A stretch of DNA of 64,000 nucleotides, from the sequence record MT932213.1. One strand, written 5' to 3'. Positions within the stretch are counted from its first letter, which is position 1, and each line of letters starts with the position of its first letter. The position numbers and the translations under genes are program-made. The stretch comes from Escherichia phage VEc74. Shown piece after piece: positions 1 through 64,000 of the stretch. The notes below the pieces were generated by a model. The model was given only the letters and a program-made list of their open reading frames with translations, searched no databases and was not told where the DNA came from.

Positions 1-260
1 GAAATGAAATCAGTAAATTCAACATCAAAATCGCATGTCAATGAATAAATTGATTCAATACTGTTAATAAGTATTCCAGGACGTATTAAAGACTTTTTAC
101 CTCTGGAAAATCTTCCAGAAAGACTTTCATCAGTTTCATATGAAGAACCCCAATAATAATTACGTCCTTCTGCCATGCGTTTAAGAGCATTTAGCAATTG
201 GTCTGGAACATCAACCTGTCTTTGGAACTCTTCAAACATTGAATTGAAATCACTTTGCAT
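1..260 (-). CDS. hypothetical protein, 3'-truncated at window edge (N-terminus MQSDFNSMFEEFQRQVDVPDQLLNALKRMAEGRNYYWGSSYETDESLSGR)
   Basis: Manual minus-strand translation from ATG at 258-260 (alternative ATG 237-239) stays open to position 3; the 3' end lies beyond the window start. Confidence 0.35.
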   Translation of the reverse strand, partial: MQSDFNSMFEEFQRQVDVPDQLLNALKRMAEGRNYYWGSSYETDESLSGRFSRGKKSLIRPGILINSIESIYSLTCDFDVEFTDFI

Positions 261-287
261 TTTCATTCCTATTTACTCCAAGTAATA

Positions 288-301
288 GGGGCCGAAGCCC
301 C
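288..301 (-). terminator. GC hairpin GGGGCTTCGGCCCC (UUCG tetraloop) downstream of ORF 308..901
   Basis: Perfect inverted repeat read directly; no strong T-tract, so it may act as an RNA-stability hairpin rather than a terminator. Confidence 0.45.
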
Positions 302-307
302 TTATCA

Positions 308-901
308 TTATTTCAGAGAATTAATATATTCCTGAACATCGGCAGAGGTAGTTTCAACCCCAGAAATATTACCATTAAAGGTTTCAACTCGAGCAAGAGT
401 ATCTTCAATATCAACCTTAGTTAGCGCTGCGATTTCAACTACATCATCGGCAGTACTAATTCCAAGGGCATTTGCCGCACGAGTTTCACGGATATATTCC
501 AATTTAACTGCAAGTTCTTGGCGAGCATCATCTAACTCAACTACTTTCTTGGCGATTTCAATTCGCATTTCAGCATAACCATCAGCTTTAGTAGTCAACT
601 GTTCAGCTGTTCGACGATATAACAAGCCAAGTTTAGCATGCATTGTTACATCTTGACCTTCGGAAAGAAGCTTGCGAATTTCACGCTCTTTTGATTCGGC
701 TTGCTTATTCTTTTCGACAATAAGTTCACGAATACGCTTTTCTTCATTAATAGATTTAACGGAAGCAGTTTTTAGATCTTTAATCTTATCAAGTAGTTTT
801 GCTGCTGCAGCAGTATACTGTTCTTCAACAGATAGATTTTTAGCCATAGCAGAACCAAGTTTAGTGCGAATAAACTCAACAATTTTCTTCAGTGTGTTCA
901 T
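308..901 (-). CDS. hypothetical early protein, 197 aa
   Basis: Six-frame ORF; AAGGAAA ribosome-binding site and GTTTAC/TATAAT elements upstream (962-968, 941-950); no motif recognised. Confidence 0.65.
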
Positions 902-944
902 AGTATTTCCTTAGGTTGATTAAGATTTAAAATCCGTGAGAGTA

Positions 945-1121
945 TTATACTCCGGATAGTTTGTAAACTATTTCAACATCGCCTTTTGCTGCTTTATAAC
1001 CTTCAGCCCAAGATACAACCGAGTTTTTATCTGAAGATTCAAATTCTGGCATTGGGCTTTCGCCAATGTTCACGCAGTATGTTTCTTCATTTTCGTCGAA
1101 CCAAATAATTAAAGTAGTCAT
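945..1121 (-). CDS. small hypothetical protein, 58 aa (MTTLIIWFDENEETYCVNIGESPMPEF...)
   Basis: Manual translation; GGAGAAATAA ribosome-binding site immediately upstream of ATG at 1119-1121; below the ORF-track size cut-off. Confidence 0.4.
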   Translation of the reverse strand: MTTLIIWFDENEETYCVNIGESPMPEFESSDKNSVVSWAEGYKAAKGDVEIVYKLSGV

Positions 1122-1189
1122 TTATTTCTCCGTTTCTGTATTTGTTTTGATAAGTCTATAATAACACCGTCCTTGGTGTTTGTACACAA

Positions 1190-1453
1190 TTATTTCATAT
1201 TATTGAAATATTCTTCTGCGATTTCGTCGTTATCATGGTAAACTTTAGAAGACAGTTTAACATAACCTTCTGCCGTGAACATATTAATCACAACCTTTAC
1301 AGTATACCACTGACCATCTTCATTACCCATTACTGCATAGGTTTCAAACATCGGATGGTCAGGACCGATAACTTTAATATCATTCACTGTACGACCAAAA
1401 TCTTCTGAAACGCATTTCATAAAGAAGTTGAACAGTTCACCGTAATTATCCAT
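1190..1453 (-). CDS. hypothetical early protein, about 87 aa (start trimmed to MDNYGELF)
   Basis: ORF-track 1190..1516 begins at a TTG inside the promoter; ATG at 1451-1453 sits directly after the conserved leader tttattctcc and the early promoter at 1497-1526. Confidence 0.55.
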   Translation of the reverse strand: MDNYGELFNFFMKCVSEDFGRTVNDIKVIGPDHPMFETYAVMGNEDGQWYTVKVVINMFTAEGYVKLSSKVYHDNDEIAEEYFNNMK

Positions 1454-1496
1454 TTTATTCTCCAAGTTGTTTTCTGTATCAGTAGTTGATAGTTGT

Positions 1497-1526
1497 ATAG
1501 TACCATGGAAGGACAAGGATGTAAAC
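1497..1526 (-). promoter_or_regulatory. T4-type early promoter (GTTTAC, 18-nt spacer, TACTAT) with conserved leader
   Basis: Minus strand reads GTTTAC atccttgtccttccatgg TACTAT; same module repeated upstream of the Ip genes. Confidence 0.6.
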
Positions 1527-1659
1527 TGTTTTGTGAAAAAATTTTTAAAAGTTTTAGGGAATTCTAGGGGCAGGGAGGGGCAATTAAAAGATAGGATAAT
1601 ATATTATAAAGGATAGAAACTAAATGATGCCTAGAGATGTCTGGAAAGGCCTAGATACC

Positions 1660-1687
1660 AAAAAGCCCCAACCTTTCGGTCGGGGCT
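1660..1687 (-). terminator. rho-independent terminator closing the tRNA/small RNA transcription unit
   Basis: Minus strand reads AGCCCCGACCGAAAGGTTGGGGCT followed by TTTTT. Confidence 0.7.
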
Positions 1688-1738
1688 AAGCCTTGCGGCA
1701 ACCTTGTCGGGGTTCCACCTGCTAAGGCAAGTGTTTGT

Positions 1739-1830
1739 ACGAAACGCCGGGATTCGAACCCGGTTATTAAGTAGTTGACGCTACTCAATATTTTTAAAAG
1801 GCCATATCTCGACCATATCCGAACGTTCCG
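1739..1830 (-). ncRNA. tRNA-like element with non-canonical D and anticodon arms (possible degenerate tRNA or small stable RNA)
   Basis: Canonical T-arm CCGGG-TTCGAAT-CCCGG and a 7-bp acceptor pairing (CGGAACG/CGTTTCG with one G-U), but the internal 58 nt do not fold as standard D and anticodon arms. Confidence 0.3.
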
Positions 1831-2003
1831 TCAAAAACGCTACTCGGCTTACGGCAAAGATATTTCCTCGAATCGATAATTCGGTGCGCCGTTTCTGCTG
1901 TGATATAAGGGGACATTAACAAAACATAAAGATTTATTAATGCCAGTCCTTAAACAGGGAACATCAGTCCGACGACTTGCCGGTAGCGACCCGGCTTCTT
2001 GTC

Positions 2004-2079
2004 TGGTCGAGGCAGTAGGGATCGAACCTACGACCCAGGACTTAGAAGGTCCTTGCTCTTCCTTCTGAGCTATGCCTCG
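2004..2079 (-). tRNA. tRNA-Arg (anticodon TCT)
   Basis: Hand-folded cloverleaf: acceptor CGAGGCA/TGCCTCG, D-stem GCTC/GAGC, anticodon loop CTTCTAA, T-arm GTAGG-TTCGATC-CCTAC, CCA encoded. Confidence 0.85.
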
Positions 2080-2083
2080 TATT

Positions 2084-2158
2084 TGGCGGACGTGATAGGA
2101 TTCGAACCTATAACCAATCGCTTAACAGGCGATCGCTCTGCCATTGAGCTACACATCC
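2084..2158 (-). tRNA. tRNA-Asn (anticodon GTT)
   Basis: Hand-folded: acceptor GGATGTG/CACGTCC, D-stem GCTC/GAGC, anticodon loop CTGTTAA, T-arm ATAGG-TTCGAAT-CCTAT, CCA encoded. Confidence 0.8.
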
Positions 2159-2162
2159 AAAT

Positions 2163-2249
2163 TGGTGGGGAGTGGTGGAGTCGAACCACCCGAGTCGCAA
2201 TGACAATGGATTTACAGTCCACACCGCTACCTCTACGGGATAACTCCCC
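2163..2249 (-). tRNA. tRNA-Tyr candidate (anticodon GTA), type II with long variable arm
   Basis: Acceptor GGGGAGT/ACTCCCC, anticodon stem-loop GTGGA-CTGTAAA-TCCAT, T-arm GGTGG-TTCGACT-CCACC, CCA encoded; D-arm pairing is irregular in my manual fold. Confidence 0.55.
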
Positions 2250-2259
2250 CAAATTAATT

Positions 2260-2334
2260 TGGTGGCCCTGGGTGGAATTGAACCACCATCTGGCGATTAT
2301 GAGTCGCTTGCTTGAACCTTCCAGCTACAGGGCC
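2260..2334 (-). tRNA. tRNA with CAT anticodon (Met or Ile2; T4 counterpart is tRNA-Ile)
   Basis: Acceptor GGCCCTG/CAGGGCC, anticodon loop CTCATAA, T-arm GGTGG-TTCAATT-CCACC, CCA encoded; 1-nt spacer to tRNA-Thr. Confidence 0.8.
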
Positions 2335-2335
2335 T

Positions 2336-2411
2336 TGGTGCTGATTGACGGAATCGAACCGCCGACCTTCTCATTACAAGTGAGTTGCTCTACCTACTAA
2401 GCTAAATCAGC
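2336..2411 (-). tRNA. tRNA-Thr (anticodon TGT)
   Basis: Acceptor GCTGATT/AATCAGC, D-stem GCTT/GAGC, anticodon loop CTTGTAA, T-arm GGCGG-TTCGATT-CCGTC, CCA encoded. Confidence 0.85.
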
Positions 2412-2416
2412 AAAAC

Positions 2417-2506
2417 TGGCGGAGGCGATAGGATTTGAACCTATGAGTCGCCGGAGCGACTGCCGGTTTTCAAGACCGGTGCATTAAACCACTCTGCCAC
2501 GCCTCC
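2417..2506 (-). tRNA. tRNA-Ser (anticodon TGA), type II
   Basis: Acceptor GGAGGCG/CGCCTCC, 3-bp D-stem, anticodon stem-loop CCGGT-CTTGAAA-ACCGG, long variable arm, T-arm ATAGG-TTCAAAT-CCTAT, CCA encoded. Confidence 0.85.
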
Positions 2507-2508
2507 AG

Positions 2509-2582
2509 TCTCCGCGGCAGGATTTGAACCTGCGACATTCTGCTCCCAAAGCAGACGCTCTACCAAACTGAGCTACACGGAG
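2509..2582 (-). tRNA. tRNA-Pro (anticodon TGG)
   Basis: Acceptor CTCCGTG/CGCGGAG, D-stem GCTC/GAGC, anticodon stem-loop TCTGC-TTTGGGA-GCAGA, T-arm GCAGG-TTCAAAT-CCTGC; CCA not encoded; 2-nt spacer to tRNA-Ser (dimeric precursor arrangement as in T4). Confidence 0.85.
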
Positions 2583-2592
2583 TAAATTAAAT

Positions 2593-2666
<74 letters not shown>

Positions 2667-2671
2667 AAATT

Positions 2672-2758
2672 TGGTGCGAGAAGTGGGACTCGAACCCACA
2701 AGGAAATCATTCCGCAGCATTTTAAGTGCTGTGCCTTTACCAATTTGGCCATTCTCGC
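2672..2758 (-). tRNA. tRNA-Leu (anticodon TAA), type II
   Basis: Acceptor GCGAGAA/TTCTCGC, 3-bp D-stem, anticodon stem-loop CAGCA-CTTAAAA-TGCTG, long variable arm, T-arm GTGGG-TTCGAGT-CCCAC, CCA encoded. Confidence 0.85.
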
Positions 2759-2764
2759 GCTATA

Positions 2765-3373
2765 TTATTTATTACGTGAAAAAGACTGTTCTATCAATTC
2801 TGGACACTTTCGTTCTATCCATTTTCTAGCTTTTTGTGGGCTTATACCTATTATTTTAGCAGCTTTACTAACCCATCCAAATTTAGAATAATCGATTTTA
2901 ACTAATTCTTCGTAAATTTCATCAGTTAAAATCTTTTCATTAATATTTACCAGTAAATGATATAATTTATTATCATTAGCAATTTTAATGAATCTTTTAT
3001 AGTTTCCGCCTTTACTTAAGCCTAATGAAGTAATTGCAGATGATATAGTAGCCGAATTTAATAGTGCGTTTAAAATTTCTTCATCACTAACATTATAACG
3101 CTTTTTATTATTTTTAATATTTTTACCAGCAAAAGTATCAGTTTGCGAATGGCAGTTTGGACATAATAATCTTAAATTTGATTTAAGATGATTTTTGTTA
3201 TTTCCATCAATATGGTCTAATTGCAGAACAATATGCTTATTTTGCCATTTTGAAATTTTACAAATTGCACACTCATATGGAAAAATATTTTCTTTTATTA
3301 TTTTGTCTTTCAGCTTTCCTGTACTAAAATTTGGATGTTTTCCTTCAAAAATTTCAGCTAATTTAGTATCCAT
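2765..3373 (-). CDS. HNH-family homing endonuclease, about 202 aa
   Basis: Motif LQLDHIDGNNKNHLKSNLRLLCPNCH (His-Asn-His with CxxC) plus upstream CxxC (YECAICK); stop codon 7 nt from the 5' end of tRNA-Leu; start trimmed from the TTG of ORF 2765..3397 to ATG (MDTKL). Confidence 0.75.
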   Translation of the reverse strand: MDTKLAEIFEGKHPNFSTGKLKDKIIKENIFPYECAICKISKWQNKHIVLQLDHIDGNNKNHLKSNLRLLCPNCHSQTDTFAGKNIKNNKKRYNVSDEEILNALLNSATISSAITSLGLSKGGNYKRFIKIANDNKLYHLLVNINEKILTDEIYEELVKIDYSKFGWVSKAAKIIGISPQKARKWIERKCPELIEQSFSRNK

Positions 3374-3472
3374 AATATGATTCCCAATTATTAACAAAGG
3401 CTCTCAAATAAGAACCCTTGATGATAGAGGGTATTAATCAGTGCGGTATGAGTTAATAATAACAAATAATTC

Positions 3473-3997
3473 TTAAAGCAAATTAAACATTTTAACGGTC
3501 GGCAAAACAATTTCTTCTTCTATATAAGAGTATTTAACACTCTCAACTACACGCAAAAAATCATAATCATAATACTCAGAAGCATTACCTAAAATATTAG
3601 TAAGTCCTTCAAGCACTTTATTACCATTCACAAAGAATAAGTCAAATACACGTTCTTCGTCTTCTTCGGATTTATTACCAAGGTCAACTTCTATGTCAAA
3701 GACCTTTTTAATGAATTCTGGATAAAGTTGTTCTGAGAACAGTCCTTCAACCAAGTATTCATAAATAAAAAGCGATTGCTCGCTGAACAAGCCATTACCA
3801 CAATAACGTTCAGCTTTAGTACTAGAATGTCTGCTTTTAAACTTCTTTAAAAGATATTGGAACTGTAAGATTTCATGCTCTTCTACGCCAAACAGTGTTT
3901 TAGTTTTATAATTGTCACCATCATTTTCCCAGGTAGTGACATCAATTACGTAACCCTGCGGAATTGTAGTACCTAAACAAATATTCATTTTCACCAC
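3473..3997 (-). CDS. hypothetical protein, 174 aa
   Basis: Six-frame ORF, overlaps next ORF by 7 nt (operon-like); no motif recognised. Confidence 0.55.
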   Translation of the reverse strand: MVKMNICLGTTIPQGYVIDVTTWENDGDNYKTKTLFGVEEHEILQFQYLLKKFKSRHSSTKAERYCGNGLFSEQSLFIYEYLVEGLFSEQLYPEFIKKVFDIEVDLGNKSEEDEERVFDLFFVNGNKVLEGLTNILGNASEYYDYDFLRVVESVKYSYIEEEIVLPTVKMFNLL

Positions 3998-4281
3998 GCT
4001 GCATTAATATAAGTATATTTAATACATTCAAGACTTAAAGGATTCTTGAAAATATCATATTCAAGAGGACCTTTTTCTGTTTCAATAAAGAAATCAAAAT
4101 TTACTGTATTAAATTTACGGTCTTCCTTCACTAATTTAACCTGAGAAGATGAACGGTCAATGTAAACCTTTTCAACTTCAAAACATGTTAAAATGCCATA
4201 ATCATCAATCAAGGCTTTAGCTGCTTCTTGATCATATTTATATCCATTTTCAACGGATGATACTTTCGCATAAAGAATCAT
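3991..4281 (-). CDS. hypothetical protein, 96 aa
   Basis: Six-frame ORF, tightly packed with neighbours. Confidence 0.5.
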   Translation of the reverse strand: MILYAKVSSVENGYKYDQEAAKALIDDYGILTCFEVEKVYIDRSSSQVKLVKEDRKFNTVNFDFFIETEKGPLEYDIFKNPLSLECIKYTYINAAW

Positions 4282-4283
4282 TA

Positions 4284-4706
4284 TCAGCCTTCATCAACAA
4301 TAGTATGAGTATGGGCATTTACGATTTGCCACCAATCAAAGCGATTAGAACCATACATCGGTTTGTTTTCATTTTCTTTGATAATATCACGGAGTTCATC
4401 TTCGGTAGCGGCTTTCGCGATTAAATCAGCATATCCACCACGAGGATAATAATTATCACCTGCAAAAAGTAAAAAATTTGGTGTAATATTATTGAACTCT
4501 TCAAGAGTAATAACTGTTCCTGATGGTAGTTGAACAATCTCTACATAGTTATATCCTAATTTTTGAGCAGCATCTACTGCTTCAAGCAGAGTATCATGAG
4601 CCCGTCCTATTTGGCAATTTGGCTTTTTAGATGGATTAGCCTGATAATCCGCGTACACTTTATACATTCTATTCACCTTTAGAAATTTTATCCATAACGA
4701 TAGCAA
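4284..4706 (-). CDS. hypothetical protein, 140 aa (possibly 127 aa from MYKVYADYQ)
   Basis: Six-frame ORF; its 5' end overlaps ORF 4669..4854, so the internal ATG at 4665-4667 is a plausible true start. Confidence 0.55.
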   Translation of the reverse strand: MLSLWIKFLKVNRMYKVYADYQANPSKKPNCQIGRAHDTLLEAVDAAQKLGYNYVEIVQLPSGTVITLEEFNNITPNFLLFAGDNYYPRGGYADLIAKAATEDELRDIIKENENKPMYGSNRFDWWQIVNAHTHTIVDEG

Positions 4707-4854
4707 TTAAACCAATTAAAAATGCTACTACAAGTGAAAACACATTTTCTGCTGTAGTTAATAATCCGCATATAAATCCAACAAACATTGAAAAACTAAA
4801 AGCGGAAGCAGAAATTGCAATAGCAGCATTTCGAATTAATTCACAACGTTTCAT
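4669..4854 (-). CDS. small hydrophobic (membrane-like) protein, 61 aa
   Basis: Strongly hydrophobic sequence (AIAISASAFSFSMFVGFICGLL...LVVAFLIGLIAIV); preceded by the conserved leader and early promoter at 4883-4912. Confidence 0.5.
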   Translation of the reverse strand: MKRCELIRNAAIAISASAFSFSMFVGFICGLLTTAENVFSLVVAFLIGLIAIVMDKISKGE

Positions 4855-4882
4855 TTTATTCTCCTCAGTAGTTGATAGGGTA

Positions 4883-4912
4883 ATAGTATCACAACTAAAA
4901 CCCTATGTAAAC
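4883..4912 (-). promoter_or_regulatory. T4-type early promoter with stem-loop leader
   Basis: Minus strand reads GTTTAC, 18 nt, TACTAT, followed by leader ...ctatcaactactgaggagaataaaATG. Confidence 0.6.
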
Positions 4913-4915
4913 AAT

Positions 4916-5140
4916 TTATTCAACACCAGCGGCTTTCAAAAGTTTTTTAAGATTGGCAACACCTTGAGCAGAAAATGTGACCTTGCCACCTTTTTCACTG
5001 ATAGAACCAACCAATTTAGCAAGTTTATCATTAGGAATTTTTTTAAAATCAGACAATGTTCCATCAAAGGTTTTTGAAACAAAAGGCAGTTCGTCTTCGC
5101 GTCTTTTAGCTTCTACAATAAATTCTTTAGATGTTTTCAT
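4916..5140 (-). CDS. internal-protein-like (Ip) protein, 74 aa, N-terminal capsid-targeting sequence MKTSKEFIVE
   Basis: N-terminus matches the T4 internal-protein targeting consensus MKT(Y/F)(Q/K)EFI.E with Glu at a gp21 protease-type cleavage position; own early promoter. Confidence 0.7.
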   Translation of the reverse strand: MKTSKEFIVEAKRREDELPFVSKTFDGTLSDFKKIPNDKLAKLVGSISEKGGKVTFSAQGVANLKKLLKAAGVE

Positions 5141-5168
5141 TTTATTCTCCTCAGTAGTTGATAGGGTA

Positions 5169-5198
5169 ATAATATCACTACCCCATCTAAAAGTAAAC
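5169..5198 (-). promoter_or_regulatory. T4-type early promoter with stem-loop leader
   Basis: Minus strand reads GTTTAC, 18 nt, TATTAT; RBS GAGGAG before the ATG at 5140. Confidence 0.6.
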
Positions 5199-5208
5199 GG
5201 TTTATAAA

Positions 5209-5517
5209 CTATTTTATTCCGCGTGATGCAATTGTGTTCTGCCGTTTAACGCCAGTTTGTTTAAAGTCATGATTGTCGATTTGATCGGTACGAGCAACTC
5301 CGAATGATGATTTGATCTTAGCTTTAGATCCTTTAGTTATAGAAATAAACATCTCGGAAGCCCCTTTCTTAAAGTCCGAGGCGATTACTTCAACGCCGTT
5401 CTTAGCAAGTGACTTCAGAATTGCCTCCGCATACTCATCATCAAGACTCGCCTGAGTATTAATAACGAATGTCTTTGGCGCAGCCGCTTCATTGATAAAT
5501 TCTTTAAATGTTTTCAT
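5209..5517 (-). CDS. internal-protein-like (Ip) protein, 102 aa, N-terminus MKTFKEFINEAA
   Basis: Capsid-targeting-like N-terminus; divergent body; own early promoter. Confidence 0.7.
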   Translation of the reverse strand: MKTFKEFINEAAAPKTFVINTQASLDDEYAEAILKSLAKNGVEVIASDFKKGASEMFISITKGSKAKIKSSFGVARTDQIDNHDFKQTGVKRQNTIASRGIK

Positions 5518-5547
5518 TTTATTTTCCTAATTAATTTTGATGAGATA

Positions 5548-5577
5548 ATAGTATCACTACCCTATTTAAAAGTAAAC
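5548..5577 (-). promoter_or_regulatory. T4-type early promoter
   Basis: Minus strand reads GTTTAC, 18 nt, TACTAT; the -35 overlaps the stop codon of the upstream Ip-like gene. Confidence 0.6.
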
Positions 5578-5850
5578 TCATTTTAAATAAATTGCGTATT
5601 TTTTATAACCCGCTGACTCATGACGAAGACCCTTATCATTAGCAAAACGCTCAATGTTGTTAATTTGATTCTGATCAAGTTCAGAGATGTCAAACACGAA
5701 AAAGTTACGTTTGTTACCAACTGTTATATAGTCAGTTAAATCAATATCATATAGGTAATTGATGTCAGCAATCAAAGTCTTGACAGCTTTGCTAATTTTT
5801 ACTTTTTCGTTAAAAGCAGCTTCAGCAATAAATTCTTGATACGTTTTCAT
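5578..5850 (-). CDS. internal-protein-like (Ip) protein, 90 aa, N-terminus MKTYQEFIAEAAF
   Basis: ORF-track 5578..5910 extends into the promoter; true ATG at 5848-5850 follows the conserved leader; N-terminus matches the T4 IPI-type targeting sequence as I recall it. Confidence 0.7.
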   Translation of the reverse strand: MKTYQEFIAEAAFNEKVKISKAVKTLIADINYLYDIDLTDYITVGNKRNFFVFDISELDQNQINNIERFANDKGLRHESAGYKKYAIYLK

Positions 5851-5878
5851 TTTATTCTCCTCAGTAGTTGATAGGATA

Positions 5879-5908
5879 ATAGTATCACTACTAAAACCCC
5901 GTGTAAAC
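5879..5908 (-). promoter_or_regulatory. T4-type early promoter
   Basis: Minus strand reads GTTTAC, 18 nt, TACTAT. Confidence 0.6.
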
Positions 5909-5920
5909 AACTTTGTGAAA

Positions 5921-6178
5921 TTATTTTAAATCTTCTAATCGTTTCTTCATCTTAGAACCGTTCTTAGCGATTTCGCCTGCATCAGAGCATAATGCTAAAA
6001 GCGCTTTAACTTTAGTTTGGTCTCCTTTAAAAGATGAAGGATCAACAGCAGCAGCAAGTTCTTTAATACGAGAGAAAAGACGCTCAGCTTCAGCTAAAGC
6101 CATTCCAAGCTTTACTTCCATACCGTGGGAAGATTCAGTAATAGTAGTTTTTGTAGCAAACTCTTTGAAAGTTTTCAT
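5921..6178 (-). CDS. internal-protein-like (Ip) protein, 85 aa, N-terminus MKTFKEFATKTTITE
   Basis: Capsid-targeting-like N-terminus; own early promoter. Confidence 0.65.
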   Translation of the reverse strand: MKTFKEFATKTTITESSHGMEVKLGMALAEAERLFSRIKELAAAVDPSSFKGDQTKVKALLALCSDAGEIAKNGSKMKKRLEDLK

Positions 6179-6208
6179 TTTATTTTCCTAATTAATTTTG
6201 ATGAGGTA

Positions 6209-6238
6209 ATAGTATCACTACCTCATCAGCATGTAAAC
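6209..6238 (-). promoter_or_regulatory. T4-type early promoter with hairpin GATGAGGTA...TACCTCATC around the -10
   Basis: Minus strand reads GTTTAC, 18 nt, TACTAT; inverted repeat read directly. Confidence 0.6.
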
Positions 6239-6250
6239 AACTTTGTGAAA

Positions 6251-6935
<685 letters not shown>

Positions 6936-6936
<1 letters not shown>

Positions 6937-7661
6937 TATAGTACCTTTAGTGTATTTTTAATTTTAGAAAAAAGTTCTTCAAGAGAACCATCGTTTGTAA
7001 TTACTAAATCGCCATCACGAATTGGCAATCCAGCTTCTGTAATATGTGTATCATTGGATTTTTGACCAGGACGAACTACATGAATTACTGTAGCACCCAT
7101 CGCCCTAGCCGCATCCATTTCATGATCTTGACGGGTATCAGGAACGATATAATAATCATAACCTGAGTTAAATTTATCAAGATAATCTAAAGCAAATAAT
7201 TTTACCCAGTACATGCGGTCGAAGTTATTAACAATCAAATCCGTACCTAGGGCTTGCATCAGACGACGGACTGACCATTGATCTTCAATATTATTTATAA
7301 CGTCAATAATCTTGTTAAATGCTACGGAATTAACTGATTCTTGTCCTTCGTCATCAAAAACAAACACACCTTTAATTGGGCTTTTACCATTAAGATAGCA
7401 AAATGCTTGTTCCATAATGGTGATTACTTCTAATTTAGTCAGATTTAAATTAGTCTCACGATCATAGTCAATTCCTTCAAACTCTTTACGAGTTAAGCAA
7501 GGATAGTCAGTGTTTGCTGCAAATACTCCCCATGCATAAGCCAATGCATCCTTAATAGGACCAGCAAGTTGGTATTTAATTGCAGAATAATTGCTCATGA
7601 TAAAATCAGCAGTAGTATCTTTTCCACTACGCTTTACACCGCTTAAAAAGATTAGTTTCAT
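6936..7661 (-). CDS. 1: deoxynucleoside monophosphate kinase (gp1), 241 aa
   Basis: N-terminus MKLIFLSGVKRSGKDTTADF with P-loop GVKRSGKDT; start trimmed from ORF 6936..7700. Confidence 0.9.
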
Positions 7662-7710
7662 GTGTTTCTCCTCAAATTTAATTAAGATTATAACACACAA
7701 AACTGAAGCA

Positions 7711-8241
7711 TTAAACTTCTGCTATAATTTTTCCATCTTTTTCTACTTGAAAATAGGTGTAAGGAATCGTTGCTGTACATACTAAAGCCGGGTCTGAATC
7801 TTCTGTGTAGCTAAATTCTACTTCAGACAGGTCAGAAACCCAAGGCTTATAAAAATTTATTGACATCACGATTTCAGTTTTGCTATTATCTAAAATGTAA
7901 AGCGTAATGTATTCAGGACCTGTTTTTTGGGCAGTATTTTCACCTGTAAGATAGTTGCTAGTTCCTAGCATCCATTCATACATTCCTATCCATGACTTAA
8001 GTTCTTCATCAACTATAAATCTCACGATGAGTGGATCGTACTCAAATGTAGCACCTGGACGTTGTGCTCGACCAAGTCCAAACGGCCCAGTCACGGTATC
8101 AGTAACAGGTATTCTAATTCCTGGAATAGGAACTGACTGAGCATTTAAAGTAAAAGCAGATGTAGTATTACTATGTGGTATTGATACTACAAAGTTAGTT
8201 GTATTTGCTTGGTTAAAAATTTGTTGCAGAGCTTGCGACAT
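7711..8241 (-). CDS. 3: tail completion / sheath stabiliser gp3, 176 aa
   Basis: Size and gene order (1-3-2-4) as in T4; start set at MSQALQQ (ATG 8239-8241). Confidence 0.8.
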   Translation of the reverse strand: MSQALQQIFNQANTTNFVVSIPHSNTTSAFTLNAQSVPIPGIRIPVTDTVTGPFGLGRAQRPGATFEYDPLIVRFIVDEELKSWIGMYEWMLGTSNYLTGENTAQKTGPEYITLYILDNSKTEIVMSINFYKPWVSDLSEVEFSYTEDSDPALVCTATIPYTYFQVEKDGKIIAEV

Positions 8242-8347
8242 ATATTCCTCATAATGCTTTATAAATGTTGGTGGTATAATGGGTCTAAGTCCCTTCCATT
8301 CAATTCCATTTAGAACAAACAACAGAAAAGAATGGAAGATAATAGAA

Positions 8348-9172
8348 TTAGATATTTGACCAGACTTTGTTTGCAGAGAAACGTTTTCCTTTTGAAACGA
8401 ACTGCTGAAGTGGCATTAACACAACGTTCGCCCAGTCTTTCGGGGCGATTTCAACTAGGCTACCCATGATATTACCAGGTATATATGCCTTAATCATTTG
8501 GTCTGCACCCCTAAATCCTTTCACTTGACTCCAATCAATTTTTAATTTTGTTTTATTAGTAATAGTAGGTGTATTCGAATATTGCTTTAAAAGCTCTTCT
8601 AGAAATTGCTGACGAGCTTTAGGTGGAATATAGTGCAAGTTCAATCCATACATTAAATTATGTTTACCTAAACCAAGGTAAATTATCAAAGGAAATTTAT
8701 CCCAGTAAGGAAGAGTTTCCTTGTGTTTAGCATCATAAGCAAAAGCATATATTCGTCCCGGCTGCGGGCGAACAACTTTATGCCCTTTTACTTGCTTAAT
8801 AGTTTCAGCAAACCACTTTCTGGTTTTATTATTAATTGCTGCGCCTTCATTACGAATTTTATCGCGCAATGTTTGTCTGAATGAATTTATCATAAGCAGT
8901 TGTCTTTCTTGCTTATTGAGTTTATTCATTGGTTTTGATTCAAGCTTTTGAATCTTTTCAGCTGTTTTAATTCCTGAAGCATATTTTGACATTGCCGAAG
9001 TAAACGTAGAATATTTAATTCCTCTTTCTTCAGCAAATTGCTTTCCTGTCATTCCTTTTGCTTTGGCCTTTTTGTATTCAAGACCTATCTGAATCCATTT
9101 CTTTTCGTTTAATGATTGCTTAACCTTTGGAACTTGGGGAGTGCTTTCATTAATTATTTGAAAAATAGCCAT
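8348..9172 (-). CDS. 2: DNA end protector protein gp2, 274 aa
   Basis: Size and order as in T4; basic protein. Confidence 0.85.
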
Positions 9173-9624
9173 TATGCCCCCTTAAAGCCAAGAGCTCGTA
9201 ATCCATCTTCTGTTAGAATTCTAAATTTTATTCCACGCTTTTCAGCTAAAGATTGCGCTGCTTTCCATTTGTCAGTATTAACTGAATATGTATAAATTTC
9301 ATTCATAAATCTTTTCTTCGCTGCGGTTGTTAGATGTGCTGGTTTAACTGGTGGTTGTGTTTCTTTTTTAGGCTTTATTTCAATAAAAAATTCTTGTCCA
9401 GAAGAATCTTTCATCCAAATATCCATGAAGTATCTACGTTTTTTCCCTTCTGCATTACAAAAATAAGGAATTACTGCTGTTTCACTACCCCATGCAATAA
9501 TTTCTGGATTTTTATCTAACCATTCAAAAAAGAATTTTTCCCAATTTGATCTATACGTAATTTTTTTAGGGTCACCTCTATATTTTGATATATTTTTAGG
9601 AACCCATTTTCCAGAATATGCCAT
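9172..9624 (-). CDS. 4: head completion protein gp4, 150 aa
   Basis: Size and order as in T4; divergent from gene 53 across a bidirectional late promoter region. Confidence 0.85.
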
Positions 9625-9635
9625 TGGATTCTCCT

Positions 9636-9643
9636 TATAAATA
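9636..9643 (+). promoter_or_regulatory. late promoter TATAAATA (for 53/5 operon)
   Basis: Exact T4 late -10 consensus 29 nt upstream of gene 53 ATG. Confidence 0.7.
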
Positions 9644-9650
9644 GATAATA

Positions 9651-9658
9651 TATTTATA
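9651..9658 (-). promoter_or_regulatory. late promoter TATAAATA (for genes 4-2-3)
   Basis: Exact consensus on minus strand upstream of gene 4. Confidence 0.65.
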
Positions 9659-9671
9659 AACAGGAGGGCCC

Positions 9672-10262
9672 ATGCTCTTTACATTTTTTGATCCGATTGA
9701 ATATGCGGCCAAAACGGTGAATAAAAACGCGCCGACTATTCCTATGACAGATATTTTTAGAAACTATAAAGACTATTTTAAACGCGCTCTTGCGGGATAC
9801 CGCTTACGTACTTATTATATCAAAGGTTCACCACGCCCGGAAGAATTAGCAAATACTATATATGGAAATCCACAGTTGTATTGGGTTTTATTGATGTGTA
9901 ATGATAATTATGATCCGTATTATGGATGGATTACTTCACAAGAAGCTGCTTATCAAGCATCTATACAAAAATACAAAAATGTAGGTGGAGACCAAATAGT
10001 ATATCATGTGAATGAGAACGGTGAAAAATTTTATAATTTAATATCATACGATGATAATCCATATGTTTGGTATGATAAAGGCGATAAAGCTAGAAAATAT
10101 CCTCAATATGAAGGAGCACTTGCTGCGGTCGATACGTATGAAGCGGCTGTTCTTGAAAATGAAAAACTTCGTCAAATAAAAATAATAGCAAAATCAGACA
10201 TCAATTCATTTATGAACGACCTTATACGTATAATGGAGAAATCTTATGGAAATGATAAGTAA
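9672..10262 (+). CDS. 53: baseplate wedge protein gp53, 196 aa
   Basis: Size and position ahead of gene 5 as in T4. Confidence 0.9.
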   Translation: MLFTFFDPIEYAAKTVNKNAPTIPMTDIFRNYKDYFKRALAGYRLRTYYIKGSPRPEELANTIYGNPQLYWVLLMCNDNYDPYYGWITSQEAAYQASIQKYKNVGGDQIVYHVNENGEKFYNLISYDDNPYVWYDKGDKARKYPQYEGALAAVDTYEAAVLENEKLRQIKIIAKSDINSFMNDLIRIMEKSYGNDK

Positions 10263-11973
10263 TAACCTTAATTGGTTTGTCGGTGTTGTTGAAGATAGAA
10301 TGGACCCATTAAAATTAGGTCGTGTTCGTGTTCGTGTGGTTGGTCTGCATCCACCTCAAAGAGCACAAGGTGATGTAATGGGTATTCCAACTGAAAAATT
10401 ACCATGGATGTCAGTTATTCAACCTATAACTTCTGCAGCAATGTCAGGAATTGGAGGTTCTGTTACTGGACCGGTAGAAGGAACTAGAGTTTATGGTCAT
10501 TTTTTAGACAAATGGAAAACTAACGGAATTGTCCTTGGCACGTATGGTGGAATAGTTCGCGAAAAACCGAATAGACTTGAAGGATTTTCTGACCCAACTG
10601 GGCAATATCCTAGACGTTTAGGAAATGATACGAACGTGTTAAACCAAGGCGGAGAAGTAGGATATGATTCCTCTTCTAACGTTATTCAAGATAGTAACTT
10701 AGACACCGCAATAAATCCCGATGATAGACCATTATCAGAGATTCCAACCGATGATAATCCAAATATGTCAATGGCTGAAATGCTTCGCCGTGATGAAGGA
10801 TTAAGATTAAAAGTTTATTGGGATACCGAAGGATATCCGACAATTGGTATTGGTCATCTTATCATGAAACAGCCAGTTCGTGATATGGCTCAAATTAATA
10901 AAGTTTTATCAAAACAAGTTGGTCGTGAAATTACAGGAAATCCAGGTTCTATTACAATGGAAGAAGCGACAGCTTTATTTGAGCGTGATTTGGCTGATAT
11001 GCAACGTGACATTAAATCACATTCTAAAGTAGGACCAGTCTGGCAAGCTGTCAACCGTTCTCGTCAAATGGCATTAGAAAATATGGCATTTCAAATGGGT
11101 GTTGGCGGTGTAGCTAAATTTAACACTATGTTAACTGCTATGTTAGCAGGAGATTGGGAAAAAGCATATAAAGCCGGTCGTGATTCATTGTGGTATCAAC
11201 AAACAAAAGGCCGTGCATCCCGTGTTACTATGATTATTCTTACGGGGAATTTGGAATCATATGGTGTTGAAGTGAAAACCCCAGCTAGGTCTCTATCAGC
11301 AATGGCTGCTACTGTAGCTAAATCTTCTGACCCTGCTGACCCTCCTATTCCAAATGACTCGAGAATTTTATTCAAAGAACCAGTTTCTTCATATAAAGGT
11401 GAATATCCGTATGTTCATACAATGGAAACTGAAAGTGGTCATATTCAGGAATTTGATGATACCCCTGGGCAAGAACGATACAGATTAGTTCATCCAACTG
11501 GAACTTATGAAGAAGTATCACCGTCAGGAAGAAGAACAAGAAAAACTGTTGATAATTTGTATGATATAACCAACGCTGATGGTAATTTTTTGGTAGCCGG
11601 TGATAAAAAGACTAACGTCGGTGGATCAGAAATTTATTACAACATGGATAATCGTCTTCACCAAATAGATGGAAGCAACACAATATTTGTCCGTGGCGAT
11701 GAAACTAAGACGGTTGAAGGTAATGGAACTATCCTAGTTAAAGGTAATGTTACTATTGTAGTTGAAGGTAATGCTGACATTACAGTTAAAGGGGATGCTA
11801 CCACTTTAGTTGAAGGAAATCAGACTAATACAGTAAATGGAAATCTTTCTTGGAAAGTTGCTGGGACAGTTGATTGGAACGTTGGTGGTGATTGGACAGA
11901 AAAAATGGCATCTATGAGTTCTATTTCATCTGGTCAATACACAATTGATGGATCGAGGATTGACATTGGCTAA
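10246..11973 (+). CDS. 5: baseplate hub / cell-puncturing protein with lysozyme domain gp5, 575 aa
   Basis: N-terminus MEMISNNLNWFVGVVEDRMDPLKLGRVRVRVVGLHP; C-terminal VxGxxxxx beta-helix repeats (VEGNGTILVKGNVTIVVEGNADITVKGDATTLVEGN). Confidence 0.95.
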   Translation: MEMISNNLNWFVGVVEDRMDPLKLGRVRVRVVGLHPPQRAQGDVMGIPTEKLPWMSVIQPITSAAMSGIGGSVTGPVEGTRVYGHFLDKWKTNGIVLGTYGGIVREKPNRLEGFSDPTGQYPRRLGNDTNVLNQGGEVGYDSSSNVIQDSNLDTAINPDDRPLSEIPTDDNPNMSMAEMLRRDEGLRLKVYWDTEGYPTIGIGHLIMKQPVRDMAQINKVLSKQVGREITGNPGSITMEEATALFERDLADMQRDIKSHSKVGPVWQAVNRSRQMALENMAFQMGVGGVAKFNTMLTAMLAGDWEKAYKAGRDSLWYQQTKGRASRVTMIILTGNLESYGVEVKTPARSLSAMAATVAKSSDPADPPIPNDSRILFKEPVSSYKGEYPYVHTMETESGHIQEFDDTPGQERYRLVHPTGTYEEVSPSGRRTRKTVDNLYDITNADGNFLVAGDKKTNVGGSEIYYNMDNRLHQIDGSNTIFVRGDETKTVEGNGTILVKGNVTIVVEGNADITVKGDATTLVEGNQTNTVNGNLSWKVAGTVDWNVGGDWTEKMASMSSISSGQYTIDGSRIDIG

Positions 11974-12502
11974 TATACTTCCAATGAGCGCTGATTTAGG
12001 AGAATCCATGGAAGGTTCTTCTATCGACGTCACCTTTACCGCTCAATTAGAAACAGGTGAAACGTTAGTATCTATAAATATAACTAGTTACGAAGAAACT
12101 CCTGGGGTTTTAGTAGAAGAAAATCGCTTATATGGAACATATGAATCTGTATTTGGTTTCGGAAATGACGCGTTGAAATATCGTTTAGGCGATGAATTTA
12201 AAACTGCTGCTTCATGGGAAGAACTTCCTACTGATTCTGATACTCAGTTGTATTTGTGGAAAGCTCCTCAAAATCTCCAGAAGACATTCACTTACGAAGT
12301 AACATTAATATATGACTACCAAGAACAAAGTGAATCCGGTGGTTCTGGCAGTAATTCTAGGTCATCTTCTGATACTACTGAACCAACGAATCCTCCAGCT
12401 CCAATAAGAAAAACTCTAGTTAAAAATTACACAAAAACTATAGTTGGAAATTGGAGTCGTTGGGCTAATAAATTAAGAAGCTATGTGTATGAGAGGCCAT
12501 AA
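11945..12502 (+). CDS. 5.1: gp5.1-like protein, 185 aa (start uncertain; ATG at 11984 would avoid overlap with gene 5)
   Basis: Six-frame ORF between 5 and 5.4. Confidence 0.55.
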
Positions 12503-12796
12503 ATGTCAGGATTAAGTTATGATAAGTGTGTTACTGCTGGCCATGAAGCGTGGCCTCCAACAGTTGTGAATGCTACACAAAGTAAAGTATTCACTGGAGG
12601 AATTGCTGTTCTAGTAGCAGGCGATCCAATTACAGAACATACAGAAATTAAAAAGCCATATGAAACACATGGCGGAGTGACACAACCCAGAACTTCTAAG
12701 GTATATGTCACTGGAAAGAAAGCTGTTCAAATGGCTGATCCAATATCATGTGGTGATACTGTGGCTCAGGCATCATCTAAAGTATTCATTAAATAG
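12503..12796 (+). CDS. 5.4: PAAR-repeat spike tip protein gp5.4, 97 aa
   Basis: 97 aa, position between 5 and 6; sequence recognised as T4 gp5.4. Confidence 0.85.
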
Positions 12797-12804
12797 GATT
12801 TAAA

Positions 12805-14787
12805 ATGGCAAATACCCCTGTAAATTATCAATTAACAAGAACAGCAAATGCTATTCCCGAGATATTCGTCGGGGGTACGTTTGCTGAAATAAAACAAAAC
12901 CTCATTGAATGGCTTAATGGCCAAAATGAATTTTTGGATTATGATTTTGAAGGCTCAAGATTAAACGTTCTGTGTGACCTTTTAGCTTATAATACATTAT
13001 ACATTCAGCAGTTTGGTAATGCTGCTGTGTATGAAAGCTTTATGCGTACTGCTAACTTACGAAGTTCAGTTGTTCAAGCTGCACAAGATAACGGATATTT
13101 ACCTACTTCAAAATCCGCTGCGCAGACCGAAATTATGTTAACATGCACCGACGCATTGAATAGGAATTACATTACTATTCCTCGCGGAACTCGCTTTTTA
13201 GCATATGCAAAAGATACTTCTGTTAATCCATATAACTTCGTTTCTACCGAAGACGTTATTGCTATTCGTGATAAAAATAACCAATATTTTCCGCGTTTAA
13301 AATTGGCCCAGGGACGTATAGTAAGAACTGAAATCATTTATGATAAATTAACACCTATTATCATTTATGATAAAAATATTGATAGAAACCAGGTTAAATT
13401 ATACGTTGATGGAGCGGAATGGATTAACTGGACGAGAAAGTCAATGGTTCATGCTGGTTCAACATCAACGATTTACTATATGCGTGAAACTATTGATGGA
13501 AACACTGAATTCTATTTTGGCGAAGGTGAAATTTCTGTTAATGCTTCTGAAGGAGCTTTGACCGCTAATTATATCGGAGGTCTTAAACCTACCCAGAACT
13601 CTACGATTGTTATTGAGTACATCAGTACTAACGGTGCAGATGCGAATGGCGCAGTCGGATTTTCATATGCAGATACATTAACAAATATAACTGTCATCAA
13701 TATTAATGAAAATCCAAACGATGACCCAGATTTTGTTGGTGCTGATGGTGGTGGTGATCCAGAAGATATTGAACGTATTCGCGAATTGGGTACTATTAAG
13801 CGTGAAACTCAGCAGCGATGTGTAACTGCGACAGATTATGATACATTTGTCTCAGAAAGATTTGGTTCTATTATTCAAGCCGTTCAGACTTTCACTGATT
13901 CTACTAAACCTGGTTATGCATTTATTGCTGCTAAACCTAAATCAGGATTGTATTTAACTACTGTGCAGCGTGAAGATATTAAAAATTATCTCAAAGATTA
14001 TAATTTAGCACCTATTACACCATCAATTATTTCTCCTAATTATCTTTTCATTAAGACTAATTTAAAAGTCACATATGCTTTAAATAAGCTACAAGAATCT
14101 GAACAGTGGCTTGAAGGTCAAATAATTGATAAAATTGACCGCTATTATACTGAAGATGTAGAAATTTTTAACTCATCTTTCGCTAAGTCTAAGATGTTAA
14201 CTTATGTAGATGATGCAGATCATTCTATCATTGGTTCATCAGCGACTATTCAAATGGTTCGTGAAGTACAAAACTTCTATAAAACGCCTGAAGCTGGTAT
14301 TAAATACAATAATCAAATAAAAGACCGTTCTATGGAATCTAATACGTTTTCATTTAATTCTGGACGAAAAGTTGTAAATCCTGATACTGGTTTAGAAGAA
14401 GATGTATTATACGATGTTCGTATAGTATCAACAGACCGAGATTCTAAAGGAATTGGTAAAGTTATTATCGGTCCATTTGCTTCTGGCGATGTTACAGAAA
14501 ATGAAAATATTCAGCCATACACAGGAAATGATTTTAACAAATTAGCAAACTCCACAGGACGTGACAAATACTATGTTATCGGTGAAATAAACTATCCAGC
14601 TGACACAATTTACTGGAATATCGCTAAAATTAATTTAACATCTGAAAAATTTGAAGTTCAGACTATTGAATTATATTCTGACCCAACCGATGATGTTATC
14701 TTTACTCGCGATGGTTCACTGATTGTATTTGAAAATGACTTACGTCCACAATACTTAACTATCGATTTGGAGCCTATATCACAATGA
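12805..14787 (+). CDS. 6: baseplate wedge protein gp6, 660 aa
   Basis: Size and order as in T4. Confidence 0.95.
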   Translation: MANTPVNYQLTRTANAIPEIFVGGTFAEIKQNLIEWLNGQNEFLDYDFEGSRLNVLCDLLAYNTLYIQQFGNAAVYESFMRTANLRSSVVQAAQDNGYLPTSKSAAQTEIMLTCTDALNRNYITIPRGTRFLAYAKDTSVNPYNFVSTEDVIAIRDKNNQYFPRLKLAQGRIVRTEIIYDKLTPIIIYDKNIDRNQVKLYVDGAEWINWTRKSMVHAGSTSTIYYMRETIDGNTEFYFGEGEISVNASEGALTANYIGGLKPTQNSTIVIEYISTNGADANGAVGFSYADTLTNITVININENPNDDPDFVGADGGGDPEDIERIRELGTIKRETQQRCVTATDYDTFVSERFGSIIQAVQTFTDSTKPGYAFIAAKPKSGLYLTTVQREDIKNYLKDYNLAPITPSIISPNYLFIKTNLKVTYALNKLQESEQWLEGQIIDKIDRYYTEDVEIFNSSFAKSKMLTYVDDADHSIIGSSATIQMVREVQNFYKTPEAGIKYNNQIKDRSMESNTFSFNSGRKVVNPDTGLEEDVLYDVRIVSTDRDSKGIGKVIIGPFASGDVTENENIQPYTGNDFNKLANSTGRDKYYVIGEINYPADTIYWNIAKINLTSEKFEVQTIELYSDPTDDVIFTRDGSLIVFENDLRPQYLTIDLEPISQ

Positions 14788-17700
14788 CAGTAAAAGCACC
14801 TTCAGTCACTAGTCTCAGAATTTCCAAGTTATCCGCAAATCAGGTGCAAGTACGCTGGGATGACGTTGGTGCTAATTTCTACTATTTTGTAGAAATCGCT
14901 GAGACAAAAACAGACTCGGGGGAAAATCTCCCGAGTGATCAATATCGTTGGATTAATTTAGGGTATACAGCAAATAATAGTTTCTTTTTTGATGATGCTG
15001 ATCCACTGACATCATATGTTATTAGAGTAGCTACGGCGGCTCAAGATTTTGAGCAGTCTGACTGGATTTATACCGAAGAGTTTGAAACTTTTGCTACGAA
15101 TGCTTACACATTTCAAAATATGATTGAAATGCAATTAGCTAATAAATTCATTCAGGAAAAGTTCACTCTTAATAATTCTGATTATGTTAATTTTAATAAT
15201 GACACCATAATGGCTGCATTGATGAATGAATCGTTTCAATTCAGCCCATCATATGTTGATGTTTCATCAATCAGTAATTTTATTATTGGTGAAAATGAGT
15301 ATCATGAAATACAAGGTTCTATTCAGCAAGTATGTAAGGATATTAACCGAGTTTATTTGATGGAATCAGAAGGGATTCTATATCTTTTTGAGCGCTATCA
15401 ACCCGTAGTTAAAGTATCCAATGATAAAGGACAAACTTGGAAAGCTGTAAAGCTCTTCAATGACCGCGTAGGATATCCTTTATCTAAGACTGTATATTAC
15501 CAATCTGCGAACACTACATACGTTCTAGGATACGACAAGGTCTTCTATGGCCGTAAATCGACTGACGTTAGATGGTCAGCAGATGATGTCAGATTCAGTT
15601 CACAGGATATAACATTTGCTAAATTAGGAGACCAACTTCATTTAGGATTCGATGTTGAAATCTTCGCTACTTATGCTACTTTACCAGCGAATGTATACCG
15701 CATTGCAGAAGCTATTACTTGTACCGATGATTACATTTACGTTGTCGCCAGAGACAAAGTTAGATACATAAAAACGAGTAATGCACCTATAGATTCTGAT
15801 CCATTATCTCCGACATATTCGGAAAGACTTTTTGAACCTGATACTATGACTATAACCGGAAATCCTAAAGCAGTATGCTATAAAATGGATTCTATTGGTG
15901 ATAAAGTTTTTGCTCTTATTATTGGTGAAGTTGAAACATTAAATGCCAATCCGAGAACTTCAAAAATAATTGATTCTGCTGATAAAGGAATATATGTTTT
16001 AAATCATGACGAAAAAACATGGAAAAGAGTTTTTGGCAACACTGAAGAAGAAAGAAGACGTATTCAACCCGGATATGCGAATATGTCAACTGATGGTAAA
16101 TTAGTTTCTCTATCATCGAGTAATTTTAAATTTTTAAGCGATAATGTTGTTAATGACCCTGAAACTGCAGCAAAATATCAGTTAATTGGCGCTGTTAAAT
16201 ATGAATTTCCTCGTGAATGGTTAGCTGATAAGCATTATCATATGATGGCATTTATAGCTGATGAAAAATCTGATTGGGAGACTTTTACTCCTCAACCAAT
16301 GAAATACTACGCAGAACCGTTCTTTAACTGGTCTAAAAAATCTAACACGCGTTGTTGGATAAACAACTCCGATAGGGCTGTAGTAGTTTATGCTGATTTA
16401 AAATACACCAAAGTTATAGAAAATATTCCGGAAACATCACCAGATAGATTAGTTCATGAATACTGGGATGATGGTGATTGCACTATAGTAATGCCAAATG
16501 TTAAATTCACTGGATTTAAAAAATATGCGTCTGGGATGCTTTTCTATAAAGCCTCCGGTGAAATAATTTCTTACTATGATTTTAACTATCGTGTGAGAGA
16601 TACAGTAGAAATTATTTGGAAGCCGACTGGAGTATTTTTAAAAGCATTTTTACAAAACCAAGAGCATGAGACTCCTTGGTCACCAGAAGAAGAGCATGGA
16701 TTAGCTGATCCTGATTTAAGACCATTGATTGGCACAATGATGCCTGATTCTTATTTGCTACAGGATTCGAATTTTGAGGCATTTTGCGAAGCGTATATTC
16801 AGTATCTTTCTGATGGATATGGAACTCAGTATAACAATTTACGAAATTTAATTCGTAATCAGTATCCACGAGAAGAGCATGCATGGGAATATTTGTGGTC
16901 AGAGATATATAAAAGAAACATTTATTTAAATGCTGACAAACGTGATGCTGTTGCGAGATTCTTTGAATCACGTAGCTATGATTTTTATTCTACTAAAGGA
17001 ATTGAAGCATCATACAAGTTTCTTTTTAAAGTTCTTTATAATGAAGAAGTTGAAATTGAAATTGAATCTGGGGCTGGTACTGAATATGACATAATCGTTC
17101 AATCTGATTCTTTAACTGAAGATTTAGTAGGACAAACGATTTATACAGCCACAGGAAGATGTAATGTTACTTATATAGAAAGAAGTTATTCTAATGGTAA
17201 ATTGCAATGGACCGTAACTATTCATAATCTTTTGGGAAGATTAATTGCTGGTCAAGAAGTTAAAGCAGAAAGACTCCCTAGTTTTGAAGGCGAAATTATT
17301 CGTGGAGTTAAAGGAAAGGATTTGCTTCAAAACAATATAGACTATATTAATAGAAGCAGATCATACTATGTAATGAAAATTAAATCCAATTTACCTTCTT
17401 CCCGCTGGAAATCTGACGTTATTCGTTTTGTTCATCCAGTAGGATTTGGATTTATAGCAATTACCCTTTTAACTATGTTTATTAATGTTGGTTTAACTCT
17501 TAAACATACAGAGACTATAATTAATAAATACAAAAACTATAAATGGGATTCTGGATTACCTACTGAATATGCTGATAGAGTAGCTAAATTAACTCCAACC
17601 GGTGAAATTGAGCATGATTCAGTAACAGGCGAAGCAATTTATGAGCCTGGCCCAATGGCTGGTGTAAAATATCCTCTTCCTGATGACTATAATGCTGAAA

Positions 17701-17882
17701 ATAATAATTCAATGTTTCAAGGTCAATTGCCGTCTGAACGACGTAAATTAATGAGTCCTCTATTTGATGCTTCTGGAACAACATTTGCGCAATTTAGAGA
17801 TTTAGTTAATAAACGTCTAAAAGATAATATAGGAAATCCAAGAGACCCTGAAAATCCAACACAGGTTAAAATAGATGAATGA
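14784..17882 (+). CDS. 7: baseplate wedge protein gp7, 1032 aa
   Basis: Size and order as in T4. Confidence 0.95.
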   Translation: MTVKAPSVTSLRISKLSANQVQVRWDDVGANFYYFVEIAETKTDSGENLPSDQYRWINLGYTANNSFFFDDADPLTSYVIRVATAAQDFEQSDWIYTEEFETFATNAYTFQNMIEMQLANKFIQEKFTLNNSDYVNFNNDTIMAALMNESFQFSPSYVDVSSISNFIIGENEYHEIQGSIQQVCKDINRVYLMESEGILYLFERYQPVVKVSNDKGQTWKAVKLFNDRVGYPLSKTVYYQSANTTYVLGYDKVFYGRKSTDVRWSADDVRFSSQDITFAKLGDQLHLGFDVEIFATYATLPANVYRIAEAITCTDDYIYVVARDKVRYIKTSNAPIDSDPLSPTYSERLFEPDTMTITGNPKAVCYKMDSIGDKVFALIIGEVETLNANPRTSKIIDSADKGIYVLNHDEKTWKRVFGNTEEERRRIQPGYANMSTDGKLVSLSSSNFKFLSDNVVNDPETAAKYQLIGAVKYEFPREWLADKHYHMMAFIADEKSDWETFTPQPMKYYAEPFFNWSKKSNTRCWINNSDRAVVVYADLKYTKVIENIPETSPDRLVHEYWDDGDCTIVMPNVKFTGFKKYASGMLFYKASGEIISYYDFNYRVRDTVEIIWKPTGVFLKAFLQNQEHETPWSPEEEHGLADPDLRPLIGTMMPDSYLLQDSNFEAFCEAYIQYLSDGYGTQYNNLRNLIRNQYPREEHAWEYLWSEIYKRNIYLNADKRDAVARFFESRSYDFYSTKGIEASYKFLFKVLYNEEVEIEIESGAGTEYDIIVQSDSLTEDLVGQTIYTATGRCNVTYIERSYSNGKLQWTVTIHNLLGRLIAGQEVKAERLPSFEGEIIRGVKGKDLLQNNIDYINRSRSYYVMKIKSNLPSSRWKSDVIRFVHPVGFGFIAITLLTMFINVGLTLKHTETIINKYKNYKWDSGLPTEYADRVAKLTPTGEIEHDSVTGEAIYEPGPMAGVKYPLPDDYNAENNNSMFQGQLPSERRKLMSPLFDASGTTFAQFRDLVNKRLKDNIGNPRDPENPTQVKIDE

Positions 17883-18879
17883 TTCAAGTGTTATCTATCG
17901 TGCGATAGTTACTTCAAAATTTAGAACAGAAAAAATGTTGAATTTTTATAATTCAATTGGAAGTGGTCCGGATAAAAACACTATCTTTATCACATTTGGA
18001 AGATCAGAACCGTGGTCATCAAATGAAAATGAGGTGGGCTTTGCCCCACCTTATCCAACCGATTCTGTATTAGGAGTAACTGACATGTGGACGCATATGA
18101 TGGGAACAGTAAAAGTTCTTCCATCAATGCTTGATGCAGTTATTCCTCGTCGAGATTGGGGAGATACTAGATATCCGGATCCGTATACATTTAGAATTAA
18201 CGATATTGTAGTGTGTAACTCAGCTCCTTACAACGCTACTGAATCAGGCGCAGGCTGGTTAGTATATCGTTGTTTAGATGTTCCTGATACCGGAATGTGC
18301 TCAATAGCATCTTTAACTGATAAGGATGAATGCCTTAAATTAGGCGGAAAATGGACACCTTCTGTTAGGTCAATGACTCCTCCTGAAGGTCGAGGAGATG
18401 CTGAAGGAACAATTGAACCTGGGGACGGGTATGTATGGGAATATCTTTTTGAGATTCCGCCTGATGTATCTATAAATAGATGCACGAATGAATATATCGT
18501 GGTTCCTTGGCCTGAGGAATTAAAAGAAGACCCGACTAGATGGGGATATGAAGATAATCTCACTTGGCAACAAGATGATTTTGGATTAATTTACCGTGTT
18601 AAGGCAAATACTATCCGTTTTAAAGCATATTTAGATTCAGTTTATTTTCCTGAAGCTGCATTGCCAGGAAATAAAGGATTTAGACAAATATCAATAATCA
18701 CGAATCCTCTTGAAGCTAAAGCTCATCCAAATGACCCAAACGTTAAAGCTGAAAAGGATTATTATGACCCAGAAGATTTAATGAGGCATTCGGGCGAAAT
18801 GATTTATATGGAAAATAGGCCACCTATTATTATGGCAATGGATCAAACAGAAGAAATCAATATTCTGTTTACATTTTAA
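17875..18879 (+). CDS. 8: baseplate wedge protein gp8, 334 aa
   Basis: Size and order as in T4. Confidence 0.95.
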   Translation: MNDSSVIYRAIVTSKFRTEKMLNFYNSIGSGPDKNTIFITFGRSEPWSSNENEVGFAPPYPTDSVLGVTDMWTHMMGTVKVLPSMLDAVIPRRDWGDTRYPDPYTFRINDIVVCNSAPYNATESGAGWLVYRCLDVPDTGMCSIASLTDKDECLKLGGKWTPSVRSMTPPEGRGDAEGTIEPGDGYVWEYLFEIPPDVSINRCTNEYIVVPWPEELKEDPTRWGYEDNLTWQQDDFGLIYRVKANTIRFKAYLDSVYFPEAALPGNKGFRQISIITNPLEAKAHPNDPNVKAEKDYYDPEDLMRHSGEMIYMENRPPIIMAMDQTEEINILFTF

Positions 18880-18884
18880 ATTAA

Positions 18885-18910
18885 GGGAGCCCATGGGCTC
18901 CCTTTTTTTC
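18885..18910 (+). terminator. rho-independent terminator after gene 8
   Basis: Hairpin GGGAGCCCATGGGCTCCC followed by TTTTTTT. Confidence 0.75.
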
Positions 18911-18912
18911 TT

Positions 18913-18920
18913 TATAAATA
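18913..18920 (+). promoter_or_regulatory. late promoter TATAAATA upstream of gene 9
   Basis: Exact consensus 25 nt before the ATG. Confidence 0.7.
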
Positions 18921-18944
18921 TTATAAACTCATAAGGAAACCGCT

Positions 18945-19811
18945 ATGTTCATTCAAGAACCAAAGAAATTGATTGATACCGGCGAAATTGGTAACGCTTC
19001 TACTGGTGATATCTTATTCGACGGTGGTAATAAAATTAATAGTGATTTTAACGCAATTTATAATGCGTTTGGCGATCAGCGTAAAATGGCAGTAGCAAAT
19101 GGCACCGGAGCTGATGGTCAAATTATCCATGCTACTGGATATTATCAAAAACACTCTATTGCTGAGTATGCAACTCCAGTAAAAGTTGGCACTAGACATG
19201 ATATTGATACCTCTACTGTAGGTGTTAAAGTTATTATTGAAAGAGGAGAACTTGGCGATTGTGTTGAATTCATTAACTCTAATGGATCAATATCAGTTAC
19301 TAATCCTTTAACGATTCAGGCTATTGATTCAATTAAAGGTGTTTCAGGTAATTTAGTAGTAACTACTCCATATAGTAAAGTTACTTTACGCTGTATTTCA
19401 TCTGATAATTCTACGTCGGTTTGGAATTATTCTATTGAAAGCATGTTTGGTCAAAGGGAATCACCAGCTGAAGGTACATGGAATATTTCTACATCCGGAT
19501 CAGTTGATATTCCACTATTTCATCGCACTGAATACAATATGGCTAAATTGTTAGTTACATGCCAGTCAGCAGATGGAAGAAAAATTAAAACAGCAGAAAT
19601 AAATATTCTTGTAGATATTATTAATTCAGAGGTCATTTCTTCTGAATATGCTGTCATGCGAGTTGGGAATGAAACCGAAGAAGACGAAATCGCTAATATT
19701 GCATTTAGTATTAAAGAAAATTATGTAACGGCGACTATAAGTTCTTCAACTGTCGGTATGAGAGCAGCAGTTAAAGTTATCGCTACGCAGAAAATCGGGG
19801 TGGCTCAATAA
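18945..19811 (+). CDS. 9: baseplate wedge / long-tail-fibre socket protein gp9, 288 aa
   Basis: Size and order as in T4. Confidence 0.95.
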   Translation: MFIQEPKKLIDTGEIGNASTGDILFDGGNKINSDFNAIYNAFGDQRKMAVANGTGADGQIIHATGYYQKHSIAEYATPVKVGTRHDIDTSTVGVKVIIERGELGDCVEFINSNGSISVTNPLTIQAIDSIKGVSGNLVVTTPYSKVTLRCISSDNSTSVWNYSIESMFGQRESPAEGTWNISTSGSVDIPLFHRTEYNMAKLLVTCQSADGRKIKTAEINILVDIINSEVISSEYAVMRVGNETEEDEIANIAFSIKENYVTATISSSTVGMRAAVKVIATQKIGVAQ

Positions 19812-21616
19812 TGAAACAAAATATTAATATCGGTAATGTTGTAGATGATGGTACCGGTGACTACCTGCGTAAAGGTGGTATAAAAATAAATGAAAACTTT
19901 GATGAGCTTTATTACGAGCTTGGTGACGGTGATGTTCCATATTCAGCTGGTGCCTGGAAAACTTATAATGCTTCATCAGGACAAACACTAACAGCAGAAT
20001 GGGGAAAATCATATGCCATTAACACTTCATCTGGAAGAGTAACTCTACAACTTCCTAAAGGAACCGTTAATGATTATAATAAAGTAATTAAAGCTAGGGA
20101 TGTATTTGCAACATGGAATGTTAATCCAGTTACTCTAGTAGCCGCTTCTGGCGATACTATTAAAGGATCATCGTCATCAGTTGAAATTAATGTTCAATTT
20201 AGCGATTTAGAGTTAGTTTATTGTGCTCCAGGACGTTGGGAATATGTCAAAAACAAGCAAATTGACAAAATTATTAGTTCAGATATTAGTAATGTAGCAC
20301 GTAAAGAATTTTTAGTCGAAGTTCAAGGACAAACAGACTTTTTAGATGTTTTCCGTGGAACTAGCTATAATGTTAATAACATCCGAGTAAAACACCGCGG
20401 TAATGAATTATATTATGGCGATGTATTTAGTGAAAACAGTGACTTTGGCTCTCCTGGGGAAAATGAAGGAGAATTGATTCCTCTTGATGGATTTAATATT
20501 AGGTTAAGACAGCCTTGTAATATTGGTGACACTGTTCAAATTGAAACATTTATGGATGGTGTATCACAATGGAGAAGTTCATATACAAGACGCCAAATAA
20601 AAGTATTAGATTCAAAATTAACGTCAAAAACTTCTTTAGAAGGAAGTATTTACGTTACTGATTTATCAACAATGAAATCAATTCCATTCTCTGCATTTGG
20701 ATTAATTCCTGGAGAACCTATTAATCCTAATTCTCTTGAAGTTCGTTTTAATGGAATTTTACAACAACAAGCTGGAACAGCCGGATATCCTCTGTTTTTG
20801 TGTGAAGGTGCTAATTCAGATACGCAAGCAGGATGTATATCTCTTGGTGGTGAATGGAAAGAATCGAATACAGATTATTCTATAGAATATGAAGATGGAA
20901 AACCTGTCAGTCTTTTATTTGATAGAAAATTTGAATCTGGCGATATAATCGTTATAACATGGTTCAATAATGATTTAGGAACTCTTTTAGAAAAAGATGA
21001 CATTATTGAATTAACTGATGACCGTTATGTTAGTAAAGGATCATCTACTGAAGTTACTGGTGATGTAGCCTTAACAGATTTTGATAAAATCGGTTGGCCA
21101 AATGTTGAAAAAGTTGATTCTTATACTAGAACGTATAATTCAATATCATCTATTTTCGATAGCATTTATCCTGTTGGTTCAATTTATGAAAATGCTATAA
21201 ATCCAAATAATCCAGTGACTTATATGGGATTTGGTTCATGGAAATTATTTGGTAAAGGGCAGGTTTTAGTAGGATGGAATGATGATGTTACAGATCCAAA
21301 CTTTGCATTAAACAATAATGATTTAGATTCTAGCGGAAATCCTTCACATACCGCCGGTGGAACAGTTGGTACAACATCAGTAACGCTTGAAAACGCAAAT
21401 CTTCCTGCGACTAAAACTGATGAAAGAGTTTTAATTGAAGACGAAAATGGATCAGTTATTATTGGAGGATGTCAATATGACCCAGACGAAACTGGTCCTA
21501 TATATACAAAATATCGTGAAGACTACGCAACAACAAACTCTTCACATACTCCTCCTGCTAATATTAGTAATATTCAACCGTCTATTACTGTATACCGTTG
21601 GATAAGGATTGCATAA
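19811..21616 (+). CDS. 10: baseplate wedge protein gp10, 601 aa
   Basis: Size and order as in T4. Confidence 0.95.
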
Positions 21617-22275
21617 TGAGTTTACTTAATAATAAAGCGGGAGTTATTTCCCGCTTAGCAGATTTTCTTGGTTTTAGAACTAAGAAAAATGATATTTCGG
21701 TTATGAATAATCAGCCGGTAGGCGCTGTAACAATTTCACAAATAGCAAAAGGTTTTTATGACCCAAATGTAGAATCTGCTATCAATGATGTTAGAAATAT
21801 GGCAGAGCAACAGGTTGGAGCTGTATTAATTAATATAAGCGGCGTATCTCCTACTGGAGTGCAACAAACAGACTATTGGTCATTTGAAGGAACTGTTACT
21901 GATACTTCAGCCAAACCAGGTGACCCAGTTATTGTTAACATGTTTGGTATTCCAGTTAAAGCTACTAACGGAATGACTTCAATTGAATTTACCAGTGCCG
22001 TTAGAATAGCTCTACAGGAAATGGTTGCAAAATTTATTGCAATTGATTCATTTGAAGACCATCCTACAATAGGAAATAAAATACAAGTTAAGTATTTAGA
22101 TAACCAAGAACATATCTTAGAGCAATACTCTGATAAAGGAATTACTTTCAAACAAGAAATAATTTCTCCTTCTAAACCTGGATATGGAACTTGGCAATTA
22201 TTAGGTGCGCAAACTGTCACGTTAGATAGTCACACACAACCTACAGTATTTTATTATTTTGAGAGAATAGCATGA
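21616..22275 (+). CDS. 11: baseplate wedge protein gp11, 219 aa
   Basis: Start set at [20 protein letters not shown] (TAATG overlap with gene 10 stop) rather than the upstream ATG of ORF 21598..22275. Confidence 0.9.
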
Positions 22276-23828
22276 GTAATAATACATATCAGCACGTATC
22301 AAATGAATCAAAATATGTTAAATTCGATCCAGTAGGATCGAATTTTCCTGACACTGTTACGACGGTGCAATCTGCATTATCAAAAATAAGTAATATCGGC
22401 GTAAATGGTATTCCTGATGCAACTATGGAAGTTAAAGGAATAGCAATGATTGCATCAGAGCAAGAGGTTTTAGATGGAACAAATAATTCTAAAATCGTTA
22501 CACCAGCTACATTAGCAACAAGATTATTGTATCCAAATGCTACTGAAACTAAATATGGTTTAACGCGCTATTCAACAAATGAAGAAACATTAGAAGGCTC
22601 AGATAATAATTCATCAATAACACCACAAAAACTGAAATATCACACTGATGATGTGTTCCAAAATAGATATTCGTCTGAGTCATCAAACGGGGTTATTAAA
22701 ATATCATCTACGCCTGCAGCTTTAGCTGGTGTTGATGATACTACGGCGATGACTCCGTTGAAAACCCAAAAACTTGCAATAAAATTAATTTCACAAATAG
22801 CTCCTTCAGAAGACACTGCAACAGAATCCGTGAGAGGAGTAGTTCAATTATCTACTGTTGCACAAACTCGTCAAGGAACTCTCCGTGAAGGATATGCAAT
22901 TTCCCCGTATACCTTTATGAATTCTGTTGCAACACAAGAATATAAGGGTATTATACGTCTAGGAACACAAGCAGAAATTAATAATAATTTGGGGGATGTT
23001 GCAGTAACAGGTGAAACACTAAATGGTCGAGGAGCTACCGGTTCTATGCGTGGGGTAGTAAAATTAACGACGCAAGCTGGTATTGCTCCTGAAGGTGATA
23101 GCTCTGGGGCATTAGCCTGGAACGCAGATGTAATTAATACTCGTGGTGGACAAACTATTAATGGTTCTTTAAATTTAGATCATCTCACAGCAAATGGAAT
23201 TTGGTCGCGCGGCGGAATGTGGAAAAATGGCGATCAACCTGTTGCCACTGAAAGATATGCGTCCGAACGGGTTCCGGTTGGAACTATTATGATGTTTGCG
23301 GGTGATTCAGCACCTCCAGGTTGGATTATGTGTCATGGTGGAACTGTGTCAGGAGATCAATATCCTGATTATAGAAACACGGTTGGAACAAGATTTGGTG
23401 GGGATTGGAATAATCCAGGGATTCCTGATATGCGAGGTCTTTTTGTTAGAGGAGCGGGCACCGGCGGTCATATTTTAAATCAACGAGGACAAGATGGTTA
23501 TGGGAAGGATAGACTTGGTGTAGGATGTGATGGAATGCATGTTGGTGGTGTTCAAGCACAACAAATATCATACCATAAACATGCTGGTGCCTGGGGGGAA
23601 AATGGAAATAACAGAGGTTATGCACCGTTTGGCGCATCTAATGGCAATGGATATTTGGGCAATGGTAGAAGCGCCGACTGGGACAACCATTTGTTCTTTA
23701 CTAATGACGGATTTGAAATGGGTGGTCCTCGTGACTCGTTCGGCACGTTAAATCGCGAAGGATTAATTGGTTATGAAACTAGACCATGGAATATATCATT
23801 AAACTATATTATTAAAATTCATTACTAA
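22272..23828 (+). CDS. 12: short tail fibre protein gp12, 518 aa
   Basis: Size and order as in T4. Confidence 0.95.
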
Positions 23829-23837
23829 GGATTACAA

Positions 23838-25295
23838 ATGATTGAATTAAAAGATTTACCTTTTGTTGATAGCGTTCCTGGCGAAGGTCAGGAACGTATT
23901 TCATGGATTAAAAATGGTGAAGAAATACTAGGAGCTAGTACTAAGTATGGAAACGATGGATCAATGAATAGACCAACTGTTTCCGTGTTTAAAAATGTCG
24001 AAGTTCTTGATGAAAATGTGGGAATTCTTAAAACTGCCGTTGAAACATCACAGGAAGATATTAAAACAATTCAAGGCATTTTAGATGTATCAGGAGATAT
24101 AGAAGCACTATCGCAGATCAGCGTTAATAAAAATGATATATCAAATTTAAAGACGCTTACAAATGAACACACTGATATATTAAATGGTACAAATAACACA
24201 GTTGACCGCATTCTTTCTGATATAGGTCCATTTAATGAGCAAGCAAATTCAGTTTATAGAACGATTAGAAATGATTTGCTGTGGATTAAAAGGGAATTAG
24301 GACAATATGCTGGACAAGATATTAATGGTCTTCCTGTTGTAGGAAATAGCAGCACGGGAATGAAGCATCGTATCATTAATAATACGGATGCTATAACTTC
24401 GCAAGGAATACGTCTAAGTGATTTGGAAGAAAAATTTATTGAATCTGATGTAGGTTCGCTTACAATCGAAGTAGGAAATCTTAGACAGGAATTAGGACAA
24501 AGACCATCTTCATTTAGTGAAAGCATATATTCGCGTGTGCATAATTTAGATCAAGCACAAATTGATCTAAATTCTGAAATTAAATTTATAAAAACTTCTA
24601 TTGGATATCCAGGAAATACTTCAATAATCACAGATGTCAATGTCAATAGTCAAGAAATTTCAGCTTTAAATGATGAACTAAATAAAAGCGGAGGTGTTAA
24701 ACAACGATTAACTATTATTGAAACATCGATTGGTTCAGATGATATTCCTTCTAGTATTAAAGGTCGAATTAAAGATAATACTACTTCTATTGAATCTTTA
24801 AATGGAATTGTAGGTGAAAACACCTCGTCTGGTTTAAGAGCTAATGTTTCATGGTTAAACCAAATTGTTGGAACTGATTCTAGCGGTGGACAACCTTCTC
24901 CTCCTGGGTCTCTTTTAAATAGAATTTCAACAGTTGAAACTTCCGTTAATAGATTGAACAATGATGTTCAAAACTTACAAGTTGAAATTGGTAATAACAA
25001 TTCCGGAATTAAAGGACAAGTTGTAGCATTAAATCAATTAGTAAATGGAACAAATCCAAATGGCTCAACTGTCGAAGAACGCGGATTGACTAATTCAATA
25101 AAAGCTAATGAGACTAACATTGCTTCAATTAATCAAGAGATTCGTAGCATTAAAAGCGATGTATCTTCATTACAAAGGGATGTCCAGACTTTACAGGAAG
25201 CCGGTTATATTCCTGAAGCACCAAGAGATGGGCAAGCTTACGTTCGTAAAGACGGCGAATGGGTATTGCTTTCTACCTTTTTATCACCAGCATAA
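23838..25295 (+). CDS. wac: fibritin (whisker antigen control), 485 aa
   Basis: C-terminal foldon [27 protein letters not shown] recognised; coiled-coil body. Confidence 0.95.
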
Positions 25296-25298
25296 CAT

Positions 25299-25314
25299 GG
25301 GGCCGCAAGGCCCC
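25299..25314 (+). terminator. GC hairpin GGGGCCGCAAGGCCCC after wac
   Basis: Perfect inverted repeat directly after the stop; weak T-tract. Confidence 0.5.
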
Positions 25315-25326
25315 AAAGGATTTTAA

Positions 25327-27028
<1,702 letters not shown>

Positions 27029-27069
27029 TAAATATTATAAACTAATTAAAGCCCAGATTAGGAGAAATC

Positions 27070-30210
<3,141 letters not shown>

Positions 30211-30238
30211 TATTAAAGCATATTAAAGAGGATTAAAA

Positions 30239-32218
30239 ATGACTTTATTATCTCCGGGCATTGAGCTCAAAGAAACTACGGTTCAAAGCACCGTGGTTAA
30301 TAACTCTACTGGTACAGCAGCTTTGGCCGGTAAATTCCAGTGGGGTCCTGCTTTTCAGATTAAACAGGTTACAAATGAAGTAGATTTAGTTAATACTTTT
30401 GGTCAACCAACCGCTGAAACTGCTGACTATTTTATGTCTGCGATGAATTTCTTGCAGTACGGAAATGACTTACGAGTAGTTCGTGCTGTTGATAGAGATA
30501 CCGCTAAAAACTCATCTCCGATTGCTGGTAATATTGAATACACAATTTCTACCCCAGGTAGTAACTATGCAGTTGGAGATAAAATCACGGTCAAATATGT
30601 TTCAGATGATATTGAAACTGAAGGTAAAATTACTGAAGTAGACGCAGATGGAAAAATTAAGAAAATTAATATTCCTACTGCAAAAATTATCGCTAAAGCG
30701 AAAGAAGTCGGTGAATATCCGGAATTAGGTTCTAACTGGACTGCGGAAATTTCTTCGTCTTCCTCTGGTTTAGCTGCAGTAATAACTCTTGGAAAAATTA
30801 TTACTGATTCTGGTATTTTATTAGCTGAAATTGAAAATGCTGAAGCTGCTATGACAGCGGTTGACTTTCAAGCAAATCTCAAAAAATACGGAATTCCAGG
30901 AGTAGTAGCTCTTTATCCAGGCGAATTAGGCGATAAAATTGAAATTGAAATCGTATCTAAAGCTGACTATGCAAAAGGAGCTTCTGCATTACTCCCAATT
31001 TATCCAGGTGGTGGTACTCGTGCATCTACTGCTAAAGCAGTGTTTGGATATGGACCACAAACTGATTCACAGTATGCTATTATAGTTCGTCGTAATGATG
31101 CTATTGTTCAAAGCGTTGTTCTTTCAACTAAGCGTGGTGAAAAAGATATTTACGATAGTAACATCTATATCGATGACTTTTTCGCAAAAGGTGGTTCAGA
31201 ATATATTTTTGCAACTGCACAAAACTGGCCAGAAGGCTTCTCTGGAATTTTAACTCTGTCTGGTGGATTATCATCAAATGCTGAAGTAACAGCAGGAGAT
31301 TTGATGGAAGCTTGGGACTTCTTTGCTGACCGTGAATCTGTTGACGTTCAACTGTTTATTGCGGGTTCTTGTGCCGGTGAATCTTTAGAAACAGCATCTA
31401 CTGTCCAAAAACACGTCGTTTCAATTGGGGATGCTCGCCAAGATTGCTTAGTATTGTGCTCTCCTCCGCGTGAAACTGTAGTTGGAATTCCTGTAACTCG
31501 TGCAGTAGATAATTTAGTTAACTGGAGAACTGCGGCAGGTTCATACACTGATAATAACTTTAATATCAGTTCAACCTACGCAGCAATTGATGGTAACTAT
31601 AAGTATCAGTATGACAAATATAATGATGTGAATCGTTGGGTTCCATTAGCAGCTGATATTGCTGGTTTATGCGCAAGAACTGATAACGTATCTCAGACTT
31701 GGATGTCTCCAGCTGGTTATAATCGTGGTCAGATTCTTAATGTTATTAAACTTGCTATTGAAACTCGCCAGGCTCAGCGCGACCGTTTATACCAAGAAGC
31801 TATCAACCCGGTAACCGGTACAGGCGGTGATGGTTACGTATTGTATGGTGATAAAACAGCTACTTCTGTTCCTTCTCCATTTGATCGTATTAACGTTCGT
31901 CGTCTGTTTAATATGTTAAAAACGAATATCGGACGTAGTTCAAAATATCGTTTGTTCGAATTAAACAACGCGTTTACTCGTTCATCATTCCGCACAGAAA
32001 CTGCCCAGTACTTACAGGGAATTAAAGCTCTCGGTGGAATTTATGAATATCGTGTAGTTTGCGATACAACAAATAATACTCCGTCAGTAATTGATAGAAA
32101 TGAGTTTGTTGCAACATTCTACATCCAACCGGCTCGTAGTATAAATTATATCCAACTTAATTTCGTCGCAACTGCTACTGGTGCAGATTTTGATGAGTTA
32201 ACTGGTCTTGCAGGTTAA
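30239..32218 (+). CDS. 18: tail sheath protein gp18, 659 aa
   Basis: Size and order as in T4. Confidence 0.95.
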   Translation: MTLLSPGIELKETTVQSTVVNNSTGTAALAGKFQWGPAFQIKQVTNEVDLVNTFGQPTAETADYFMSAMNFLQYGNDLRVVRAVDRDTAKNSSPIAGNIEYTISTPGSNYAVGDKITVKYVSDDIETEGKITEVDADGKIKKINIPTAKIIAKAKEVGEYPELGSNWTAEISSSSSGLAAVITLGKIITDSGILLAEIENAEAAMTAVDFQANLKKYGIPGVVALYPGELGDKIEIEIVSKADYAKGASALLPIYPGGGTRASTAKAVFGYGPQTDSQYAIIVRRNDAIVQSVVLSTKRGEKDIYDSNIYIDDFFAKGGSEYIFATAQNWPEGFSGILTLSGGLSSNAEVTAGDLMEAWDFFADRESVDVQLFIAGSCAGESLETASTVQKHVVSIGDARQDCLVLCSPPRETVVGIPVTRAVDNLVNWRTAAGSYTDNNFNISSTYAAIDGNYKYQYDKYNDVNRWVPLAADIAGLCARTDNVSQTWMSPAGYNRGQILNVIKLAIETRQAQRDRLYQEAINPVTGTGGDGYVLYGDKTATSVPSPFDRINVRRLFNMLKTNIGRSSKYRLFELNNAFTRSSFRTETAQYLQGIKALGGIYEYRVVCDTTNNTPSVIDRNEFVATFYIQPARSINYIQLNFVATATGADFDELTGLAG

Positions 32219-32226
32219 TTGATTAT

Positions 32227-32240
32227 GGGGCTTCGGCCCC
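32227..32240 (+). terminator. GC hairpin GGGGCTTCGGCCCC (UUCG tetraloop) after gene 18
   Basis: Perfect inverted repeat 9 nt after the gene 18 stop. Confidence 0.55.
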
Positions 32241-32305
32241 TATTCTCGAGGAATCAAGTGATTATTTCTAAGTTTGTTACAATAAAACCAAGAAATCATT
32301 CAAAA

Positions 32306-32863
32306 ATGTGGTCGACAATTCTGGGATATAAAGTATTATATCATGATACAGTATCTGTTCCAATAGAATTAATGCCAAAGAATAGTAATAAAATAGTTGA
32401 CGCTAAATGTGATTTATGTGGTATTAAATTTAGTAGAAGCATTCAGCTTTTAAATAGAACACCCACGCATGCATGTAGAAAATGTAGCATTAAACAAGTT
32501 GCTATTAAAAATTCGGAAGTTCAATCTGGAATAAGTAGACCATGGCAAAGAGGTGATAAACATCCTCGATGGACTGGTAAAAGAAAAGAGTTTGCATTAT
32601 ATGCTAGTAGAGTTCATTCTATAACTAAGTCAGCTAAAATAAGAAAAATCTGGTCAAAATGGCCGAATGCTGATAAAATAGGAGTGTGTGGCGTAGAAGG
32701 TGCTTACCAACTCGATCATAAAGTATCTATCAAATATGGATTTGATAATTTAATTCCGCCGGAAATTATAGCAAGCGTAAAAAATTTAGAAATAATCACT
32801 TGGGAATCTAACCGAGAAAAGTCAAAAAGAAATAGCGTAGATCTTTGGGATTTACTAGAATGA
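32306..32863 (+). CDS. HNH-family homing endonuclease inserted between genes 18 and 19, about 185 aa (start uncertain; the ORF is open from 32219)
   Basis: Motifs CDLCGIKF...ACRKC (zinc-ribbon CxxC pairs) and YQLDHKVSIKYGFDN...NLEIITWESNREKSKRN (His-Asn-His); first ATG after the hairpin taken as start. Confidence 0.7.
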   Translation: MWSTILGYKVLYHDTVSVPIELMPKNSNKIVDAKCDLCGIKFSRSIQLLNRTPTHACRKCSIKQVAIKNSEVQSGISRPWQRGDKHPRWTGKRKEFALYASRVHSITKSAKIRKIWSKWPNADKIGVCGVEGAYQLDHKVSIKYGFDNLIPPEIIASVKNLEIITWESNREKSKRNSVDLWDLLE

Positions 32864-32870
32864 TTCTAAA

Positions 32871-32888
32871 GGCCTGTTTCGGCAGGCC
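32871..32888 (+). terminator. hairpin GGCCTGTTTCGGCAGGCC after the HNH gene
   Basis: Inverted repeat read directly. Confidence 0.45.
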
Positions 32889-32889
32889 A

Positions 32890-32897
32890 TATAAATA
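32890..32897 (+). promoter_or_regulatory. late promoter TATAAATA (first of two upstream of gene 19)
   Basis: Exact consensus immediately after the hairpin. Confidence 0.55.
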
Positions 32898-32948
32898 CAC
32901 TATATCCTTAATTCTTTAATTCTATATGCCCTAGGTTAAACATAGGGA

Positions 32949-32956
32949 TATAAATA
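32949..32956 (+). promoter_or_regulatory. late promoter TATAAATA upstream of gene 19
   Basis: Exact consensus 15 nt before the ATG. Confidence 0.65.
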
Positions 32957-32970
32957 CTACAGAGGCTAAT

Positions 32971-33462
32971 ATGTTTGTAGATGATGTAACACGAGCGTTT
33001 GAATCTGGTGATTTTGCTCGACCTAACTTATTCCAAGTAGAAATTTCTTATCTTGGACAAAATTTTACGTTTCAATGTAAAGCCACTGCTTTACCAGCTG
33101 GTATTGTAGAAAAAATTCCAGTCGGATTTATGAACCGTAAAATTAACGTAGCAGGCGATCGTACATTCGATGACTGGACTGTTACAGTAATGAACGATGA
33201 AGCTCATGATGCTCGCCAGAAGTTTGTTGATTGGCAAAGCATTGCTGCGGGGCAAGGAAACGAAATTACTGGTGGAAAACCTGCAGAGTATAAAAAGAGC
33301 GCTATCGTCCGTCAATATGCTCGTGACGCTAAAACAGTAACAAAAGAAATTGAAATTAAAGGTCTGTGGCCTACTAACGTGGGTGAACTTCAATTAGATT
33401 GGGATTCAAACAATGAAATCCAAACATTTGAAGTAACTCTTGCTCTCGATTATTGGGAATAA
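32971..33462 (+). CDS. 19: tail tube protein gp19, 163 aa
   Basis: Size and position as in T4. Confidence 0.95.
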   Translation: MFVDDVTRAFESGDFARPNLFQVEISYLGQNFTFQCKATALPAGIVEKIPVGFMNRKINVAGDRTFDDWTVTVMNDEAHDARQKFVDWQSIAAGQGNEITGGKPAEYKKSAIVRQYARDAKTVTKEIEIKGLWPTNVGELQLDWDSNNEIQTFEVTLALDYWE

Positions 33463-33469
33463 AATGAAT

Positions 33470-33483
33470 GGGGAGAAATCCCC
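33470..33483 (+). terminator. hairpin GGGGAGAAATCCCC after gene 19
   Basis: Inverted repeat read directly. Confidence 0.45.
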
Positions 33484-33494
33484 ATCCTGCTTAA

Positions 33495-35119
<1,625 letters not shown>

Positions 35120-35120
<1 letters not shown>

Positions 35121-35362
35121 TGGAAGGTTTAATTGAAGCTATTAAATCAAACGACCTCGTAGCCGCTCGTAAATTATTTGCTGAAGCCATGGCTGCAAGA
35201 ACGATTGATTTAATTAAAGAAGAAAAAATCGCTATCGCTCGTAATTTCTTAATCGAAGGTGAAGAACCTGAAGACGAGGATGAAGATGATGATGACGAAG
35301 ATAGCGATGATAAAGACGACAAAAAAGACAAAGACTCTGACGAAGACGAGGATGATGAATAA
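35120..35362 (+). CDS. 67: prohead core protein gp67, 80 aa, acidic C-terminus
   Basis: Sequence [22 protein letters not shown]... and poly-Asp/Glu tail recognised. Confidence 0.9.
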
Positions 35363-35787
35363 TGCTTCTGATCCCTGAAACTCATGAATTAGTTCTCGAG
35401 AATGTCGAAGCACTTATTCCTGAAGCACAGGGTCGCTTTGACGAATTGTCTTCTGCTTTAAATAAAGACGATATAAATACAATTGTCGAGAATATGCTTG
35501 ATGATGAAACTGATTTAGCGGTTGCATTAGCTTCTATTAATGAAAATATGCCGTTAAATGAATTCATCGTTAAACATGTTTCTGCCCGTGGTGAAATTAC
35601 TCGCACTAAAGATCGCAAAACCCGCGAACGAAATGCATTTCAAACCACTGGGCTGTCTAAAGCAAAACGTAGACAAATTGCTCGTAAAGCTACCAAAACG
35701 AAGATTGCCAATCCAGCAGGTCAATCTCGTGCTCAGCGTAAGCGTAAAAAAGCTCTTAAACGCCGTAAAGCATTAGGATTAAGCTAA
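35362..35787 (+). CDS. 68: prohead core protein gp68, 141 aa
   Basis: Size and position between 67 and 21. Confidence 0.9.
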
Positions 35788-36425
35788 TGAATGAACCCCA
35801 ATTACTAATTGAAACTTGGGGTCAACCTGGCGAAATTATTGATGGCGTACCAATGCTTGAATCTCATGATGGAAAAGACTTAGGTTTAAAACCGGGTTTA
35901 TACATCGAAGGAATATTCATGCAAGCGGAAGTCGTCAATAGAAATAAACGTCTTTATCCAAAACGTATATTAGAAAAAGCGGTAAAAGACTATATTAATG
36001 AGCAAGTTTTAACTAAACAAGCTCTCGGAGAATTAAATCATCCTCCACGCGCTAATGTTGACCCGATGCAAGCCGCTATCATTATAGAAGATATGTGGTG
36101 GAAAGGAAATGACGTATACGGACGAGCTCGTGTTATTGAAGGTGACCATGGTCCTGGAGATAAATTAGCAGCTAATATTCGTGCCGGATGGATTCCAGGA
36201 GTTTCTTCTCGTGGATTAGGTTCATTGACTGACACAAATAAAGGTTATCGTATCGTAAACGAAGGATTCAAATTAACTGTAGGTGTTGATGCAGTATGGG
36301 GTCCAAGTGCTCCAGATGCATGGGTAACTCCTAAGGAAATTACCGAATCACAGACGGCGGAAGCCGATACAAGTGCCGATGACGCCTATATGGCTCTCGC
36401 AGAGGCCATGAAAAAAGCGTTATAA
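35787..36425 (+). CDS. 21: prohead core protease gp21, 212 aa
   Basis: Size and order as in T4. Confidence 0.95.
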   Translation: MNEPQLLIETWGQPGEIIDGVPMLESHDGKDLGLKPGLYIEGIFMQAEVVNRNKRLYPKRILEKAVKDYINEQVLTKQALGELNHPPRANVDPMQAAIIIEDMWWKGNDVYGRARVIEGDHGPGDKLAANIRAGWIPGVSSRGLGSLTDTNKGYRIVNEGFKLTVGVDAVWGPSAPDAWVTPKEITESQTAEADTSADDAYMALAEAMKKAL

Positions 36426-36428
36426 ATA
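36421..36428 (+). promoter_or_regulatory. late promoter TATAAATA upstream of gene 22
   Basis: Exact consensus overlapping the gene 21 stop. Confidence 0.65.
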
Positions 36429-36455
36429 TTATTATCTAAACAACAGGACTACAAA

Positions 36456-37265
36456 ATGCTTAAAGAACAACTGATTGCCGAAGCGCAGAAAATTGATGCT
36501 TCCGTTGCTCTTGATAGTATTTTCGAATCAGTTAATATTTCTCCGGAAGCAAAAGAAACTTTCGGCACTGTATTCGAAGCTACCGTCAAGCAGCACGCCG
36601 TTAAATTAGCTGAATCTCATATCGCTAAAATTGCTGAAAGGGCAGAAGAAGAAGTAGAAAAAAATAAAGAAGAAGCCGAAGAAAAAGCTGAGAAGAAAAT
36701 CGCTGAGCAAGCTTCTAAATTCATTGACCATCTTGCGAAAGAATGGCTCGCTGAAAATAAATTAGCAGTTGATAAAGGCATCAAAGCCGAACTGTTTGAA
36801 TCCATGCTTGGTGGATTAAAAGAGCTCTTTGTTGAACACAACGTTGTTGTTCCAGAAGAATCAGTTGATGTTGTGGCTGAAATGGAAGAAGAGCTGCAAG
36901 AACATAAAGAAGAATCAGCTCGTCTGTTCGAAGAACTCAATATGCGCGACGCATATATTAATTATGTGCAGCGTGAAGTGGCATTGAGCGAAAGTACTAA
37001 AGATCTGACTGAGTCTCAAAAAGAAAAAGTCTCTGCTCTGGTCGAAGGTATGGATTATTCAGATGCATTCTCAAGTAAATTGAGTGCAATCGTAGAAATG
37101 GTGAAGAAATCTAATAAAGATGAAAGCACTATTACTGAGAGTATAAATACTCCTGATACTGAAGCAGCCGGACTGAATTTCGTCACTGAAGCTGTAGAAG
37201 ATAAAGCTGCACAGGGTGCAGAAGATATTGTAAGTGTATATGCGAAAGTCGCATCTCGTTTCTAA
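36456..37265 (+). CDS. 22: prohead core scaffold protein gp22, 269 aa
   Basis: Glu/Lys-rich coiled-coil; size and order as in T4. Confidence 0.95.
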   Translation: MLKEQLIAEAQKIDASVALDSIFESVNISPEAKETFGTVFEATVKQHAVKLAESHIAKIAERAEEEVEKNKEEAEEKAEKKIAEQASKFIDHLAKEWLAENKLAVDKGIKAELFESMLGGLKELFVEHNVVVPEESVDVVAEMEEELQEHKEESARLFEELNMRDAYINYVQREVALSESTKDLTESQKEKVSALVEGMDYSDAFSSKLSAIVEMVKKSNKDESTITESINTPDTEAAGLNFVTEAVEDKAAQGAEDIVSVYAKVASRF

Positions 37266-37283
37266 TTTTAAAGGTTAACACAA

Positions 37284-38849
37284 ATGACTATCAAAACTAA
37301 AGCTGAACTTTTGAACAAATGGAAGCCATTACTGGAAGGTGAAGGTTTACCGGAAATTGCTAATAGCAAACAAGCGATTATCGCTAAAATCTTTGAAAAC
37401 CAGGAAAAAGATTTCCAGACAGCTCCGGAATATAAAGACGAAAAAATTGCTCAGGCATTCGGTTCTTTCTTAACAGAAGCTGAAATCGGCGGTGACCACG
37501 GTTACAATGCTACTAACATCGCTGCAGGTCAGACTTCTGGCGCAGTAACTCAGATTGGCCCAGCTGTTATGGGTATGGTACGTCGTGCTATTCCTAACCT
37601 GATTGCTTTCGATATTTGTGGTGTTCAGCCGATGAACAGCCCGACTGGCCAGGTATTCGCACTGCGCGCAGTATATGGTAAAGATCCGGTGGCTGCCGGT
37701 GCTAAAGAAGCATTCCACCCAATGTATGGTCCAGATGCAATGTTCTCTGGTCAGGGTGCTGCTAAGAAATTCCCAGCTCTGGCTGCTAGCACGCAAACCG
37801 TTGTAGGTGATATCTATACTCACTTCTTCCAGGAAACTGGTACCGTGTATCTGCAAGCTTCCGCTGTAGTAACAATCGATGCTGGTGCGACTGATGCTGC
37901 TAAATTAGATGTCGAAGTTAAGAAACAAATGGAAGCTGGTGTACTGGTAGAAATCGCTGAAGGTATGGCTACTTCTATCGCTGAACTCCAGGAAGGTTTC
38001 AATGGTTCTACCGATAACCCATGGAATGAAATGGGCTTCCGTATCGATAAACAAGTTATCGAAGCTAAATCTCGCCAGCTGAAAGCTGCTTACTCTATTG
38101 AATTAGCACAAGACCTCCGCGCTGTTCACGGTATGGATGCTGATGCTGAACTGTCTGGTATTCTGGCTACAGAAATTATGCTGGAAATCAACCGTGAAGT
38201 TGTTGATTGGATTAACTACTCCGCTCAGGTTGGTAAATCTGGTATGACCCTGACTCCGGGTTCTAAAGCTGGTGTATTTGACTTCCAGGACCCAATCGAT
38301 ATTCGTGGTGCTCGCTGGGCAGGTGAATCCTTTAAAGCTCTGTTGTTCCAGATTGACAAAGAAGCAGTTGAAATTGCTCGTCAGACCGGTCGTGGTGAAG
38401 GTAACTTCATTATCGCTTCCCGTAACGTAGTTAACGTTCTGGCTTCAGTTGATACCGGCATTTCTTATGCTGCACAGGGTCTGGCTACCGGATTTAACAC
38501 TGATACTACCAAGTCAGTATTTGCTGGTGTTCTGGGTGGTAAATACCGCGTATATATCGACCAGTATGCTAAACAGGATTATTTCACTGTAGGTTATAAA
38601 GGTCCGAACGAAATGGATGCTGGTATTTACTATGCTCCATATGTAGCTCTGACTCCGCTGCGTGGTTCCGATCCGAAGAACTTCCAACCGGTAATGGGAT
38701 TCAAAACTCGTTACGGTATCGGTATCAACCCATTTGCAGAATCCGCTGCTCAGGCTCCGGCTTCTCGCATCCAGAGCGGTATGCCTTCTATTCTGAATAG
38801 CCTTGGTAAAAACGCTTACTTCCGCCGTGTATATGTTAAAGGTATCTAA
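37284..38849 (+). CDS. 23: major capsid protein gp23, 521 aa
   Basis: Size, high-expression codon usage, position after gene 22. Confidence 0.97.
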   Translation: MTIKTKAELLNKWKPLLEGEGLPEIANSKQAIIAKIFENQEKDFQTAPEYKDEKIAQAFGSFLTEAEIGGDHGYNATNIAAGQTSGAVTQIGPAVMGMVRRAIPNLIAFDICGVQPMNSPTGQVFALRAVYGKDPVAAGAKEAFHPMYGPDAMFSGQGAAKKFPALAASTQTVVGDIYTHFFQETGTVYLQASAVVTIDAGATDAAKLDVEVKKQMEAGVLVEIAEGMATSIAELQEGFNGSTDNPWNEMGFRIDKQVIEAKSRQLKAAYSIELAQDLRAVHGMDADAELSGILATEIMLEINREVVDWINYSAQVGKSGMTLTPGSKAGVFDFQDPIDIRGARWAGESFKALLFQIDKEAVEIARQTGRGEGNFIIASRNVVNVLASVDTGISYAAQGLATGFNTDTTKSVFAGVLGGKYRVYIDQYAKQDYFTVGYKGPNEMDAGIYYAPYVALTPLRGSDPKNFQPVMGFKTRYGIGINPFAESAAQAPASRIQSGMPSILNSLGKNAYFRRVYVKGI

Positions 38850-38864
38850 TCTTTGACGATTTAA

Positions 38865-38892
38865 GGGACCTTCGGGTCCCTTTAGTTGTTTT
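38865..38892 (+). terminator. rho-independent terminator after gene 23
   Basis: Hairpin GGGACCTTCGGGTCCC followed by a T-rich tract. Confidence 0.75.
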
Positions 38893-38897
38893 TATGG

Positions 38898-38905
38898 TAT
38901 AAATA
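38898..38905 (+). promoter_or_regulatory. late promoter TATAAATA upstream of gene 24
   Basis: Exact consensus. Confidence 0.7.
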
Positions 38906-38932
38906 AATCATATAAACCAAAAGGAAAGCGCA

Positions 38933-40216
38933 ATGGCTAAAATCAACGAACTTCTGCGCGAATCAACCACAACGAATAGCAACTCAATCGGTCGCCCAAA
39001 TCTCGTTGCTTTGACTCGCGCTACCACTAAATTAATATATTCTGACATTGTAGCAACACAAAGAACTAATCAACCTGTTGCTGCTTTTTATGGTATCAAA
39101 TACCTTAACCCAGACAATGAATTTACATTTAAAACTGGTGCTACTTACGCTGGCGAAGCTGGATATGTAGACCGAGAACAAATCACAGAATTAACAGAAG
39201 AGTCTAAATTAACTCTCAATAAAGGCGATTTATTCAAATATAATAATATCGTTTATAAAGTATTAGAAGATACTCCATTTGCTGATATTGAAGAAAGCGA
39301 CTTAGAGTTAGCTCTTCAGATTGCAATTGTTCTTTTAAAGGTTCGTCTATTTTCTGATGCAGCATCAACAAGTAAATTTGAAAGCTCCGATAGCGAAATT
39401 GCGGATGCTAGATTCCAGATTAATAAATGGCAAACCGCAGTTAAATCTCGCAAACTTAAAACTGGTATCACAGTTGAATTAGCACAAGATTTAGAAGCAA
39501 ATGGATTCGATGCTCCTAATTTCTTGGAAGATTTGCTTGCAACTGAAATGGCAGATGAAATTAATAAAGATATTCTGCAGTCTTTGATTACAGTGTCAAA
39601 ACGCTATAAAGTTACAGGAATTACTGATAGTGGATTCATCGATTTGAGTTATGCATCTGCTCCTGAAGCTGGTCGTTCATTATACCGAATGGTATGTGAA
39701 ATGGTTTCGCATATCCAAAAAGAATCAACTTATACAGCAACGTTCTGTGTTGCTTCAGCTCGTGCTGCTGCGATTCTTGCTGCATCAGGTTGGTTAAAAC
39801 ATAAACCAGAAGATGATAAATATCTTTCACAAAATGCCTACGGGTTCTTAGCTAATGGTTTACCGCTTTATTGCGATACTAACAGCCCATTAGATTATGT
39901 AATCGTTGGCGTAGTAGAAAATATCGGTGAAAAAGAAATTGTTGGATCAATTTTCTATGCGCCATATACAGAAGGTCTCGACTTAGATGACCCTGAACAT
40001 GTAGGTGCATTTAAAGTTGTTGTTGACCCAGAAAGCTTACAACCGTCTATCGGTTTATTAGTTAGATATGCTTTATCAGCAAATCCTTATACCGTAGCAA
40101 AAGATGAAAAAGAAGCAAGAATAATTGACGGTGGAGACATGGATAAAATGGCGGGTCGTTCAGATTTGTCTGTTTTATTAGGTGTTAAATTACCAAAAAT
40201 TATTATCGATGAATAA
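38933..40216 (+). CDS. 24: capsid vertex protein gp24, 427 aa
   Basis: Size and position after gene 23; no endonuclease gene between 23 and 24 in this genome. Confidence 0.95.
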   Translation: MAKINELLRESTTTNSNSIGRPNLVALTRATTKLIYSDIVATQRTNQPVAAFYGIKYLNPDNEFTFKTGATYAGEAGYVDREQITELTEESKLTLNKGDLFKYNNIVYKVLEDTPFADIEESDLELALQIAIVLLKVRLFSDAASTSKFESSDSEIADARFQINKWQTAVKSRKLKTGITVELAQDLEANGFDAPNFLEDLLATEMADEINKDILQSLITVSKRYKVTGITDSGFIDLSYASAPEAGRSLYRMVCEMVSHIQKESTYTATFCVASARAAAILAASGWLKHKPEDDKYLSQNAYGFLANGLPLYCDTNSPLDYVIVGVVENIGEKEIVGSIFYAPYTEGLDLDDPEHVGAFKVVVDPESLQPSIGLLVRYALSANPYTVAKDEKEARIIDGGDMDKMAGRSDLSVLLGVKLPKIIIDE

Positions 40217-40221
40217 AACAA

Positions 40222-40243
40222 AGGGACCGAAAGGTCCCTTTTT
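40222..40243. terminator. bidirectional terminator between gene 24 (+) and rnlB (-)
   Basis: Hairpin GGGACCGAAAGGTCCC flanked by A-tract and T-tract. Confidence 0.75.
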
Positions 40244-40245
40244 AT

Positions 40246-41250
40246 TTAGCTCACCAACTCAATCCAAGCTGGACGAAGTACATCTTGCACCATTTTAACT
40301 AATTCCTTTTTAATCAAAGAAGGATTATCTGCTTGAGTTAGAGTAATACCTTCACGAGAAGTTTCTTCCAAAATATCTTGAACAGTTAACCCCATCACCT
40401 TTCCAAAATCCTTTGGACCAATTTCGCCAATTTTAGAAATAACGTTATTTACGCGGTTCAGTGTAACGTAACAAGCTAAAATTCCAACCAATTTGTTATC
40501 AGCTTCTGATAGCTCAACTTTAGCTTTAATAGGCTTATCAGACTTTTTCTTTTCACTAAATTTGGAATTCTTGCATTTGATGGCTACACGATTTCCATTA
40601 TGAAGCCAAGAAGGATAACACGGTTTCAATACATATCCTTCGGCAGTAAATACTTCACCTTTTGCTTCGGCATTCCAAACGCATTTATTTGCATCAACTA
40701 ATCCAGCATGGTCTACTGTAAAATTATAATCTTGGACGACAGAATCTAAATCATTTGGCAATTTAATAAGCTCTTCAAATTTACCGCGACCTAAAAGTGG
40801 AGCCATTTTAAATTTAAATGTATTACAGAATGATTCCATCATATAATCGTCGACATAAGTCACATCACCACTTTCTGTAGTGACAATAATGTCAAATACA
40901 TAAAAATCTTTATCGCCATAATCAACATTCTTCTGAATGCCAGGTCCAGCGAATTCGCCAAAGACTTGATAAGATACAACCGCTGAGGTTTCCATAATAT
41001 CTTGTACTGCTTTAATGGAATCAGCGTAATTCTTTAAAATAATTTCATACCCAAAGAAATCTTCAGCGGGAAGAATCGGTCCAGTACGTTTAGCGCAAGT
41101 TACTTTATCACGCTCAATAATCAATGAGAAATTTGTACCGTGAATCTTTTCACGAGCTACCCACTCCCCACCAGTCAATCCCAAGCTATAAAGTTTTTCA
41201 ATAAATTTAGAGTTGTAATGATTTTCAAGACTGCTATACTTTTTAAACAT
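40246..41250 (-). CDS. rnlB: RNA ligase 2 (Rnl2), 334 aa
   Basis: N-terminus [16 protein letters not shown] with nucleotidyltransferase lysine motif KIHGTN. Confidence 0.9.
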
Positions 41251-41259
41251 AATTAATCC

Positions 41260-41538
41260 TCAAAACGTAATTTCTAACCAATCACCATCACGCTGATCAC
41301 TATTGACTTTAAAGCTAAATCCTTCTTTTCTCAGCCAATCACCAATTTCTTCAGTAATCAATTTATCACGAGCAATACAATAATAACTAAAATGTGTTTT
41401 ACCTTGTTCAGCTGCTTTATTAGCAAGTTCCGAAAAATCTTTAATAAAGCACTCTAGTTTAAACTGTTTACTTTTGAATGCTTTTTCGCGTAATTGATTA
41501 GCAAAAGATTCATTTTCATAAAGATCATACTGTTCCAT
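41260..41538 (-). CDS. 24.2: hypothetical protein, 92 aa (24.2 position)
   Basis: Six-frame ORF in the T4 24.2 position. Confidence 0.5.
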   Translation of the reverse strand: MEQYDLYENESFANQLREKAFKSKQFKLECFIKDFSELANKAAEQGKTHFSYYCIARDKLITEEIGDWLRKEGFSFKVNSDQRDGDWLEITF

Positions 41539-41740
41539 TTTTCACCTTTTTATTGATATGTCTTTTTCTATAGACAACTTTTTCTCGAGTTTCAAATTTA
41601 TTCTTAGCAGTCATAGCTCGAGCCCATAATACAGCCACTTCTTTTGCCTGTAAGTTTAATTCACGAGCAATTTCAATGAATGACTTTCCAGACTCATGAA
41701 GAGTAAACACCACAACCTCAGTTCTCATAATCAATCTCAT
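41525..41740 (-). CDS. 24.3: hypothetical protein, 71 aa (24.3 position)
   Basis: Six-frame ORF in the T4 24.3 position. Confidence 0.5.
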   Translation of the reverse strand: MRLIMRTEVVVFTLHESGKSFIEIARELNLQAKEVAVLWARAMTAKNKFETREKVVYRKRHINKKVKNGTV

Positions 41741-41808
41741 GTTATCGAGTTGGTGCCATTATATACATCATTTTCTGATTGTGTTTTGTGTGCTTTCAAA
41801 ACGAAGAA

Positions 41809-41822
41809 AGGGGCCGAAGCCC
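41809..41822 (-). terminator. GC hairpin GGGGCTTCGGCCCC downstream of hoc
   Basis: Perfect inverted repeat. Confidence 0.5.
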
Positions 41823-41829
41823 CTTATGA

Positions 41830-43248
41830 TTATGGATAGGTATAGATGATACCAGTTTCTAAAGCAGTTTTATGAATGATGTATCCATTACGCGATTCTT
41901 GGACATCAACTTCTGGATAATCTTTCATCATCTTCTGAAGAGTGTAACGATGCAGGTAGTATTTACTATCTGGATCTTCAGTTTTCCAATCTTTACCTTC
42001 TTCAGTCATTTTTTGAATTTCATCCATAACCCACCAACCACACCAGATGTAAGCTGAGCTACGGTGTGGAAGAGGATGAACATAAGGTAATTCACCTTCT
42101 GGTTCTGGAGCAACTTTATCAGTTACCTGAACTTGACCTTCTGCCGTAATAGTTTTGCTATCATAATCAGCAGCAGTAACAGTTGCAGTAACTTCAATAG
42201 TTTGACTTCCAATAGATGAGGTATCAACGGTATATACATTAGTTGACCCTTCTACAGGAGAAGAATCTTTCTTCCATGAATATTCAATTTGCGCTTCTTC
42301 TGGAGCATCAGTGACATTAGCAGTAAATGTAGCCGAAGCATCTTGTTGAACGTTAATAGAAGGAGGAGTCAATGTAACCTGTGGATTCATTGTCTTCTTA
42401 TTAACCGTTAATGATACTTCATTAGAAGTAACTTCCTTTTCATTGTAATTTTCAGCAGTTACTTGAGCTACGCATTTAATTCTTTTTACTCCACTTGTAG
42501 TTGGAGTATAGTTAAATGTAGAGTTAGTTTCTCCACCAACTTGTGAATCATCTACATACCACTGATACGTAGCAGATGCTCCATCAGGTTGAGAAGCTAA
42601 GGCAGCAGTAAATTGAACTGGGGTTCCGATAACTCCCGCTGGAGGACTATCAGGAGTTACTGCCAAAGTAGTTGTCTGCTCCTTTTTATTAACAGTCAGT
42701 GATACTTCATTAGAAGTAACTTCTTTTGCATCATAATCTGTCGCGGTTACTTGAGCCACACACTTAATTGTTTTAACTCCGCTTGTGGTAGGAGTGTAAT
42801 TGAATGTAGCAGAAGTTGCTTCGCCCACAGGAGAACCGTCAACGTGCCATTGATACGTAGCAGATGCACCTGGTGGCTGCGAAGTTAAGGCAGCGGTAAA
42901 TTCAACAGCTGTTCCAATCACTCCAGCAGCAGGACTATCAGGAGTTACAGCTAAGGTGGTCGTTTGTGTCTTATTTTGAACTGTGATAGTTGTAGTAGCT
43001 TCTGCTGTTTCAGCATCAGTATCTGGGACTGGGTTTGTTGCAACTACTTTAATAGTCTTTTGACCGGCAGGTCCTTTTAGTACATAATTAAAAGTTGCTT
43101 CAGCTCCATCTTGTGGAACATCATCTACAGTCCAAGCATATGTAATAGGTCCATCTCCAGTTTGACCACTGGGTGTAGCAGTAAACTGCTGAGTCTGATC
43201 TATAACTCCAGTAGGTGTTTTAGGAGTTATATCAACTGTAAAAGCCAT
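41830..43248 (-). CDS. hoc: highly immunogenic outer capsid protein Hoc, 472 aa, with an extra Ig-like domain
   Basis: N-terminus MAFTVDITPKTPTGVIDQTQQF and C-terminus ...GIIYTYP recognised; contains two near-identical about 96-aa Ig-like repeats. Confidence 0.9.
   Translation of the reverse strand: MAFTVDITPKTPTGVIDQTQQFTATPSGQTGDGPITYAWTVDDVPQDGAEATFNYVLKGPAGQKTIKVVATNPVPDTDAETAEATTTITVQNKTQTTTLAVTPDSPAAGVIGTAVEFTAALTSQPPGASATYQWHVDGSPVGEATSATFNYTPTTSGVKTIKCVAQVTATDYDAKEVTSNEVSLTVNKKEQTTTLAVTPDSPPAGVIGTPVQFTAALASQPDGASATYQWYVDDSQVGGETNSTFNYTPTTSGVKRIKCVAQVTAENYNEKEVTSNEVSLTVNKKTMNPQVTLTPPSINVQQDASATFTANVTDAPEEAQIEYSWKKDSSPVEGSTNVYTVDTSSIGSQTIEVTATVTAADYDSKTITAEGQVQVTDKVAPEPEGELPYVHPLPHRSSAYIWCGWWVMDEIQKMTEEGKDWKTEDPDSKYYLHRYTLQKMMKDYPEVDVQESRNGYIIHKTALETGIIYTYP
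42382..42957 (-). repeat. tandem direct repeat (2 x 288 bp) encoding duplicated Ig-like domains of Hoc
   Basis: Protein segments starting TLAVTPDSPAAGVIG and TLAVTPDSPPAGVIG are roughly 85 percent identical by eye over about 96 aa. Confidence 0.8.
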
Positions 43249-43257
43249 AAGTTATCC

Positions 43258-43938
43258 TTATTTTAATGTTACGAAAGAAGAATTGCGTGTTTCACGAATT
43301 AAAACTGATCCGTCACGGTTAATGTAATAAATTAAGCTAAATAAAGTTTGGTGTGCTGACGCATGCTCAAAACTTGTTGGGTGAGATTTCCAATCCGGAG
43401 TTTCAGCGATCCATTGATAAATCCACCAAGGAACAGTGCAGAATCCTGGATTTTTTCCAATCAGCTGAAGATTCGGACTAAAGTTTTCCGGAAGAGTAAA
43501 TACAGACGGCTTTTCAGATTCAATAATCTCAGCTACAGCCTGTTCGAATTTTTCTTCAACAAAAGGAGTATCTTCAATCAAAACATCGGTATTTTCAGGA
43601 ATTTTATCCGTTTCTACTACTTCAATTTTAATGTCAGATTTAACTGGAGAATCAATCAGAAGTACTGCTTCTGGATTGACTTCTTCATCGTCATATTTTA
43701 ATCCCTCTGCGGCATCAGCAGCATCAATTAAGTCTTTAATAGATAACCCATCAGTCTCTGGCATAGGTTCACTAGCGAGCTTCTGGAGGGCTTCTTCAAT
43801 ATCAACAACGATATTATCAAAAGATTTATTCTTTTTGACCTTTATACCAAACTGTTCAGCATATTCAGCTAATTTAGCTTTAGCTTCTTTATTATCATCA
43901 AGAGCCTTCAGCTCTGCAATATAATCTTTATCTATCAT
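43258..43938 (-). CDS. inh: Inh-like prohead protease inhibitor, 226 aa
   Basis: Position between hoc and segE as in T4; size match. Confidence 0.6.
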   Translation of the reverse strand: MIDKDYIAELKALDDNKEAKAKLAEYAEQFGIKVKKNKSFDNIVVDIEEALQKLASEPMPETDGLSIKDLIDAADAAEGLKYDDEEVNPEAVLLIDSPVKSDIKIEVVETDKIPENTDVLIEDTPFVEEKFEQAVAEIIESEKPSVFTLPENFSPNLQLIGKNPGFCTVPWWIYQWIAETPDWKSHPTSFEHASAHQTLFSLIYYINRDGSVLIRETRNSSFVTLK

Positions 43939-43951
43939 AATATTTCCTCAG

Positions 43952-43959
43952 TATAAATA
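43952..43959 (+). promoter_or_regulatory. late promoter TATAAATA upstream of the GIY-YIG endonuclease gene
   Basis: Exact consensus 29 nt before the ATG. Confidence 0.55.
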
Positions 43960-43987
43960 TAGATATATTTATTACTCGGAAAATAGT

Positions 43988-44605
43988 ATGTACCACTTTG
44001 TATATGAAACAACAAATCTAATAAACGGTAAAAAGTATATAGGAAAACACTCTACTGATGACTTGAATGATGGTTACCTTGGTTCCGGTAAGGCAATTCA
44101 GCAGGCTATAAAGAAATATGGTGAAAACAATTTCTCTAGAACAATACTAAAAGAGTTTAAAACTTCCGAAGAAGCGTACATGTATGAAGAAGAAATTATA
44201 ACTCCTGAAATAATAAAAAGCAAAAATTATTATAATATGAAACCTGGTGGAATTGGTGGAATTGTTATGACTACAGAGGTTATAGCAAAGATGAAAGAAT
44301 CTTCCGCTAAGAGATTTGAAAACTCACCGGGCACGGTATTAGGTACAACTTGTTACACTAATGGAACTAAAAATATTTTTATTAAACCTGGAGAACTTGT
44401 TCCAGAAGGATTTGTAAAAGGAATGGTTCATCCTAATAGAAAGTCCAGAAAAGGATGTAAAGTCAAACCGACTACCACAGGAACTTTTTGGGTCAATAAC
44501 GGTGCAATAAATAAATTAATACAACCAGACGGTATTATTCCCGACGGATTTATTAAAGGTCGTCTCATGAAAAGAGATTCTAAAGGCAAATTTAGTAAGG
44601 CATAA
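43988..44605 (+). CDS. segE: GIY-YIG homing endonuclease (SegE-like), 205 aa
   Basis: N-terminal GIY-YIG module (HFVYETTNLINGKKYIGKHS...YLGSGK); position between inh and uvsW. Confidence 0.8.
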   Translation: MYHFVYETTNLINGKKYIGKHSTDDLNDGYLGSGKAIQQAIKKYGENNFSRTILKEFKTSEEAYMYEEEIITPEIIKSKNYYNMKPGGIGGIVMTTEVIAKMKESSAKRFENSPGTVLGTTCYTNGTKNIFIKPGELVPEGFVKGMVHPNRKSRKGCKVKPTTTGTFWVNNGAINKLIQPDGIIPDGFIKGRLMKRDSKGKFSKA

Positions 44606-44607
44606 TT

Positions 44608-46116
44608 ATGGATATTAAAGTACATTTTCACGACTTCAGCCATGTACGCATCGATTGTGAAGAGAGCACGTTCCACGAATTAAGAGATTTCTTTTCGTTT
44701 GAGGCCGATGGATATAGGTTTAATCCTCGCTTCAGATATGGCAACTGGGATGGACGAATCCGTCTTTTAGATTATAATCGTCTTCTTCCATTCGGCTTAG
44801 TCGGGCAAATTAAAAAGTTCTGTGATAATTTTGGCTATAAAGCCTGGATTGACCCGCAAATTAACGAAAAAGAAGAATTATCAAGAAAAGATTTTGATGA
44901 ATGGCTTTCTAAATTAGAAATCTATTCAGGAAATAAAAGAATTGAACCGCACTGGTATCAAAAAGATGCAGTGTTCGAAGGATTAGTTAATCGTCGTAGA
45001 ATTCTTAATCTTCCAACATCTGCAGGTAAATCTTTAATTCAAGCTTTGCTTGCGCGATATTATTTGGAAAATTATGAAGGTAAAATTCTTATCATTGTTC
45101 CAACAACTGCTCTGACAACTCAGATGGCTGATGACTTCGTTGACTATCGTTTATTCAGTCATGCAATGATAAAGAAAATTGGCGGCGGAGCATCAAAAGA
45201 TGATAAATATAAAAATGATGCACCAGTCGTTGTTGGTACATGGCAAACTGTAGTTAAACAACCAAAAGAATGGTTCTCACAGTTTGGAATGATGATGAAT
45301 GATGAATGCCATCTTGCTACAGGAAAAAGTATTTCATCTATCATATCAGGTTTAAACAACTGCATGTTTAAATTTGGTCTATCAGGTTCATTACGTGATG
45401 GCAAAGCCAATATCATGCAGTATGTTGGAATGTTTGGTGAAATATTTAAACCAGTAACGACTTCTAAATTAATGGAAGATGGACAAGTAACTGAGCTAAA
45501 AATTAATAGTATTTTTCTTCGCTATCCCGATGAGTTCACTACTAAATTAAAGGGAAAAACTTACCAAGAAGAAATAAAAATTATTACTGGGCTTAGTAAA
45601 AGAAATAAATGGATCGCTAAATTAGCTATTAAGCTTGCGCAAAAAGATGAAAACACTTTTGTCATGTTTAAACATGTATCACATGGTAAAGCTATTTTCG
45701 ATTTAATTAAAAATGAATACGATAAAGTTTATTACGTATCAGGGGAAGTTGATACCGAAACCCGCAATATAATGAAAACCTTAGCTGAAAATGGTAAAGG
45801 AATAATTATAGTAGCTAGTTATGGTGTATTTTCTACTGGTATTTCAGTTAAAAATCTGCATCACGTTGTTTTAGCGCACGGTGTTAAATCAAAAATCATT
45901 GTATTACAAACAATCGGTCGTGTATTACGTAAGCATGGTTCTAAGACAATAGCAACCGTCTGGGACCTCATAGATGATTGTGGTGTTAAGCCAAAATCTG
46001 CTAATACGAAAAAGAAATATGTTCATTTGAATTATCTTTTAAAACACGGCATTGATCGTATTCAGCGCTACGCAGATGAAAAATTTAATTACGTAATGAA
46101 AACAGTTAATTTATAA
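44608..46116 (+). CDS. uvsW: UvsW RNA-DNA and DNA-DNA helicase, 502 aa
   Basis: Helicase motifs (LPTSAGKS Walker A, DECH box); size and position as in T4. Confidence 0.95.
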   Translation: MDIKVHFHDFSHVRIDCEESTFHELRDFFSFEADGYRFNPRFRYGNWDGRIRLLDYNRLLPFGLVGQIKKFCDNFGYKAWIDPQINEKEELSRKDFDEWLSKLEIYSGNKRIEPHWYQKDAVFEGLVNRRRILNLPTSAGKSLIQALLARYYLENYEGKILIIVPTTALTTQMADDFVDYRLFSHAMIKKIGGGASKDDKYKNDAPVVVGTWQTVVKQPKEWFSQFGMMMNDECHLATGKSISSIISGLNNCMFKFGLSGSLRDGKANIMQYVGMFGEIFKPVTTSKLMEDGQVTELKINSIFLRYPDEFTTKLKGKTYQEEIKIITGLSKRNKWIAKLAIKLAQKDENTFVMFKHVSHGKAIFDLIKNEYDKVYYVSGEVDTETRNIMKTLAENGKGIIIVASYGVFSTGISVKNLHHVVLAHGVKSKIIVLQTIGRVLRKHGSKTIATVWDLIDDCGVKPKSANTKKKYVHLNYLLKHGIDRIQRYADEKFNYVMKTVNL

Positions 46117-46128
46117 GGGCTTCGGCCC
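46117..46128 (+). terminator. GC hairpin GGGCTTCGGCCC after uvsW
   Basis: Perfect inverted repeat overlapping the uvsW stop. Confidence 0.45.
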
Positions 46129-46141
46129 TTTGGAGAAAAAG

Positions 46142-46372
46142 ATGTTACTAGAATTTAAACAATTTCTTTATGAAGCTTCTATTGATGAATTTATGGGTAA
46201 AATTGCCTCTTGTCAAACATTAGAAGGTTTAGAAGAACTTGAAGCTTATTATAAGAAAAGAGTCAAAGAAACTGAATTAAAAGATACTGATGACATCTCT
46301 GTGAGAGATGCTTTGGCAGGAAAAAGAGCTGAATTAGAAGATTCAGACGATGAAGTAGAAGAAAGCTTTTAA
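46142..46372 (+). CDS. uvsW.1: UvsW.1 small acidic protein, 76 aa
   Basis: Start set at MLLEFKQFLYEASIDEF; follows uvsW. Confidence 0.7.
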   Translation: MLLEFKQFLYEASIDEFMGKIASCQTLEGLEELEAYYKKRVKETELKDTDDISVRDALAGKRAELEDSDDEVEESF

Positions 46373-46427
46373 ATTAAAAAAGGCCCAACCAAAAAGGAAG
46401 GGCCAAAACTATAGACTAAAGGTCACA

Positions 46428-46595
46428 CTATAGCAAAAGTTGTGTTTCATTTAATTGTTCTTCCGAACTTTCTGAAACTGGTAGTTCTTTAATGTAATTA
46501 TAGCAAGGCCCAGGATGTACAGGACCTTTGTCTGTTTCAACAACCAATGCAGAATCGATTGGAGTTTTACAGACAACACAAATCTTATCTGACAT
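46428..46595 (-). CDS. uvsY.-2: small CxxC protein, 55 aa (uvsY.-2 position); MSDKICVVCKTPIDSALVVETDKGPVHPGPCYNY...
   Basis: Manual translation; GGAG ribosome-binding site 7 nt before the ATG; below ORF-track cut-off. Confidence 0.5.
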   Translation of the reverse strand: MSDKICVVCKTPIDSALVVETDKGPVHPGPCYNYIKELPVSESSEEQLNETQLLL

Positions 46596-46718
46596 GATTG
46601 TCTCCTCTGAATTATATATCTATTTATAACCCCATCTTAAAACGCATTTCTTGTACACGCTTTAAACATGCTTCCATTTCTGCTAAAAGTCTAAATACTT
46701 CTTTATAATTTGTCATAT

Positions 46719-46946
46719 TTACCCCATATCTCTCATATGCATATCAATGCCCATATCTTTAGAATAAAAATATTCATCAAGATATCCGGCAAATTTTCCT
46801 TTAATATAAAGGACATCTTCACCACACGGGTGGTCGGCCAGGATACGAATATCCTGACGCTTGAGATTATACTTTTTCATTAAGAATTGAATTTCCGTTT
46901 CAAATTCTTCTTCATAATTAAAAGCATCATCAATGCTATATCTCAT
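46719..46946 (-). CDS. uvsY.-1: hypothetical protein, 75 aa (uvsY.-1 position)
   Basis: Six-frame ORF abutting uvsY. Confidence 0.65.
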   Translation of the reverse strand: MRYSIDDAFNYEEEFETEIQFLMKKYNLKRQDIRILADHPCGEDVLYIKGKFAGYLDEYFYSKDMGIDMHMRDMG

Positions 46947-47359
46947 TATTTTCCAGCCTCAAATGCTCGCATGTCTTGAATATGCTTAATAGCAAATCCA
47001 CGTGATTTAATAGCATCAAGAGCTCCGCTACAGAAATCTAATAAAATCCCCCAATACTGTAACGAGGTATCAACCTTTAAAACATCCTTATCAGCTGATA
47101 GAACTGTCTTCATTTCTGATTTCTCGTAACGATCCATACTAAATTCATCACCATCTCCTCGTCCCGAGTAGTAGTCTAATTTAGCTTTAAGAGCAACTTT
47201 TTTCTGTGCTTCAATTCTAAGCATTTCCTTTTTAATACTTGAATGCTTATTAAGCCATTTACTATATAACATCACATTATTAGCTGCTTCATATTGTAAT
47301 TTAGTCGAATCTATAAACACATCTTTCTTCAATTCTTCTTGAAGATCTTCTAATTTCAT
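46946..47359 (-). CDS. uvsY: UvsY recombination mediator protein, 137 aa
   Basis: Sequence MKLEDLQEELKKDVFIDSTKLQYEAANNVMLYSKWLNKH recognised; 137 aa. Confidence 0.95.
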   Translation of the reverse strand: MKLEDLQEELKKDVFIDSTKLQYEAANNVMLYSKWLNKHSSIKKEMLRIEAQKKVALKAKLDYYSGRGDGDEFSMDRYEKSEMKTVLSADKDVLKVDTSLQYWGILLDFCSGALDAIKSRGFAIKHIQDMRAFEAGK

Positions 47360-47399
47360 ACTGTTCTCTATTCAATTGTTATTGGATGGACTTAGATTC

Positions 47400-47428
47400 A
47401 TTATACCACGTTTATACGTGAAGCATTA
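47400..47428 (-). promoter_or_regulatory. MotA-dependent middle promoter for uvsY
   Basis: Minus strand reads aTGCTTCA (Mot box), 13 nt, TATAAT, about 40 nt upstream of the uvsY ATG. Confidence 0.6.
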
Positions 47429-47824
47429 TACTCTATTACTGGAAGCCAGTTGCAGTTTTATCTGCTCAATATCATCAGGGTTATCAATGACCGAAAAGCG
47501 TATTTCTACTATCAGAGTATAATCATCATAAACCGGTATTACATTAACTGCTAATTTATCAATACGTGGCTCATAGTTTCTTACTGCGCTTTCGATATTG
47601 CGCTCGACTGTGTCAGCAGTAAGAGGAGTCATATTTTCAAAAAGCTGGTCTGATAAATCACATCCAAATTCAGGGTCAAACGGTCTTGAACCTTTTCTTG
47701 TTGTAATAATTCCCAAAAGACTGTTTTTAATTGACCTTAATCCAAGCGATCTGGAAACGTCTTTGTTCCAATCCATTTTCATTTCCGGGTCAATATCAGA
47801 ATAAAGCTTATTAATATTTGCCAT
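47426..47824 (-). CDS. 25: baseplate wedge protein gp25, 132 aa
   Basis: Size and order as in T4. Confidence 0.95.
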   Translation of the reverse strand: MANINKLYSDIDPEMKMDWNKDVSRSLGLRSIKNSLLGIITTRKGSRPFDPEFGCDLSDQLFENMTPLTADTVERNIESAVRNYEPRIDKLAVNVIPVYDDYTLIVEIRFSVIDNPDDIEQIKLQLASSNRV

Positions 47825-48450
47825 TATAGTAACTCAAAGAACTCTTTGAGGCCTCTTATTACGTGAGCATGGGTTTTTCCACACTCTGGACACTTAATTG
47901 GAACAGCCAAATAAACGGTAGGCTTTAAAAGCATATCTTTTATAGCTACAATATCTGACTCTGTGATGATAGAATATAAATCTTCTAGTTCCTTTTCATT
48001 TAAGTCTTCAACTGGAATGCTTTCCCCGTTAGCATGAATCGTTTCTATGCATGATACTATCATGTGGGCTATATTTTTATCATCAAAAATTTTAGGGTAT
48101 CGGAATTTAATTTTAATGTCACCCAGTGTATACCAGAGGTCTTCTGGTGCATCTATTTGTGTATGTAATAGATTTATATGGGTTGGTATTTCAGTTCCAC
48201 AGGTGCACTTCCAGGAGTTTTCGTGATTAACTTCACCGAGAGAATGTGCCCATAAATGAATCAACAATAGTTCTGATTCTTGGCGGTTTAAATCTTTTGC
48301 ATTTGTGCAGTCTTTGATTAGCTTTTTAACAATTACTTCTACGGAACCATTATTTTTGGCAGTAATAAGTTCTAGATATTCTTTAAGCGTGAATGCGCGA
48401 CAATTGATTATTTTAGAACCAACTCTCACGTCAAATTTGTATTCATACAT
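47824..48450 (-). CDS. 26: baseplate hub protein gp26, 208 aa
   Basis: Size and order as in T4. Confidence 0.9.
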
Positions 48451-48471
48451 ATTTAGCTCCTTTATTTATCA

Positions 48472-48483
48472 TATTTATAAATA
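48472..48483. promoter_or_regulatory. overlapping divergent late promoters (TATAAATA on both strands) between genes 26 and 51
   Basis: Plus TATAAATA at 48476-48483 and minus TATAAATA at 48472-48479. Confidence 0.65.
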
Positions 48484-48500
48484 GAATAAAAGGAGCATCT

Positions 48501-49250
48501 ATGGCAAACATTATTCGTTGTAAATTACCAGATGGTGTTCATCGTTTTAAACCATTTACGGTAGAAGATTATCGAGATTTTTTGTTAGTTCGAAACGATA
48601 TAGAACATCGGTCACCACAAGAACAAAAAGAAATAATTACTGATTTAATTGATGATTATTTTGGAGACTATCCGAAGACTTGGCAACCATTTATATTTTT
48701 GCAGGTATTTGTAGGGTCGATAGGTAAAACTAAAGTACCGGTCACATTTGTATGTCCAAAATGTAAAAAAGAAAAGACAGTTCCATTTGAAATATACCAA
48801 AAAGAATTAAAGGAACCTGTTTTTGATGTAGCTAATGTTAAAATTAAATTAAAGTTTCCTTCTGAGTTTTATGAAAATAAAGCAAAGATGATTACTGAAA
48901 ATATTCATTCTGTTCAAGTAGATGAAATTTGGTATGATTGGAAGGAAATTAGTGAATCAAGCCAAATAGAACTTGTTGATGCCATCGAGATAGAAACATT
49001 AGAAAAAATTCTCGATGCAATGAATCCTATTAATTTAACTCTACATATGTCATGTTGTAATAAGTACATTAAAAAATACACTGATATAGTAGACGTGTTT
49101 AAGCTATTAGTTAACCCGGATGAGATATTTACTTTTTATCAAATTAATCACACACTCGTAAAAAGTAATTATAGCTTAAATTCAATAATGAAAATGATTC
49201 CTGCCGAGCGCGGATTCGTATTAAAACTGATTGAGAAGGATAAACAATAA
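48501..49250 (+). CDS. 51: baseplate hub assembly protein gp51, 249 aa
   Basis: Size and order as in T4. Confidence 0.9.
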
Positions 49251-50425
49251 TGAGTATGTTGCAACGCCCCGGATATCCAAATCTCAGCGTTAAATTATTT
49301 GATAGCTACGACGCTTGGAGTAATAATAGATTTGTTGAATTAGCTGCTACTATTACCACATTAACTATGCGGGATTCTCTTTATGGCCGAAATGAAGGAA
49401 TGCTGCAGTTTTATGATTCTAAAAACATCCATACAAAAATGGATGGAAATGAAATAATTCAGATTTCTGTAGCTAATGCAAATGATATTAATAATGTTAA
49501 AACACGAATTTATGGATGTAAGCATTTTTCCGTGTCAGTAGATTCAAAAGGTGATAACATCATTGCTATTGAATTAGGAACTATTCATTCTATAGAAAAT
49601 CTTAAATTCGGTAGACCATTTTTCCCTGATGCAGGTGAATCTATAAAGGAAATGCTTGGCGTCATTTATCAGGATCGCACATTATTAACTCCAGCAATAA
49701 ATGCTATAAATGCTTATGTTCCTGATATTCCATGGACTAGCACATTTGAAAACTATTTGTCATATGTAAGAGAAGTTGCTCTAGCTGTAGGAAGCGACAA
49801 ATTTGTATTTGTATGGCAAGACATCATGGGAGTTAACATGATGGACTATGATATGATGATAAATCAAGAACCATATCCAATGATTGTCGGTGAGCCATCT
49901 TTAATAGGTCAATTTGTCCAAGAATTAAAATATCCATTAGCATATGATTTCGTTTGGTTGACTAAATCGAATCCTCACAAACGTGACCCAATGAAAAATG
50001 CTACTATCTATGCTCATTCATTTTTAGATTCTTCACTGCCAATGATTACTACAGGAAAGGGTGAAAACTCTATTGTAGTGTCAAGGTCAGGTGCTTATTC
50101 TGAAATGACTTATAGGAATGGATATGAAGAAGCTATTCGTCTTCAAACTATGGCACAATATGACGGCTATGCTAAATGTTCTACTGTCGGTAATTTTAAC
50201 TTGACTCCTGGTGTTAAAATTATTTTTAATGATAGTAAAAACCAATTTAAAACAGAATTTTACGTTGATGAAGTTATCCATGAATTATCCAATAATAATT
50301 CAGTAACTCATCTATATATGTTCACTAATGCAACGAAACTGGAAACAATAGACCCAGTTAAGGTTAAAAATGAATTTAAATCTGATACTACCACTGAAGA
50401 AAGTAGTTCTTCCAATAAGCAATAA
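49250..50425 (+). CDS. 27: baseplate hub protein gp27, 391 aa
   Basis: Size and order as in T4. Confidence 0.95.
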
Positions 50426-50903
50426 AGAAGTTTCTATTCCTAAAATGGGTCTTAAACATTATAACATTTTAAAAGATGTTAAAGGTCCTGATGAAAATTT
50501 AAAACTTCTTATTGATTCTATTTGTCCGAATTTATCACCGGCAGAAGTTGATTTCGTTTCTATTCATTTATTGGAATTTAATGGAAAGATTAAATCTCGT
50601 AAAGAAATAGATGGTTATACTTATGACATTAATGATGTTTATGTGTGCCAAAGATTAGAATTTCAATACCAAGGAAATACATTTTATTTTAGACCTCCTG
50701 GAAAATTTGAACAATTTTTAACGGTGAGCGATATGTTATCTAAATGCTTACTTAGGGTCAACGATGAAGTTAAAGAAATTAATTTTCTTGAGATGCCAGC
50801 ATTCGTTTTAAAATGGGCAAATGATATTTTTACAACTTTAGCAATTCCTGGCCCTAATGGTCCAATAACTGGAATTGGCAATATTATTGGATTATTTGAA
50901 TGA
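50370..50903 (+). CDS. 28: baseplate hub distal protein gp28, 177 aa
   Basis: Size and order as in T4; 56-nt overlap with gene 27. Confidence 0.85.
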
Positions 50904-52672
50904 AAAAGCCACAAGAAATGCAAACGATGCGTAGAAAAGTTATTTCAGATAATAAACCAACACAGGAAGCGGCTAAATCCGCTTCTAACACTTTATCTGG
51001 ACTTAATGATATATCTACGAAATTGGATGATGCTCAAGCTGCTTCTGAATTAATAGCTCAAACTGTCGAAGAAAAATCGAATGAAATAGTTGGAGCAATT
51101 GGTAACGTAGAAAGCGCAGTGAGTGATACTACTGCTGGTTCTGAGTTAATTGCTGAAACTGTTGAAATTGGCAACAATATTAATAAAGAAATAGGTGAAT
51201 CGCTCGGAAGCAAATTAGATAAATTAACAAGTTTACTAGAGCAAAAAATTCAGACAGCTGGAATTCAACAGACAGGAACCAGTTTAGCCACTGTTGAAAG
51301 CGCTATTCCTGTTAAAGTCGTTGAGGATGATACTGCCGAATCTGTGGGTCCTTTATTACCAGCTCCTGAAGCAGTTAATAATGATCCTGACGCTGATTTT
51401 TTCCCTACCCCTCAACCAGTTGAACCCAAACAAGAATCGCCAGAAGAAAAACAGAAAAAAGAAGCATTTAACTTAAAATTATCTCAAGCTTTAGATAAAT
51501 TAACAAAGACTGTTGATTTTGGATTTAAGAAATCTATTTCAATTAGTGATAAAATATCAAGCATGTTATTTAAGTACACCATCAGTGCTGCTATTGAAGC
51601 CGCTAAAATGACTGCAATGATATTGGCTGTTGTTGTTGGAATAGATCTGCTGATGGTTCACTTTAAATATTGGTCAGATAAATTTTCAAAAGCCTGGGAT
51701 TTATTTAATACTGACTTTACTAAATTCTCTAGCGAAACCGGAACATGGGGTCCTTTATTACAGAGCATCTTTGATTCTATTGATAAAATTAAACAACTTT
51801 GGGAAGCGGGAGATTGGGGCGGATTGACAGTAGCTATTGTTGAAGGGCTTGGAAAGGTTCTTTATAATTTAGGAGAACTTATTCAATTAGGTATGGCTAA
51901 ATTATCTGCGGCAATTCTTCGAGTTATTCCTGGAATGAAAGATACCGCTGATGAAGTAGAAGGAAGAGCGCTGGAAAATTTCCAAAATACTACAAATGCT
52001 TCTCTTAGCAAAGAAGATCAAGAAAAAGTTGCAAATTATCAATATAAAAGAATGAATGGCGATCTTGGTCCAATAGCAAAAGGATTAGACAAAATTGCGA
52101 ACTGGAAAACTCGTGCTTCTAACTGGATTCGTGGTGTTGATAATAAAGAAGCACTAACGACTGATGAAGAGAGAGCAGAGGAAGAAGAAAAATTAAAGCA
52201 ACTTTCTCCGGAAGAAGCTAAAATTGCTTTAATGAAAGCTAATGAAGCTCGTGCTGCTATGAATCGTTTTGAACAATATGCCGATTCAGCTGATATGAGT
52301 AAAGACTCAACAGTTAAATCAGTTGAATCTGCCTATGAAGACCTTAAAAAACGGATGGATGACCCGGATTTAAATAATTCACCGGCAGTTAAAAAAGAAC
52401 TTGCTTCTAGATTTGCTAAAATTGATGCTACTTATCAAGAGCTCAAGAAAAATCAGCCTAATGCCAAACCTGAAACTTCTGCTAAATCACCAGAAGCGAA
52501 ACAGGTTCAGGTGATTGAAAAGAACAGAGCACAGCAAGCTCCTGTTCAACAAGCATCTCCTTCAATCAATAATACTAATAATGTTATTAAGAAAAATACT
52601 GTCGTTCATAATATGACACCTGTCACAAGCACAACTGCTCCTGGTGTATTTGGCGCGACTGGAGTTAATTAA
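50900..52672 (+). CDS. 29: tail tape-measure / hub protein gp29, 590 aa
   Basis: Size and order as in T4. Confidence 0.95.
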   Translation: MKKPQEMQTMRRKVISDNKPTQEAAKSASNTLSGLNDISTKLDDAQAASELIAQTVEEKSNEIVGAIGNVESAVSDTTAGSELIAETVEIGNNINKEIGESLGSKLDKLTSLLEQKIQTAGIQQTGTSLATVESAIPVKVVEDDTAESVGPLLPAPEAVNNDPDADFFPTPQPVEPKQESPEEKQKKEAFNLKLSQALDKLTKTVDFGFKKSISISDKISSMLFKYTISAAIEAAKMTAMILAVVVGIDLLMVHFKYWSDKFSKAWDLFNTDFTKFSSETGTWGPLLQSIFDSIDKIKQLWEAGDWGGLTVAIVEGLGKVLYNLGELIQLGMAKLSAAILRVIPGMKDTADEVEGRALENFQNTTNASLSKEDQEKVANYQYKRMNGDLGPIAKGLDKIANWKTRASNWIRGVDNKEALTTDEERAEEEEKLKQLSPEEAKIALMKANEARAAMNRFEQYADSADMSKDSTVKSVESAYEDLKKRMDDPDLNNSPAVKKELASRFAKIDATYQELKKNQPNAKPETSAKSPEAKQVQVIEKNRAQQAPVQQASPSINNTNNVIKKNTVVHNMTPVTSTTAPGVFGATGVN

Positions 52673-52680
52673 GGAATAAT

Positions 52681-53775
52681 ATGGCAATTGTTAAAGAAAT
52701 AACTGCTGATTTAATTAAAAAGTCTGGTGAGAAAATTTCAGCCGGACAGAGTACTAAATCGGAAGTAGGAACTAAAACATACACTGCCCAGTTTCCAACT
52801 GGGCGTGCTAGTGGTAATGACACTACAGGGGACTTCCAGGTAACAGATCTGTATAAGAATGGATTATTATTTACTGCATACAATATGTCATCTAGGGATT
52901 CTGGAAGTCTTAGATCGATGAGATCTAACTACTCTTCTTCATCTTCGAGTATTTTACGTACAGCAAGAAACACTATTAGTAGTACAGTATCAAAACTATC
53001 AAATGGATTAATATCAAATAATAATTCAGGAACAATAAGTAAAGCTCCTATCGCAAACATTCTTTTACCGAGATCTAAATCTGATGTTGATACATCATCA
53101 CATAGATTTAATGATGTTCAAGAAAGCCTTATCAGTAGAGGCGGAGGTACTGCTACTGGAGTGCTAAGTAATATTGCTTCAACCGCAGTATTTGGGGCGC
53201 TGGAAAGTATAACACAAGGTATAATGGCTGATAATAATGAACAGATTTATACGACAGCCAGAAGTATGTATGGTGGTGCTGAAAATAGAACTAAAGTGTT
53301 TACATGGGATTTGACTCCACGTTCAACAGAAGATTTAATGGCTATTATTAATATCTATCAATATTTTAATTATTTTTCTTATGGTGAAACGGGTAAATCT
53401 CAATATGCTGCTGAAATAAAGGGGTATTTAGATGATTGGTATCGTTCTACGTTAATTGAACCTTTATCTCCGGAAGACGCAGCTAAAAATAAAACACTAT
53501 TTGAGAAAATGACATCGAGTTTAACTAACGTTCTAGTAGTTTCAAACCCGACAATTTGGATGGTGAAAAACTTTGGTGCAACATCTAAGTTTGATGGAAA
53601 AACGGAAATATTTGGCCCATGTCAAATCCAGAGTATCAGATTTGATAAAACACCCAATGGTAACTTTAACGGATTAGCTATTGCTCCAAACCTCCCTAGT
53701 ACATTTACTCTCGAGATTACTATGAGAGAAATTATCACGTTAAACCGTGCTTCTTTATATGCGGGGACTTTTTAA
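52681..53775 (+). CDS. 48: baseplate-tail tube junction protein gp48, 364 aa
   Basis: Size and order as in T4. Confidence 0.95.
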   Translation: MAIVKEITADLIKKSGEKISAGQSTKSEVGTKTYTAQFPTGRASGNDTTGDFQVTDLYKNGLLFTAYNMSSRDSGSLRSMRSNYSSSSSSILRTARNTISSTVSKLSNGLISNNNSGTISKAPIANILLPRSKSDVDTSSHRFNDVQESLISRGGGTATGVLSNIASTAVFGALESITQGIMADNNEQIYTTARSMYGGAENRTKVFTWDLTPRSTEDLMAIINIYQYFNYFSYGETGKSQYAAEIKGYLDDWYRSTLIEPLSPEDAAKNKTLFEKMTSSLTNVLVVSNPTIWMVKNFGATSKFDGKTEIFGPCQIQSIRFDKTPNGNFNGLAIAPNLPSTFTLEITMREIITLNRASLYAGTF

Positions 53776-54740
53776 TGTATTCTTTAGAGGAATTTAATAA
53801 TCAAGCAATAAACGCAGATTTCCAACGTAATAATATGTTTAGCTGCGTTTTTGCAACAACTCCATCAACTAAAAGCTCTTCGTTGATAAGTTCAATTAGC
53901 AACTTTTCTTATAATAACTTGGGCCTAAATTCAGATTGGTTAGGATTAACTCAAGGCGATATTAATCAGGGAATTACCACGCTAATTACAGCTGGCACAC
54001 AAAAACTGATAAGAAAATCAGGGGTTAGTAAATATCTTATTGGTGCCATGAGTCAACGTACAGTTCAAAGTTTATTAGGCTCATTTACAGTTGGTACATA
54101 TTTAATTGACTTCTTTAACATGGCATATAACTCATCTGGATTGATGATATACTCTGTAAAAATGCCAGAGAATAGATTATCATATGAAACTGACTGGAAC
54201 TATAATTCTCCTAATATTCGTATAACTGGGAGAGAATTAGACCCTTTGGTTATTTCATTTAGAATGGACTCAGAAGCTTGTAACTATCGTGCAATGCAAG
54301 ACTGGGTTAACTCTGTTCAAGACCCAGTAACTGGATTACGTGCTTTGCCACAAGATGTCGAGGCAGATATTCAGGTTAATCTTCATTCTCGTAATGGATT
54401 GCCTCATACTGCGGTGATGTTCACCGGATGCATTCCAATATCAGTTAGCGCTCCTGAGTTATCATATGATGGAGATAACCAAATAACTACATTTGATGTT
54501 ACTTTTGCGTACAGAGTGATGCAGGCTGGAGCAGTTGATAGGCAAGCTGCGCTTGAATGGCTTGAATCTGCTGCTATAAATGGTATTCAAAGCGTTCTCG
54601 GAAATAGTGGAGGTGTTACTGGACTATCTAATTCGCTTTCACGACTCAGTAGATTAGGGGGAACTGCAGGAAGCATTTCAAACATTAATACTATGACAGG
54701 AATTGTCAATTCGCAAAGTAAAATATTAGGAGCAATATAA
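53775..54740 (+). CDS. 54: baseplate-tail tube initiator gp54, 321 aa
   Basis: Size and order as in T4. Confidence 0.95.
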   Translation: MYSLEEFNNQAINADFQRNNMFSCVFATTPSTKSSSLISSISNFSYNNLGLNSDWLGLTQGDINQGITTLITAGTQKLIRKSGVSKYLIGAMSQRTVQSLLGSFTVGTYLIDFFNMAYNSSGLMIYSVKMPENRLSYETDWNYNSPNIRITGRELDPLVISFRMDSEACNYRAMQDWVNSVQDPVTGLRALPQDVEADIQVNLHSRNGLPHTAVMFTGCIPISVSAPELSYDGDNQITTFDVTFAYRVMQAGAVDRQAALEWLESAAINGIQSVLGNSGGVTGLSNSLSRLSRLGGTAGSISNINTMTGIVNSQSKILGAI

Positions 54741-54744
54741 CAAT

Positions 54745-54772
54745 GGGGACCGAAAGGTCCCCATATTTTTAT
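54745..54772. terminator. bidirectional terminator between gene 54 (+) and the minus-strand alt block
   Basis: Hairpin GGGGACCGAAAGGTCCCC flanked by A-rich and T-rich tracts. Confidence 0.75.
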
Positions 54773-55059
54773 TTACGGAATGAAATGAAAGCAGCAACTG
54801 AAGCAACTAAACTGTCTTCAATATAAACTTCAATTTTTACCGGAGCTTCTGACTCAAATTTACCTGTTACTACACCCTGGAAAATACTTTCAGTCTGTTC
54901 TGGCTTTGAAAAATTTTCAGAAGGAAAAATTCCGAACTTTTTATCTGTTCCAAAAATTTTAATAAATTCATCGTAAACTGCTTCATTAAAAGCGTTATCA
55001 GCAGGAATAACGCCTTCAACTACAAGTTCTTGACCTAAAAAGCGCAAAGAAGATTTCAT
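54769..55059 (-). CDS. hypothetical protein, 96 aa
   Basis: Six-frame ORF downstream of the Alt-like pair. Confidence 0.55.
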   Translation of the reverse strand: MKSSLRFLGQELVVEGVIPADNAFNEAVYDEFIKIFGTDKKFGIFPSENFSKPEQTESIFQGVVTGKFESEAPVKIEVYIEDSLVASVAAFISFRK

Positions 55060-55119
55060 TTTGTGTTCCTCATGTTATGTCAGTAAGACTACTATAACAC
55101 AACATAAGGAACTTGTAAA

Positions 55120-57177
55120 CTACATTTTGAACTTTTTAGACATTCCGTTGATGTTAACCAAAGAAGCTAAGATTTGAGAAACTTCGTTTTCCTCTTCTTT
55201 TGATTCTTCTACAAGGAATTGATTAAATCCAACCATTGGACGAACTTCACCAGTTTCCATTAGATGGTCGCCATCATATACTGATTCTTCTAATTGTTCA
55301 GAAGGAGGAACGATTGTACCTTCGATTAGATACTTGTTATAAGCCGTTTCTTTCATAAAGTACGTACTTACTTTATTAATCTTCAGTAAAATTCCACGAG
55401 GTAGAATAACTTCAGCTTCTGATGGAAATCCTGATAAATGACCTGGAACGATAACTTTGATTCGCTCAGCTCCTTTAATTACCATACCCACGCTAGTTTC
55501 AGCATCTTCATTGGCATATGTAGAATGACTACCCATATGCATCAAATGTTCTGCATCAACGGAACCTTCTCCTTCACCAGAAAATACTGCGCCGGAATCA
55601 TCTAGAGCCATATAGTTTTTACCATGCTCACCGAAGATATTTGGTTTAAGCGATGTCGATACGAAGTTCTTGAAATAGAACATTTTGTTTTCAATGTTAT
55701 GACGCAAAGTTTTAAAGGTAACTTCTTGTCCACGGTAAAGTGTAGTTCCTGGAGGAAGAACTGAACCTTTAGCGAATGCAGAATCCAACGTCTCGATGTG
55801 CTTAATAGCTCGTTCCATATATTCTTCACGGGTAGAATCTGGTTTACCCAAAAGGAACGAGTTCATTTCAACATATGAATCTGCACAATAATCTTCAATT
55901 ACATCAGACTCAGCCTGAGTCAGTCCTTTTGGAGTTACTTCAGTACTTGCATATTCATATGCCTGAGCAGCAGATTCATTAATCAATTTATAAATGCCAT
56001 TCATGACAAATTGAATAATAGCTGTCTTTTCATCTGGCGTAGCATTAGAACCTTTAACCAAATCATTGATAATTTTCTTAATAACATCAAAGCTATTAGA
56101 AATATTAATGTCAGCAAGATCGCTTAAAATTTTATCAGTTTTATAATCAAAGAATTCTTTATTCTTTAAATATTCTTGAGAACCTTGATATGTTATATCG
56201 CTTTGCAACTTGATAGATGGATCACGTAAACGTGCATGGGCTAATGCAATATGATTTCGGAAGTTTTCTAGTTCATAATCGCTAGATTTAAAACGAGAAG
56301 CACTTCTCATACCACCAATAGCTCCTTTGTTGAAGTTTGAACCAATCTGAATAACGCCAGAGTTCATTGGTCCTTCTGCTTTATATACCGGAACTTTAGA
56401 TTCAAACTCTTGATATTTCTTAGCAGCGAAGCTATCACCCTGAAGTGAAGCATCAACAGTAGAATATTGAGCTTGTGCTGCTAATCGACGACTAATTTTA
56501 GTTTTCTGAATAACAGCTTGATCCGTGCGCTTATCATTTTCTAAAGCAATAGAAGCAGCAACAGCGACAGCTTTAGGAACAGCATTACCTGTTTTAACGT
56601 CTACATAAACATCACCGACCTTTGATTCAACTTTTGTGAATAACTCAGTTGAAATAGGAGGTACACCTGGAATGTCTTCTAAATTGGCATTTTTACGGTA
56701 AACCATAATATATGCGTACTTTTTATCATAGTCCCAGATTTCCTTTAAAAGAACATATCGACCTGCTCCTTTAGTACGTACTAAACGGTCAGCAATAACT
56801 TGCATTTGACGAGCTGCGCCATTTGTTTTACTTTTTAGTACGCGGAATAAGCATGCGTCGATTTTATACTGCTTCATTGTTTGAAGAGCAGTATCAAAAA
56901 CCGCATTAATGACGCCAATTGGATTTCCACCCAAGTTTCTAAGCTTAACCAGCGATAATTTCTCGTTGACGCCTATCATTACGATATGCATCATTTTGTC
57001 GCCTGGCTTAACGTTTTTATTTGTATCACCGCCAGAGGTGTATGTACAAAATCTAAATCCAGGAAGCACACTTTCTTCGCCGGCTTGAATAGCAAAAATT
57101 TGTGGTATTTTATGCTTAGGATTTAAGTTAACAACCGGCGCCGAAGCGCCGTCAAATAATTCTGTAATAAGTTCCAT
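55120..57177 (-). CDS. Alt-family ADP-ribosyltransferase paralogue, 685 aa
   Basis: N-terminus MELITELFDGASAPVVNLNPKHKIPQIF parallels the adjacent copy; C-terminal R-S-ExE signature (YRGQE, FVSTSL, SEAEVILPRG). Confidence 0.85.
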   Translation of the reverse strand: MELITELFDGASAPVVNLNPKHKIPQIFAIQAGEESVLPGFRFCTYTSGGDTNKNVKPGDKMMHIVMIGVNEKLSLVKLRNLGGNPIGVINAVFDTALQTMKQYKIDACLFRVLKSKTNGAARQMQVIADRLVRTKGAGRYVLLKEIWDYDKKYAYIMVYRKNANLEDIPGVPPISTELFTKVESKVGDVYVDVKTGNAVPKAVAVAASIALENDKRTDQAVIQKTKISRRLAAQAQYSTVDASLQGDSFAAKKYQEFESKVPVYKAEGPMNSGVIQIGSNFNKGAIGGMRSASRFKSSDYELENFRNHIALAHARLRDPSIKLQSDITYQGSQEYLKNKEFFDYKTDKILSDLADINISNSFDVIKKIINDLVKGSNATPDEKTAIIQFVMNGIYKLINESAAQAYEYASTEVTPKGLTQAESDVIEDYCADSYVEMNSFLLGKPDSTREEYMERAIKHIETLDSAFAKGSVLPPGTTLYRGQEVTFKTLRHNIENKMFYFKNFVSTSLKPNIFGEHGKNYMALDDSGAVFSGEGEGSVDAEHLMHMGSHSTYANEDAETSVGMVIKGAERIKVIVPGHLSGFPSEAEVILPRGILLKINKVSTYFMKETAYNKYLIEGTIVPPSEQLEESVYDGDHLMETGEVRPMVGFNQFLVEESKEEENEVSQILASLVNINGMSKKFKM

Positions 57178-57180
57178 GAT

Positions 57181-59271
57181 TTATCCTTGAACGAACTTGT
57201 AAGGCATGTTTGTAATATCTATGCAAGACGCAATAATTCCAAGAGATGATTCTACTTTCTGTTTAACATTTGATGAAACAAATGATGCAAAGTCAACTCT
57301 ATCTTCTATATCACCTGTCATTGTAACCAATTCACCAGTTTCCATTAAATGGTCTCCGTCATAGATTACCGATTCAGTGAGTTCTTCTGTGGTCATAACT
57401 TCAGCTTGAATGAGTTTTGTATTATTAGACGTGGTTCCGTCATTATTAGAAGCATCAATTATTTTATTAACTTTGACCATCAATCCGCGCGGTAGAATAA
57501 CTTCAGCTTCTGTTGCTATTCCGAGACTTCCTGGATATACAACATTAACTTTATGAGCTCCATCAATTGCCCATCCTATTTGAACTTTAACGTATTCAGG
57601 ATTTTCTTTATACGCTCTTATTTCGTTTGGATTAATAGTTATTCCTTCTTCATTTTTATCAACTGTTAATTCATTACGAGCTTCTGGTTCTAAAAGACCA
57701 ATACCAGCATGTGTAATTCCAAAACGTCCAAAAATGATAGGAGTTAAAGAAGTAGATACAAAATTTCTGAAATAGAACACTTTATTTTTAACTAGTGCTT
57801 CGTATATAGGAGCAGTCATACTTTGAGCACGATAAACTGTAATGCCTTCCGGTATGCGGTCACCATTTTCAAAAGCTGAATCTAAATTATTTATAGCAGA
57901 TTCAATTTCTTTTTCACTCATTACATCATATCGTTCTGGATTGTAACGACCTAAAAGAAGATTATTAATGTCTGTATATCCTGAACCGCAATATTCTCTA
58001 ATGCCACGCTTTTGTGATGGAGTATATTTAGAACCATCACGGGCAATAGTAATATCAATCATTGGACCAGCACCAATTCCAGAAAAGCTATAAATCATTC
58101 GTTTGAGGAATTTAGTTTTTGCTGCATTCCAGGCATTTTTAGTTATTTCTCCCCAGACTTCATCTGGCTGCCCTTTACGAGTTTTATTATGTTTATCAAG
58201 CCAATTATCTTTATATTCTTCAAAGAGTTGATTAACAGCTGCTGCGTATTTCTCTAAACATTTTATTGAAGTAGTTGGTTCATTTTTAATCGCATTAAGA
58301 ATTACATCTTTAATTTTTTCAGAAACTTCATCAACCTCACTTTTTGAAAAGAATTTATATTCATAGTGAAGTTCATTTGCAGTTCCTTCAGCAATAATTT
58401 TTGCTGCCTTAGTTTTAGAAGCTAATGAATTAATTCCAAGCTTCATTTCTTCTGCTTCGGGAATTAAAGGAGCAGTAGCAGGTTTATTAAAATTAGCTGC
58501 GGTAGATTCATACTTCTGGAATAATTCACTTTCAAATCTAGAAGATTCTAATGATTGACTTTGCGCAATTGCTCTACGGGAAATTTTAACTTTAACGATT
58601 ACAGCTTGATCAGAACGTTTATCATTTTCTTGCGCAATAGATGCTGCAATTGCCTCATTTTTAGTTACTTGAGCTCCAGTATCTTTATTGATATAAACAT
58701 CACCGACCTTCGATTCAACTTTAGTAAAGAGTTCGGTACTAATTTCCGGAACTCCTGGAATGTCTTCTAGTGATACATTTTTGCGATGTATAAGAATATA
58801 TGCATACTTTTTATCATAATCCCAGAGTTCCTTAAGAAGGACGTATCTGCCACCTGAACGACTACGGATAAGTCTATCAGCAATAACTTGAATTTGTCGA
58901 GCTTGACCAGCAGTTTTAGACTTAAGAATACGGAGCATACAAGCATCAATTTTATATTGACGCATTGTTTGCATTGCAACAGTAAAAACTGAATTGATAT
59001 AATTAATTGGACTTGGACCAAGACCTTTCAATTTAGCAATTGAACCTTTAGCAGTTAATGTAAAAGGAACAATATGCATCATTTTATCGCCCATCTTTAA
59101 ATCACGATTAGTATCACCTCCAGATGTATAGGTACATAAACGAAAGCCTGGTTGTTCAATTGCATCATCAACGTGAACTGAAAAAATTTGCGGTATTTTC
59201 TTCTTTGGATTTAAGTTTGTAATCGGAAGAGTAGTATCTTCGTCAAATAATTCTGTAATGAGTTCCATCAT
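57181..59271 (-). CDS. alt: Alt ADP-ribosyltransferase (injected head protein), 696 aa
   Basis: N-terminus MELITELFDEDTTLPITNLNPKKKIPQIF; R-S-ExE signature (YRAQS, FVSTSL, ATEAEVILPRG); late promoter upstream. Confidence 0.85.
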   Translation of the reverse strand: MMELITELFDEDTTLPITNLNPKKKIPQIFSVHVDDAIEQPGFRLCTYTSGGDTNRDLKMGDKMMHIVPFTLTAKGSIAKLKGLGPSPINYINSVFTVAMQTMRQYKIDACMLRILKSKTAGQARQIQVIADRLIRSRSGGRYVLLKELWDYDKKYAYILIHRKNVSLEDIPGVPEISTELFTKVESKVGDVYINKDTGAQVTKNEAIAASIAQENDKRSDQAVIVKVKISRRAIAQSQSLESSRFESELFQKYESTAANFNKPATAPLIPEAEEMKLGINSLASKTKAAKIIAEGTANELHYEYKFFSKSEVDEVSEKIKDVILNAIKNEPTTSIKCLEKYAAAVNQLFEEYKDNWLDKHNKTRKGQPDEVWGEITKNAWNAAKTKFLKRMIYSFSGIGAGPMIDITIARDGSKYTPSQKRGIREYCGSGYTDINNLLLGRYNPERYDVMSEKEIESAINNLDSAFENGDRIPEGITVYRAQSMTAPIYEALVKNKVFYFRNFVSTSLTPIIFGRFGITHAGIGLLEPEARNELTVDKNEEGITINPNEIRAYKENPEYVKVQIGWAIDGAHKVNVVYPGSLGIATEAEVILPRGLMVKVNKIIDASNNDGTTSNNTKLIQAEVMTTEELTESVIYDGDHLMETGELVTMTGDIEDRVDFASFVSSNVKQKVESSLGIIASCIDITNMPYKFVQG

Positions 59272-59292
59272 ATCCTCTCTAGTGTTTATTCT

Positions 59293-59300
59293 ATTTATAA
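59293..59300 (-). promoter_or_regulatory. late promoter TATAAATA upstream of alt
   Basis: Minus strand TATAAATA about 20 nt before the alt ATG. Confidence 0.65.
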
Positions 59301-59307
59301 AATTAAA

Positions 59308-59319
59308 GGCCCGAAGGCC
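59308..59319 (-). terminator. hairpin GGCCTTCGGGCC downstream of ORF 59321..59509
   Basis: Perfect inverted repeat with flanking AAA/TTT. Confidence 0.5.
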
Positions 59320-59320
59320 T

Positions 59321-59509
59321 TTAATAATCTATAGGTAAGAGAGTACGATATATTTCAAACTTTGGACCTTTTTCATAAGCATCAAAAGTTTCTGTGAATT
59401 TATTATAAGCATATGCATCGATAAATTCAATCATGATTTGTGATACAGAAGTAGAAACATCTCCACCTTCTTTTTGAGCCACGACAATTGTTTCTAAGTA
59501 AGCTTTCAT
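59321..59509 (-). CDS. hypothetical protein, 62 aa
   Basis: Six-frame ORF, ATGA overlap with the ligase stop. Confidence 0.5.
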   Translation of the reverse strand: MKAYLETIVVAQKEGGDVSTSVSQIMIEFIDAYAYNKFTETFDAYEKGPKFEIYRTLLPIDY

Positions 59510-60969
59510 AAACCAGTTACCTCATGAAAATCACCAAATACATCTTCGAACGTATTAGCTTTAGTTTTATCTTCGCGTAAACGAATCGCAATTGGAAGAA
59601 ATAATTTAACGTAATCAGTGCGGCCATCAGATTTTAACCAACCGTTGCATTCGCACTCTAGAATTTTTCCAATATAATAATTTTGGTTTTCCATAATGCG
59701 AGTACGGTCAAGTTCATGCGATTTTACACCGGCTTTATCTTTTAAGCCTGAACCAGCATTTACTTTAATTTTTCCACACTCTGACTCAAGAATAAATCCA
59801 CCTGCTTTAGTAGGGTCTTTACGGTGAGGATAAATTCCTACAATTTTTAAATCAACATCAATTACTTCTTTAAATTTATAGAGATTTTTTGAACGAGCAT
59901 TTTCCCATAATCCATCGATATTTTTGAGAATAATACCTTCAAGACCTTGGTCAATATACTTTTTATAAATTACCTTAGCTTCATCTAGGTTATTTACTAC
60001 CTGGTTTTCAATTAAAATTACTTTATCATATCCCGATGTCATTTGTTCTAGTTTAGAAAAACGTACATCATATTTCAAACGAAATGCTGGAAGACCGTAT
60101 ATTTCTACTAATGGAACATAATCCCAGACCTGAAACTTCATGCATTGTGCTTCTTTTTCTGAAATAGTTCCCTTTAAAGATTTATTGGCGATTCCATTAG
60201 AAGCAGTACGTGATTCAGCTACTTCAGCGAATTCTTTAACTTTACTGTTTTCAGGATGAGCATCAAAAAGAAAATCTAGGCCTTCTGGCTCCTTTTTAAC
60301 TTGCTCATGGTATACCAATTCGCCATCAATTAACACACCTTCTGGATGAATCTGGCGGGCTTCAGCGGTCATTTTGATTAACTCTTCTTTAAGAAGATCT
60401 AATCCTAGATATTCATTACCAGCTCGTGATAAAAGACGAACATCATCTAATTCATCGCCTCGGACTTCAGCAAAACACCGAGCTCCATCAGCTTTTAACT
60501 GCGCAAAAGCTGGAAACTTGATATTCTTACTAATGCCTTTTTCATCATAAGAACTTGCCAGCATTTGAGGTTGTTCAGGAATTAAACCTGGCCAAACTTT
60601 GTTTGCAATAGATACTGAAGCACCGCATTCAAGGTCTCGCATCATCACTCGACGCAAAACTTCAACATCATCTTTTTTACCATCGGTGATATATCCAGTT
60701 AATTCCTCAATTGCTGCATTTCCAGTCAATTTCCGAGTAGCTAATGTAAATTCAATGAAGTCAAGCATATCGGTAAGAGTCAACATTCCAAAACTCTGGG
60801 TAGCAATACCCGGTTTAGGCCATTTCTTGATATAATACTGTAACCCACGAGAATAAGTCAGACGATATACTCGTTTAAGCAATTCATTATCTTTATTCTT
60901 TTCAAGAATTGCTTGCTTCTGCTTAGTTGAACCAATAGATGCTATTTCGTTCAGAATTTTAAGAATCAT
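59506..60969 (-). CDS. 30: ATP-dependent DNA ligase (gp30), 487 aa
   Basis: Adenylation motif LKADGARC (KxDG); N-terminus MILKILNEIASIGSTKQKQAILEKNKDNELLKRVYRLTY. Confidence 0.95.
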   Translation of the reverse strand: MILKILNEIASIGSTKQKQAILEKNKDNELLKRVYRLTYSRGLQYYIKKWPKPGIATQSFGMLTLTDMLDFIEFTLATRKLTGNAAIEELTGYITDGKKDDVEVLRRVMMRDLECGASVSIANKVWPGLIPEQPQMLASSYDEKGISKNIKFPAFAQLKADGARCFAEVRGDELDDVRLLSRAGNEYLGLDLLKEELIKMTAEARQIHPEGVLIDGELVYHEQVKKEPEGLDFLFDAHPENSKVKEFAEVAESRTASNGIANKSLKGTISEKEAQCMKFQVWDYVPLVEIYGLPAFRLKYDVRFSKLEQMTSGYDKVILIENQVVNNLDEAKVIYKKYIDQGLEGIILKNIDGLWENARSKNLYKFKEVIDVDLKIVGIYPHRKDPTKAGGFILESECGKIKVNAGSGLKDKAGVKSHELDRTRIMENQNYYIGKILECECNGWLKSDGRTDYVKLFLPIAIRLREDKTKANTFEDVFGDFHEVTGL

Positions 60970-61235
60970 TGTTCATCCTTTAGAGTTTGGTTTACAGCTC
61001 TATTATAAATCAATTCATCATTAAGCTCAGTCAAAGACCTGTGGTACGTGGTTCTAACTTTATTTCCTTGCATCCAGTGCTTGACGTAAATGAAACCTTG
61101 CTCTACACATTTTTTAAAAATTCGTTCGTCTTTTTGAGCTCGGAATTCTGGATTGCATCTAAAAAATTGATTTACGTGACCGTAATCACGTGTAGTATTA
61201 CCTTCATTTTCATAAATAGTATGAACGACAAACAT
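60966..61235 (-). CDS. hypothetical protein, 89 aa
   Basis: Six-frame ORF, ATGA overlaps on both sides (operon). Confidence 0.55.
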   Translation of the reverse strand: MFVVHTIYENEGNTTRDYGHVNQFFRCNPEFRAQKDERIFKKCVEQGFIYVKHWMQGNKVRTTYHRSLTELNDELIYNRAVNQTLKDEQ

Positions 61236-62089
61236 TAGAATGCTCCTTGGAAAATATTATCACCACTACCACTAGTAAGTCTATTAAAATACCCTGCGTC
61301 GCCAGGCTTAATATAACTCCACGTATGGAATGGATGCATCTGATGTGAGTGTGTATAATATGGATGATATGGATTATAAGGATTAAATCCAGGAGTTCTC
61401 CAGGTAGTGTTCCAACGAAAAGAATCATTTTTAATCATCTTTTCAATTACATCTTTTATAGCTTTTTCACTATCAAAACTTTCTTTATTTTCCTTCGGTG
61501 AAAAAAGCTTATTCTCTACATCGTTCCATGTATAAACTCGCTGAGCGATTTTTGGAATACTGTCACGTTCCCCTCGAGCCATCCAATACACAGGAACACG
61601 TAATATTTCACTCGCATGATCGCAGTGGTGAGCGAGATCGTCAATATAACAAATTACGTTATATTTCTCTTTTGCCTTTTTGAACAACTCTTCTTTTGAA
61701 GAATCATGACCACACATCATTACTTCTGAGAAGGCACCAGGAAAAAGAGCATTCAAATTAAATTGGCGATTCAACAGAGCGTCAATAGAATCACCCAATG
61801 CTGTAACAGCTACAAAATTATAATCTTCTTTTAATTTGTTAATTACACACAGAGCATCTTTATATGGAGACAAGTAACGAATAAAATCTGATCGATTGTA
61901 TTTTTCAATTAACTTGACGCCAAGTTCTTCATCACAGTTAAAGAGTTTACCAGGAGAAATAAATTTCTCATCCTGGATCATTTTTAAAATATGTTCTAAC
62001 GGAAGATTATATTTCTGAGCAAAATAAGGAAGGCCTGATTGCCAGCTTAAACATACTCCATCAATATCAGTTAAAATAGTAGGCTTCAT
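61235..62089 (-). CDS. HAD-superfamily hydrolase-like protein, 284 aa
   Basis: N-terminal motif I LTDIDGV (DxDG[TV]) and a later YIDD motif. Confidence 0.6.
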   Translation of the reverse strand: MKPTILTDIDGVCLSWQSGLPYFAQKYNLPLEHILKMIQDEKFISPGKLFNCDEELGVKLIEKYNRSDFIRYLSPYKDALCVINKLKEDYNFVAVTALGDSIDALLNRQFNLNALFPGAFSEVMMCGHDSSKEELFKKAKEKYNVICYIDDLAHHCDHASEILRVPVYWMARGERDSIPKIAQRVYTWNDVENKLFSPKENKESFDSEKAIKDVIEKMIKNDSFRWNTTWRTPGFNPYNPYHPYYTHSHQMHPFHTWSYIKPGDAGYFNRLTSGSGDNIFQGAF

Positions 62090-62550
62090 AGAGAGTCTCT
62101 TAATAGGTTTAACACATCAATAAATTCAGCTTCGGTTAGTATTGTATCATCTTTTGTTAGACCACTAGCCATGCTGTGCTTCAAAACTTTTCCTTTCGAG
62201 GCTTGTAATGCATCACGAAAGCCCTTGTTTTGGATCGCTGCTTCAAAATATGCATTTGTGTATAATTCTTTCCACGCTGGGGAGTATCTTGAAAACGGAA
62301 CTCCAAGCCAGAAGAGGGTCCCACGGTCCTGAGCTCTAGCATAAGACCTTCCAGCTTGTTGGGCGGCAAGCCCGGATAACCCAAATATACGACGTTGTTG
62401 TTCAACATTTTTCACCTTACACCCTTGGAGGAATCCTTCGAGACCTCCAAATTGAATACCATCCATAACGAAAGGCCAATGGGCGAAATTACTTAATGCG
62501 CATGATGGCCATCTAAAATTGCTTCTAATCTCTAACTCAGACATTTTCAA
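62086..62550 (-). CDS. NADAR (YbiA/DUF1768)-like protein, 154 aa
   Basis: Motif block LSNFAHWPF...MDG...GLEGFLQ resembles the YbiA/NADAR FSNFxxWP signature as I recall it. Confidence 0.55.
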   Translation of the reverse strand: MKMSELEIRSNFRWPSCALSNFAHWPFVMDGIQFGGLEGFLQGCKVKNVEQQRRIFGLSGLAAQQAGRSYARAQDRGTLFWLGVPFSRYSPAWKELYTNAYFEAAIQNKGFRDALQASKGKVLKHSMASGLTKDDTILTEAEFIDVLNLLRDSL

Positions 62551-62743
62551 TGCTTATAATTTCAACATCAGCCCAATGACCATAGCAAGGAAGACGAAAT
62601 TCAACTGGCCAGTCACTGCCTTTTTCTAATATAATAGACTTAACTTGTGGTTCTTCGTGTTCATCGGTATACGGATTTTTATCTGTTACTTTATATGTGA
62701 CCTTAATGTACTGAATTCCAAAAATCTTATTAATTATATTCAT
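62537..62743 (-). CDS. hypothetical protein, 68 aa
   Basis: Six-frame ORF in overlapping operon. Confidence 0.45.
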   Translation of the reverse strand: MNIINKIFGIQYIKVTYKVTDKNPYTDEHEEPQVKSIILEKGSDWPVEFRLPCYGHWADVEIISIENV

Positions 62744-62937
62744 ACTAATTCCTTTAATCCGTAAATAGGAGATAATTCATCACCCATACGAAGGTCTTCA
62801 TTTCCATCTACCCAGGAAACAATATAAGCCTCTTTTATTTGAATACCACTCCATTTAAATGGAGGTAGAACCTTAGAAATTAATCCAGGTATACCAACTC
62901 CCTTTAATTCAACAGTTTGACCTAAAAAGAATTTCAT
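62740..62937 (-). CDS. hypothetical protein, 65 aa
   Basis: Six-frame ORF in overlapping operon. Confidence 0.45.
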   Translation of the reverse strand: MKFFLGQTVELKGVGIPGLISKVLPPFKWSGIQIKEAYIVSWVDGNEDLRMGDELSPIYGLKELV

Positions 62938-63224
62938 TAGAACCTCATCTGAAAACCGTGCGATTTAACATTACCGCCGCCAATATCAGAAATGTTAATT
63001 TCACGCGCAATTGAAGGGTCAATGTCAATTTCGCGATTGAGTTTAGTGATAGCTAAAGTATCACGCCCATTTACTGTACGGAATTCTAAAGGACAAACCA
63101 CATCAACGTAGTTTTTAATCGATTCGCTAGTAGGTTGCAAATGTGCAGGAAGGTCTTTAGGTGCCTTTGAGAAAACCACTTCACAGAAATTTTTGCGGGT
63201 ATCAAAATAAGTAGTCATAAACAT
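62937..63224 (-). CDS. hypothetical protein, 95 aa
   Basis: Six-frame ORF; GC hairpin upstream. Confidence 0.5.
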   Translation of the reverse strand: MFMTTYFDTRKNFCEVVFSKAPKDLPAHLQPTSESIKNYVDVVCPLEFRTVNGRDTLAITKLNREIDIDPSIAREINISDIGGGNVKSHGFQMRF

Positions 63225-63241
63225 AATATTTTCCTCAGTAA

Positions 63242-63255
63242 GGGGCCGAAGCCCC
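63242..63255 (-). terminator. GC hairpin GGGGCTTCGGCCCC
   Basis: Perfect inverted repeat between ORFs. Confidence 0.45.
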
Positions 63256-63265
63256 TCATTTATTT

Positions 63266-63631
63266 TTAAATATCAAATTCGTTAAGAACTACATCAAAGA
63301 TTGCTTCAAGATGCTCAGGTTTAGCTCTGTTACTCAGAATATGACGAATCCAAGTTTTAACTAAGAGTTTACGATTAACACCATTCCAGCAAGGATGAGT
63401 CCCTAAATCACGTTGACGGAAATCATCATCCAGAGCGATTTTAAAGTTGGAACCTTCCATCGTGATTGAAACCGTGATACCGTTTTCAAATCGCATATAA
63501 ACGTAGTTAGGAATCATATACTGTTCAATTTCGCATACTGATCCGTTTTGATGTTTCCAGAGGCAAATAGTATCAATAGAACCTGCAATACCATTAGAAA
63601 CATATTTACGTTCAAAGTTGATGTAGTTCAT
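63266..63631 (-). CDS. hypothetical early protein, about 121 aa
   Basis: Start trimmed to the ATG at 63629-63631 that follows the conserved leader tttattctcc. Confidence 0.55.
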   Translation of the reverse strand: MNYINFERKYVSNGIAGSIDTICLWKHQNGSVCEIEQYMIPNYVYMRFENGITVSITMEGSNFKIALDDDFRQRDLGTHPCWNGVNRKLLVKTWIRHILSNRAKPEHLEAIFDVVLNEFDI

Positions 63632-63666
63632 TTTATTCTCCAAGATGTTTAATTACGGTACAGGTA

Positions 63667-63696
63667 TATAATATCATATCCTGTACCAAAGTAAAC
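63667..63696 (-). promoter_or_regulatory. T4-type early promoter with hairpin GGTACAGG...CCTGTACC
   Basis: Minus strand GTTTAC, about 17 nt, TATTAT, and an inverted repeat around the -10. Confidence 0.55.
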
Positions 63697-63698
63697 AA

Positions 63699-63965
63699 TT
63701 ATTTTACTACTTTCCAATGCTGCATGTCAAGTTTACCAACTTTTTTCATCTTCTCAATTAAGCGTTCGGCACGTTGGCGAGCTGTAACATAATACCATTC
63801 ACCTAATTCATTTTGTTCAATTTTTCCAACGATTACTGTATTCAATTCATAAATCCAACCAGTAAAGAAATTATGAACTTGAATTGTAAAGGTGAAATCT
63901 GTTCCCATACCTTCTGTTGTTTCTACTTCAATAATATCACCTTCAACCGCCATTAAGAACCACAT
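63699..63965 (-). CDS. hypothetical protein, 88 aa
   Basis: Six-frame ORF at the window edge. Confidence 0.45.
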   Translation of the reverse strand: MWFLMAVEGDIIEVETTEGMGTDFTFTIQVHNFFTGWIYELNTVIVGKIEQNELGEWYYVTARQRAERLIEKMKKVGKLDMQHWKVVK

Positions 63966-64000
63966 AGTTTCATCATATTTACCATTGAAGCATTTAGTTT

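Follow-up and report, generated by a model that had tools for sequence, protein, structure and literature searches.

A putative HNH-type homing endonuclease gene between the tail sheath and tail tube genes of T6-like bacteriophages

We analysed a stretch of 64,000 nucleotides from Escherichia phage VEc74 (MT932213.1; hereafter the window), which belongs to a T6-like Tequatrovirus (top match phage G2133, 99.1%; T6, 98.2%). The genes for the terminase, tail sheath (gene 18), tail tube (gene 19) and portal protein follow one another, as can be seen from Table 1. The preliminary description of the window had placed a 0.6-kb open reading frame (ORF) between genes 18 and 19, and such an ORF is indeed found there, with a GTG start, its own stop codon and the same orientation as the neighbouring genes. 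It corresponds to the ORF called ORF19.1 in T6, and in the record of phage 132 a ribosome binding site is annotated at the place equivalent to the Shine-Dalgarno of the window copy. The ORF is intergenic, in the interval that separates the stop codon of gene 18 from the start codon of gene 19, and not inside an intron or intein; an Rfam scan around it gave no group I intron or other known RNA. The ORF has been in GenBank since 1994, with nearly all copies labelled "hypothetical protein". It appears in a few records as "HNH endonuclease" or as "homing endonuclease", and the labels "holin", "putative head morphogenesis protein" and "type II restriction endonuclease" look wrong. A literature search on this ORF found no paper.

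Table 1. Features of the gene 17–20 region of the window
Feature	Position	Strand	Remarks
Terminase gp17	28375-30207
Tail sheath gp18 (gene 18)	30239-32218
Gene 18 3'-end patch, codons 633-643	32135..32167	+	14 substitutions vs T4; PARSINYI[T->Q]LNFV
Codon 639 of gene 18	32153..32155	+	CAA (Gln); 63 bp upstream of the insertion point
Insert, 645 bp	32219..32863	+	leader hairpin, Shine-Dalgarno and ORF to its stop; replaces 9 bp TACGGTGCA
Insert-borne hairpin GGGGCTTCGGCCCC	32227..32240	+	GGGGC-UUCG-GCCCC; follows the gene 18 stop directly; 8 nt before the Shine-Dalgarno
Shine-Dalgarno GAGGA	32248..32252	+	5 nt 5' of the GTG
ORF19.1-type gene	32258..32863	+	201 aa + stop, GTG start; putative free-standing homing endonuclease
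N-terminal domain and linker, residues 1-127	32258..32640	+	C51/C54/C73/C76 zinc ribbon; presumed DNA-recognition module
C51/C54	32408-32419		CxxC
C73/C76	32474-32485		CxxC
C-terminal HNH-like beta-beta-alpha-metal nuclease core	32690..32827	+	predicted
D153-H154	32714-32719		HNH-like residues
N176	32783-32785		HNH-like residue
N185	32810-32812		HNH-like residue
Native gene 18-19 spacer	32864..32970	+	outside the insert; 100% identical in T4, RB32 and phage 132
Native hairpin GGCCTGTTTCGGCAGGCC	32871-32888	+	GGCCUGU-UUCG-GCAGGCC
TATAAATA late-promoter boxes, native	32890-32897 and 32949-32956	+
Gene 19 ribosome binding site	within 32864..32970	+	in the native spacer
Tail tube gp19 (gene 19)	32971-33462
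Portal gp20	from 33534

We aligned the window with the insert-free phages RB32, T4 and T2 and with the insert-bearing T6 and phage 132. The alignment of the 18–19 junction confirmed that the ORF is an insertion relative to T4, as had been proposed, and set its exact boundaries: the insert starts directly after the gene 18 stop and ends with the stop codon of the ORF, and on either side of it the window is otherwise collinear with T4, RB32 and T2. From position 32864 on, the window is 100% identical to T4 over 208 bp, hairpin and both TATAAATA boxes included, and in ~450 insert-free records the insert-only query matched just window positions 32863-32960 (query position 642 on), at 97-100% identity. 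All other insert-free genomes examined have these 98-107 bp too, including the hairpin and the two boxes. The boundaries contradict the earlier reading of the regulatory signals. The two TATAAATA boxes had been taken for a promoter duplication left as a footprint of the insertion, but insert-free T4 and RB32 carry both, 100% identical; the hairpin downstream, which had been assigned to the ORF, is likewise native and 100% identical in these two phages. The hairpin upstream, thought to be the one that follows gene 18, is not T4's: it belongs to the insert, is missing from T4 and RB32, and its stem formed in all folds. In effect, a cassette of hairpin, Shine-Dalgarno and ORF has slipped between gene 18 and the native hairpin, with gene 18 receiving a substitute hairpin and the ORF inheriting the native one. 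The copy in Klebsiella phage Roth21 is arranged in the same way, with the stop codon of its ORF right at the native hairpin. Neither hairpin scored as an intrinsic terminator, because a T-run is missing, and sigma-70-like sites occurred at chance level only. With 21 copies in the window against an expectation of 10.0 ± 3.1, the TATAAATA box is commoner than chance would give.

The insert is sporadically distributed. About 517-520 phage records match the 18–19 region at at least 95% identity, that is, at the level of Tequatrovirus, and an insert in either of two forms is present in about a quarter of these ~520 records. Allele A, the insert of the window, was found in 69-74 records, including T6, PP01, ECML-134 and PST; allele B, a second form at the same site, in ~45-50, including RB3, RB6, phage 132 and pSs-1. 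Insert-free alleles, whose lack would have spoken against the proposed insertion, are abundant and make up the remaining Tequatrovirus records, T4, T2, RB32, RB59 and AR1 among them. The nucleotide identity between alleles A and B is 91-97% in the leader and first codons and 89% in the C-terminal domain, but just 53%, with many gaps, in the N-terminal domain and linker. A tblastn search located the protein in 242 records at 243 places, with one place per insert-bearing genome and none in ~400 insert-free Tequatroviruses, and we found no paralogue of the ORF in the window.

Presence and absence with exact boundaries were also observed in Jiaodavirus-type Klebsiella phages and in Gaprivervirus, where close relatives lack the gene (L039 and L040 in the Klebsiella group; L014 and L016 in Gaprivervirus). 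All homologues inspected lie between sheath and tube genes, even at 33-45% identity: those of RZ (Gaprivervirus), L015 (Gaprivervirus-like), Klebsiella phage Roth21, Shewanella phage Thanatos-2, Bp7 (Dhakavirus) and CHI14 (Winklervirus), and, outside Straboviridae, that of Sinorhizobium phage phiM7. The exact insertion point and the leader vary between lineages. Judged from these sequences, this looks like a family specialising on one conserved neighbourhood, rather than a single inherited locus. That the position is kept in such distant phages might also reflect a conserved role that is not selfish.

We analysed the protein for its domains, fold and remote relatives. It falls into PHROG 5104, "unknown function" (E = 4e-83), a conserved family of 46 clusters. 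The paired CxxC motifs that had been noted are present (Table 1). As for the HNH core proposed with them, HNH-like residues are there, whereas Pfam and NCBIfam do not recognise it: searched with the protein and 29 family members, they made no HNH call and returned weak zinc-finger and DUF4379 matches (the latter, to a treble clef, in 11 of the 29), HNH_4 reached E = 0.078 in one member of the 29, and a Prim-Pol match was rejected as chance. The assignment was thus made through fold, motif and remote links. In an AlphaFold2 model built from 29 homologues (mean pLDDT 87, above 90 in the N-terminal domain), residues 1-90 fold as a small beta/alpha domain containing a four-Cys zinc ribbon, and residues 145-190 as a beta-beta-alpha unit in which D153-H154 close the strand 150-154, N176 opens the strand 177-181 and N185 lies within the helix 182-190. 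The modelled fold, with a His in the catalytic position at the end of strand 1, is that of the HNH superfamily. D153, H154, N176 and N185 are invariant in the 29 family members, and 68 distant homologues of the C-terminal domain have D, H, N and N at the corresponding positions without exception.

The C-terminal domain reaches far beyond this family. A profile of the C-terminal 74 residues, searched against 1.84 billion representatives, matched 1,010 clusters at E <= 1e-10; the 4,039 matches at E <= 0.001 may include leucine-rich-repeat (LRR) proteins (for example P0119, of 3,759 aa, with 11 partial matches), which makes 1,010 the safer figure. The domain, for which Pfam has no model, sits behind varied N-terminal modules: NUMOD3, HTH_23, HTH_7, HTH_38 arrays, DUF7487 and zinc ribbons. 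A nuclease cartridge combined with interchangeable DNA-binding modules, NUMOD3 included, is the architecture of phage homing endonucleases. The proposal of a zinc ribbon joined to an HNH-like nuclease in such an architecture is supported by the model, the motif and the modular family. The endonuclease VII PHROG was matched by 10 of 19 C-domain members (best E = 3.5e-6), and six 'HNH endonuclease' PHROGs by 1-3 members each. A comparison by hhalign with an approximate Cas9 HNH segment gave the right register at 1% probability, which lends it no statistical support. Foldseek against viral models returned mostly unnamed proteins, a few of them called HNH, homing or "endonuclease-like", and against the PDB it returned nothing significant. 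Two sets of PDB profile matches were rejected: those of the full-length profile, to zinc-finger and mitoribosomal mS66 proteins only, as spurious, and those of the C-domain profile to leucine-rich-repeat proteins, which the pattern 'P..IG.I.NL..I.W..N' mimics. We regard the predicted HNH/beta-beta-alpha-metal assignment, which rests on fold, motif and remote sequence links and not on a curated model, as sound.

Next to the insert, gene 18 carries a dense cluster of substitutions relative to T4. Of 53 differences from T4 in the 1,980 bp of gene 18, 14 lie in 32135-32167, at a distance of 51-84 bp from the insert on its upstream side; for 14 mismatches in 40 bp, the scan-corrected binomial P is about 2e-9. 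Eleven of these 14 changes are synonymous, and the other three turn codon 639 from ACC (Thr) into CAA (Gln). The protein motif at the patch, PARSINYITLNFVAT, is almost invariant, and codon 639 is ACN (Thr) in 10 of 10 insert-free phages compared, from several genera. In the same cross-genus sample, Gln stands at 639 in the window, T6 and RZ, all with the "short" type of N-domain, and Val in L015, with a CHI14-like N-domain. Dense patches recur in other carriers. Roth21 differs from its insert-free relative L039 by 12 nucleotides in 40 bp (corrected P about 9e-7), with 19 of 29 differences in the last 100 nt. Against L014 and L016, L015 has 22-24 differences in the last 100 nt versus 0-3 in each 50 nt of the 550 nt before these, and RZ has 13-18 in the last 100 nt. 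L015 and RZ also show another, equally dense patch in these comparisons ~1.25 kb upstream, far from the insert, and these genomes are therefore mosaic anyway.

Within Tequatrovirus we distinguished three haplotypes of the patch. The T4 type was never seen with the insert. The A type (ATC CAA CTT) is found in allele-A carriers and in the insert-free OES_C-1, L007, L013, 215Ecol and AR1, and the B type (ATT ACT TTG, with AGT ATA AAT TAT) in allele-B carriers and in the insert-free T2, PhiZZ23 and G3G6. The Klebsiella copy in Roth21 likewise has the B-type string CGCAGTATAAATTATATTAC in its flank. Among evenly spaced rows of the database ranking, the T4-type allele was present in 0 of 7 insert-bearing and 14 of 22 insert-free Tequatrovirus rows (Fisher P = 0.006, the rows not being phylogenetically independent). 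The patch is thus linked to the insert but not diagnostic of it, because insert-free genomes carry A- and B-type alleles. In CHI14 the gene is present without a distinctive flank allele. Insert-free genomes with A- or B-type flanks fit gene loss, or the spread of resistant sites late in a homing cycle; they equally show that a flank allele alone is no proof of homing.

Saturation of synonymous sites in a gene that is otherwise 97% identical, linkage to the insert and recurrence across genera together make a pattern that obligatory co-conversion would produce. Co-conversion of the stretch that separates a cleavage site from the gene of a free-standing endonuclease is a reviewed mechanism (PMC2988022). 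The patch is a candidate target and immunity region, or else a candidate tract that came in by co-conversion along with the insert and whose source may have been a distant donor. An invariant Thr has been replaced repeatedly in carriers of two different endonuclease types, which suggests that the recognised sequence includes this codon and that recoding makes carriers self-immune. The putative target may as well lie within 32135-32167 as outside it; a lesser possibility is the stop-codon/spacer junction, which the insert itself would disrupt, and what is left falls to a site elsewhere.

Taken together, we think it likely that ORF19.1 is a free-standing, selfish, site-specific homing endonuclease of the HNH type, aimed at the 3' end of the sheath gene. 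We infer its cleavage, homing, target site, direction of transfer and mode of expression as follows. The N-terminal zinc ribbon would recognise DNA, and the C-terminal HNH/endonuclease-VII-like domain would provide a single active site (D153, H154, N176 and N185). Late in infection, the ORF would be transcribed by read-through from gene 18, past the UUCG hairpin of the insert, and translated from the GAGGA/GTG site. Read-through of the late gene 18 transcript is the simplest route, since the 39-nt leader of the window has no TATAAATA and the nearest one upstream is at 30203, before gene 18. In a co-infected cell the enzyme would nick or cut the genome of an insert-free relative, likely within or close to the 3' end of the sheath gene, which is very conserved (coding PARSINYITLNF), or where the gene 18 stop meets the spacer. 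Recombinational repair off the insert-bearing genome would then copy the cassette together with the adjacent ~85 bp of gene 18, and the carrier would owe its protection to the recoded patch of gene 18 (including T639Q) or to the disruption of the junction. Having a single HNH site, the enzyme may make nicks instead of double-strand cuts, which is what MobE and Hef are reported to do (PMC2988022).

Two further ideas on expression were considered and rejected. Sequestration of the Shine-Dalgarno by an extended leader stem was predicted, yet no better than in shuffled sequence (z = -0.9); a stable hairpin just 5' of an unsequestered ribosome binding site is found at seg43(25) of Aeromonas phage 25 (PMC2988022). 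The insert-linked gene 18 allele of the window contains TATAAATT (32140-32147), also present in allele B and Roth21, which was tried as a late promoter for the ORF; it is absent in RZ (AGTATTAAC) and L015 (GATAAATT).

It is also possible, though rather unlikely, that the insert is an accessory, 'moron'-like cassette moved by ordinary or stem-loop recombination and not by its own nuclease; its protein would then be a DNA-binding nuclease or regulator of other use, in attack on competitor or host DNA or in defence evasion. In the cassettes known as PeSL, stem-loops that are often polyG-polyC flank optional ORFs (PMC2839356). The insert resembles them as an optional, intergenic ORF between GC-rich stem-loops with its own regulatory leader: it opens with a polyG/polyC stem-loop and closes at another, and the leaders of RZ and Roth21 consist of a TATAAT-like box and a hairpin. 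The insert-free genomes with 'linked' gene 18 alleles also agree with such transfer. However, the two hairpins have just TTCGG (5 nt) in common, and therefore offer no repeat to recombine; the leader of the window lacks a repeated PeSL or the early-promoter consensus; and, unlike the PeSL cassettes (PMC2839356), ORF19.1 lies in a conserved virion module rather than a hyperplastic region and encodes a putative nuclease of homing type. A crossover at a stem-loop would leave unexplained both the saturated synonymous divergence 50-85 bp inside an essential gene in several genera and the recurrent change of an invariant Thr, and the partners of the C-terminal domain in the family (NUMOD3, HTH arrays) are those typical of homing endonucleases.

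Homing endonuclease genes are expected to decay once they are fixed, and ORF19.1 might be an inactive relic of one, fixed in its lineage, decaying and functionless. PMC13619312 also deals with such decay. The allele-A copy of Pu-Krd-SF7 has a premature stop (Q89stop) and is, as its sequence indicates, decaying, and a relic state is possible for some copies of the gene. As an account of ORF19.1 itself we consider it improbable: the window copy has its full length and keeps all residues that are invariant in the family, 230 of the 242 matching records span at least 80% of the protein in one piece, and the catalytic domain has stayed far more similar between the two alleles than the rest (89% versus 53% of nucleotides).

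HNH proteins assist the terminase in HK97-like phages and GVE2, and a conserved helper of morphogenesis or packaging, acting with the terminase or on sheath and tube expression, would explain the constant position. This is very improbable for ORF19.1, which is absent from about three quarters of near-identical Tequatroviruses (T4, T2 and RB32 assemble and package normally), has a nonsense copy in a viable isolate, and, being missing from T4, T2, RB32 and most relatives, does not belong with the terminase-associated HNH proteins of the HK97 gp74/GVE2 type; to our knowledge, T4-type headful packaging needs no HNH partner.

As a putative homing endonuclease, ORF19.1 can be compared with several known systems. 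MobA-MobE of T4 and Hef, free-standing HNH homing endonucleases of T-even phages, likewise come from intergenic, optional genes oriented like their neighbours and are HNH-superfamily enzymes with a single active site; ORF19.1 is probably expressed late. In the Mob proteins the HNH domain comes first and is followed by a distinct C-terminal region (PMC2988022), whereas in ORF19.1 the order is reversed, with an N-terminal zinc ribbon and a C-terminal nuclease. Given the single place per carrier in the tblastn search, its lack of hits in insert-free Tequatroviruses and the lack of a paralogue in the window, ORF19.1 is not detectably a relative of Mob, and neither domain order nor similarity places it in that family. 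The lifestyle proposed for it is the same as that of the free-standing SegF, SegG and SegB of T4, which cut inside a conserved neighbour gene away from their insertion and cause obligatory co-conversion and 'marker exclusion' (PMC2988022, PMC13096335). These are GIY-YIG enzymes with established cleavage sites and crosses, whereas ORF19.1 is HNH-like and known here from sequence. I-HmuI and I-TevIII also combine an HNH nuclease with a separate DNA-binding module and have their target in a conserved essential gene, but they are intron-encoded, while ORF19.1 lies outside any intron and has the domain order reversed. The best annotated sequence-level match of the C-terminal domain is T4 endonuclease VII (gp49; PHROG 1035), and both fall in the beta-beta-alpha-metal superfamily; endonuclease VII, however, resolves junctions as a dimer, has a zinc site of its own and is encoded by a core gene, in contrast to the optional ORF19.1 with its other N-terminal domain. 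ORF19.1 is thus an uncharacterised member of a well-known kind of element, ordinary for T4-like phages, from an unstudied family.

A wider reading can be offered tentatively. ORF19.1 might found a large unmodelled clade of 'reversed' homing endonucleases, in which DNA-binding modules precede a C-terminal HNH-like cartridge; ~1,000 clusters match at E <= 1e-10, and the cartridge has no Pfam family. One lineage would track the sheath 3' end across Straboviridae and into Sinorhizobium phages. In Tequatrovirus and Gaprivervirus, two to three allelic endonucleases that have exchanged their recognition domains would be rivals for the site, each with a recoded, self-immune sheath allele, in which even an otherwise invariant residue is altered (T639Q or T639V). 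If inactive, ORF19.1 is a routine optional gene. If active, it would be a new homing endonuclease for the classical T-even system, and a local zone of marker exclusion would be predicted around genes 18–19 in T6 x T4 and T6 x T2 crosses. Alleles A and B would then form a natural pair at a single site, alike in the nuclease cartridge but not in the recognition domain, useful for studying the co-evolution of target specificity and self-immunity, and a widespread C-terminal domain without annotation in current domain libraries would gain a function.

The start of the ORF19.1 gene, which encodes the putative homing endonuclease between genes 18 and 19, differs among public records, with three choices in use that give proteins of 185, 201 or 212 aa. 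Alignment of the family supports the GTG start of the 201-aa form as the favoured choice. In Escherichia phage Pu-Krd-SF7, a carrier of the same allele as the window, a CAA-to-TAA nonsense mutation at codon 89 truncates the ORF in that isolate, and the sole CDS annotated for it in the record is 267 nt long.

Upstream of gene 19, the native 18–19 spacer contains two perfect late-promoter boxes, TATAAATA, 59 bp apart, and both are present in all Tequatroviruses examined, insert-bearing or insert-free alike. A further promoter-like box, TATAAATT, one base from the late-promoter consensus, lies within the insert-linked gene 18 allele, 110 nt before the ORF begins; T4 has CATTAACT at the equivalent position. 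The TATAAATT box is shared by allele B (the second form of the insert), T2 and Klebsiella phage Roth21, and is absent in RZ and L015. The box may act as a weak promoter of the ORF or may have arisen by chance. Escherichia phage RZ carries a GC hairpin in the leader of its ORF19.1 homologue, with a perfect late-promoter box inside the hairpin loop, followed by an AAGGA site and then a GTG start. This arrangement resembles that described for I-TevI, segB and mobE; unlike RZ, the leader of the window's ORF does not have the promoter-in-hairpin layout.

Coordinates of features at and around ORF19.1 and its homologues
Genome	Position	Feature
Window	32140-32147	TATAAATT box
Window	32219-32306	alternative ORF19.1 starts
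Window	32864-32970	native 18–19 spacer
RZ	2466-2488	GC hairpin (GCGCG...CGCGC)
RZ	2476-2483	TATAAATA box
Bp7	3769-4350 and 4408-5630	second 'HNH endonuclease' gene and split portal gene

Positions 38–66 of A3, the profile built from the C-terminal HNH-like domain of the family, read 'IPPEIIG.I.NLEIITWE.NR' and mimic the leucine-rich-repeat consensus, and LRR proteins in the PDB were matched through this segment. Some of the weaker matches in the 1.84-billion-protein search are probably also due to this mimicry, for example P0119, a protein of 3,759 aa with 11 partial matches.

Three records, OR584013.1 (Pseudomonas phage PsgM02F), PV654520.1 (Pseudomonas phage vB_PSGBLB0006) and MG010123.1 (Staphylococcus phage SAJK-IND), hold Tequatrovirus 18–19 sequence (~98% identity) or the allele-B gene; errors in the host names or in the assemblies are possible.

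Besides its ORF19.1 homologue, Escherichia phage Bp7 has, in the interval from gene 19 to the portal gene, a second gene that carries the annotation 'HNH endonuclease'. Because the portal gene is itself split in the annotation into gp20' and gp20, this region may represent another endonuclease-associated disruption.

Follow-up and report, generated by a model that had tools for sequence, protein, structure and literature searches.

The hoc gene of Escherichia phage VEc74 encodes two diverged copies of a middle Ig-like domain whose copy number varies among related phages

The DNA sequence analysed in this work (the window) is a stretch of 64,000 nucleotides from Escherichia phage VEc74 (sequence record MT932213.1), and the gene examined here, hoc, is located on its minus strand. 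The gene, the domains of the protein that it encodes and a short element that follows it are given below by their positions in the window; the assignment of the gene is based upon its open reading frame, BLASTP searches and gene order.

41830..43248, minus strand: hoc, 472 codons plus stop, encoding the highly immunogenic outer capsid (head decoration) protein
42967..43248, minus strand: Ig-like domain 1 (D1), aa 1–94, ortholog of T4 Hoc domain 1
42679..42966, minus strand: repeat unit A, aa 95–190, the first D2-type Ig-like domain (HMM domain 95–190; cluster A)
42391..42678, minus strand: repeat unit B, aa 191–286, the second D2-type Ig-like domain (HMM domain 191–286; cluster B)
42115..42390, minus strand: fourth Ig-like domain, aa 287–378, ortholog of T4 domain 3 (D3), aligning with T4 residues 191–280
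41830..42114, minus strand: C-terminal capsid-binding domain (aa 379–472) and stop, with two residue differences from T4 Hoc 281–376
41798..41825, minus strand: intrinsic-terminator-like hairpin and T tract, 4 nt past the hoc stop, AAGGGGCTTCGGCCCCTT then TCTTCGTTTT, a consensus match only

The identity of this gene as hoc, which had been proposed from the sequence-only reading, is borne out by the last 96 residues of the protein, which match those of T4 Hoc at all but two positions, and by the retention of the T4 gene order. In BLASTP searches, two overlapping alignments with T4 Hoc cover the whole of the VEc74 protein, and T4 Hoc (5vf3/8t1x, E 2e-219) is its sole sequence match among solved structures. 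The order rnlB-24.2-24.3-hoc-inh-segE is the same as in the T4 annotation, with hoc placed on the same strand between inh and 24.3/24.2/rnlB; upstream of hoc in VEc74 are inh and a GIY-YIG gene resembling segE, and downstream of it are rnlB, 24.2, and 24.3. Over the 24 kb surrounding hoc, the VEc74 sequence shares about 97% identity with the genomes of Tequatrovirus phages, Yersinia phage PST for example. No exact match to the late-promoter sequence TATAAATA was found on the minus strand immediately upstream of hoc or inh.

Some additional observations concern the neighbouring genes. The homolog of gene 24.3 (41525–41740, minus strand) comprises 71 aa in VEc74, as against 56 aa for the T4 version and 67 aa for that of three related metagenome contigs (L005–L007), a difference that may simply reflect another start codon. 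The GIY-YIG ORF (43988–44605, plus strand, 205 aa) has the position and length of T4 segE, and it is preceded by the late-promoter-like octamer TATAAATA at 43952–43959 on the plus strand. This ORF is missing from the same three contigs, where uvsW lies directly upstream of inh, which is consistent with its being a mobile homing-endonuclease gene.

The domain organization of the VEc74 protein, as indicated by BLASTP, Pfam, AF2, and Foldseek results, is one of four Ig-like domains followed by a capsid-binding C-terminus, in comparison to three Ig-like domains in T4 Hoc. The T4 annotation gives a length of 376 aa for the latter protein, as in the sequence-only reading, and the reference is shorter than the 472-aa protein of VEc74. 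The single domain 2 of T4 aligns with both VEc74 units, of which B is the closer (91% nucleotide identity vs. 79% for unit A), and the extra domain is therefore a second copy of this 96-aa domain. These two overlapping alignments, together with the domain evidence, indicate that the arithmetic proposed earlier (T4 Hoc plus one D2 copy) was correct. Outside of the repeat, the dS values between VEc74 and T4 are 0.27 for D1 (88% nucleotide identity with T4 residues 1–94), 0.38 for D3, and 0.14 for the C-terminus. Among the Pfam families, a PKD match at residues 195–267 was above its cut-off, the Ig_3 and I-set matches at 289–373 were below theirs, and other PKD-like or Ig-family matches were near or below the cut-off. 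In the AF2 model, for which the RB69 and T4 rows were left out, residues 1–378 form four beta-sandwich domains with pLDDT values mostly of about 84–96 (about 85–94 for D1, 88–95 for unit A, and 84–94 for the fourth Ig-like domain). When this model was used as a Foldseek query, four-Ig fragments topped the list and the Hoc protein of phage RB49 (3SHS) was also recovered. The C-terminal domain was poorly modelled, with low AF2 confidence, and because of this it was assigned by its sequence identity to the solved T4 domain. The residues H395 and R396 in this domain, which are conserved in the alignments, are the counterparts of H299 and R300 of T4 Hoc, named as gp23-contacting residues (PMC10385173).

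A repeat search identified a head-to-tail direct repeat with a period of 288 nt at 42394–42681 and 42682–42969, for which TRF reported 1.9 copies and a score of 707, far above chance. The tandem repeat had earlier been placed at residues 98–193 and 194–289 (42382–42957); its presence is confirmed, with a shift of 3 aa (about 10 nt) that is of little consequence in a tandem repeat, and in the protein register the units correspond to aa 95–190 (42966–42679) and aa 191–286 (42678–42391). The description of these repeats as near-identical, in contrast, did not survive a pairwise comparison. The A and B units of VEc74 are only 76.4% identical in DNA and 81% (78/96) in protein sequence, and the longest exact run that is common to them is 24 nt. 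By the Nei-Gojobori method, pS between the units is 0.63, dS about 1.35 (near saturation), and dN 0.115, giving a dN/dS ratio of about 0.085.

The DNA sequence of VEc74 hoc matches 682 phage records, the closest of which is 98.0% identical. The frequencies of the different architectures were estimated from 60 evenly spaced records of these 682, scored by the span of the match in the record and the number of its pieces. The two-unit form, seen as single-piece matches of 1419–1425 nt, was present in 20 of the 60 sampled records (including RB27, AR1, PYps14T, and slur02), and the T4 form, with a span of 1131 nt, in about 30 of them (including T4 and RB14). By extrapolation from this sample, roughly one third of the approximately 680 Tequatrovirus-type records (about 230) would have the two-unit architecture. 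The 595 records matching with at least 80% coverage were rejected as a count of two-unit genes, since two overlapping pieces of a 376-aa gene join into a full-coverage match. A scan of viral contigs gave 21 loci, few of them from Tequatrovirus, and it was uninformative on the frequencies. In view of the recurrence of the same gene in a third of the sampled records, and of the two such units that are also present in RB69, the unusualness that the sequence-only reading had implied for VEc74 is not upheld; its hoc is an ordinary form, previously sequenced and annotated. The literature searched, to which the 2010 and 2011 papers on Hoc do not belong, yielded no publication that explicitly describes the D2 duplication.

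In the protein database, Hoc lengths of 376, 472, and 568 aa correspond to one, two, and three units, in exact steps of 96 aa. The 171 D2-type units that were taken from 122 Hocs formed three clusters and grouped mainly by their position across phages, not by phage, with cluster A comprising mainly first units, B second units, and C third units. The architectures observed were A (39), B (33), C (10), A-B (23), A-B-C (4), A-C (3), A-A (3), and a few others, and the VEc74 protein has the A-B architecture. The differences between A and B are located in a few patches, which have been reshuffled from phage to phage into many combinations. The flanks of the VEc74 units are 100% identical to those of the single-unit Hoc P0119, 99.6% identical to those of the single-unit proteins P0063 and P0054, and 98.6% identical to those of the three-unit Hoc P0001. 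The prediction of length polymorphism at the repeat is thus confirmed, as 376-, 472-, and 568-aa forms occur with near-identical flanks and the products of crossover can be mapped. In a tree of the flanks from 122 sequences, at least 27 changes in copy number are needed vs. 36 on average with shuffled labels; this and the other trees were constructed by neighbor-joining on p-distances and are simple distance trees that do not model recombination.

Some of the 376-aa genes correspond to VEc74 hoc after a single in-register crossover between A and B. The P0063 protein corresponds to VEc74 Hoc minus 96 aa in register, with two residue differences, and the DNA of its unit carries A-specific bases to nt 72 and B-specific bases afterwards, with mismatches at 5/288 positions and flanks that are nearly those of VEc74. 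In P0066, the switch between A and B sits within the 24-nt run that is the longest identical stretch of A and B. Both of these sequences are short-read metagenome assemblies; isolate phages occupy the same crossover classes, with more differences. Among the 82 single-unit Hocs, chimeras with an A-type head and a B-type tail number about 31–44 vs. nine with a B-type head and an A-type tail, where the counts refer to cluster representatives and not to independent events, some of the fits contain up to four residual mismatches, and 13 of the "A then B" calls simply reflect a polymorphic A tail. As the A-head/B-tail chimera is, of these two types, the only one obtainable by an unequal crossover inside an A-B array, this distribution points to recurrent deletion from arrays, along with the transfer of arrays between phages at co-infection. 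The D2 of T4 shows the opposite pattern: its head is of type B, and a patch of type A is present close to the end. A mosaic of this kind cannot result from one deletion in an A-B array. Based upon these comparisons, the length polymorphism appears to arise through unequal homologous recombination between old units; in no single lineage is it proven whether units were lost or gained.

Several other hoc genes were of interest in their own right. In Escherichia phage vB_Eco_EH2 (L004:601-1446), a 281-aa Hoc is an in-frame chimera of D1 residues 1–38 and of a D2-type unit from "WYVDD" on, with its junction in the conserved TY-W motif, indicating that unequal recombination happens between D1 and D2 as well. 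Two mosaic Hocs, P0043 (472 aa) and P0047 (567 aa), have a D1 and a unit A of the Tequatrovirus type alongside middle units of the RB69 type (Mosigvirus), and in P0047 the last Ig-like domain is also of the RB69 type. The phages pEK20 (L032) and ATK47 (L040) are labelled as Mosigvirus and have a Tequatrovirus-type hoc, with 91% and 88% nucleotide identity, respectively, to that of VEc74, reflecting either an intergenus exchange of hoc or wrong taxonomy labels. The hoc region of phage T6 (MH550421.1, 106708–107839; 1132 nt) has no annotated CDS and contains stops in every frame, suggestive of a frameshift of one base or of an error in sequencing. Lastly, the hoc match in Shigella phage KNP5 (KX452698.1, 109965–112036) spans 2072 nt in two pieces, in a record that is unusually long (193.6 kb), and it may reflect an insertion in hoc or a mis-assembly.

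The age of the duplication was examined in the DNA sequences of eight two-unit genes, viz. those of VEc74, PinkRuby, PYps14T, RB27, pEK20, AR1, vB_Eco_Some, and an IMG/VR contig. In all eight of them, units 1 and 2 exhibit 75–78% DNA identity and a dS of 0.86–1.35, and the orthologous dS values between phages are 0.31 for A-A, 0.19 for B-B, and 0.24 for the flanks. Similarly, the identity between the units within 31 two-unit proteins ranged from 56 to 85%, and a near-identical pair was present in none of these proteins. As the dS between the copies is far above the orthologous dS, the age of the split between A and B exceeds that of the divergence among these phages several times over, and purifying selection acts on both D2 copies. 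The sequence-only reading had regarded the duplication as a recent event in the lineage of VEc74 itself, for which the repeat being exactly tandem, in frame, and of 288 nt would speak, as would the single unit in the T4 reference and the presence of one unit in some Hocs with identical flanks. However, the 76% DNA identity of the units and their dS of about 1.35, which is 3 to 10 times that of orthologous parts of hoc between Tequatroviruses, are contrary to a recent origin, and the same two diverged units are found in the same order in isolates from several countries, as well as in RB27 and AR1. Furthermore, each unit matches those of other phages far better than it matches its partner: unit A is 98% identical to the sole D2 of some 376-aa Hocs, such as P0083 (phage teqdroes), and unit B is 100% identical to the sole D2 of the 376-aa protein P0114. 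As a candidate recent segmental tandem duplication the repeat was rejected, its dS being not near zero and its copies not each other's closest relatives. A recent duplication is in our view highly improbable, and the duplication that gave rise to A and B is an old one.

Two further explanations for the presence of the second unit merit consideration. Tandem repeats can be mis-assembled and the VEc74 sequence was analysed as assembled, so that an extra copy could in principle have been introduced during assembly. However, the reading frame is intact, the absence of any exact run longer than 24 nt between the copies means that an assembler could not confuse them, and, by extrapolation from 20/60, the same architecture should be present in 200 or more other records; due to this recurrence, an assembly artefact is effectively excluded. 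A less remote alternative is that no duplication in place followed by divergence occurred, and that A and B diverged as single-D2 alleles in separate lineages and became tandem neighbours only afterwards, through an out-of-register crossover at co-infection. T4-like phages undergo heavy recombination, and near-pure A and pure B single-unit genes do circulate on flanks that are almost identical to those of VEc74. However, such a joining requires recombination of the tail of D1 with the tail of D2, which have little sequence in common. In addition, A is the first unit in 39/40 multi-unit proteins, and the two-unit genes include 23 A-B but no B-A arrangements, a largely fixed order that suggests one origin. 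The occurrence of two D2-type units also in RB69, and the prevalence of A-head/B-tail chimeras, as expected if arrays give rise to single-unit genes, likewise argue against this stacking of alleles, which we consider unlikely.

The reading that we favor, with a probability of about 85%, is that VEc74 carries a normal and functional allele of hoc, from a two-unit class that is common in Tequatrovirus, whose A and B units stem from an old duplication and form part of a copy-number cassette. The A and B units would be derived from one old duplication of D2, which predated the diversification of the present T4-like coliphages, and purifying selection would have retained both copies thereafter. The D2 unit would then behave as a cassette that is present in one, two or three copies within the phage population, with its copy number shifting often by means of in-register unequal homologous recombination between the units. 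Deletions of this kind would leave A-head, B-tail chimeras, and during co-infection ordinary homologous exchange would move the arrays between genomes.

The VEc74 Hoc is predicted to be a monomeric capsid fibre that would be attached to the centre of the gp23 hexamer through its conserved C-terminal domain and would project four Ig-like domains (D1, A, B, and D3) in a string. The near-identity of its C-terminal domain to that of T4 Hoc suggests that one monomer is present per gp23 hexamer centre and that the protein is dispensable for assembly. The T4 Hoc fibre is reported to be 180 Å long for four domains (PMC10385173), and by analogy the extra domain should lengthen the VEc74 fibre by roughly one domain, or about 45 Å. 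In domain 2 of the PNJ-9 Hoc, residues S183, L184, and T185 of the motif NEVSLT have been reported as necessary for the binding of MUC2 (fucose) (PMC11853027). This motif occurs once in each of the VEc74 units, starting at residues 180 and 276, and thus two candidate binding surfaces with different loops may be presented, of which the second could raise avidity or broaden the binding to mucins or cell-surface glycans. The differences between A and B lie mostly outside of the strands (13/43 non-strand vs. 5/53 strand positions; Fisher p = 0.016). A crude Nei-Gojobori split by class gave dN/dS values of 0.06–0.20 for strands and 0.20–0.37 for loops, which indicates that the loops are under relaxed constraint; by this crude test there was no sign of positive selection in strands or loops, all of the values being <0.4. 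The copy-number and patch mosaicism of the D2 array can be directly seen in these sequences. That the array also serves as a recombination-driven variable adhesin cassette, by which populations tune fibre length, valency, and loops to the glycans of their habitat, is a tentative suggestion that we regard as rather unlikely; the route it proposes is frequent unequal crossover together with patch exchange among three old types of units. If it is true, the binding of two- and three-unit Hocs to mucus or cell surfaces should differ measurably from that of the T4 form.

For VEc74 alone these results are of little significance, as its gene is a common form of hoc. The points that they add are modest, viz. 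that three Ig-like domains are not the general rule, that the extra domain is old, and that the D2 unit is a cassette of variable copy number whose crossover products can be mapped. They correct a T4-centred view, the three-Ig Hoc being only one of several circulating architectures and the four-Ig form being present in roughly a third of the sequenced relatives. This bears upon the use of Hoc as a scaffold for display or vaccines and upon the adherence of phages to mucus, where the comparisons made so far involve only two- and three-Ig forms. The natural one-, two-, and three-unit genes on near-identical flanks provide ready material for examining the effects of fibre length and valency on binding.

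In comparison with the known Hoc proteins, that of T4 (NP_049793, 376 aa; PDB 5vf3, 8t1x) shares its locus and gene order with VEc74 but contains one D2-type unit, whereas the VEc74 protein contains two. The two-unit Hocs of 472–474 aa include those of vB_Eco_Some, G2540, SHFML-11, PST, RB27, AR1, slur02, and PinkRuby. The other two-unit proteins from Tequatrovirus have the same D1-A-B-D3-Cter arrangement as VEc74, with 90–98% nucleotide identity, and are set apart from it only by point differences and by loop patches that have been shuffled, the most similar protein being 98.7% identical. The three-unit Hocs (568–570 aa), such as those of Escherichia phages UGKSEcP1 and UGKSEcP2, have VEc74-like flanks (98.6% for P0001) as well as A and B, but differ in having a third D2-type unit after B, which is either of type C or a repeated A. 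The Hoc of RB69 (Mosigvirus, 471 aa) likewise has a conserved C-terminus and four Ig-like domains, of which the two in the middle are D2-type units; however, its overall identity to VEc74 Hoc is 59% and its units are more diverged, both mutually and from A and B. In the 468-aa Hoc of Klebsiella phage KEN25_1 (Jiaodavirus; L003:301-1707), the independent tandem copy is that of a D3-type domain rather than of D2, with 101 identical residues at an offset of 94 in the self-comparison. The number of Ig-like domains in Hoc homologs is reported to range from one to ten, with ten in Serratia phage Muldoon (PMC10385173), and the PNJ-9 Hoc is a two-Ig variant that is without D3 (PMC11853027). The Muldoon, PNJ-9, and KEN25_1 proteins thus share with VEc74 a string of Ig-like domains upon a conserved capsid-binding domain, but they differ in regard to which domain has been lost or duplicated.

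Follow-up and report, generated by a model that had tools for sequence, protein, structure and literature searches.

A T4-type segE gene in the canonical inh/uvsW slot and a segD-free gene 23–24 junction in Escherichia phage VEc74

The open reading frame at positions 43988–44605 of the DNA analysed here is almost certainly a T4-type segE in its canonical slot, lying behind a late promoter resident at that site, and the spacer between genes 23 and 24 of the same genome represents, with the same near-certainty, the segD-free state common among relatives of T4. The analysis covered 64,000 nt of Escherichia phage VEc74 (MT932213.1), referred to below as the window; coordinates are window positions unless assigned to T4. 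A blastn comparison of the whole window with T4 (MT984581.1, 64–136 kb) showed that T4 68984–130228 (about 69.0–130.2 kb) is colinear with it, apart from a handful of indels. The identity and position of segE, its promoter motif, its distribution in the phage population and the pattern of divergence in its flanks were all read directly from the data presented here.

A 3-kb query around segE matched 802 phage records, nearly all from T4-type phages of enterobacteria. This region is 98.3% identical to T4, and the best matches were slur07 and Aplg8 (98.8%). Together with SHFML-26, these two phages are the closest known systems for the segE locus alone. Over a 17-kb stretch (30000–47000), phages in the database reach at most about 97% identity, and the window is therefore, as judged from these alignments, a new mosaic combining Tequatrovirus modules already described. 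Escherichia phage vB_EcoM_NBG2 (MH243439.1) aligns with this stretch in one piece, at 96.7% identity, and has the same layout from gene 17 to uvsY: gene 18, an extra ORF and gene 19, followed further on by gene 23, a terminator and gene 24, and then by a 472-aa hoc, inh, a homing endonuclease gene and uvsW.

The sequence-only reading had proposed a SegE-like GIY-YIG gene between inh and uvsW, and profile searches and reference comparisons bear this out. The 205-aa ORF (43988–44605, plus strand) scored 37.6 bits against the Pfam family SegE_GIY-YIG (PF19835; cut-off 25, E=3e-9) and matched phrog_314, annotated as ‘homing endonuclease’, with E=9e-44. Its score against the general Pfam GIY-YIG profile (PF01541) was 20.9 bits, just under the cut-off of 22.6; T4 SegE would obtain much the same score, as it differs at only three residues. 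The two proteins are of equal length and identical at 202 of 205 residues (98.5%; tblastn E=1e-136), the three substitutions (L75I, D97E and K120T) being all conservative. At the DNA level, the gene is 98.4% identical to that of T4 in a gap-free alignment of the region. Seven of the ten nucleotide differences are synonymous, which suggests that segE is under purifying selection. The two copies differ by three conservative substitutions and seven silent changes, none of which points to a difference in function; the substitutions might shift target preference, but nothing suggests that they do. The N-terminus of SegE also resembles those of T4 SegB, SegC and SegD (33–50% identity, E about 1e-20), and phages SHFML-26 and PYPS2T carry a 100% identical segE.

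The surroundings of the gene are equally T4-like. To its left lies inh, encoding the inhibitor of the prohead protease (43258–43938, minus strand), recognized by its position and by a length matching that of T4 inh. To its right lies the helicase gene uvsW (44608–46116, plus strand), whose product matched the Pfam families UvsW_N (E=8e-44), ResIII and Helicase_C. The order inh (−), segE (+), uvsW (+) is that of T4, and segE is free-standing rather than intron-borne. The 88 nt preceding the segE ATG are identical in the two phages. The segE stop codon is separated from the uvsW ATG by 2 nt, again as in T4, and the uvsW Shine–Dalgarno sequence AAGG is contained within the last segE codons. Reviewing the T-even endonucleases, Edgell, Gibb and Belfort (2010, PMC2988022) describe segE as a mobile gene inserted between inh and uvsW, with uvsW as its target. 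The initial reading counted the inh/uvsW gene among the departures of this genome from T4, as though it had been acquired where T4 has an unoccupied site. No tool result favoured that view, which went back to an uncertainty about where the seg genes of T4 are located, and its probability is now practically nil: in T4 records, the segE annotation stands at precisely this place, the window copy and its upstream spacer match those of T4 as described above, and the table in PMC2988022 gives the same insertion site. Comparison with the T4 reference thus refutes segE as a difference between the two phages.

The exact octamer TATAAATA, the T4 late-promoter consensus, is found on the plus strand at 43952–43959, within the 88 nt shared with T4 and 28 nt before the segE ATG in both phages. 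As a class, this motif is enriched in the window, with 21 sites against 10.0±3.1 expected, a number that none of 100 shuffled sequences reached. In phage fPS-2, the octamer at the equivalent position is annotated as a ‘predicted late promoter’; the T4 record AF158101 has no promoter features annotated around this region. The canonical octamer in front of the endonuclease gene had been correctly identified beforehand, but its description as the gene’s own late promoter is misleading. We inspected two empty junctions for the motif and for the insertion boundary, those of the segE-free phages PP01 and UFV10. Their alignment with the window showed that they share the 5' end of inh, the spacer, TATAAATA and the next 18 nt, which are followed by 11 diverged nucleotides and then by the uvsW ATG. 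Since these phages carry the identical motif directly before uvsW without any segE, TATAAATA at 43952–43959 is best described as a predicted late promoter resident in the inh/uvsW intergenic region, with segE placed between it and uvsW.

An origin of the motif within a mobile segE cassette, with the endonuclease bringing its own promoter along on homing, would agree with the absence of any gene between the octamer and the segE ATG, and endonuclease-specific promoters in upstream non-coding regions are indeed described (PMC2988022). We regard it as highly improbable given the PP01 and UFV10 junctions, in which the shared sequence extends past the motif and divergence starts only beyond the following 18 nt, so that the insertion boundary should lie downstream of the promoter. 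A resident promoter also fits the remarks in PMC2988022 that seg insertions occupy existing transcription units and that the promoter of segE lies in the upstream non-coding region. Within the same spacer, we read from the sequence a near-consensus octamer, AATAAATA, on the minus strand at 43966–43973. This octamer precedes the inh ATG by 27 nt and is divergent from the promoter on the segE side, making it a candidate late promoter of inh/hoc. According to Edgell et al. (2010, PMC2988022), inh has a late promoter upstream of it, at a distance of about 4.8 kb from segD; that promoter would, we infer, fall in the inh/segE spacer, and AATAAATA is a candidate for it.

To describe the distribution of the insertion, we joined the two segE flanks into a single junction query, which found 500 records, and read the state of the junction in the 60 matches listed. 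The flanks were at least 95% identical to those of the window in 157 of the 500 records and 90–95% identical in 342. Among the matches listed, junctions containing segE aligned in two pieces, with a span of 1,318 nt in the record (1,315 in one) and a flank identity of 97.3–99.3%, whereas empty junctions aligned in one piece spanning 702 nt, with a flank identity of 90.7–94.2%. All segE carriers among these 60 matches belonged to the group with at least 95% flank identity and all empty junctions to the 90–95% group. The gene itself was found at 95% identity or more in 158 records. Hence, segE is a presence/absence polymorphism among close relatives, and flank identity is tightly linked to the gene.

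The divergence between carriers and empty alleles is concentrated at the start of uvsW. Relative to PP01 and UFV10, the first 100–150 nt of this gene accumulate 9–15 mismatches per 50 nt, almost entirely synonymous, while the count drops to 0–3 per 50 nt deeper in uvsW and, on the inh side, within the first ~250 nt. Further into inh, counts range from 0 to 4 per 50 nt, with one 50-nt block of 8 mismatches in UFV10. The UvsW protein is almost unchanged between the window and the empty alleles. From these mismatch counts, we delimited a diverged zone at 44614–44760 (plus strand), presumed to comprise the target site and the co-conversion zone. In the segE-free junctions of PP01 and UFV10, uvsW follows straight after the promoter and has one extra codon, the protein starting with MTD instead of the MD of the window. 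The UFV10 sequence turns window-type about 100 nt into uvsW, a switch that looks like a recombination boundary.

In T4, SegE promotes almost 100% efficient homing of its gene into RB30, with co-conversion of the flanks (PMC2330249), and in RB30 and RB52 its cut falls in the junction lacking segE or in uvsW (PMC2330249, PMC2988022). The cut site differs slightly by source, being given as ‘uvsW’ in PMC2988022 and as the intergenic stretch between hoc.1 (inh) and uvsW in PMC2330249. The linkage of flank identity to segE and the divergence at the start of uvsW are, at the level of sequence comparison, the pattern expected from this published work. The segE-free junctions of T-even phages, those of PP01 and UFV10 as well as those of RB30 and RB52 in the literature, are presumed to be SegE substrates.

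By analogy with T4, from whose published study cleavage, homing and promoter activity are extrapolated to the window copy, the locus may work as follows. Since it lies between the resident promoter TATAAATA and the start of uvsW, segE is probably co-transcribed with uvsW at late times, and its final codons would supply the ribosome-binding site of the helicase gene. In a mixed infection, SegE would cleave the genome of a relative, either at an inh/uvsW junction that lacks segE or at the uvsW 5' end. Repair of the break would then copy segE into that genome together with the neighbouring start of uvsW, which is recoded by synonymous changes. The recoded start is presumed to shield the carrier from its own SegE, and self-protection of this kind is what we infer from the divergence at this site.

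The location of the uvsW Shine–Dalgarno sequence within segE also lends itself to another reading, in which segE, as a decaying or domesticated relic, would have lost the ability to home and persist solely for the ribosome-binding site of uvsW, and possibly for promoters; promoters for downstream genes embedded in segE are indeed said to favour its retention (PMC2988022). This is very unlikely, as the ORF is full length, differs by three conservative changes from a biochemically active T4 enzyme and shows a predominance of synonymous substitutions (7 out of 10). Moreover, copies at least 95% identical are present in about 158 records, and the linkage of carrier flanks to the gene is that expected under ongoing homing. 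A segE resembling the active T4 gene, in its canonical slot, remains the preferred interpretation, and no result speaks against its identification as segE.

The second locus considered is the junction of genes 23 (37284–38849) and 24 (38933–40216). It had been described as containing only a terminator and a late promoter, with segD named as the occupant of this place in T4, and both statements hold. The spacer measures 83 nt (38850–38932) and is too short to leave room for a gene. A terminator scan detected an intrinsic-terminator-type element on the plus strand at 38863–38892, composed of the hairpin AAGGGACC TTCG GGTCCCTT (38863–38882) and a T-rich tail. The hairpin has an 8-pair stem with five G–C pairs and a TTCG loop, and its RNA fold has an energy of −23.3 kcal/mol (z=−3.2). 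NBG2 has a ‘terminator’ annotated at the equivalent place after gene 23, and T4 an analogous hairpin, GGGAACC TTCG GGTTCCC. The late-promoter motif TATAAATA follows at 38898–38905 (plus strand), 27 nt before the gene 24 ATG; in T4, the motif has a corresponding position relative to gene 24, downstream of the inserted segD. The T4 annotation puts segD on the minus strand in the interval from gene 23 to gene 24, and PMC2988022 likewise lists segD at 23/24. This 672-nt antisense gene is gone altogether from the window, where blastn showed that 788 nt of T4 (106490–107277) are replaced by 38861–38920. A tblastn search of the window with T4 SegD matched only the paralogous N-terminus of segE and found no segD.

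The best 25 matches to the window junction each aligned as one uninterrupted 801-nt piece. The 567 records covering at least 80% of the 23–24 query include segD carriers, as pieces up to 900 nt apart were joined, and do not amount to a tally of empty sites; the frequency of segD was taken from searches with the gene itself. At 95% identity or more, segD was found in 55 records. A segD-free 23–24 junction is thus, on these alignments, the common and majority state of T4 relatives, and a genome that has segE but lacks segD is commonplace. According to the title of a 2018 study by Sokolov et al., cited in PMC10448857, the homing of segD is not promoted by SegD itself, which is consistent with the rarity of segD. 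It might be asked whether this lineage recently lost segD by deletion instead of having a site that was never invaded: the flanks of T4 and the window are shared up to the terminator and again beginning 12 nt ahead of the ATG of gene 24, and T6, a close relative with which the window shares ORF19.1 and segE, has segD. Such a deletion is unlikely, since the 60 nt between the shared flanks align with neither end of the T4 insert and hold no remnants of segD, but are identical to the NBG2 spacer, a spacer type present in many segD-free phages. The small number of segD records and the Sokolov et al. title likewise argue against a deletion and favour a junction of the common, segD-free type.

In the segment matching the window, T4 has four genes of this kind: segB, segC, segD and segE. 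At the Arg/Ile place of the tRNA cluster, where T4 carries segB, the window has tRNA-Asn and tRNA-Tyr instead (2084–2249, minus strand; ARAGORN). T4 71197–71992 is replaced there by 2050–2314, and tblastn with T4 SegB found no orthologue. At the place of the T4 tRNA-Gln, 2762–3379 replaces T4 72439–72502, and an ORF on the minus strand (2765–3397) matched phrog_14736, ‘HNH endonuclease’, with E=6e-124. It matched 10 further HNH phrogs and, weakly, the Pfam HNH family (17.3 bits, cut-off 21.4, E=0.005), while an ARAGORN search of the window for tRNA-Gln found none. The HNH gene likewise takes this place in phages teqhad and phiD1, both of which have it annotated as ‘HNH endonuclease’. Genes 5.1 and 5.4 abut directly in the window, gp5.1 ending at 12502 and gp5.4 starting at 12503, without segC or 5.3; T4 80196–80755 has no counterpart, and tblastn found no SegC orthologue. 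Between genes 18 and 19, where T4 has a 116-nt spacer, the window has an ORF19.1-type gene (32258–32863), and at inh/uvsW both phages have segE. Searches of the window for hidden GIY-YIG genes, using tblastn with T4 SegB, SegC, SegD and SegE, returned segE only. A weak tblastn match inside gene 6 (13615–13764, E=0.1) was dismissed as chance.

As far as these comparisons go, the endonuclease inventory of the window comprises segE, one HNH gene and one ORF19.1-type gene, with segB, segC and segD absent. The comparison with the T4 inventory that the sequence-only reading had called for shows that the content of the two phages is not identical, three seg genes being missing and two further ORFs present. 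Its claim of differences at two or more loci is correct overall. The segE locus is not one of them, and only the 23–24 junction differs among the two loci cited; the claim is true because of loci that were not mentioned, namely the absence of segB and segC and the extra ORFs at 2765–3397 and 32258–32863.

The ORF at 32258–32863 (plus strand) encodes 201 aa and forms part of a 643-nt insertion relative to T4, from which it is absent. Its product is 98.5% identical to ORF19.1 of T6 and belongs to phrog_5104, of unknown function. Homologues with at least 95% amino-acid identity were found in 69 records and more distant versions in a further 173, and the family is annotated as hypothetical almost everywhere. 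In two alignments, of 9 and 42 homologues, residues C54, D153-H154, N176 and N185 are invariant; C51 and C73 do not vary among the 9 homologues, and C51, C73 and C76 are almost invariant among the 42. An alignment-based AF2 model reached a pLDDT of 89.4, whereas a single-sequence model reached only 30. In the former, a beta-beta-alpha arrangement surrounds the motif, with strands at 150–154 and 177–181 and a helix at 182–190. The protein had no match in Pfam (E≤10) or NCBIfam, and one of the nine homologues matched Pfam HNH_4 (E=0.004). Searching the PDB with the model by Foldseek retrieved no solved structure (best E=0.67), and profile searches of PDB sequences gave weak zinc-finger matches only. 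Neighbours in BFVD are named HNH endonuclease, endonuclease-like or homing endonuclease, at TM-scores of only 0.35–0.45.

The conserved residues and the predicted fold make it plausible that this ORF encodes a free-standing endonuclease combining a zinc finger with an HNH-like domain. Alleles only about 50% identical are found in phages whose tail genes are very similar apart from this ORF, for example in RB7 and sb3, which suggests horizontal replacement. We tentatively propose, at somewhat less than even odds, that ORF19.1 represents an uncharacterised family of zinc-finger and HNH-like homing endonucleases targeting the junction between the tail sheath and tail tube genes of T4-type phages. 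If this were true, the window phage would, compared with T4, have acquired homing endonucleases in addition to losing some.

Taken as a whole, the finding is real but ordinary: a T4 segE in its canonical slot next to a segD-free junction of the majority type. That T-even phages vary in their seg and mob genes, and that T4 is the outlier rich in endonucleases, has been on record for decades (PMC2988022), and the window adds one more example, with little weight beyond annotation. It is useful in providing a correct endonuclease inventory for this genome segment. It also offers a clean illustration of a segE that follows a late promoter already present at the site and adjoins a part of uvsW recoded by synonymous changes, and this arrangement of promoter, segE and uvsW is the textbook mark of homing without introns and of marker exclusion.

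A near-consensus late-promoter motif, AATAAATA, lies on the minus strand at 43966-43973, preceding the ATG of inh by 27 nt, and the 49-nt spacer separating inh from the GIY-YIG gene segE may therefore hold a divergent pair of late promoters. In phage UFV10, whose inh/uvsW junction lacks segE, the uvsW sequence changes from the segE-free ('empty-type') to the segE-type form approximately 100 nt into the gene, as observed when positions 652-800 of the UFV10 sequence (L005) were compared with 44608-44760 of the window. This switch resembles a boundary of recombination or co-conversion, located near the presumed SegE target.

The window also differs from T4 in other seg genes. It lacks segB, with tRNA-Asn and tRNA-Tyr (2050-2314) found instead, as well as segC and 5.3, so that gene 5.1 directly abuts gene 5.4 (12502/12503). 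The tRNA set comprises Arg, Asn, Tyr, Ile(CAU), Thr, Ser, Pro, Gly and Leu, the tRNA-Ile(CAU) being labelled Met by ARAGORN. tRNA-Gln is missing from the window, and its place in T4 is taken here by an HNH endonuclease gene (2765-3397, minus strand) that adjoins tRNA-Leu, in the same arrangement as in phages teqhad and phiD1. Just past the tRNA cluster, an insertion of approximately 520 nt relative to T4 contains a 174-aa ORF (3473-3997, minus strand), which belongs to phrog_2290, a phrog without a function label, and is annotated as hypothetical in teqhad.

In the window, a 201-aa ORF with a GTG start (32258-32863, plus strand) separates the tail sheath gene 18 from the tail tube gene 19; the corresponding interval in T4 is just a spacer of 116 nt. 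It was assigned to the T6 'ORF19.1' family (phrog_5104, likewise lacking a function label). Conserved Cys residues are present and a DH...N...N motif is invariant; the ORF is probably an HNH-like free-standing endonuclease, albeit an unproven one. A hairpin is present 3' of gene 18, near this ORF, and on its other flank gene 19 is preceded by two TATAAATA late-promoter motif sites.

Other differences concern alt, hoc and the internal protein genes. While T4 carries one alt gene and the degenerate duplicates alt.-1, alt.-2 and alt.-3, the window contains a tandem pair of full-length alt-like ORFs on the minus strand (55120-57177, 685 aa; 57181-59271, 696 aa). The hoc product (41830-43248, minus strand) has 472 aa, compared with 376 aa in T4; blastn revealed an internal repeat of approximately 300 nt, corresponding to one additional Ig-like domain, and NBG2 hoc is of the same long form. 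Finally, four small ORFs of 74-110 aa (4916-6178, minus strand) stand where T4 has a single ipI gene. All four contain MKT(F/Y/S)(K/Q)EF, N-terminally in three and downstream of a TTG start in the fourth (5578-5910), and this looks like a capsid-targeting sequence. With these ORFs in place of ipI, the internal protein set is variable.

Follow-up and report, generated by a model that had tools for sequence, protein, structure and literature searches.

Alt is the textbook case of a phage enzyme that is injected along with the DNA and reprogrammes its host, and to our knowledge nearly all work on it has been done on T4. T4 also encodes ModA and ModB, likewise R-S-E ADP-ribosyltransferases (ARTs) acting on host proteins, but these are of ~200 aa, expressed early, not packaged and of a different family, and they did not match either of the two proteins described below. 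T4 Alt itself (gpAlt, NP_049811), an NAD+--arginine ADP-ribosyltransferase and injected internal head protein, is cut by gp21 at ITE-6 and LTE-619, as mapped by mass spectrometry (PMC5694885), and the calculated mass of residues 7-619, 68,245 Da, agrees with the published 68.2 kDa (PMC5694885). Alt-type genes also occur side by side, in T2 (T2_203, which is Alt, X69893, and T2_202), in RB32 (alt and alt.-2, the latter read in a 2006 note as bearing an 'apparent insertion') and in Dhakavirus (AnYang, WG01, CLB_P2), where tandem paralogs 3 nt apart form arrays of two or three copies. More distant are the bacterial mono-ADP-ribosylating toxins of the R-S-E group (C3, VIP2, iota, Vis), which share the ART fold and the catalytic motif with the phage proteins at an identity of only 14-24%, are secreted or delivered as binary toxins and not via a phage head, and have neither the Tevenvirinae N-terminal domain nor gp21 propeptides.

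The stretch of Escherichia phage VEc74 that was analysed (the window, 64,000 nt) is that of a T2-like Tequatrovirus. Its alt slot, bounded by gene 30/alt.1 and alt.-3/gene 54 and read on the minus strand, holds two genes, here called copy B (upstream, 57181-59268) and copy A (downstream, 55120-57177), with a gap of 3 nt spelled TAA atc ATG from the stop of the one to the start of the other. The features of the two genes and their surroundings are as follows.

59307..59320, minus strand: terminator-like hairpin A-GGCC-TTCG-GGCC-T, then TTTAATTTT, directly 3' of the alt.1 stop codon (read from the sequence)
59292..59299, minus strand: TATAAATA, a late promoter motif of the T4 type, 20 nt ahead of the first ATG in copy B
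57181..59268, minus strand: copy B, the alt orthologue, T2-type allele, 695 aa (ORF, BLASTP and profile matches)
58552..59268, minus strand: copy B aa 1-239, the N-terminal domain with its 6-aa propeptide MELITE; identity to T4 Alt 100%
57388..58137, minus strand: copy B ART domain, aa 378-627, with VYRAQ, FVSTSL and EAEVILPRG (PF03496, 126 bits)
57184..57372, minus strand: copy B aa 633-695, behind LTE-632, predicted as C-terminal propeptide; identity to the 63-aa tail that T4 Alt loses to gp21 98%
57888..57895, minus strand: another TATAAATA, at codon 458 of copy B (encoded peptide IESAINNLD) and 711 nt ahead of the copy A start
55120..57177, minus strand: copy A, 685 aa, the second Alt paralog, which RB32 has as alt.-2 and T2 as T2_202
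56464..57177, minus strand: copy A aa 1-238, the N-terminal domain with its propeptide MELITE (alignment)
55318..55932, minus strand: copy A ART domain, aa 416-620, with LYRGQ, FVSTSL and EAEVILPRG
55123..55284, minus strand: copy A aa 632-685, behind LEE-631, predicted as C-terminal propeptide; contains YDGDHLMETGE
55119-55091: sigma-70/early-type promoter match near alt.-3
54769..55059, minus strand: alt.-3, 96 aa, DUF5498, the downstream neighbour (ORF list and domain match)
54764-54743: hairpin terminator after alt.-3

A preliminary description of this DNA had proposed two full-length Alt-family genes in tandem, of 685 and 696 aa, and both copies indeed match the Alt family profile phrog_802 from end to end (copy A residues 1-685, 852 bits; copy B residues 1-694, 908 bits). 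The first of those lengths stands. The second counts from the ATG at 59271, where the open reading frame starts with ATGATGGAA, but the GAGG Shine-Dalgarno sequence lies 5 nt from the second ATG (59268) versus 2 nt from the first, and the second ATG yields the MELITE N-terminus that is annotated in T4 and numbered ITE-6 by mass spectrometry, so copy B most likely has 695 aa. Copy A has a Shine-Dalgarno sequence of its own, AAGGA, which overlaps the end of copy B.

The single late promoter that had been placed ahead of the pair is borne out by the TATAAATA at 59299-59292, which comes straight after the alt.1 hairpin; across the window there are 21 such motifs, against 10 expected. This promoter is kept in T4 and T2, and its Dhakavirus counterpart is CATAAATA. 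The GGCC-TTCG-GGCC hairpin, found also in T4, T2, AnYang and WG01, marks off the late unit of alt from that of gene 30/alt.1, which lies upstream. Between copy B and copy A no terminator-like site was seen on the minus strand, and since there is none before alt.-3 either, a late transcript would probably continue through that gene. The TATAAATA within copy B occurs at the same position in the T2-type alleles (T2, WL-3) and is missing from T4-type alt, and AnYang copy 1 has an internal one at another position. It may be a chance occurrence or a minor internal late promoter; being 711 nt upstream, within a coding region and shared in position by T2-type alleles only, it is not claimed as a dedicated promoter of copy A.

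Copy B occupies the genomic position of T4 alt and has in common with it the late promoter, the R-S-ExE motifs, an N-terminal 240 aa that are 100% identical and a C-terminal propeptide that is 98% identical, whereas its central 380 aa are a different allele (middle 32%, ART domain 64%). The edges of this mosaic are sharp, near codons 240 and 620-660. Over its whole length copy B is 72% identical to T4 Alt and 98.6% to T2 Alt, while copy A is 45% identical to T4 Alt. The T2 and RB32 pairs are essentially that of VEc74 (protein identities of 98.6% for copy B and 99.0% for copy A), being ordered and spaced alike and showing no substantive difference. The Dhakavirus paralogs share the slot and the motifs, but their N-terminal propeptide is MENLNE rather than MELITE and their N-terminal domains reach an identity of only 41-47% with those of VEc74.

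Both copies pass the gathering threshold of Pfam PF03496 (ADPrib_exo_Tox; 23.4 bits), copy A with 71.9 bits. PF26846 (Tevenvirinae_ADPRT) is recorded for the neighbouring Alt and for homologues that share 88-98% identity with copy A; our Pfam scan of the two copies, with a library that was possibly an older release, returned PF03496 only, and NCBIfam had no model matching either. With the N-terminal domain of T4 Alt, that of copy A is 67% and that of copy B 100% identical. The catalytic signature had been described as intact in both proteins, and alignment with T4 Alt agrees: the Arg, Ser-Thr-Ser and Glu-x-Glu elements read LYRGQ in copy A and VYRAQ in copy B, with FVSTSL and EAEVILPRG in both, against LYRSQ, FVSTSL and EMEVILPRG in T4 Alt. 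Ser-Thr-Ser is found in 15 of the 18 paralogs compared, the other 3, all Dhakavirus copies, having S-A-S. A search of PDB sequences with copy A gave no match at E <= 0.01 and hence no structure of Alt or of a near relative. The predicted structure superimposes on solved R-S-E ARTs with a C3/VIP2-like fold; in copy A the stretch from the S-T-S to the E-x-E motif is divergent and of lower confidence.

Between themselves the two copies are 41% identical over their full length (BLASTP, E = 1e-162; 44% in a global alignment), and the pattern of a shared N-terminus with divergence behind it holds in the pairwise alignment: 67% over the N-terminal ~238 aa, 16% in the middle, 37% in the ART domain and 43% in the C-terminal tail. 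Recent gene conversion between the two N-terminal domains was ruled out by their synonymous differences, which at 23-30 per 60 codons are no sparser than in other parts of the genes.

Co-packaging of the two proteins, a further part of the proposal, gains indirect support from the gp21 motifs, which both proteins keep at both ends (ITE-6 in each, followed by LTE-632 for copy B and LEE-631 for copy A), these being motifs and not observed cleavages. The C-terminal one, L-x-E/S (the slash marking the expected cut), lies ~55-63 aa from the C-terminus in both copies and is kept in nearly all paralogs compared; AnYang copy 2 has L-A-E/N, and the Dhakavirus paralogs have an L-x-E motif at the matching position. 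In addition, copy A is under strong purifying selection (dN/dS 0.04-0.07 at dS 0.09-0.26), at a level equal to that of copy B (0.06-0.07). Because the motifs are kept and selection is strong, both copies are probably packaged in the head, processed and injected as enzymes, which for copy A, including its enzyme activity, is argued by analogy with T4 Alt. Literature searches for virion proteomics, an enzyme assay or a mutant of copy A found none, and it could be supposed that copy A is an active ART which stays unpackaged and acts late in the producing cell, from within like ModA and ModB. We regard this as very improbable, since copy A keeps MELITE, L-x-E/S and the YDGDHLMETGE tail, the parts that T4 Alt loses inside the prohead, shares with alt a transcript that starts at a late promoter, and has an N-terminal domain that tracks the Alt of its own phage (67% within the genus versus 41-47% across genera), as fits a shared head partner.

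The preliminary description credited the pair with more novelty than it has, as T2, T6, RB32 and hundreds of further Tequatrovirus genomes are annotated in this way as standard. Both genes carry the RefSeq name "Alt-like RNA polymerase ADP-ribosyltransferase". Among the GenBank phage records on which our population analyses drew, orthologues of copy A were found in 402 at >=80% identity and in about 400 at >=90%; there is a 772-sequence cluster at 98% identity to copy A, and a scan of IMG/VR for relatives gave 5 loci only. An assembly artefact was ruled out by the hundreds of independent genomes that share the arrangement. The intact pair has also drawn comment in the literature (PMC1524935, 2006; PMC13600099, 2026), and the 2026 paper likewise treats it as usual. 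The tandem pair is thus the usual state in T-even phages, already known and annotated, and it is T4 that is the exception.

The pair is also old. Its two members have separate orthologues in the Dhakavirus array, copy A in the last gene (middle 46%, ART domain 58%, tail 67%) and copy B in a different one (middle 65%, ART domain 94%), and since each copy has its own orthologue there, the duplication predates the split of Tequatrovirus and Dhakavirus. This age bears on the idea that the copies are redundant, with the same targets, mainly Arg265 of the RNA polymerase alpha subunit, so that copy A merely raises the injected dose. The copies do have their domain order, catalytic motifs, promoter and propeptides in common, and databases name them alike; still, redundancy seems unlikely for lineages that have been distinct since before the two genera parted, as dosage duplicates would be expected to homogenise or vanish, and for proteins with ART domains that are only 37% and middles that are only 16% identical, and in which the stretch ahead of E-x-E reads GFPSEAE in copy A and GIATEAE in copy B.

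Whether T4 has an intact second copy or only fragments had been left as a question, and the answer is fragments: alt.-1 (NP_049810, 61 aa) and alt.-2 (NP_049809, 67 aa), homologous to codons 1-117 of copy A. The profiles phrog_23015 and phrog_15247 score 138 and 129 bits against copy A versus 78 and 70 against copy B. Relative to copy A, T4 is missing 1 nt (window position 57018) and, in a second deletion, 1,699 bp (window 56838-55140) with the ART domain; the breakpoints of this larger deletion coincide with a direct repeat.

56830..56838, minus strand: 9-bp direct repeat CTAAAAAGT, first copy, the upstream breakpoint of the T4 deletion
55131..55139, minus strand: 9-bp direct repeat CTAAAAAGT, second copy, the downstream breakpoint of the T4 deletion

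By this comparison it is T4 that carries a deletion, and not alt.-2 of RB32 that carries an insertion. The T4 junction is common to 91 phage records, and the remnant of LH2, the only one aligned in full, is collinear with that of T4, which argues for a single deletion and against repeated decay. The T4-type phage JK08 has kept copy A. Alt itself is non-essential (PMC9026906), and since T4 and ~90 relatives grow without copy A, any function that copy A has must be dispensable in the laboratory. Such losses, with the deleted and frameshifted remnant in T4 and about 91 records and the weaker Pfam score of copy A (71.9 vs 126 bits), could be taken to mean that copy A is catalytically dead or decaying, either a structural internal head protein only or a gene on its way to the pseudogene of T4. 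Of the readings considered we give this one the least credence: the remnants point to that single event, dN/dS remains at 0.04-0.07 over orthologues that differ by a dS of up to 0.26, all copy A orthologues that were translated are open over their full length, and the catalytic residues are intact in every one examined, the Dhakavirus ones having S-A-S for S-T-S.

Our preferred explanation, to which we give a probability of about 0.8, is that the locus holds two old T-even Alt paralogs that are co-transcribed late, packaged, trimmed by gp21 and injected, and that have diverged in their targets. One late promoter would drive both genes, and translation of copy A, 3 nt past the copy B stop, would use the Shine-Dalgarno sequence of copy A itself. 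Each protein would consist of four parts: a conserved N-terminal domain of ~238 aa that begins with MELITE, a divergent helical middle, an ART domain of the C3/VIP2 type (Arg-Ser-Glu-x-Glu) and a C-terminal propeptide of ~55-63 aa. By analogy with T4 Alt, both copies would enter the prohead core, where the gp21 protease would trim them after ITE-6 and the L-x-E motif (LTE-632 in copy B, LEE-631 in copy A) to enzymes of ~69-70 kDa, and both enzymes would then be ejected with the DNA and would ADP-ribosylate arginines of host proteins in the first seconds of infection. Different host targets, which the preliminary description had raised as a possibility, are plausible: the sequences suggest that the targets of copy A and copy B have diverged, and the identities in the middle (16%) and the ART domain (37%) are so low that different, perhaps overlapping, target sets are most likely.

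It is probable that most T-even phages inject two different ADP-ribosyltransferases and that some inject three; no published characterisation of the extra Alt-type enzymes was found in literature searches. A more tentative proposal, which we put forward as possible without favouring it, is that copy A is a separate injected effector with targets unlike those of classical Alt, e.g., another part of the transcription or translation machinery or a defence protein. If true, a single 1.7-kb loss of copy A would explain some of the differences between T4 and T2/T6 in host takeover or sensitivity to defences. The alt locus would then be a cassette array, in which divergent ART 'warheads' are exchanged between conserved head-targeting ends, and would resemble the polymorphic internal-protein locus.

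The phage of the window is a Tequatrovirus, with a 4.9-kb region 97-98.6% identical to that of many T2-, T6- and RB32-like phages, and it is in this region that the preliminary description had placed two full-length Alt-family genes in tandem, 3 nt apart and behind one late promoter. That reading was borne out by the ORF scan and by PHROG 802 ("Alt-like RNA polymerase ADP-ribosyltransferase"), which covers both proteins over their full length (852 and 908 bits). Both proteins also passed Pfam PF03496, and PF26846 (Tevenvirinae_ADPRT) fell on the N-terminal part of close homologues. The layout is as follows, copy B being the upstream and copy A the downstream gene:

59320-59307 (-), hairpin GGCC-TTCG-GGCC, after the alt.1 stop codon
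59299-59292 (-), T4 late-promoter motif TATAAATA, upstream of the Alt pair, between the hairpin and the ribosome-binding site
57181-59271 (-), copy B, 696 aa from the first ATG (ORF scan)
55120-57177 (-), copy A, 685 aa (ORF scan)
54764-54743 (-), next minus-strand terminator-like hairpin, after alt.-3

The stop codon of copy B and the start of copy A are separated as TAA atc ATG, the Shine-Dalgarno sequence of copy A (AAGGA) overlaps the 3' end of copy B, and the minus strand has no terminator-like hairpin in between. The sizes first proposed, 685 and 696 aa, were both recovered in the scan, but only the first is likely to stand: the ribosome-binding site of copy B (GAGAGGA) is followed by ATGATGGAA, and its second ATG (59268) has the better Shine-Dalgarno spacing and yields the N-terminus MELITE, as in T4 Alt; the protein is thus most likely 695 aa. 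A second exact TATAAATA occurs inside copy B at codon 458 (57888-57895, -). T2-type alleles (T2, WL-3) have it in the same place, AnYang copy 1 has it elsewhere, and T4-type alt lacks it; it may be chance, or may serve copy A as a minor internal late promoter. As to the neighbors, alt.1 (62 aa, 59321-59509, -) is a full-length match to Pfam PF24647 'Phage blade protein' (E = 7.5e-29). On the other side, alt.-3 (96 aa, DUF5498, 54769-55059, -) has its own sigma-70/early-type promoter match (55119-55091, TTTACA-17-TATAGT with TG); T4 mutants that escape the CmdTAC defence system do so through C-terminal extensions of Alt.-3 (PMC11618068).

Copy B is the alt orthologue, with 98.6% identity to the Alt of T2 and 72% to that of T4; copy A is 99% identical to T2_202 and has its counterpart in RB32 alt.-2. 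The pair is real and was correctly read, but the novelty first attached to it did not hold. In T2, slur02, Ozark and others, both genes go by the RefSeq name "Alt-like RNA polymerase ADP-ribosyltransferase", and the RB32 record has had an alt.-2 CDS since 2006, the year in which Alt paralogs were noted, namely alt.-1/alt.-2 of T4 and, in phage 44RR, a duplicate of full length (PMC1524935). In 2026 the same pair was described in phage 6phi13 (43.29% identity), with functional divergence likewise inferred (PMC13600099). Literature searches for experiments on the second copy turned up none.

Whether T4 has an intact second copy had been left as a question, and the answer is fragments only: beside alt lie the short ORFs alt.-1 (61 aa) and alt.-2 (67 aa).

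T4 locus (L001) 7066-7451, remnant of copy A

These ORFs match copy A codons 1-117 and then skip to the final few. Compared with the intact gene, T4 has a frameshifting 1-nt deletion at window position 57018 and is without 1,699 bp (window 56838-55140), a segment bounded in the intact gene by the 9-bp direct repeat CTAAAAAGT, of which T4 retains one copy. The T4 junction is spanned by 91 phage records, and the LH2 remnant, the one aligned in full, is collinear with that of T4. RefSeq has the T4 ORFs as an 'old duplication of the first part of gene alt', and the RB32 record speaks of an 'apparent insertion in alt.-2'; both readings were rejected, since in phage JK08 a T4-type alt stands beside an intact copy A and copy A orthologues occupy the same slot in Dhakavirus, so that the T4 state is derived by deletion. 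By this comparison alt.-1/alt.-2 are what was left of copy A after the frameshift and the 1,699-bp loss.

A tblastn search of phage records with copy A as query found an Alt-like gene in 1,222 records. In 401 of them it is a copy A orthologue of at least 90% identity; one record falls at 80-90% and all others lie below 60%. Copy number at the locus is not constant across Tevenvirinae: among Dhakavirus phages, CLB_P2 has two tandem copies and AnYang and WG01 have three, and a single match was typical, among the records sampled, of phages of other hosts (Klebsiella, Acinetobacter, Enterobacter).

AnYang (L003) 864-7124, three-gene Alt array, spacing 3 nt, same slot as the window pair
WG01 (L011) 2365-8477, three-gene Alt array, spacing 8 and 3 nt, same slot

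The first WG01 copy has 631 aa and is without the conserved C-terminal propeptide. The same two-gene layout was seen in a metagenomic, T4-like Logan contig (SRR23924977; L015 2242-6423), whose copy A variant, only 74% identical to copy A, partly fills the identity gap among cultured phages.

BLASTP puts copies A and B at 41% identity (E = 1e-162) and global alignment at 44%, and, as first described, they share an N-terminus and diverge in between.

Regions of copy A (residues) and identity to copy B; in the window, the N-terminal domains lie at 56464-57177 (copy A) and 58552-59268 (copy B)
1-238, N-terminal domain, 67%
239-415, middle, 16%
416-620, ADP-ribosyltransferase (ART) domain, 37%
632-685, C-terminal tail, 43%

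N-terminal domains are closer among paralogs of the same phage (66-89% in Dhakavirus, 67% in Tequatrovirus) than between orthologues of the two genera (41-47%), and this domain seems to co-evolve with a phage- or genus-specific partner, most simply the head core. Recent gene conversion was rejected as an explanation because synonymous differences between copies A and B are dense throughout, and synonymous sites of these domains are saturated between the two copies. The middle, ART and tail regions sort in the opposite way, by cross-genus lineage: copy A clusters with the last Dhakavirus gene (46%, 58% and 67%, respectively), and copy B with AnYang copy 1 and WG01 copy 2 (65%, 94% and 55%). From these lineages it follows that the duplication predates the split of Tequatrovirus and Dhakavirus. 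Purifying selection on the two window genes is strong, with dN/dS of 0.04-0.07 in copy A and 0.06-0.07 in copy B.

Against T4 Alt, copy B is a mosaic, with codons 1-240 and the last ~35 almost identical (16 synonymous changes and one non-synonymous in the first 240 codons) and heavy divergence in between.

57388-58550, diverged central part of copy B

More generally, T2-type and T4-type alleles have near-identical ends and are 32% identical in the middle and 64% in the ART domain. A Dhakavirus paralog has an ART domain 94-95% identical to the T2-type one but an N-terminal domain at only 46-47% identity, and in part of the ART core of copy B (codons 481-600) there are 8-12 synonymous differences per 60 codons to AnYang copy 1, as against 20-32 elsewhere. 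This suggests a recent inter-genus swap of the catalytic cassette.

In T4, ~40 copies of Alt reside in the prohead core and are ejected with the DNA (PMC9026906), and mass spectrometry showed that the prohead protease gp21 trims Alt after ITE-6 and LTE-619 to a 68.2-kDa enzyme (PMC5694885); the calculated mass of residues 7-619 is 68,245 Da. Both window proteins retain ITE-6, and at the position that matches the C-terminal T4 site each has L-x-E|S, as LTE-632 in copy B and as LEE-631 in copy A, ahead of a conserved YDGDHLMETGE. The Dhakavirus paralogs have the same motif pattern. Because the gp21 motifs are retained and the late promoter is shared, it is likely that both proteins would be packaged, trimmed to ~69-70 kDa and injected. 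Their unrelated middles, the divergent stretch from S-T-S to E-x-E, and the different residues just before E-x-E (GFPSEAE and GIATEAE) suggest that the two may have different targets. To the known pair, the present analysis adds the exact origin of T4 alt.-1/alt.-2, the age of the two lineages, and the mosaic, cassette-like make-up of the alt locus.

Follow-up and report, generated by a model that had tools for sequence, protein, structure and literature searches.

The window analyzed here is a 64,000-nucleotide stretch of Escherichia phage VEc74 (sequence record MT932213.1). Around the gene under study, the DNA shares about 97% identity with many genomes of Tequatrovirus (T4-like) phages, and the order of genes on the minus strand is that of T4: 30.8, 30.7, 30.6, 30.5, 30.4, 30.3, 30.2, 30.1, 30, alt.1, alt and a second alt-like gene. 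All genes from 30.6 to alt.1 are on the same strand, each overlapping the next by 1-8 nucleotides, as would be expected if they were transcribed as a unit and their translation were coupled. The 30.3 homolog, hereafter adfN, thus sits upstream of the DNA ligase gene in a same-strand block of overlapping genes, as the earlier note on this DNA had proposed when it placed the gene in an early operon upstream of ligase. Table 1 lists the features discussed below.

Table 1. Features of the adfN region in the VEc74 window
Feature	Coordinates	Strand	Remarks
Second Alt-like ADP-ribosyltransferase	55120..57177	-	PF03496
Alt-like ADP-ribosyltransferase	57181..59271	-	PF03496
DNA ligase (gene 30)	59506..60969	-	30.2 and 30.1 homologs lie between adfN and ligase
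Gene 30.2 homolog	61235..62089	-	284 aa; start overlaps adfN stop (ATGA)
C-terminal tail of gp30.2	61235-61370	-	His/Pro/Tyr/Asn-rich
ORF containing adfN, as listed	62086..62550	-	154 aa if counted from TTG
adfN (gene 30.3) ortholog	62086..62544	-	152-aa NADAR-superfamily protein, very probably a DNA ADP-ribosylglycohydrolase
30.3' reading frame	62181-62408	-	75-aa ORF, +1 frame, wholly within adfN
Two extra codons, TTG AAA	62545..62550	-	inside end of 30.4-like ORF; T4 annotation starts at ATG
Gene 30.4 homolog	62537..62743	-	68 aa; immediately upstream of adfN
Perfect GC-rich hairpin	63241-63256	-	AGGGGC-UUCG-GCCCCU; between 30.7 and 30.6 homologs
Promoter-like site (candidate early promoter)	63668..63695	-	TTTACT, 16-nt spacer, TG, TATTAT; preceding G gives GTTTAC; upstream of 30.7

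The earlier note had taken the whole listed ORF as the gene. Direct reading shows that its third codon is an ATG, at 62544, from which translation would give a product of 152 amino acids (MSELEIRSNF...LLRDSL). We regard this ATG as the likely start, rather than the TTG at 62550, because the annotation of T4 gene 30.3 begins at the corresponding codon and gives a protein of equal length; the two codons before it are probably not translated within the adfN product. At this ATG, adfN shares 8 nucleotides with the end of the upstream 30.4-like ORF, stop codon included: ATGTCTGA. The reading frame is clearly a real gene, far beyond chance, since its product matches Pfam family PF08010 (Phage_30_3) with E=7.4e-70 and a score of 233.6 bits (cutoff 36) along the entire profile (positions 1-138 of 138), and tblastn finds the gene in 1510 phage records, 143 of them at 99% identity or more. 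The gene of the earlier note therefore stands, with its start moved two codons downstream, and the conserved block quoted there is present in full: in ATG numbering, the motifs are L17-SNFAHWPF-25, D28-G29 and G34-LEGF-38.

The window gene is the ortholog of T4 30.3/adfN in a Tequatrovirus phage. Its product is identical to T4 gp30.3 (NP_049816; PF08010; PMC11825919) at 150 of 152 positions (98.7%), differing only by Q22H and I125M, and the two genes share the locus 30.4-30.3-30.2-30.1-30 with its overlapping start and stop codons. Fully identical proteins occur in other Tequatrovirus phages, for example vB_EcoM_Shinka, in which the product is labeled 'NADAR domain containing protein'. The protein falls into phrog_652 in PHROGs; no NCBIfam family covers gp30.3. 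More distant members of the family are found in other settings. In Ralstonia phage RSP15 (Ackermannviridae), outside Straboviridae, a gp30.3-family NADAR that is 31% identical lies within a tRNA gene cluster (2995-3513), and the KVP40 homolog of 30.3 adjoins genes 47 and 46, away from ligase. Evidently, the 30.3-family gene has moved between genomic contexts.

Does this protein belong to the NADAR superfamily? The earlier note had called it YbiA-like and had proposed a Pfam NADAR match as a check. Read literally, that check fails: the window protein does not match PF08719 (NADAR, DUF1768) even at E<=10, and PF08010 is the only Pfam family matched. A phmmer search of PDB sequences with the single window protein likewise gave only a chance match (3rjz, E=0.61). 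However, a PF08719 match defines the Pfam family and not the superfamily, so its absence is no bar to superfamily membership, and we reject it as a refutation in view of clear profile-profile and structural evidence. Among 61 diverse gp30.3 homologs, 8 match PF08719 individually (best E=1.5e-7). When the profile of these 61 homologs was run against PDB sequences with hmmsearch, the best match, at E=0.0086, was to E. coli YbiA (2b3w), with SNFA...DG...E...K as the aligned stretch, and hhalign paired the 61-homolog alignment with E. coli YbiA over 91 columns at a probability of 93.8% and E=1.7e-7. An AlphaFold2 model built with the same alignment is confident throughout (pLDDT 93, pTM 0.88); we used this version, since prediction from the single sequence was unusable (pLDDT 39). 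A Foldseek search of the model against the PDB returned 2b3w, 8bau and 8bat as its top three structures, and everything else at E>2. The window protein is thus unambiguously a member of the NADAR superfamily, with the YbiA fold. A plain Pfam scan misses this kinship because the phage clade has a Pfam family of its own (PF08010); in the gp30.3 case, the link requires profile-profile or structural comparison.

The active-site residues agree with this assignment. Conservation, scored on the alignment of 61 homologs, shows invariant columns that include S18, N19, F20, E36, G37, F38, Q40 and H123, with K43 nearly invariant. In the hhalign alignment, E36 is paired with YbiA E48 and K43 with YbiA K55. 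The catalytic Glu/Lys equivalents are E43 in PnNADAR, E88/K95 in the E. coli C7 NADAR and E36/K43 in AdfN(T4), and both E36 and K43 are present in the window protein. H123, which directly follows strand 120-122 in the AlphaFold2 model, pairs with YbiA E125 if one more column is added to the hhalign alignment. In phage NADARs, a histidine is known to replace the acidic residue of the last strand (Schuller et al. 2023, PMC11543638). The YbiA-like label therefore holds for the superfamily and not in the narrow sense, as the gp30.3 clade has a His where the YbiA family has a Glu. E. coli YbiA (PDB 2b3w; PF08719) is only about 20% identical to the window protein and is a housekeeping N-glycosidase encoded among rhlE, dinG and ybiB, whereas the phage gene very probably serves in counter-defense. 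DarG1-type (BC4488-family) NADARs, such as those of Geobacter lovleyi (PDB 8bat) and E. coli C7 (PMC11543638), are about 15% identical; those associated with DarT1 have an N-terminal extension and a catalytic Asp, while the window protein lacks the extension and has His instead. It further differs from these antitoxins in its genomic setting: no DarT1 toxin gene lies next to adfN, whose neighbors are the 30.4 and 30.2 homologs, so that adfN is an orphan gene.

NADARs act as the antitoxins of DarTG1 by hydrolyzing guanine-ADP-ribose in DNA (Schuller et al., Mol Cell 2023, PMC11543638). T4 gp30.3 was named AdfN in 2024-25 and described as a DNA ADP-ribosylglycohydrolase specific for guanine, both necessary for DarTG1 resistance and sufficient to confer it (PMC11825919, PMC11125620). 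The DarTG1 resistance of T-even phages was mapped to 30.3, renamed adfN on this occasion (Johannesman et al., Nat Commun 2025, PMC11825919). In the same work, deletion of adfN from T4 or T2 abolished plaquing on DarTG1 hosts, and RB69 was rescued by ectopic adfN(T4) and only partially by its E36A or K43A variants. Purified wild-type AdfN lowered the ADP-ribose signal on DarT1-modified DNA, whereas the E36A protein did not (PMC11825919). Independently, a transposon screen (HIDEN-SEQ; preprint 10.1101/2025.11.20.689424) found that phages with adfN insertions drop out on DarTG1 hosts only, so that the gene is indispensable there but can be spared on K-12. A study from the Suskiewicz laboratory, which calls phage NADARs 'gp30.3 proteins' (Toxins 2024, PMC11125620), reported that the T4 phage NADAR hydrolyzes guanosine-ADP-ribose and not thymidine-ADP-ribose in vitro. 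The construct is given there as 'E. coli T4 phage NADAR (gp30.3; residues 1-208)' (PMC11125620, Methods 4.2), whereas T4 gp30.3 has 152 residues; it may be a longer homolog or include tag residues, which matters when the in vitro result is cited for T4 itself.

We consider it very likely that the window gene, as an ortholog of T4 adfN, encodes a NADAR-fold hydrolase that removes guanine-ADP-ribose from phage DNA and thereby defeats DarTG1. The DarT1 toxin of the host would ADP-ribosylate guanine bases in replicating phage DNA, and the small, stand-alone hydrolase, expressed early, would cleave the ribosyl-guanine bond. E36 and K43 would bind and position ADP-ribose, with H123 in the last strand taking the place of the acidic residue used by other NADARs. 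Once ADP-ribose is removed from the DNA, replication could proceed and abortive infection by DarTG1 would fail. The suggestion of the earlier note that a NADAR counters DarT-type defense has thus been borne out experimentally for a protein 98.7% identical to this one, and both the fold and the active-site residues agree here. By the same token, the counter-defense finding is already known, because the gene is the ortholog of an experimentally characterized T4 anti-defense gene published in 2024-25.

A function in which DNA is a secondary substrate has to be weighed against this reading. The enzyme might act mainly on riboflavin-pathway intermediates or soluble derivatives of ADP-ribose, whether it works as an N-glycosidase of the YbiA type or degrades NAD-derived immune signals. 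Such a role would fit the annotation of E. coli YbiA as an N-glycosidase and the behavior of AdfN(T4), which, in contrast to the DarG1-type antitoxins, does not neutralize DarT1 in uninfected cells: the T4 phage NADAR gave no rescue of uninfected E. coli (PMC11125620). Yet genetics ties adfN specifically to DarTG1 resistance, catalytic point mutations weaken the rescue, and the purified protein strips ADP-ribose from DarT1-modified DNA. Moreover, the gp30.3 clade carries the His for Glu substitution and was reported to be closest to DarT1-associated NADARs and not to the housekeeping YbiA group (PMC11825919). We therefore hold a mainly soluble substrate to be very improbable, and retain guanine-ADP-ribose in phage DNA as the target.

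Whether the window allele is active is a separate matter, as RB69 shows that decayed alleles persist in this group of phages. The RB69 gene (NP_861905) is orthologous and lies at the same locus; in contrast to the window allele, it carries an insertion of one base that puts its last 15 residues out of frame. This frameshift, which we confirmed in the RB69 sequence, removes the last helix and cripples the allele, and RB69 is sensitive to DarTG1 (PMC11825919). An intact C-terminal helix is needed for full activity (PMC11825919). The VEc74 frame lacks the insertion and is open through residue 152, and the AlphaFold2 model places a helix at 138-151. Inactivation might also come from Q22H, I125M or a defect that went undetected. 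Q22H sits within the conserved N-terminal SNFAxWPF block and may affect activity. Against this, positions 22 and 125 are not counted among the invariant columns or those close to it, and at 125 most family members have Met. Besides, the frame is of full length, all invariant residues are kept, proteins identical to this one occur in other, independently isolated phages, and the structural model is confident over its entire length. An inactive allele is barely credible on these grounds. With E36, K43, H123 and the C-terminal helix in common with AdfN(T4) and the two substitutions as the sole differences, we infer that the window allele would act like AdfN(T4).

The earlier note had raised self-protection as a second possible role, on the view that the phage carries three or more ADP-ribosyltransferases. 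Two of them are indeed present in the window: two full-length Alt paralogs, 41% identical to each other, stand in tandem 3-7 kb downstream of adfN on the same strand. However, searches with T4 ModA, ModB and Alt (phmmer with Alt) and with Pfam found these two Alt paralogs only, and no ModA or ModB homolog, so that a third enzyme is not found within the window. T4 itself has one alt gene and the short remnants alt.-1 and alt.-2, which its annotation attributes to an old duplication, and RB3-type phages also carry two Alt-like genes. Under the self-protection hypothesis, the NADAR would remove ADP-ribose misplaced on phage or host molecules by the phage's own transferases, that is, the two Alt paralogs together with ModA and ModB encoded elsewhere in the genome. 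The proximity of the two alt-like genes would favor it; on the other hand, the T4 annotation lists proteins as the targets of Alt and ModB. These enzymes modify arginine side chains, a linkage other than guanine-ADP-ribose. Furthermore, adfN is dispensable on hosts free of DarTG1, on which T4 and T2 deletion mutants could be obtained and titered, although the phage still carries its transferase genes (PMC11825919; HIDEN-SEQ preprint 10.1101/2025.11.20.689424), and hydrolysis by the T4 NADAR was shown only for guanine-linked ADP-ribose (PMC11125620). We thus find self-protection without support and highly unlikely, and DarTG1 remains the preferred target.

As to expression, a generic sigma-70 promoter scan of 59-64 kb shows no enrichment, with 23 sites found against 18.6 expected from shuffled sequences. 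Because the scan does no better than shuffles, we take the timing from T4 transcriptomics. In T4, 30.3 has an early transcript and a late-accumulating protein according to the classification in PMC9697503 (Table S2), which also puts 30.4-30.8, 30.2, 30.1 and 30 in the early transcript class. The term 'early' used in the earlier note is thus supported by way of T4. In the window, a consensus-matching site upstream of 30.7 is a candidate early promoter for the block running from 30.7 to 30. The hairpin between the 30.7 and 30.6 homologs is not followed by a T-run on the coding strand, and therefore looks more like an element of RNA stability or processing than an intrinsic terminator.

A second reading frame, which corresponds to T4 30.3' ('internal translation, in a different reading frame'), is nested in adfN. 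Its open stretch of 76 codons is present in the window as well as in T4, Shinka, RZ (Gaprivervirus) and CLB_P2 (Dhakavirus), although elsewhere the frame contains 7-8 stops. The T4 proteomics table gives gp30.3' the protein class 'early' and no transcript class (PMC9697503 Table S2). We do not retain 30.3' as a conserved gene: the frame is open in genera close to T4, broken in RB69 and not preserved in distant homologs.

According to the published work, AdfN(T4) rescues non-T-even phages weakly; its full effect is obtained only in T-even infection and seems to need another phage factor. This weak rescue, together with the lack of rescue in uninfected cells, indicates that hydrolase activity alone does not fully explain the mechanism in vivo. 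We considered the product of gene 30.2, whose start overlaps the adfN stop, as a possible partner. The protein carries an N-terminal DIDGV motif like that of HAD phosphatases, recognized by eye and not by a profile, and other phage records annotate 30.2 as 'putative phosphatase' or 'HAD-like hydrolase'. Database searches gave no Pfam match, no PDB sequence match and, in NCBIfam, only a sub-threshold chance match. Residues 1-240 differ from T4 at five positions, and the C-terminal tail shows indels and substitutions relative to T4 (284 against 278 amino acids overall). The 30.3-30.2 pair occurs together in T4, Shinka, RB69, Gaprivervirus, Dhakavirus and Zedzedvirus, and within 500 bp in Slopekvirus, so that 30.2 adjoins or lies near 30.3 in Tequatrovirus, Mosigvirus, Gaprivervirus, Dhakavirus, Zedzedvirus and Slopekvirus. 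No 30.2 homolog was found within 3 kb of 30.3 in Phi1, KVP40, PS49 or RSP15. In the text of the HIDEN-SEQ preprint (10.1101/2025.11.20.689424), adfN is the sole gene named for the DarTG1 screen and 30.2 is never mentioned. As the adjacency is only partly conserved, we set gp30.2 aside as an obligatory AdfN partner. The idea that this protein, translationally coupled to adfN, is the T-even factor needed by AdfN(T4) is kept for the same reason as an unlikely one.

These results allow a function to be assigned to a gene that is mostly labeled 'hypothetical protein' in deposited T4-like genomes. They raise no questions beyond the two that published work already poses, on the T-even co-factor and on what the His substitution does. 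Judging from its adfN allele, Escherichia phage VEc74 is predicted to resist DarTG1. It would be an example of a lytic phage that uses an orphan homolog of a bacterial antitoxin to undo, enzymatically, a defense based on DNA modification.
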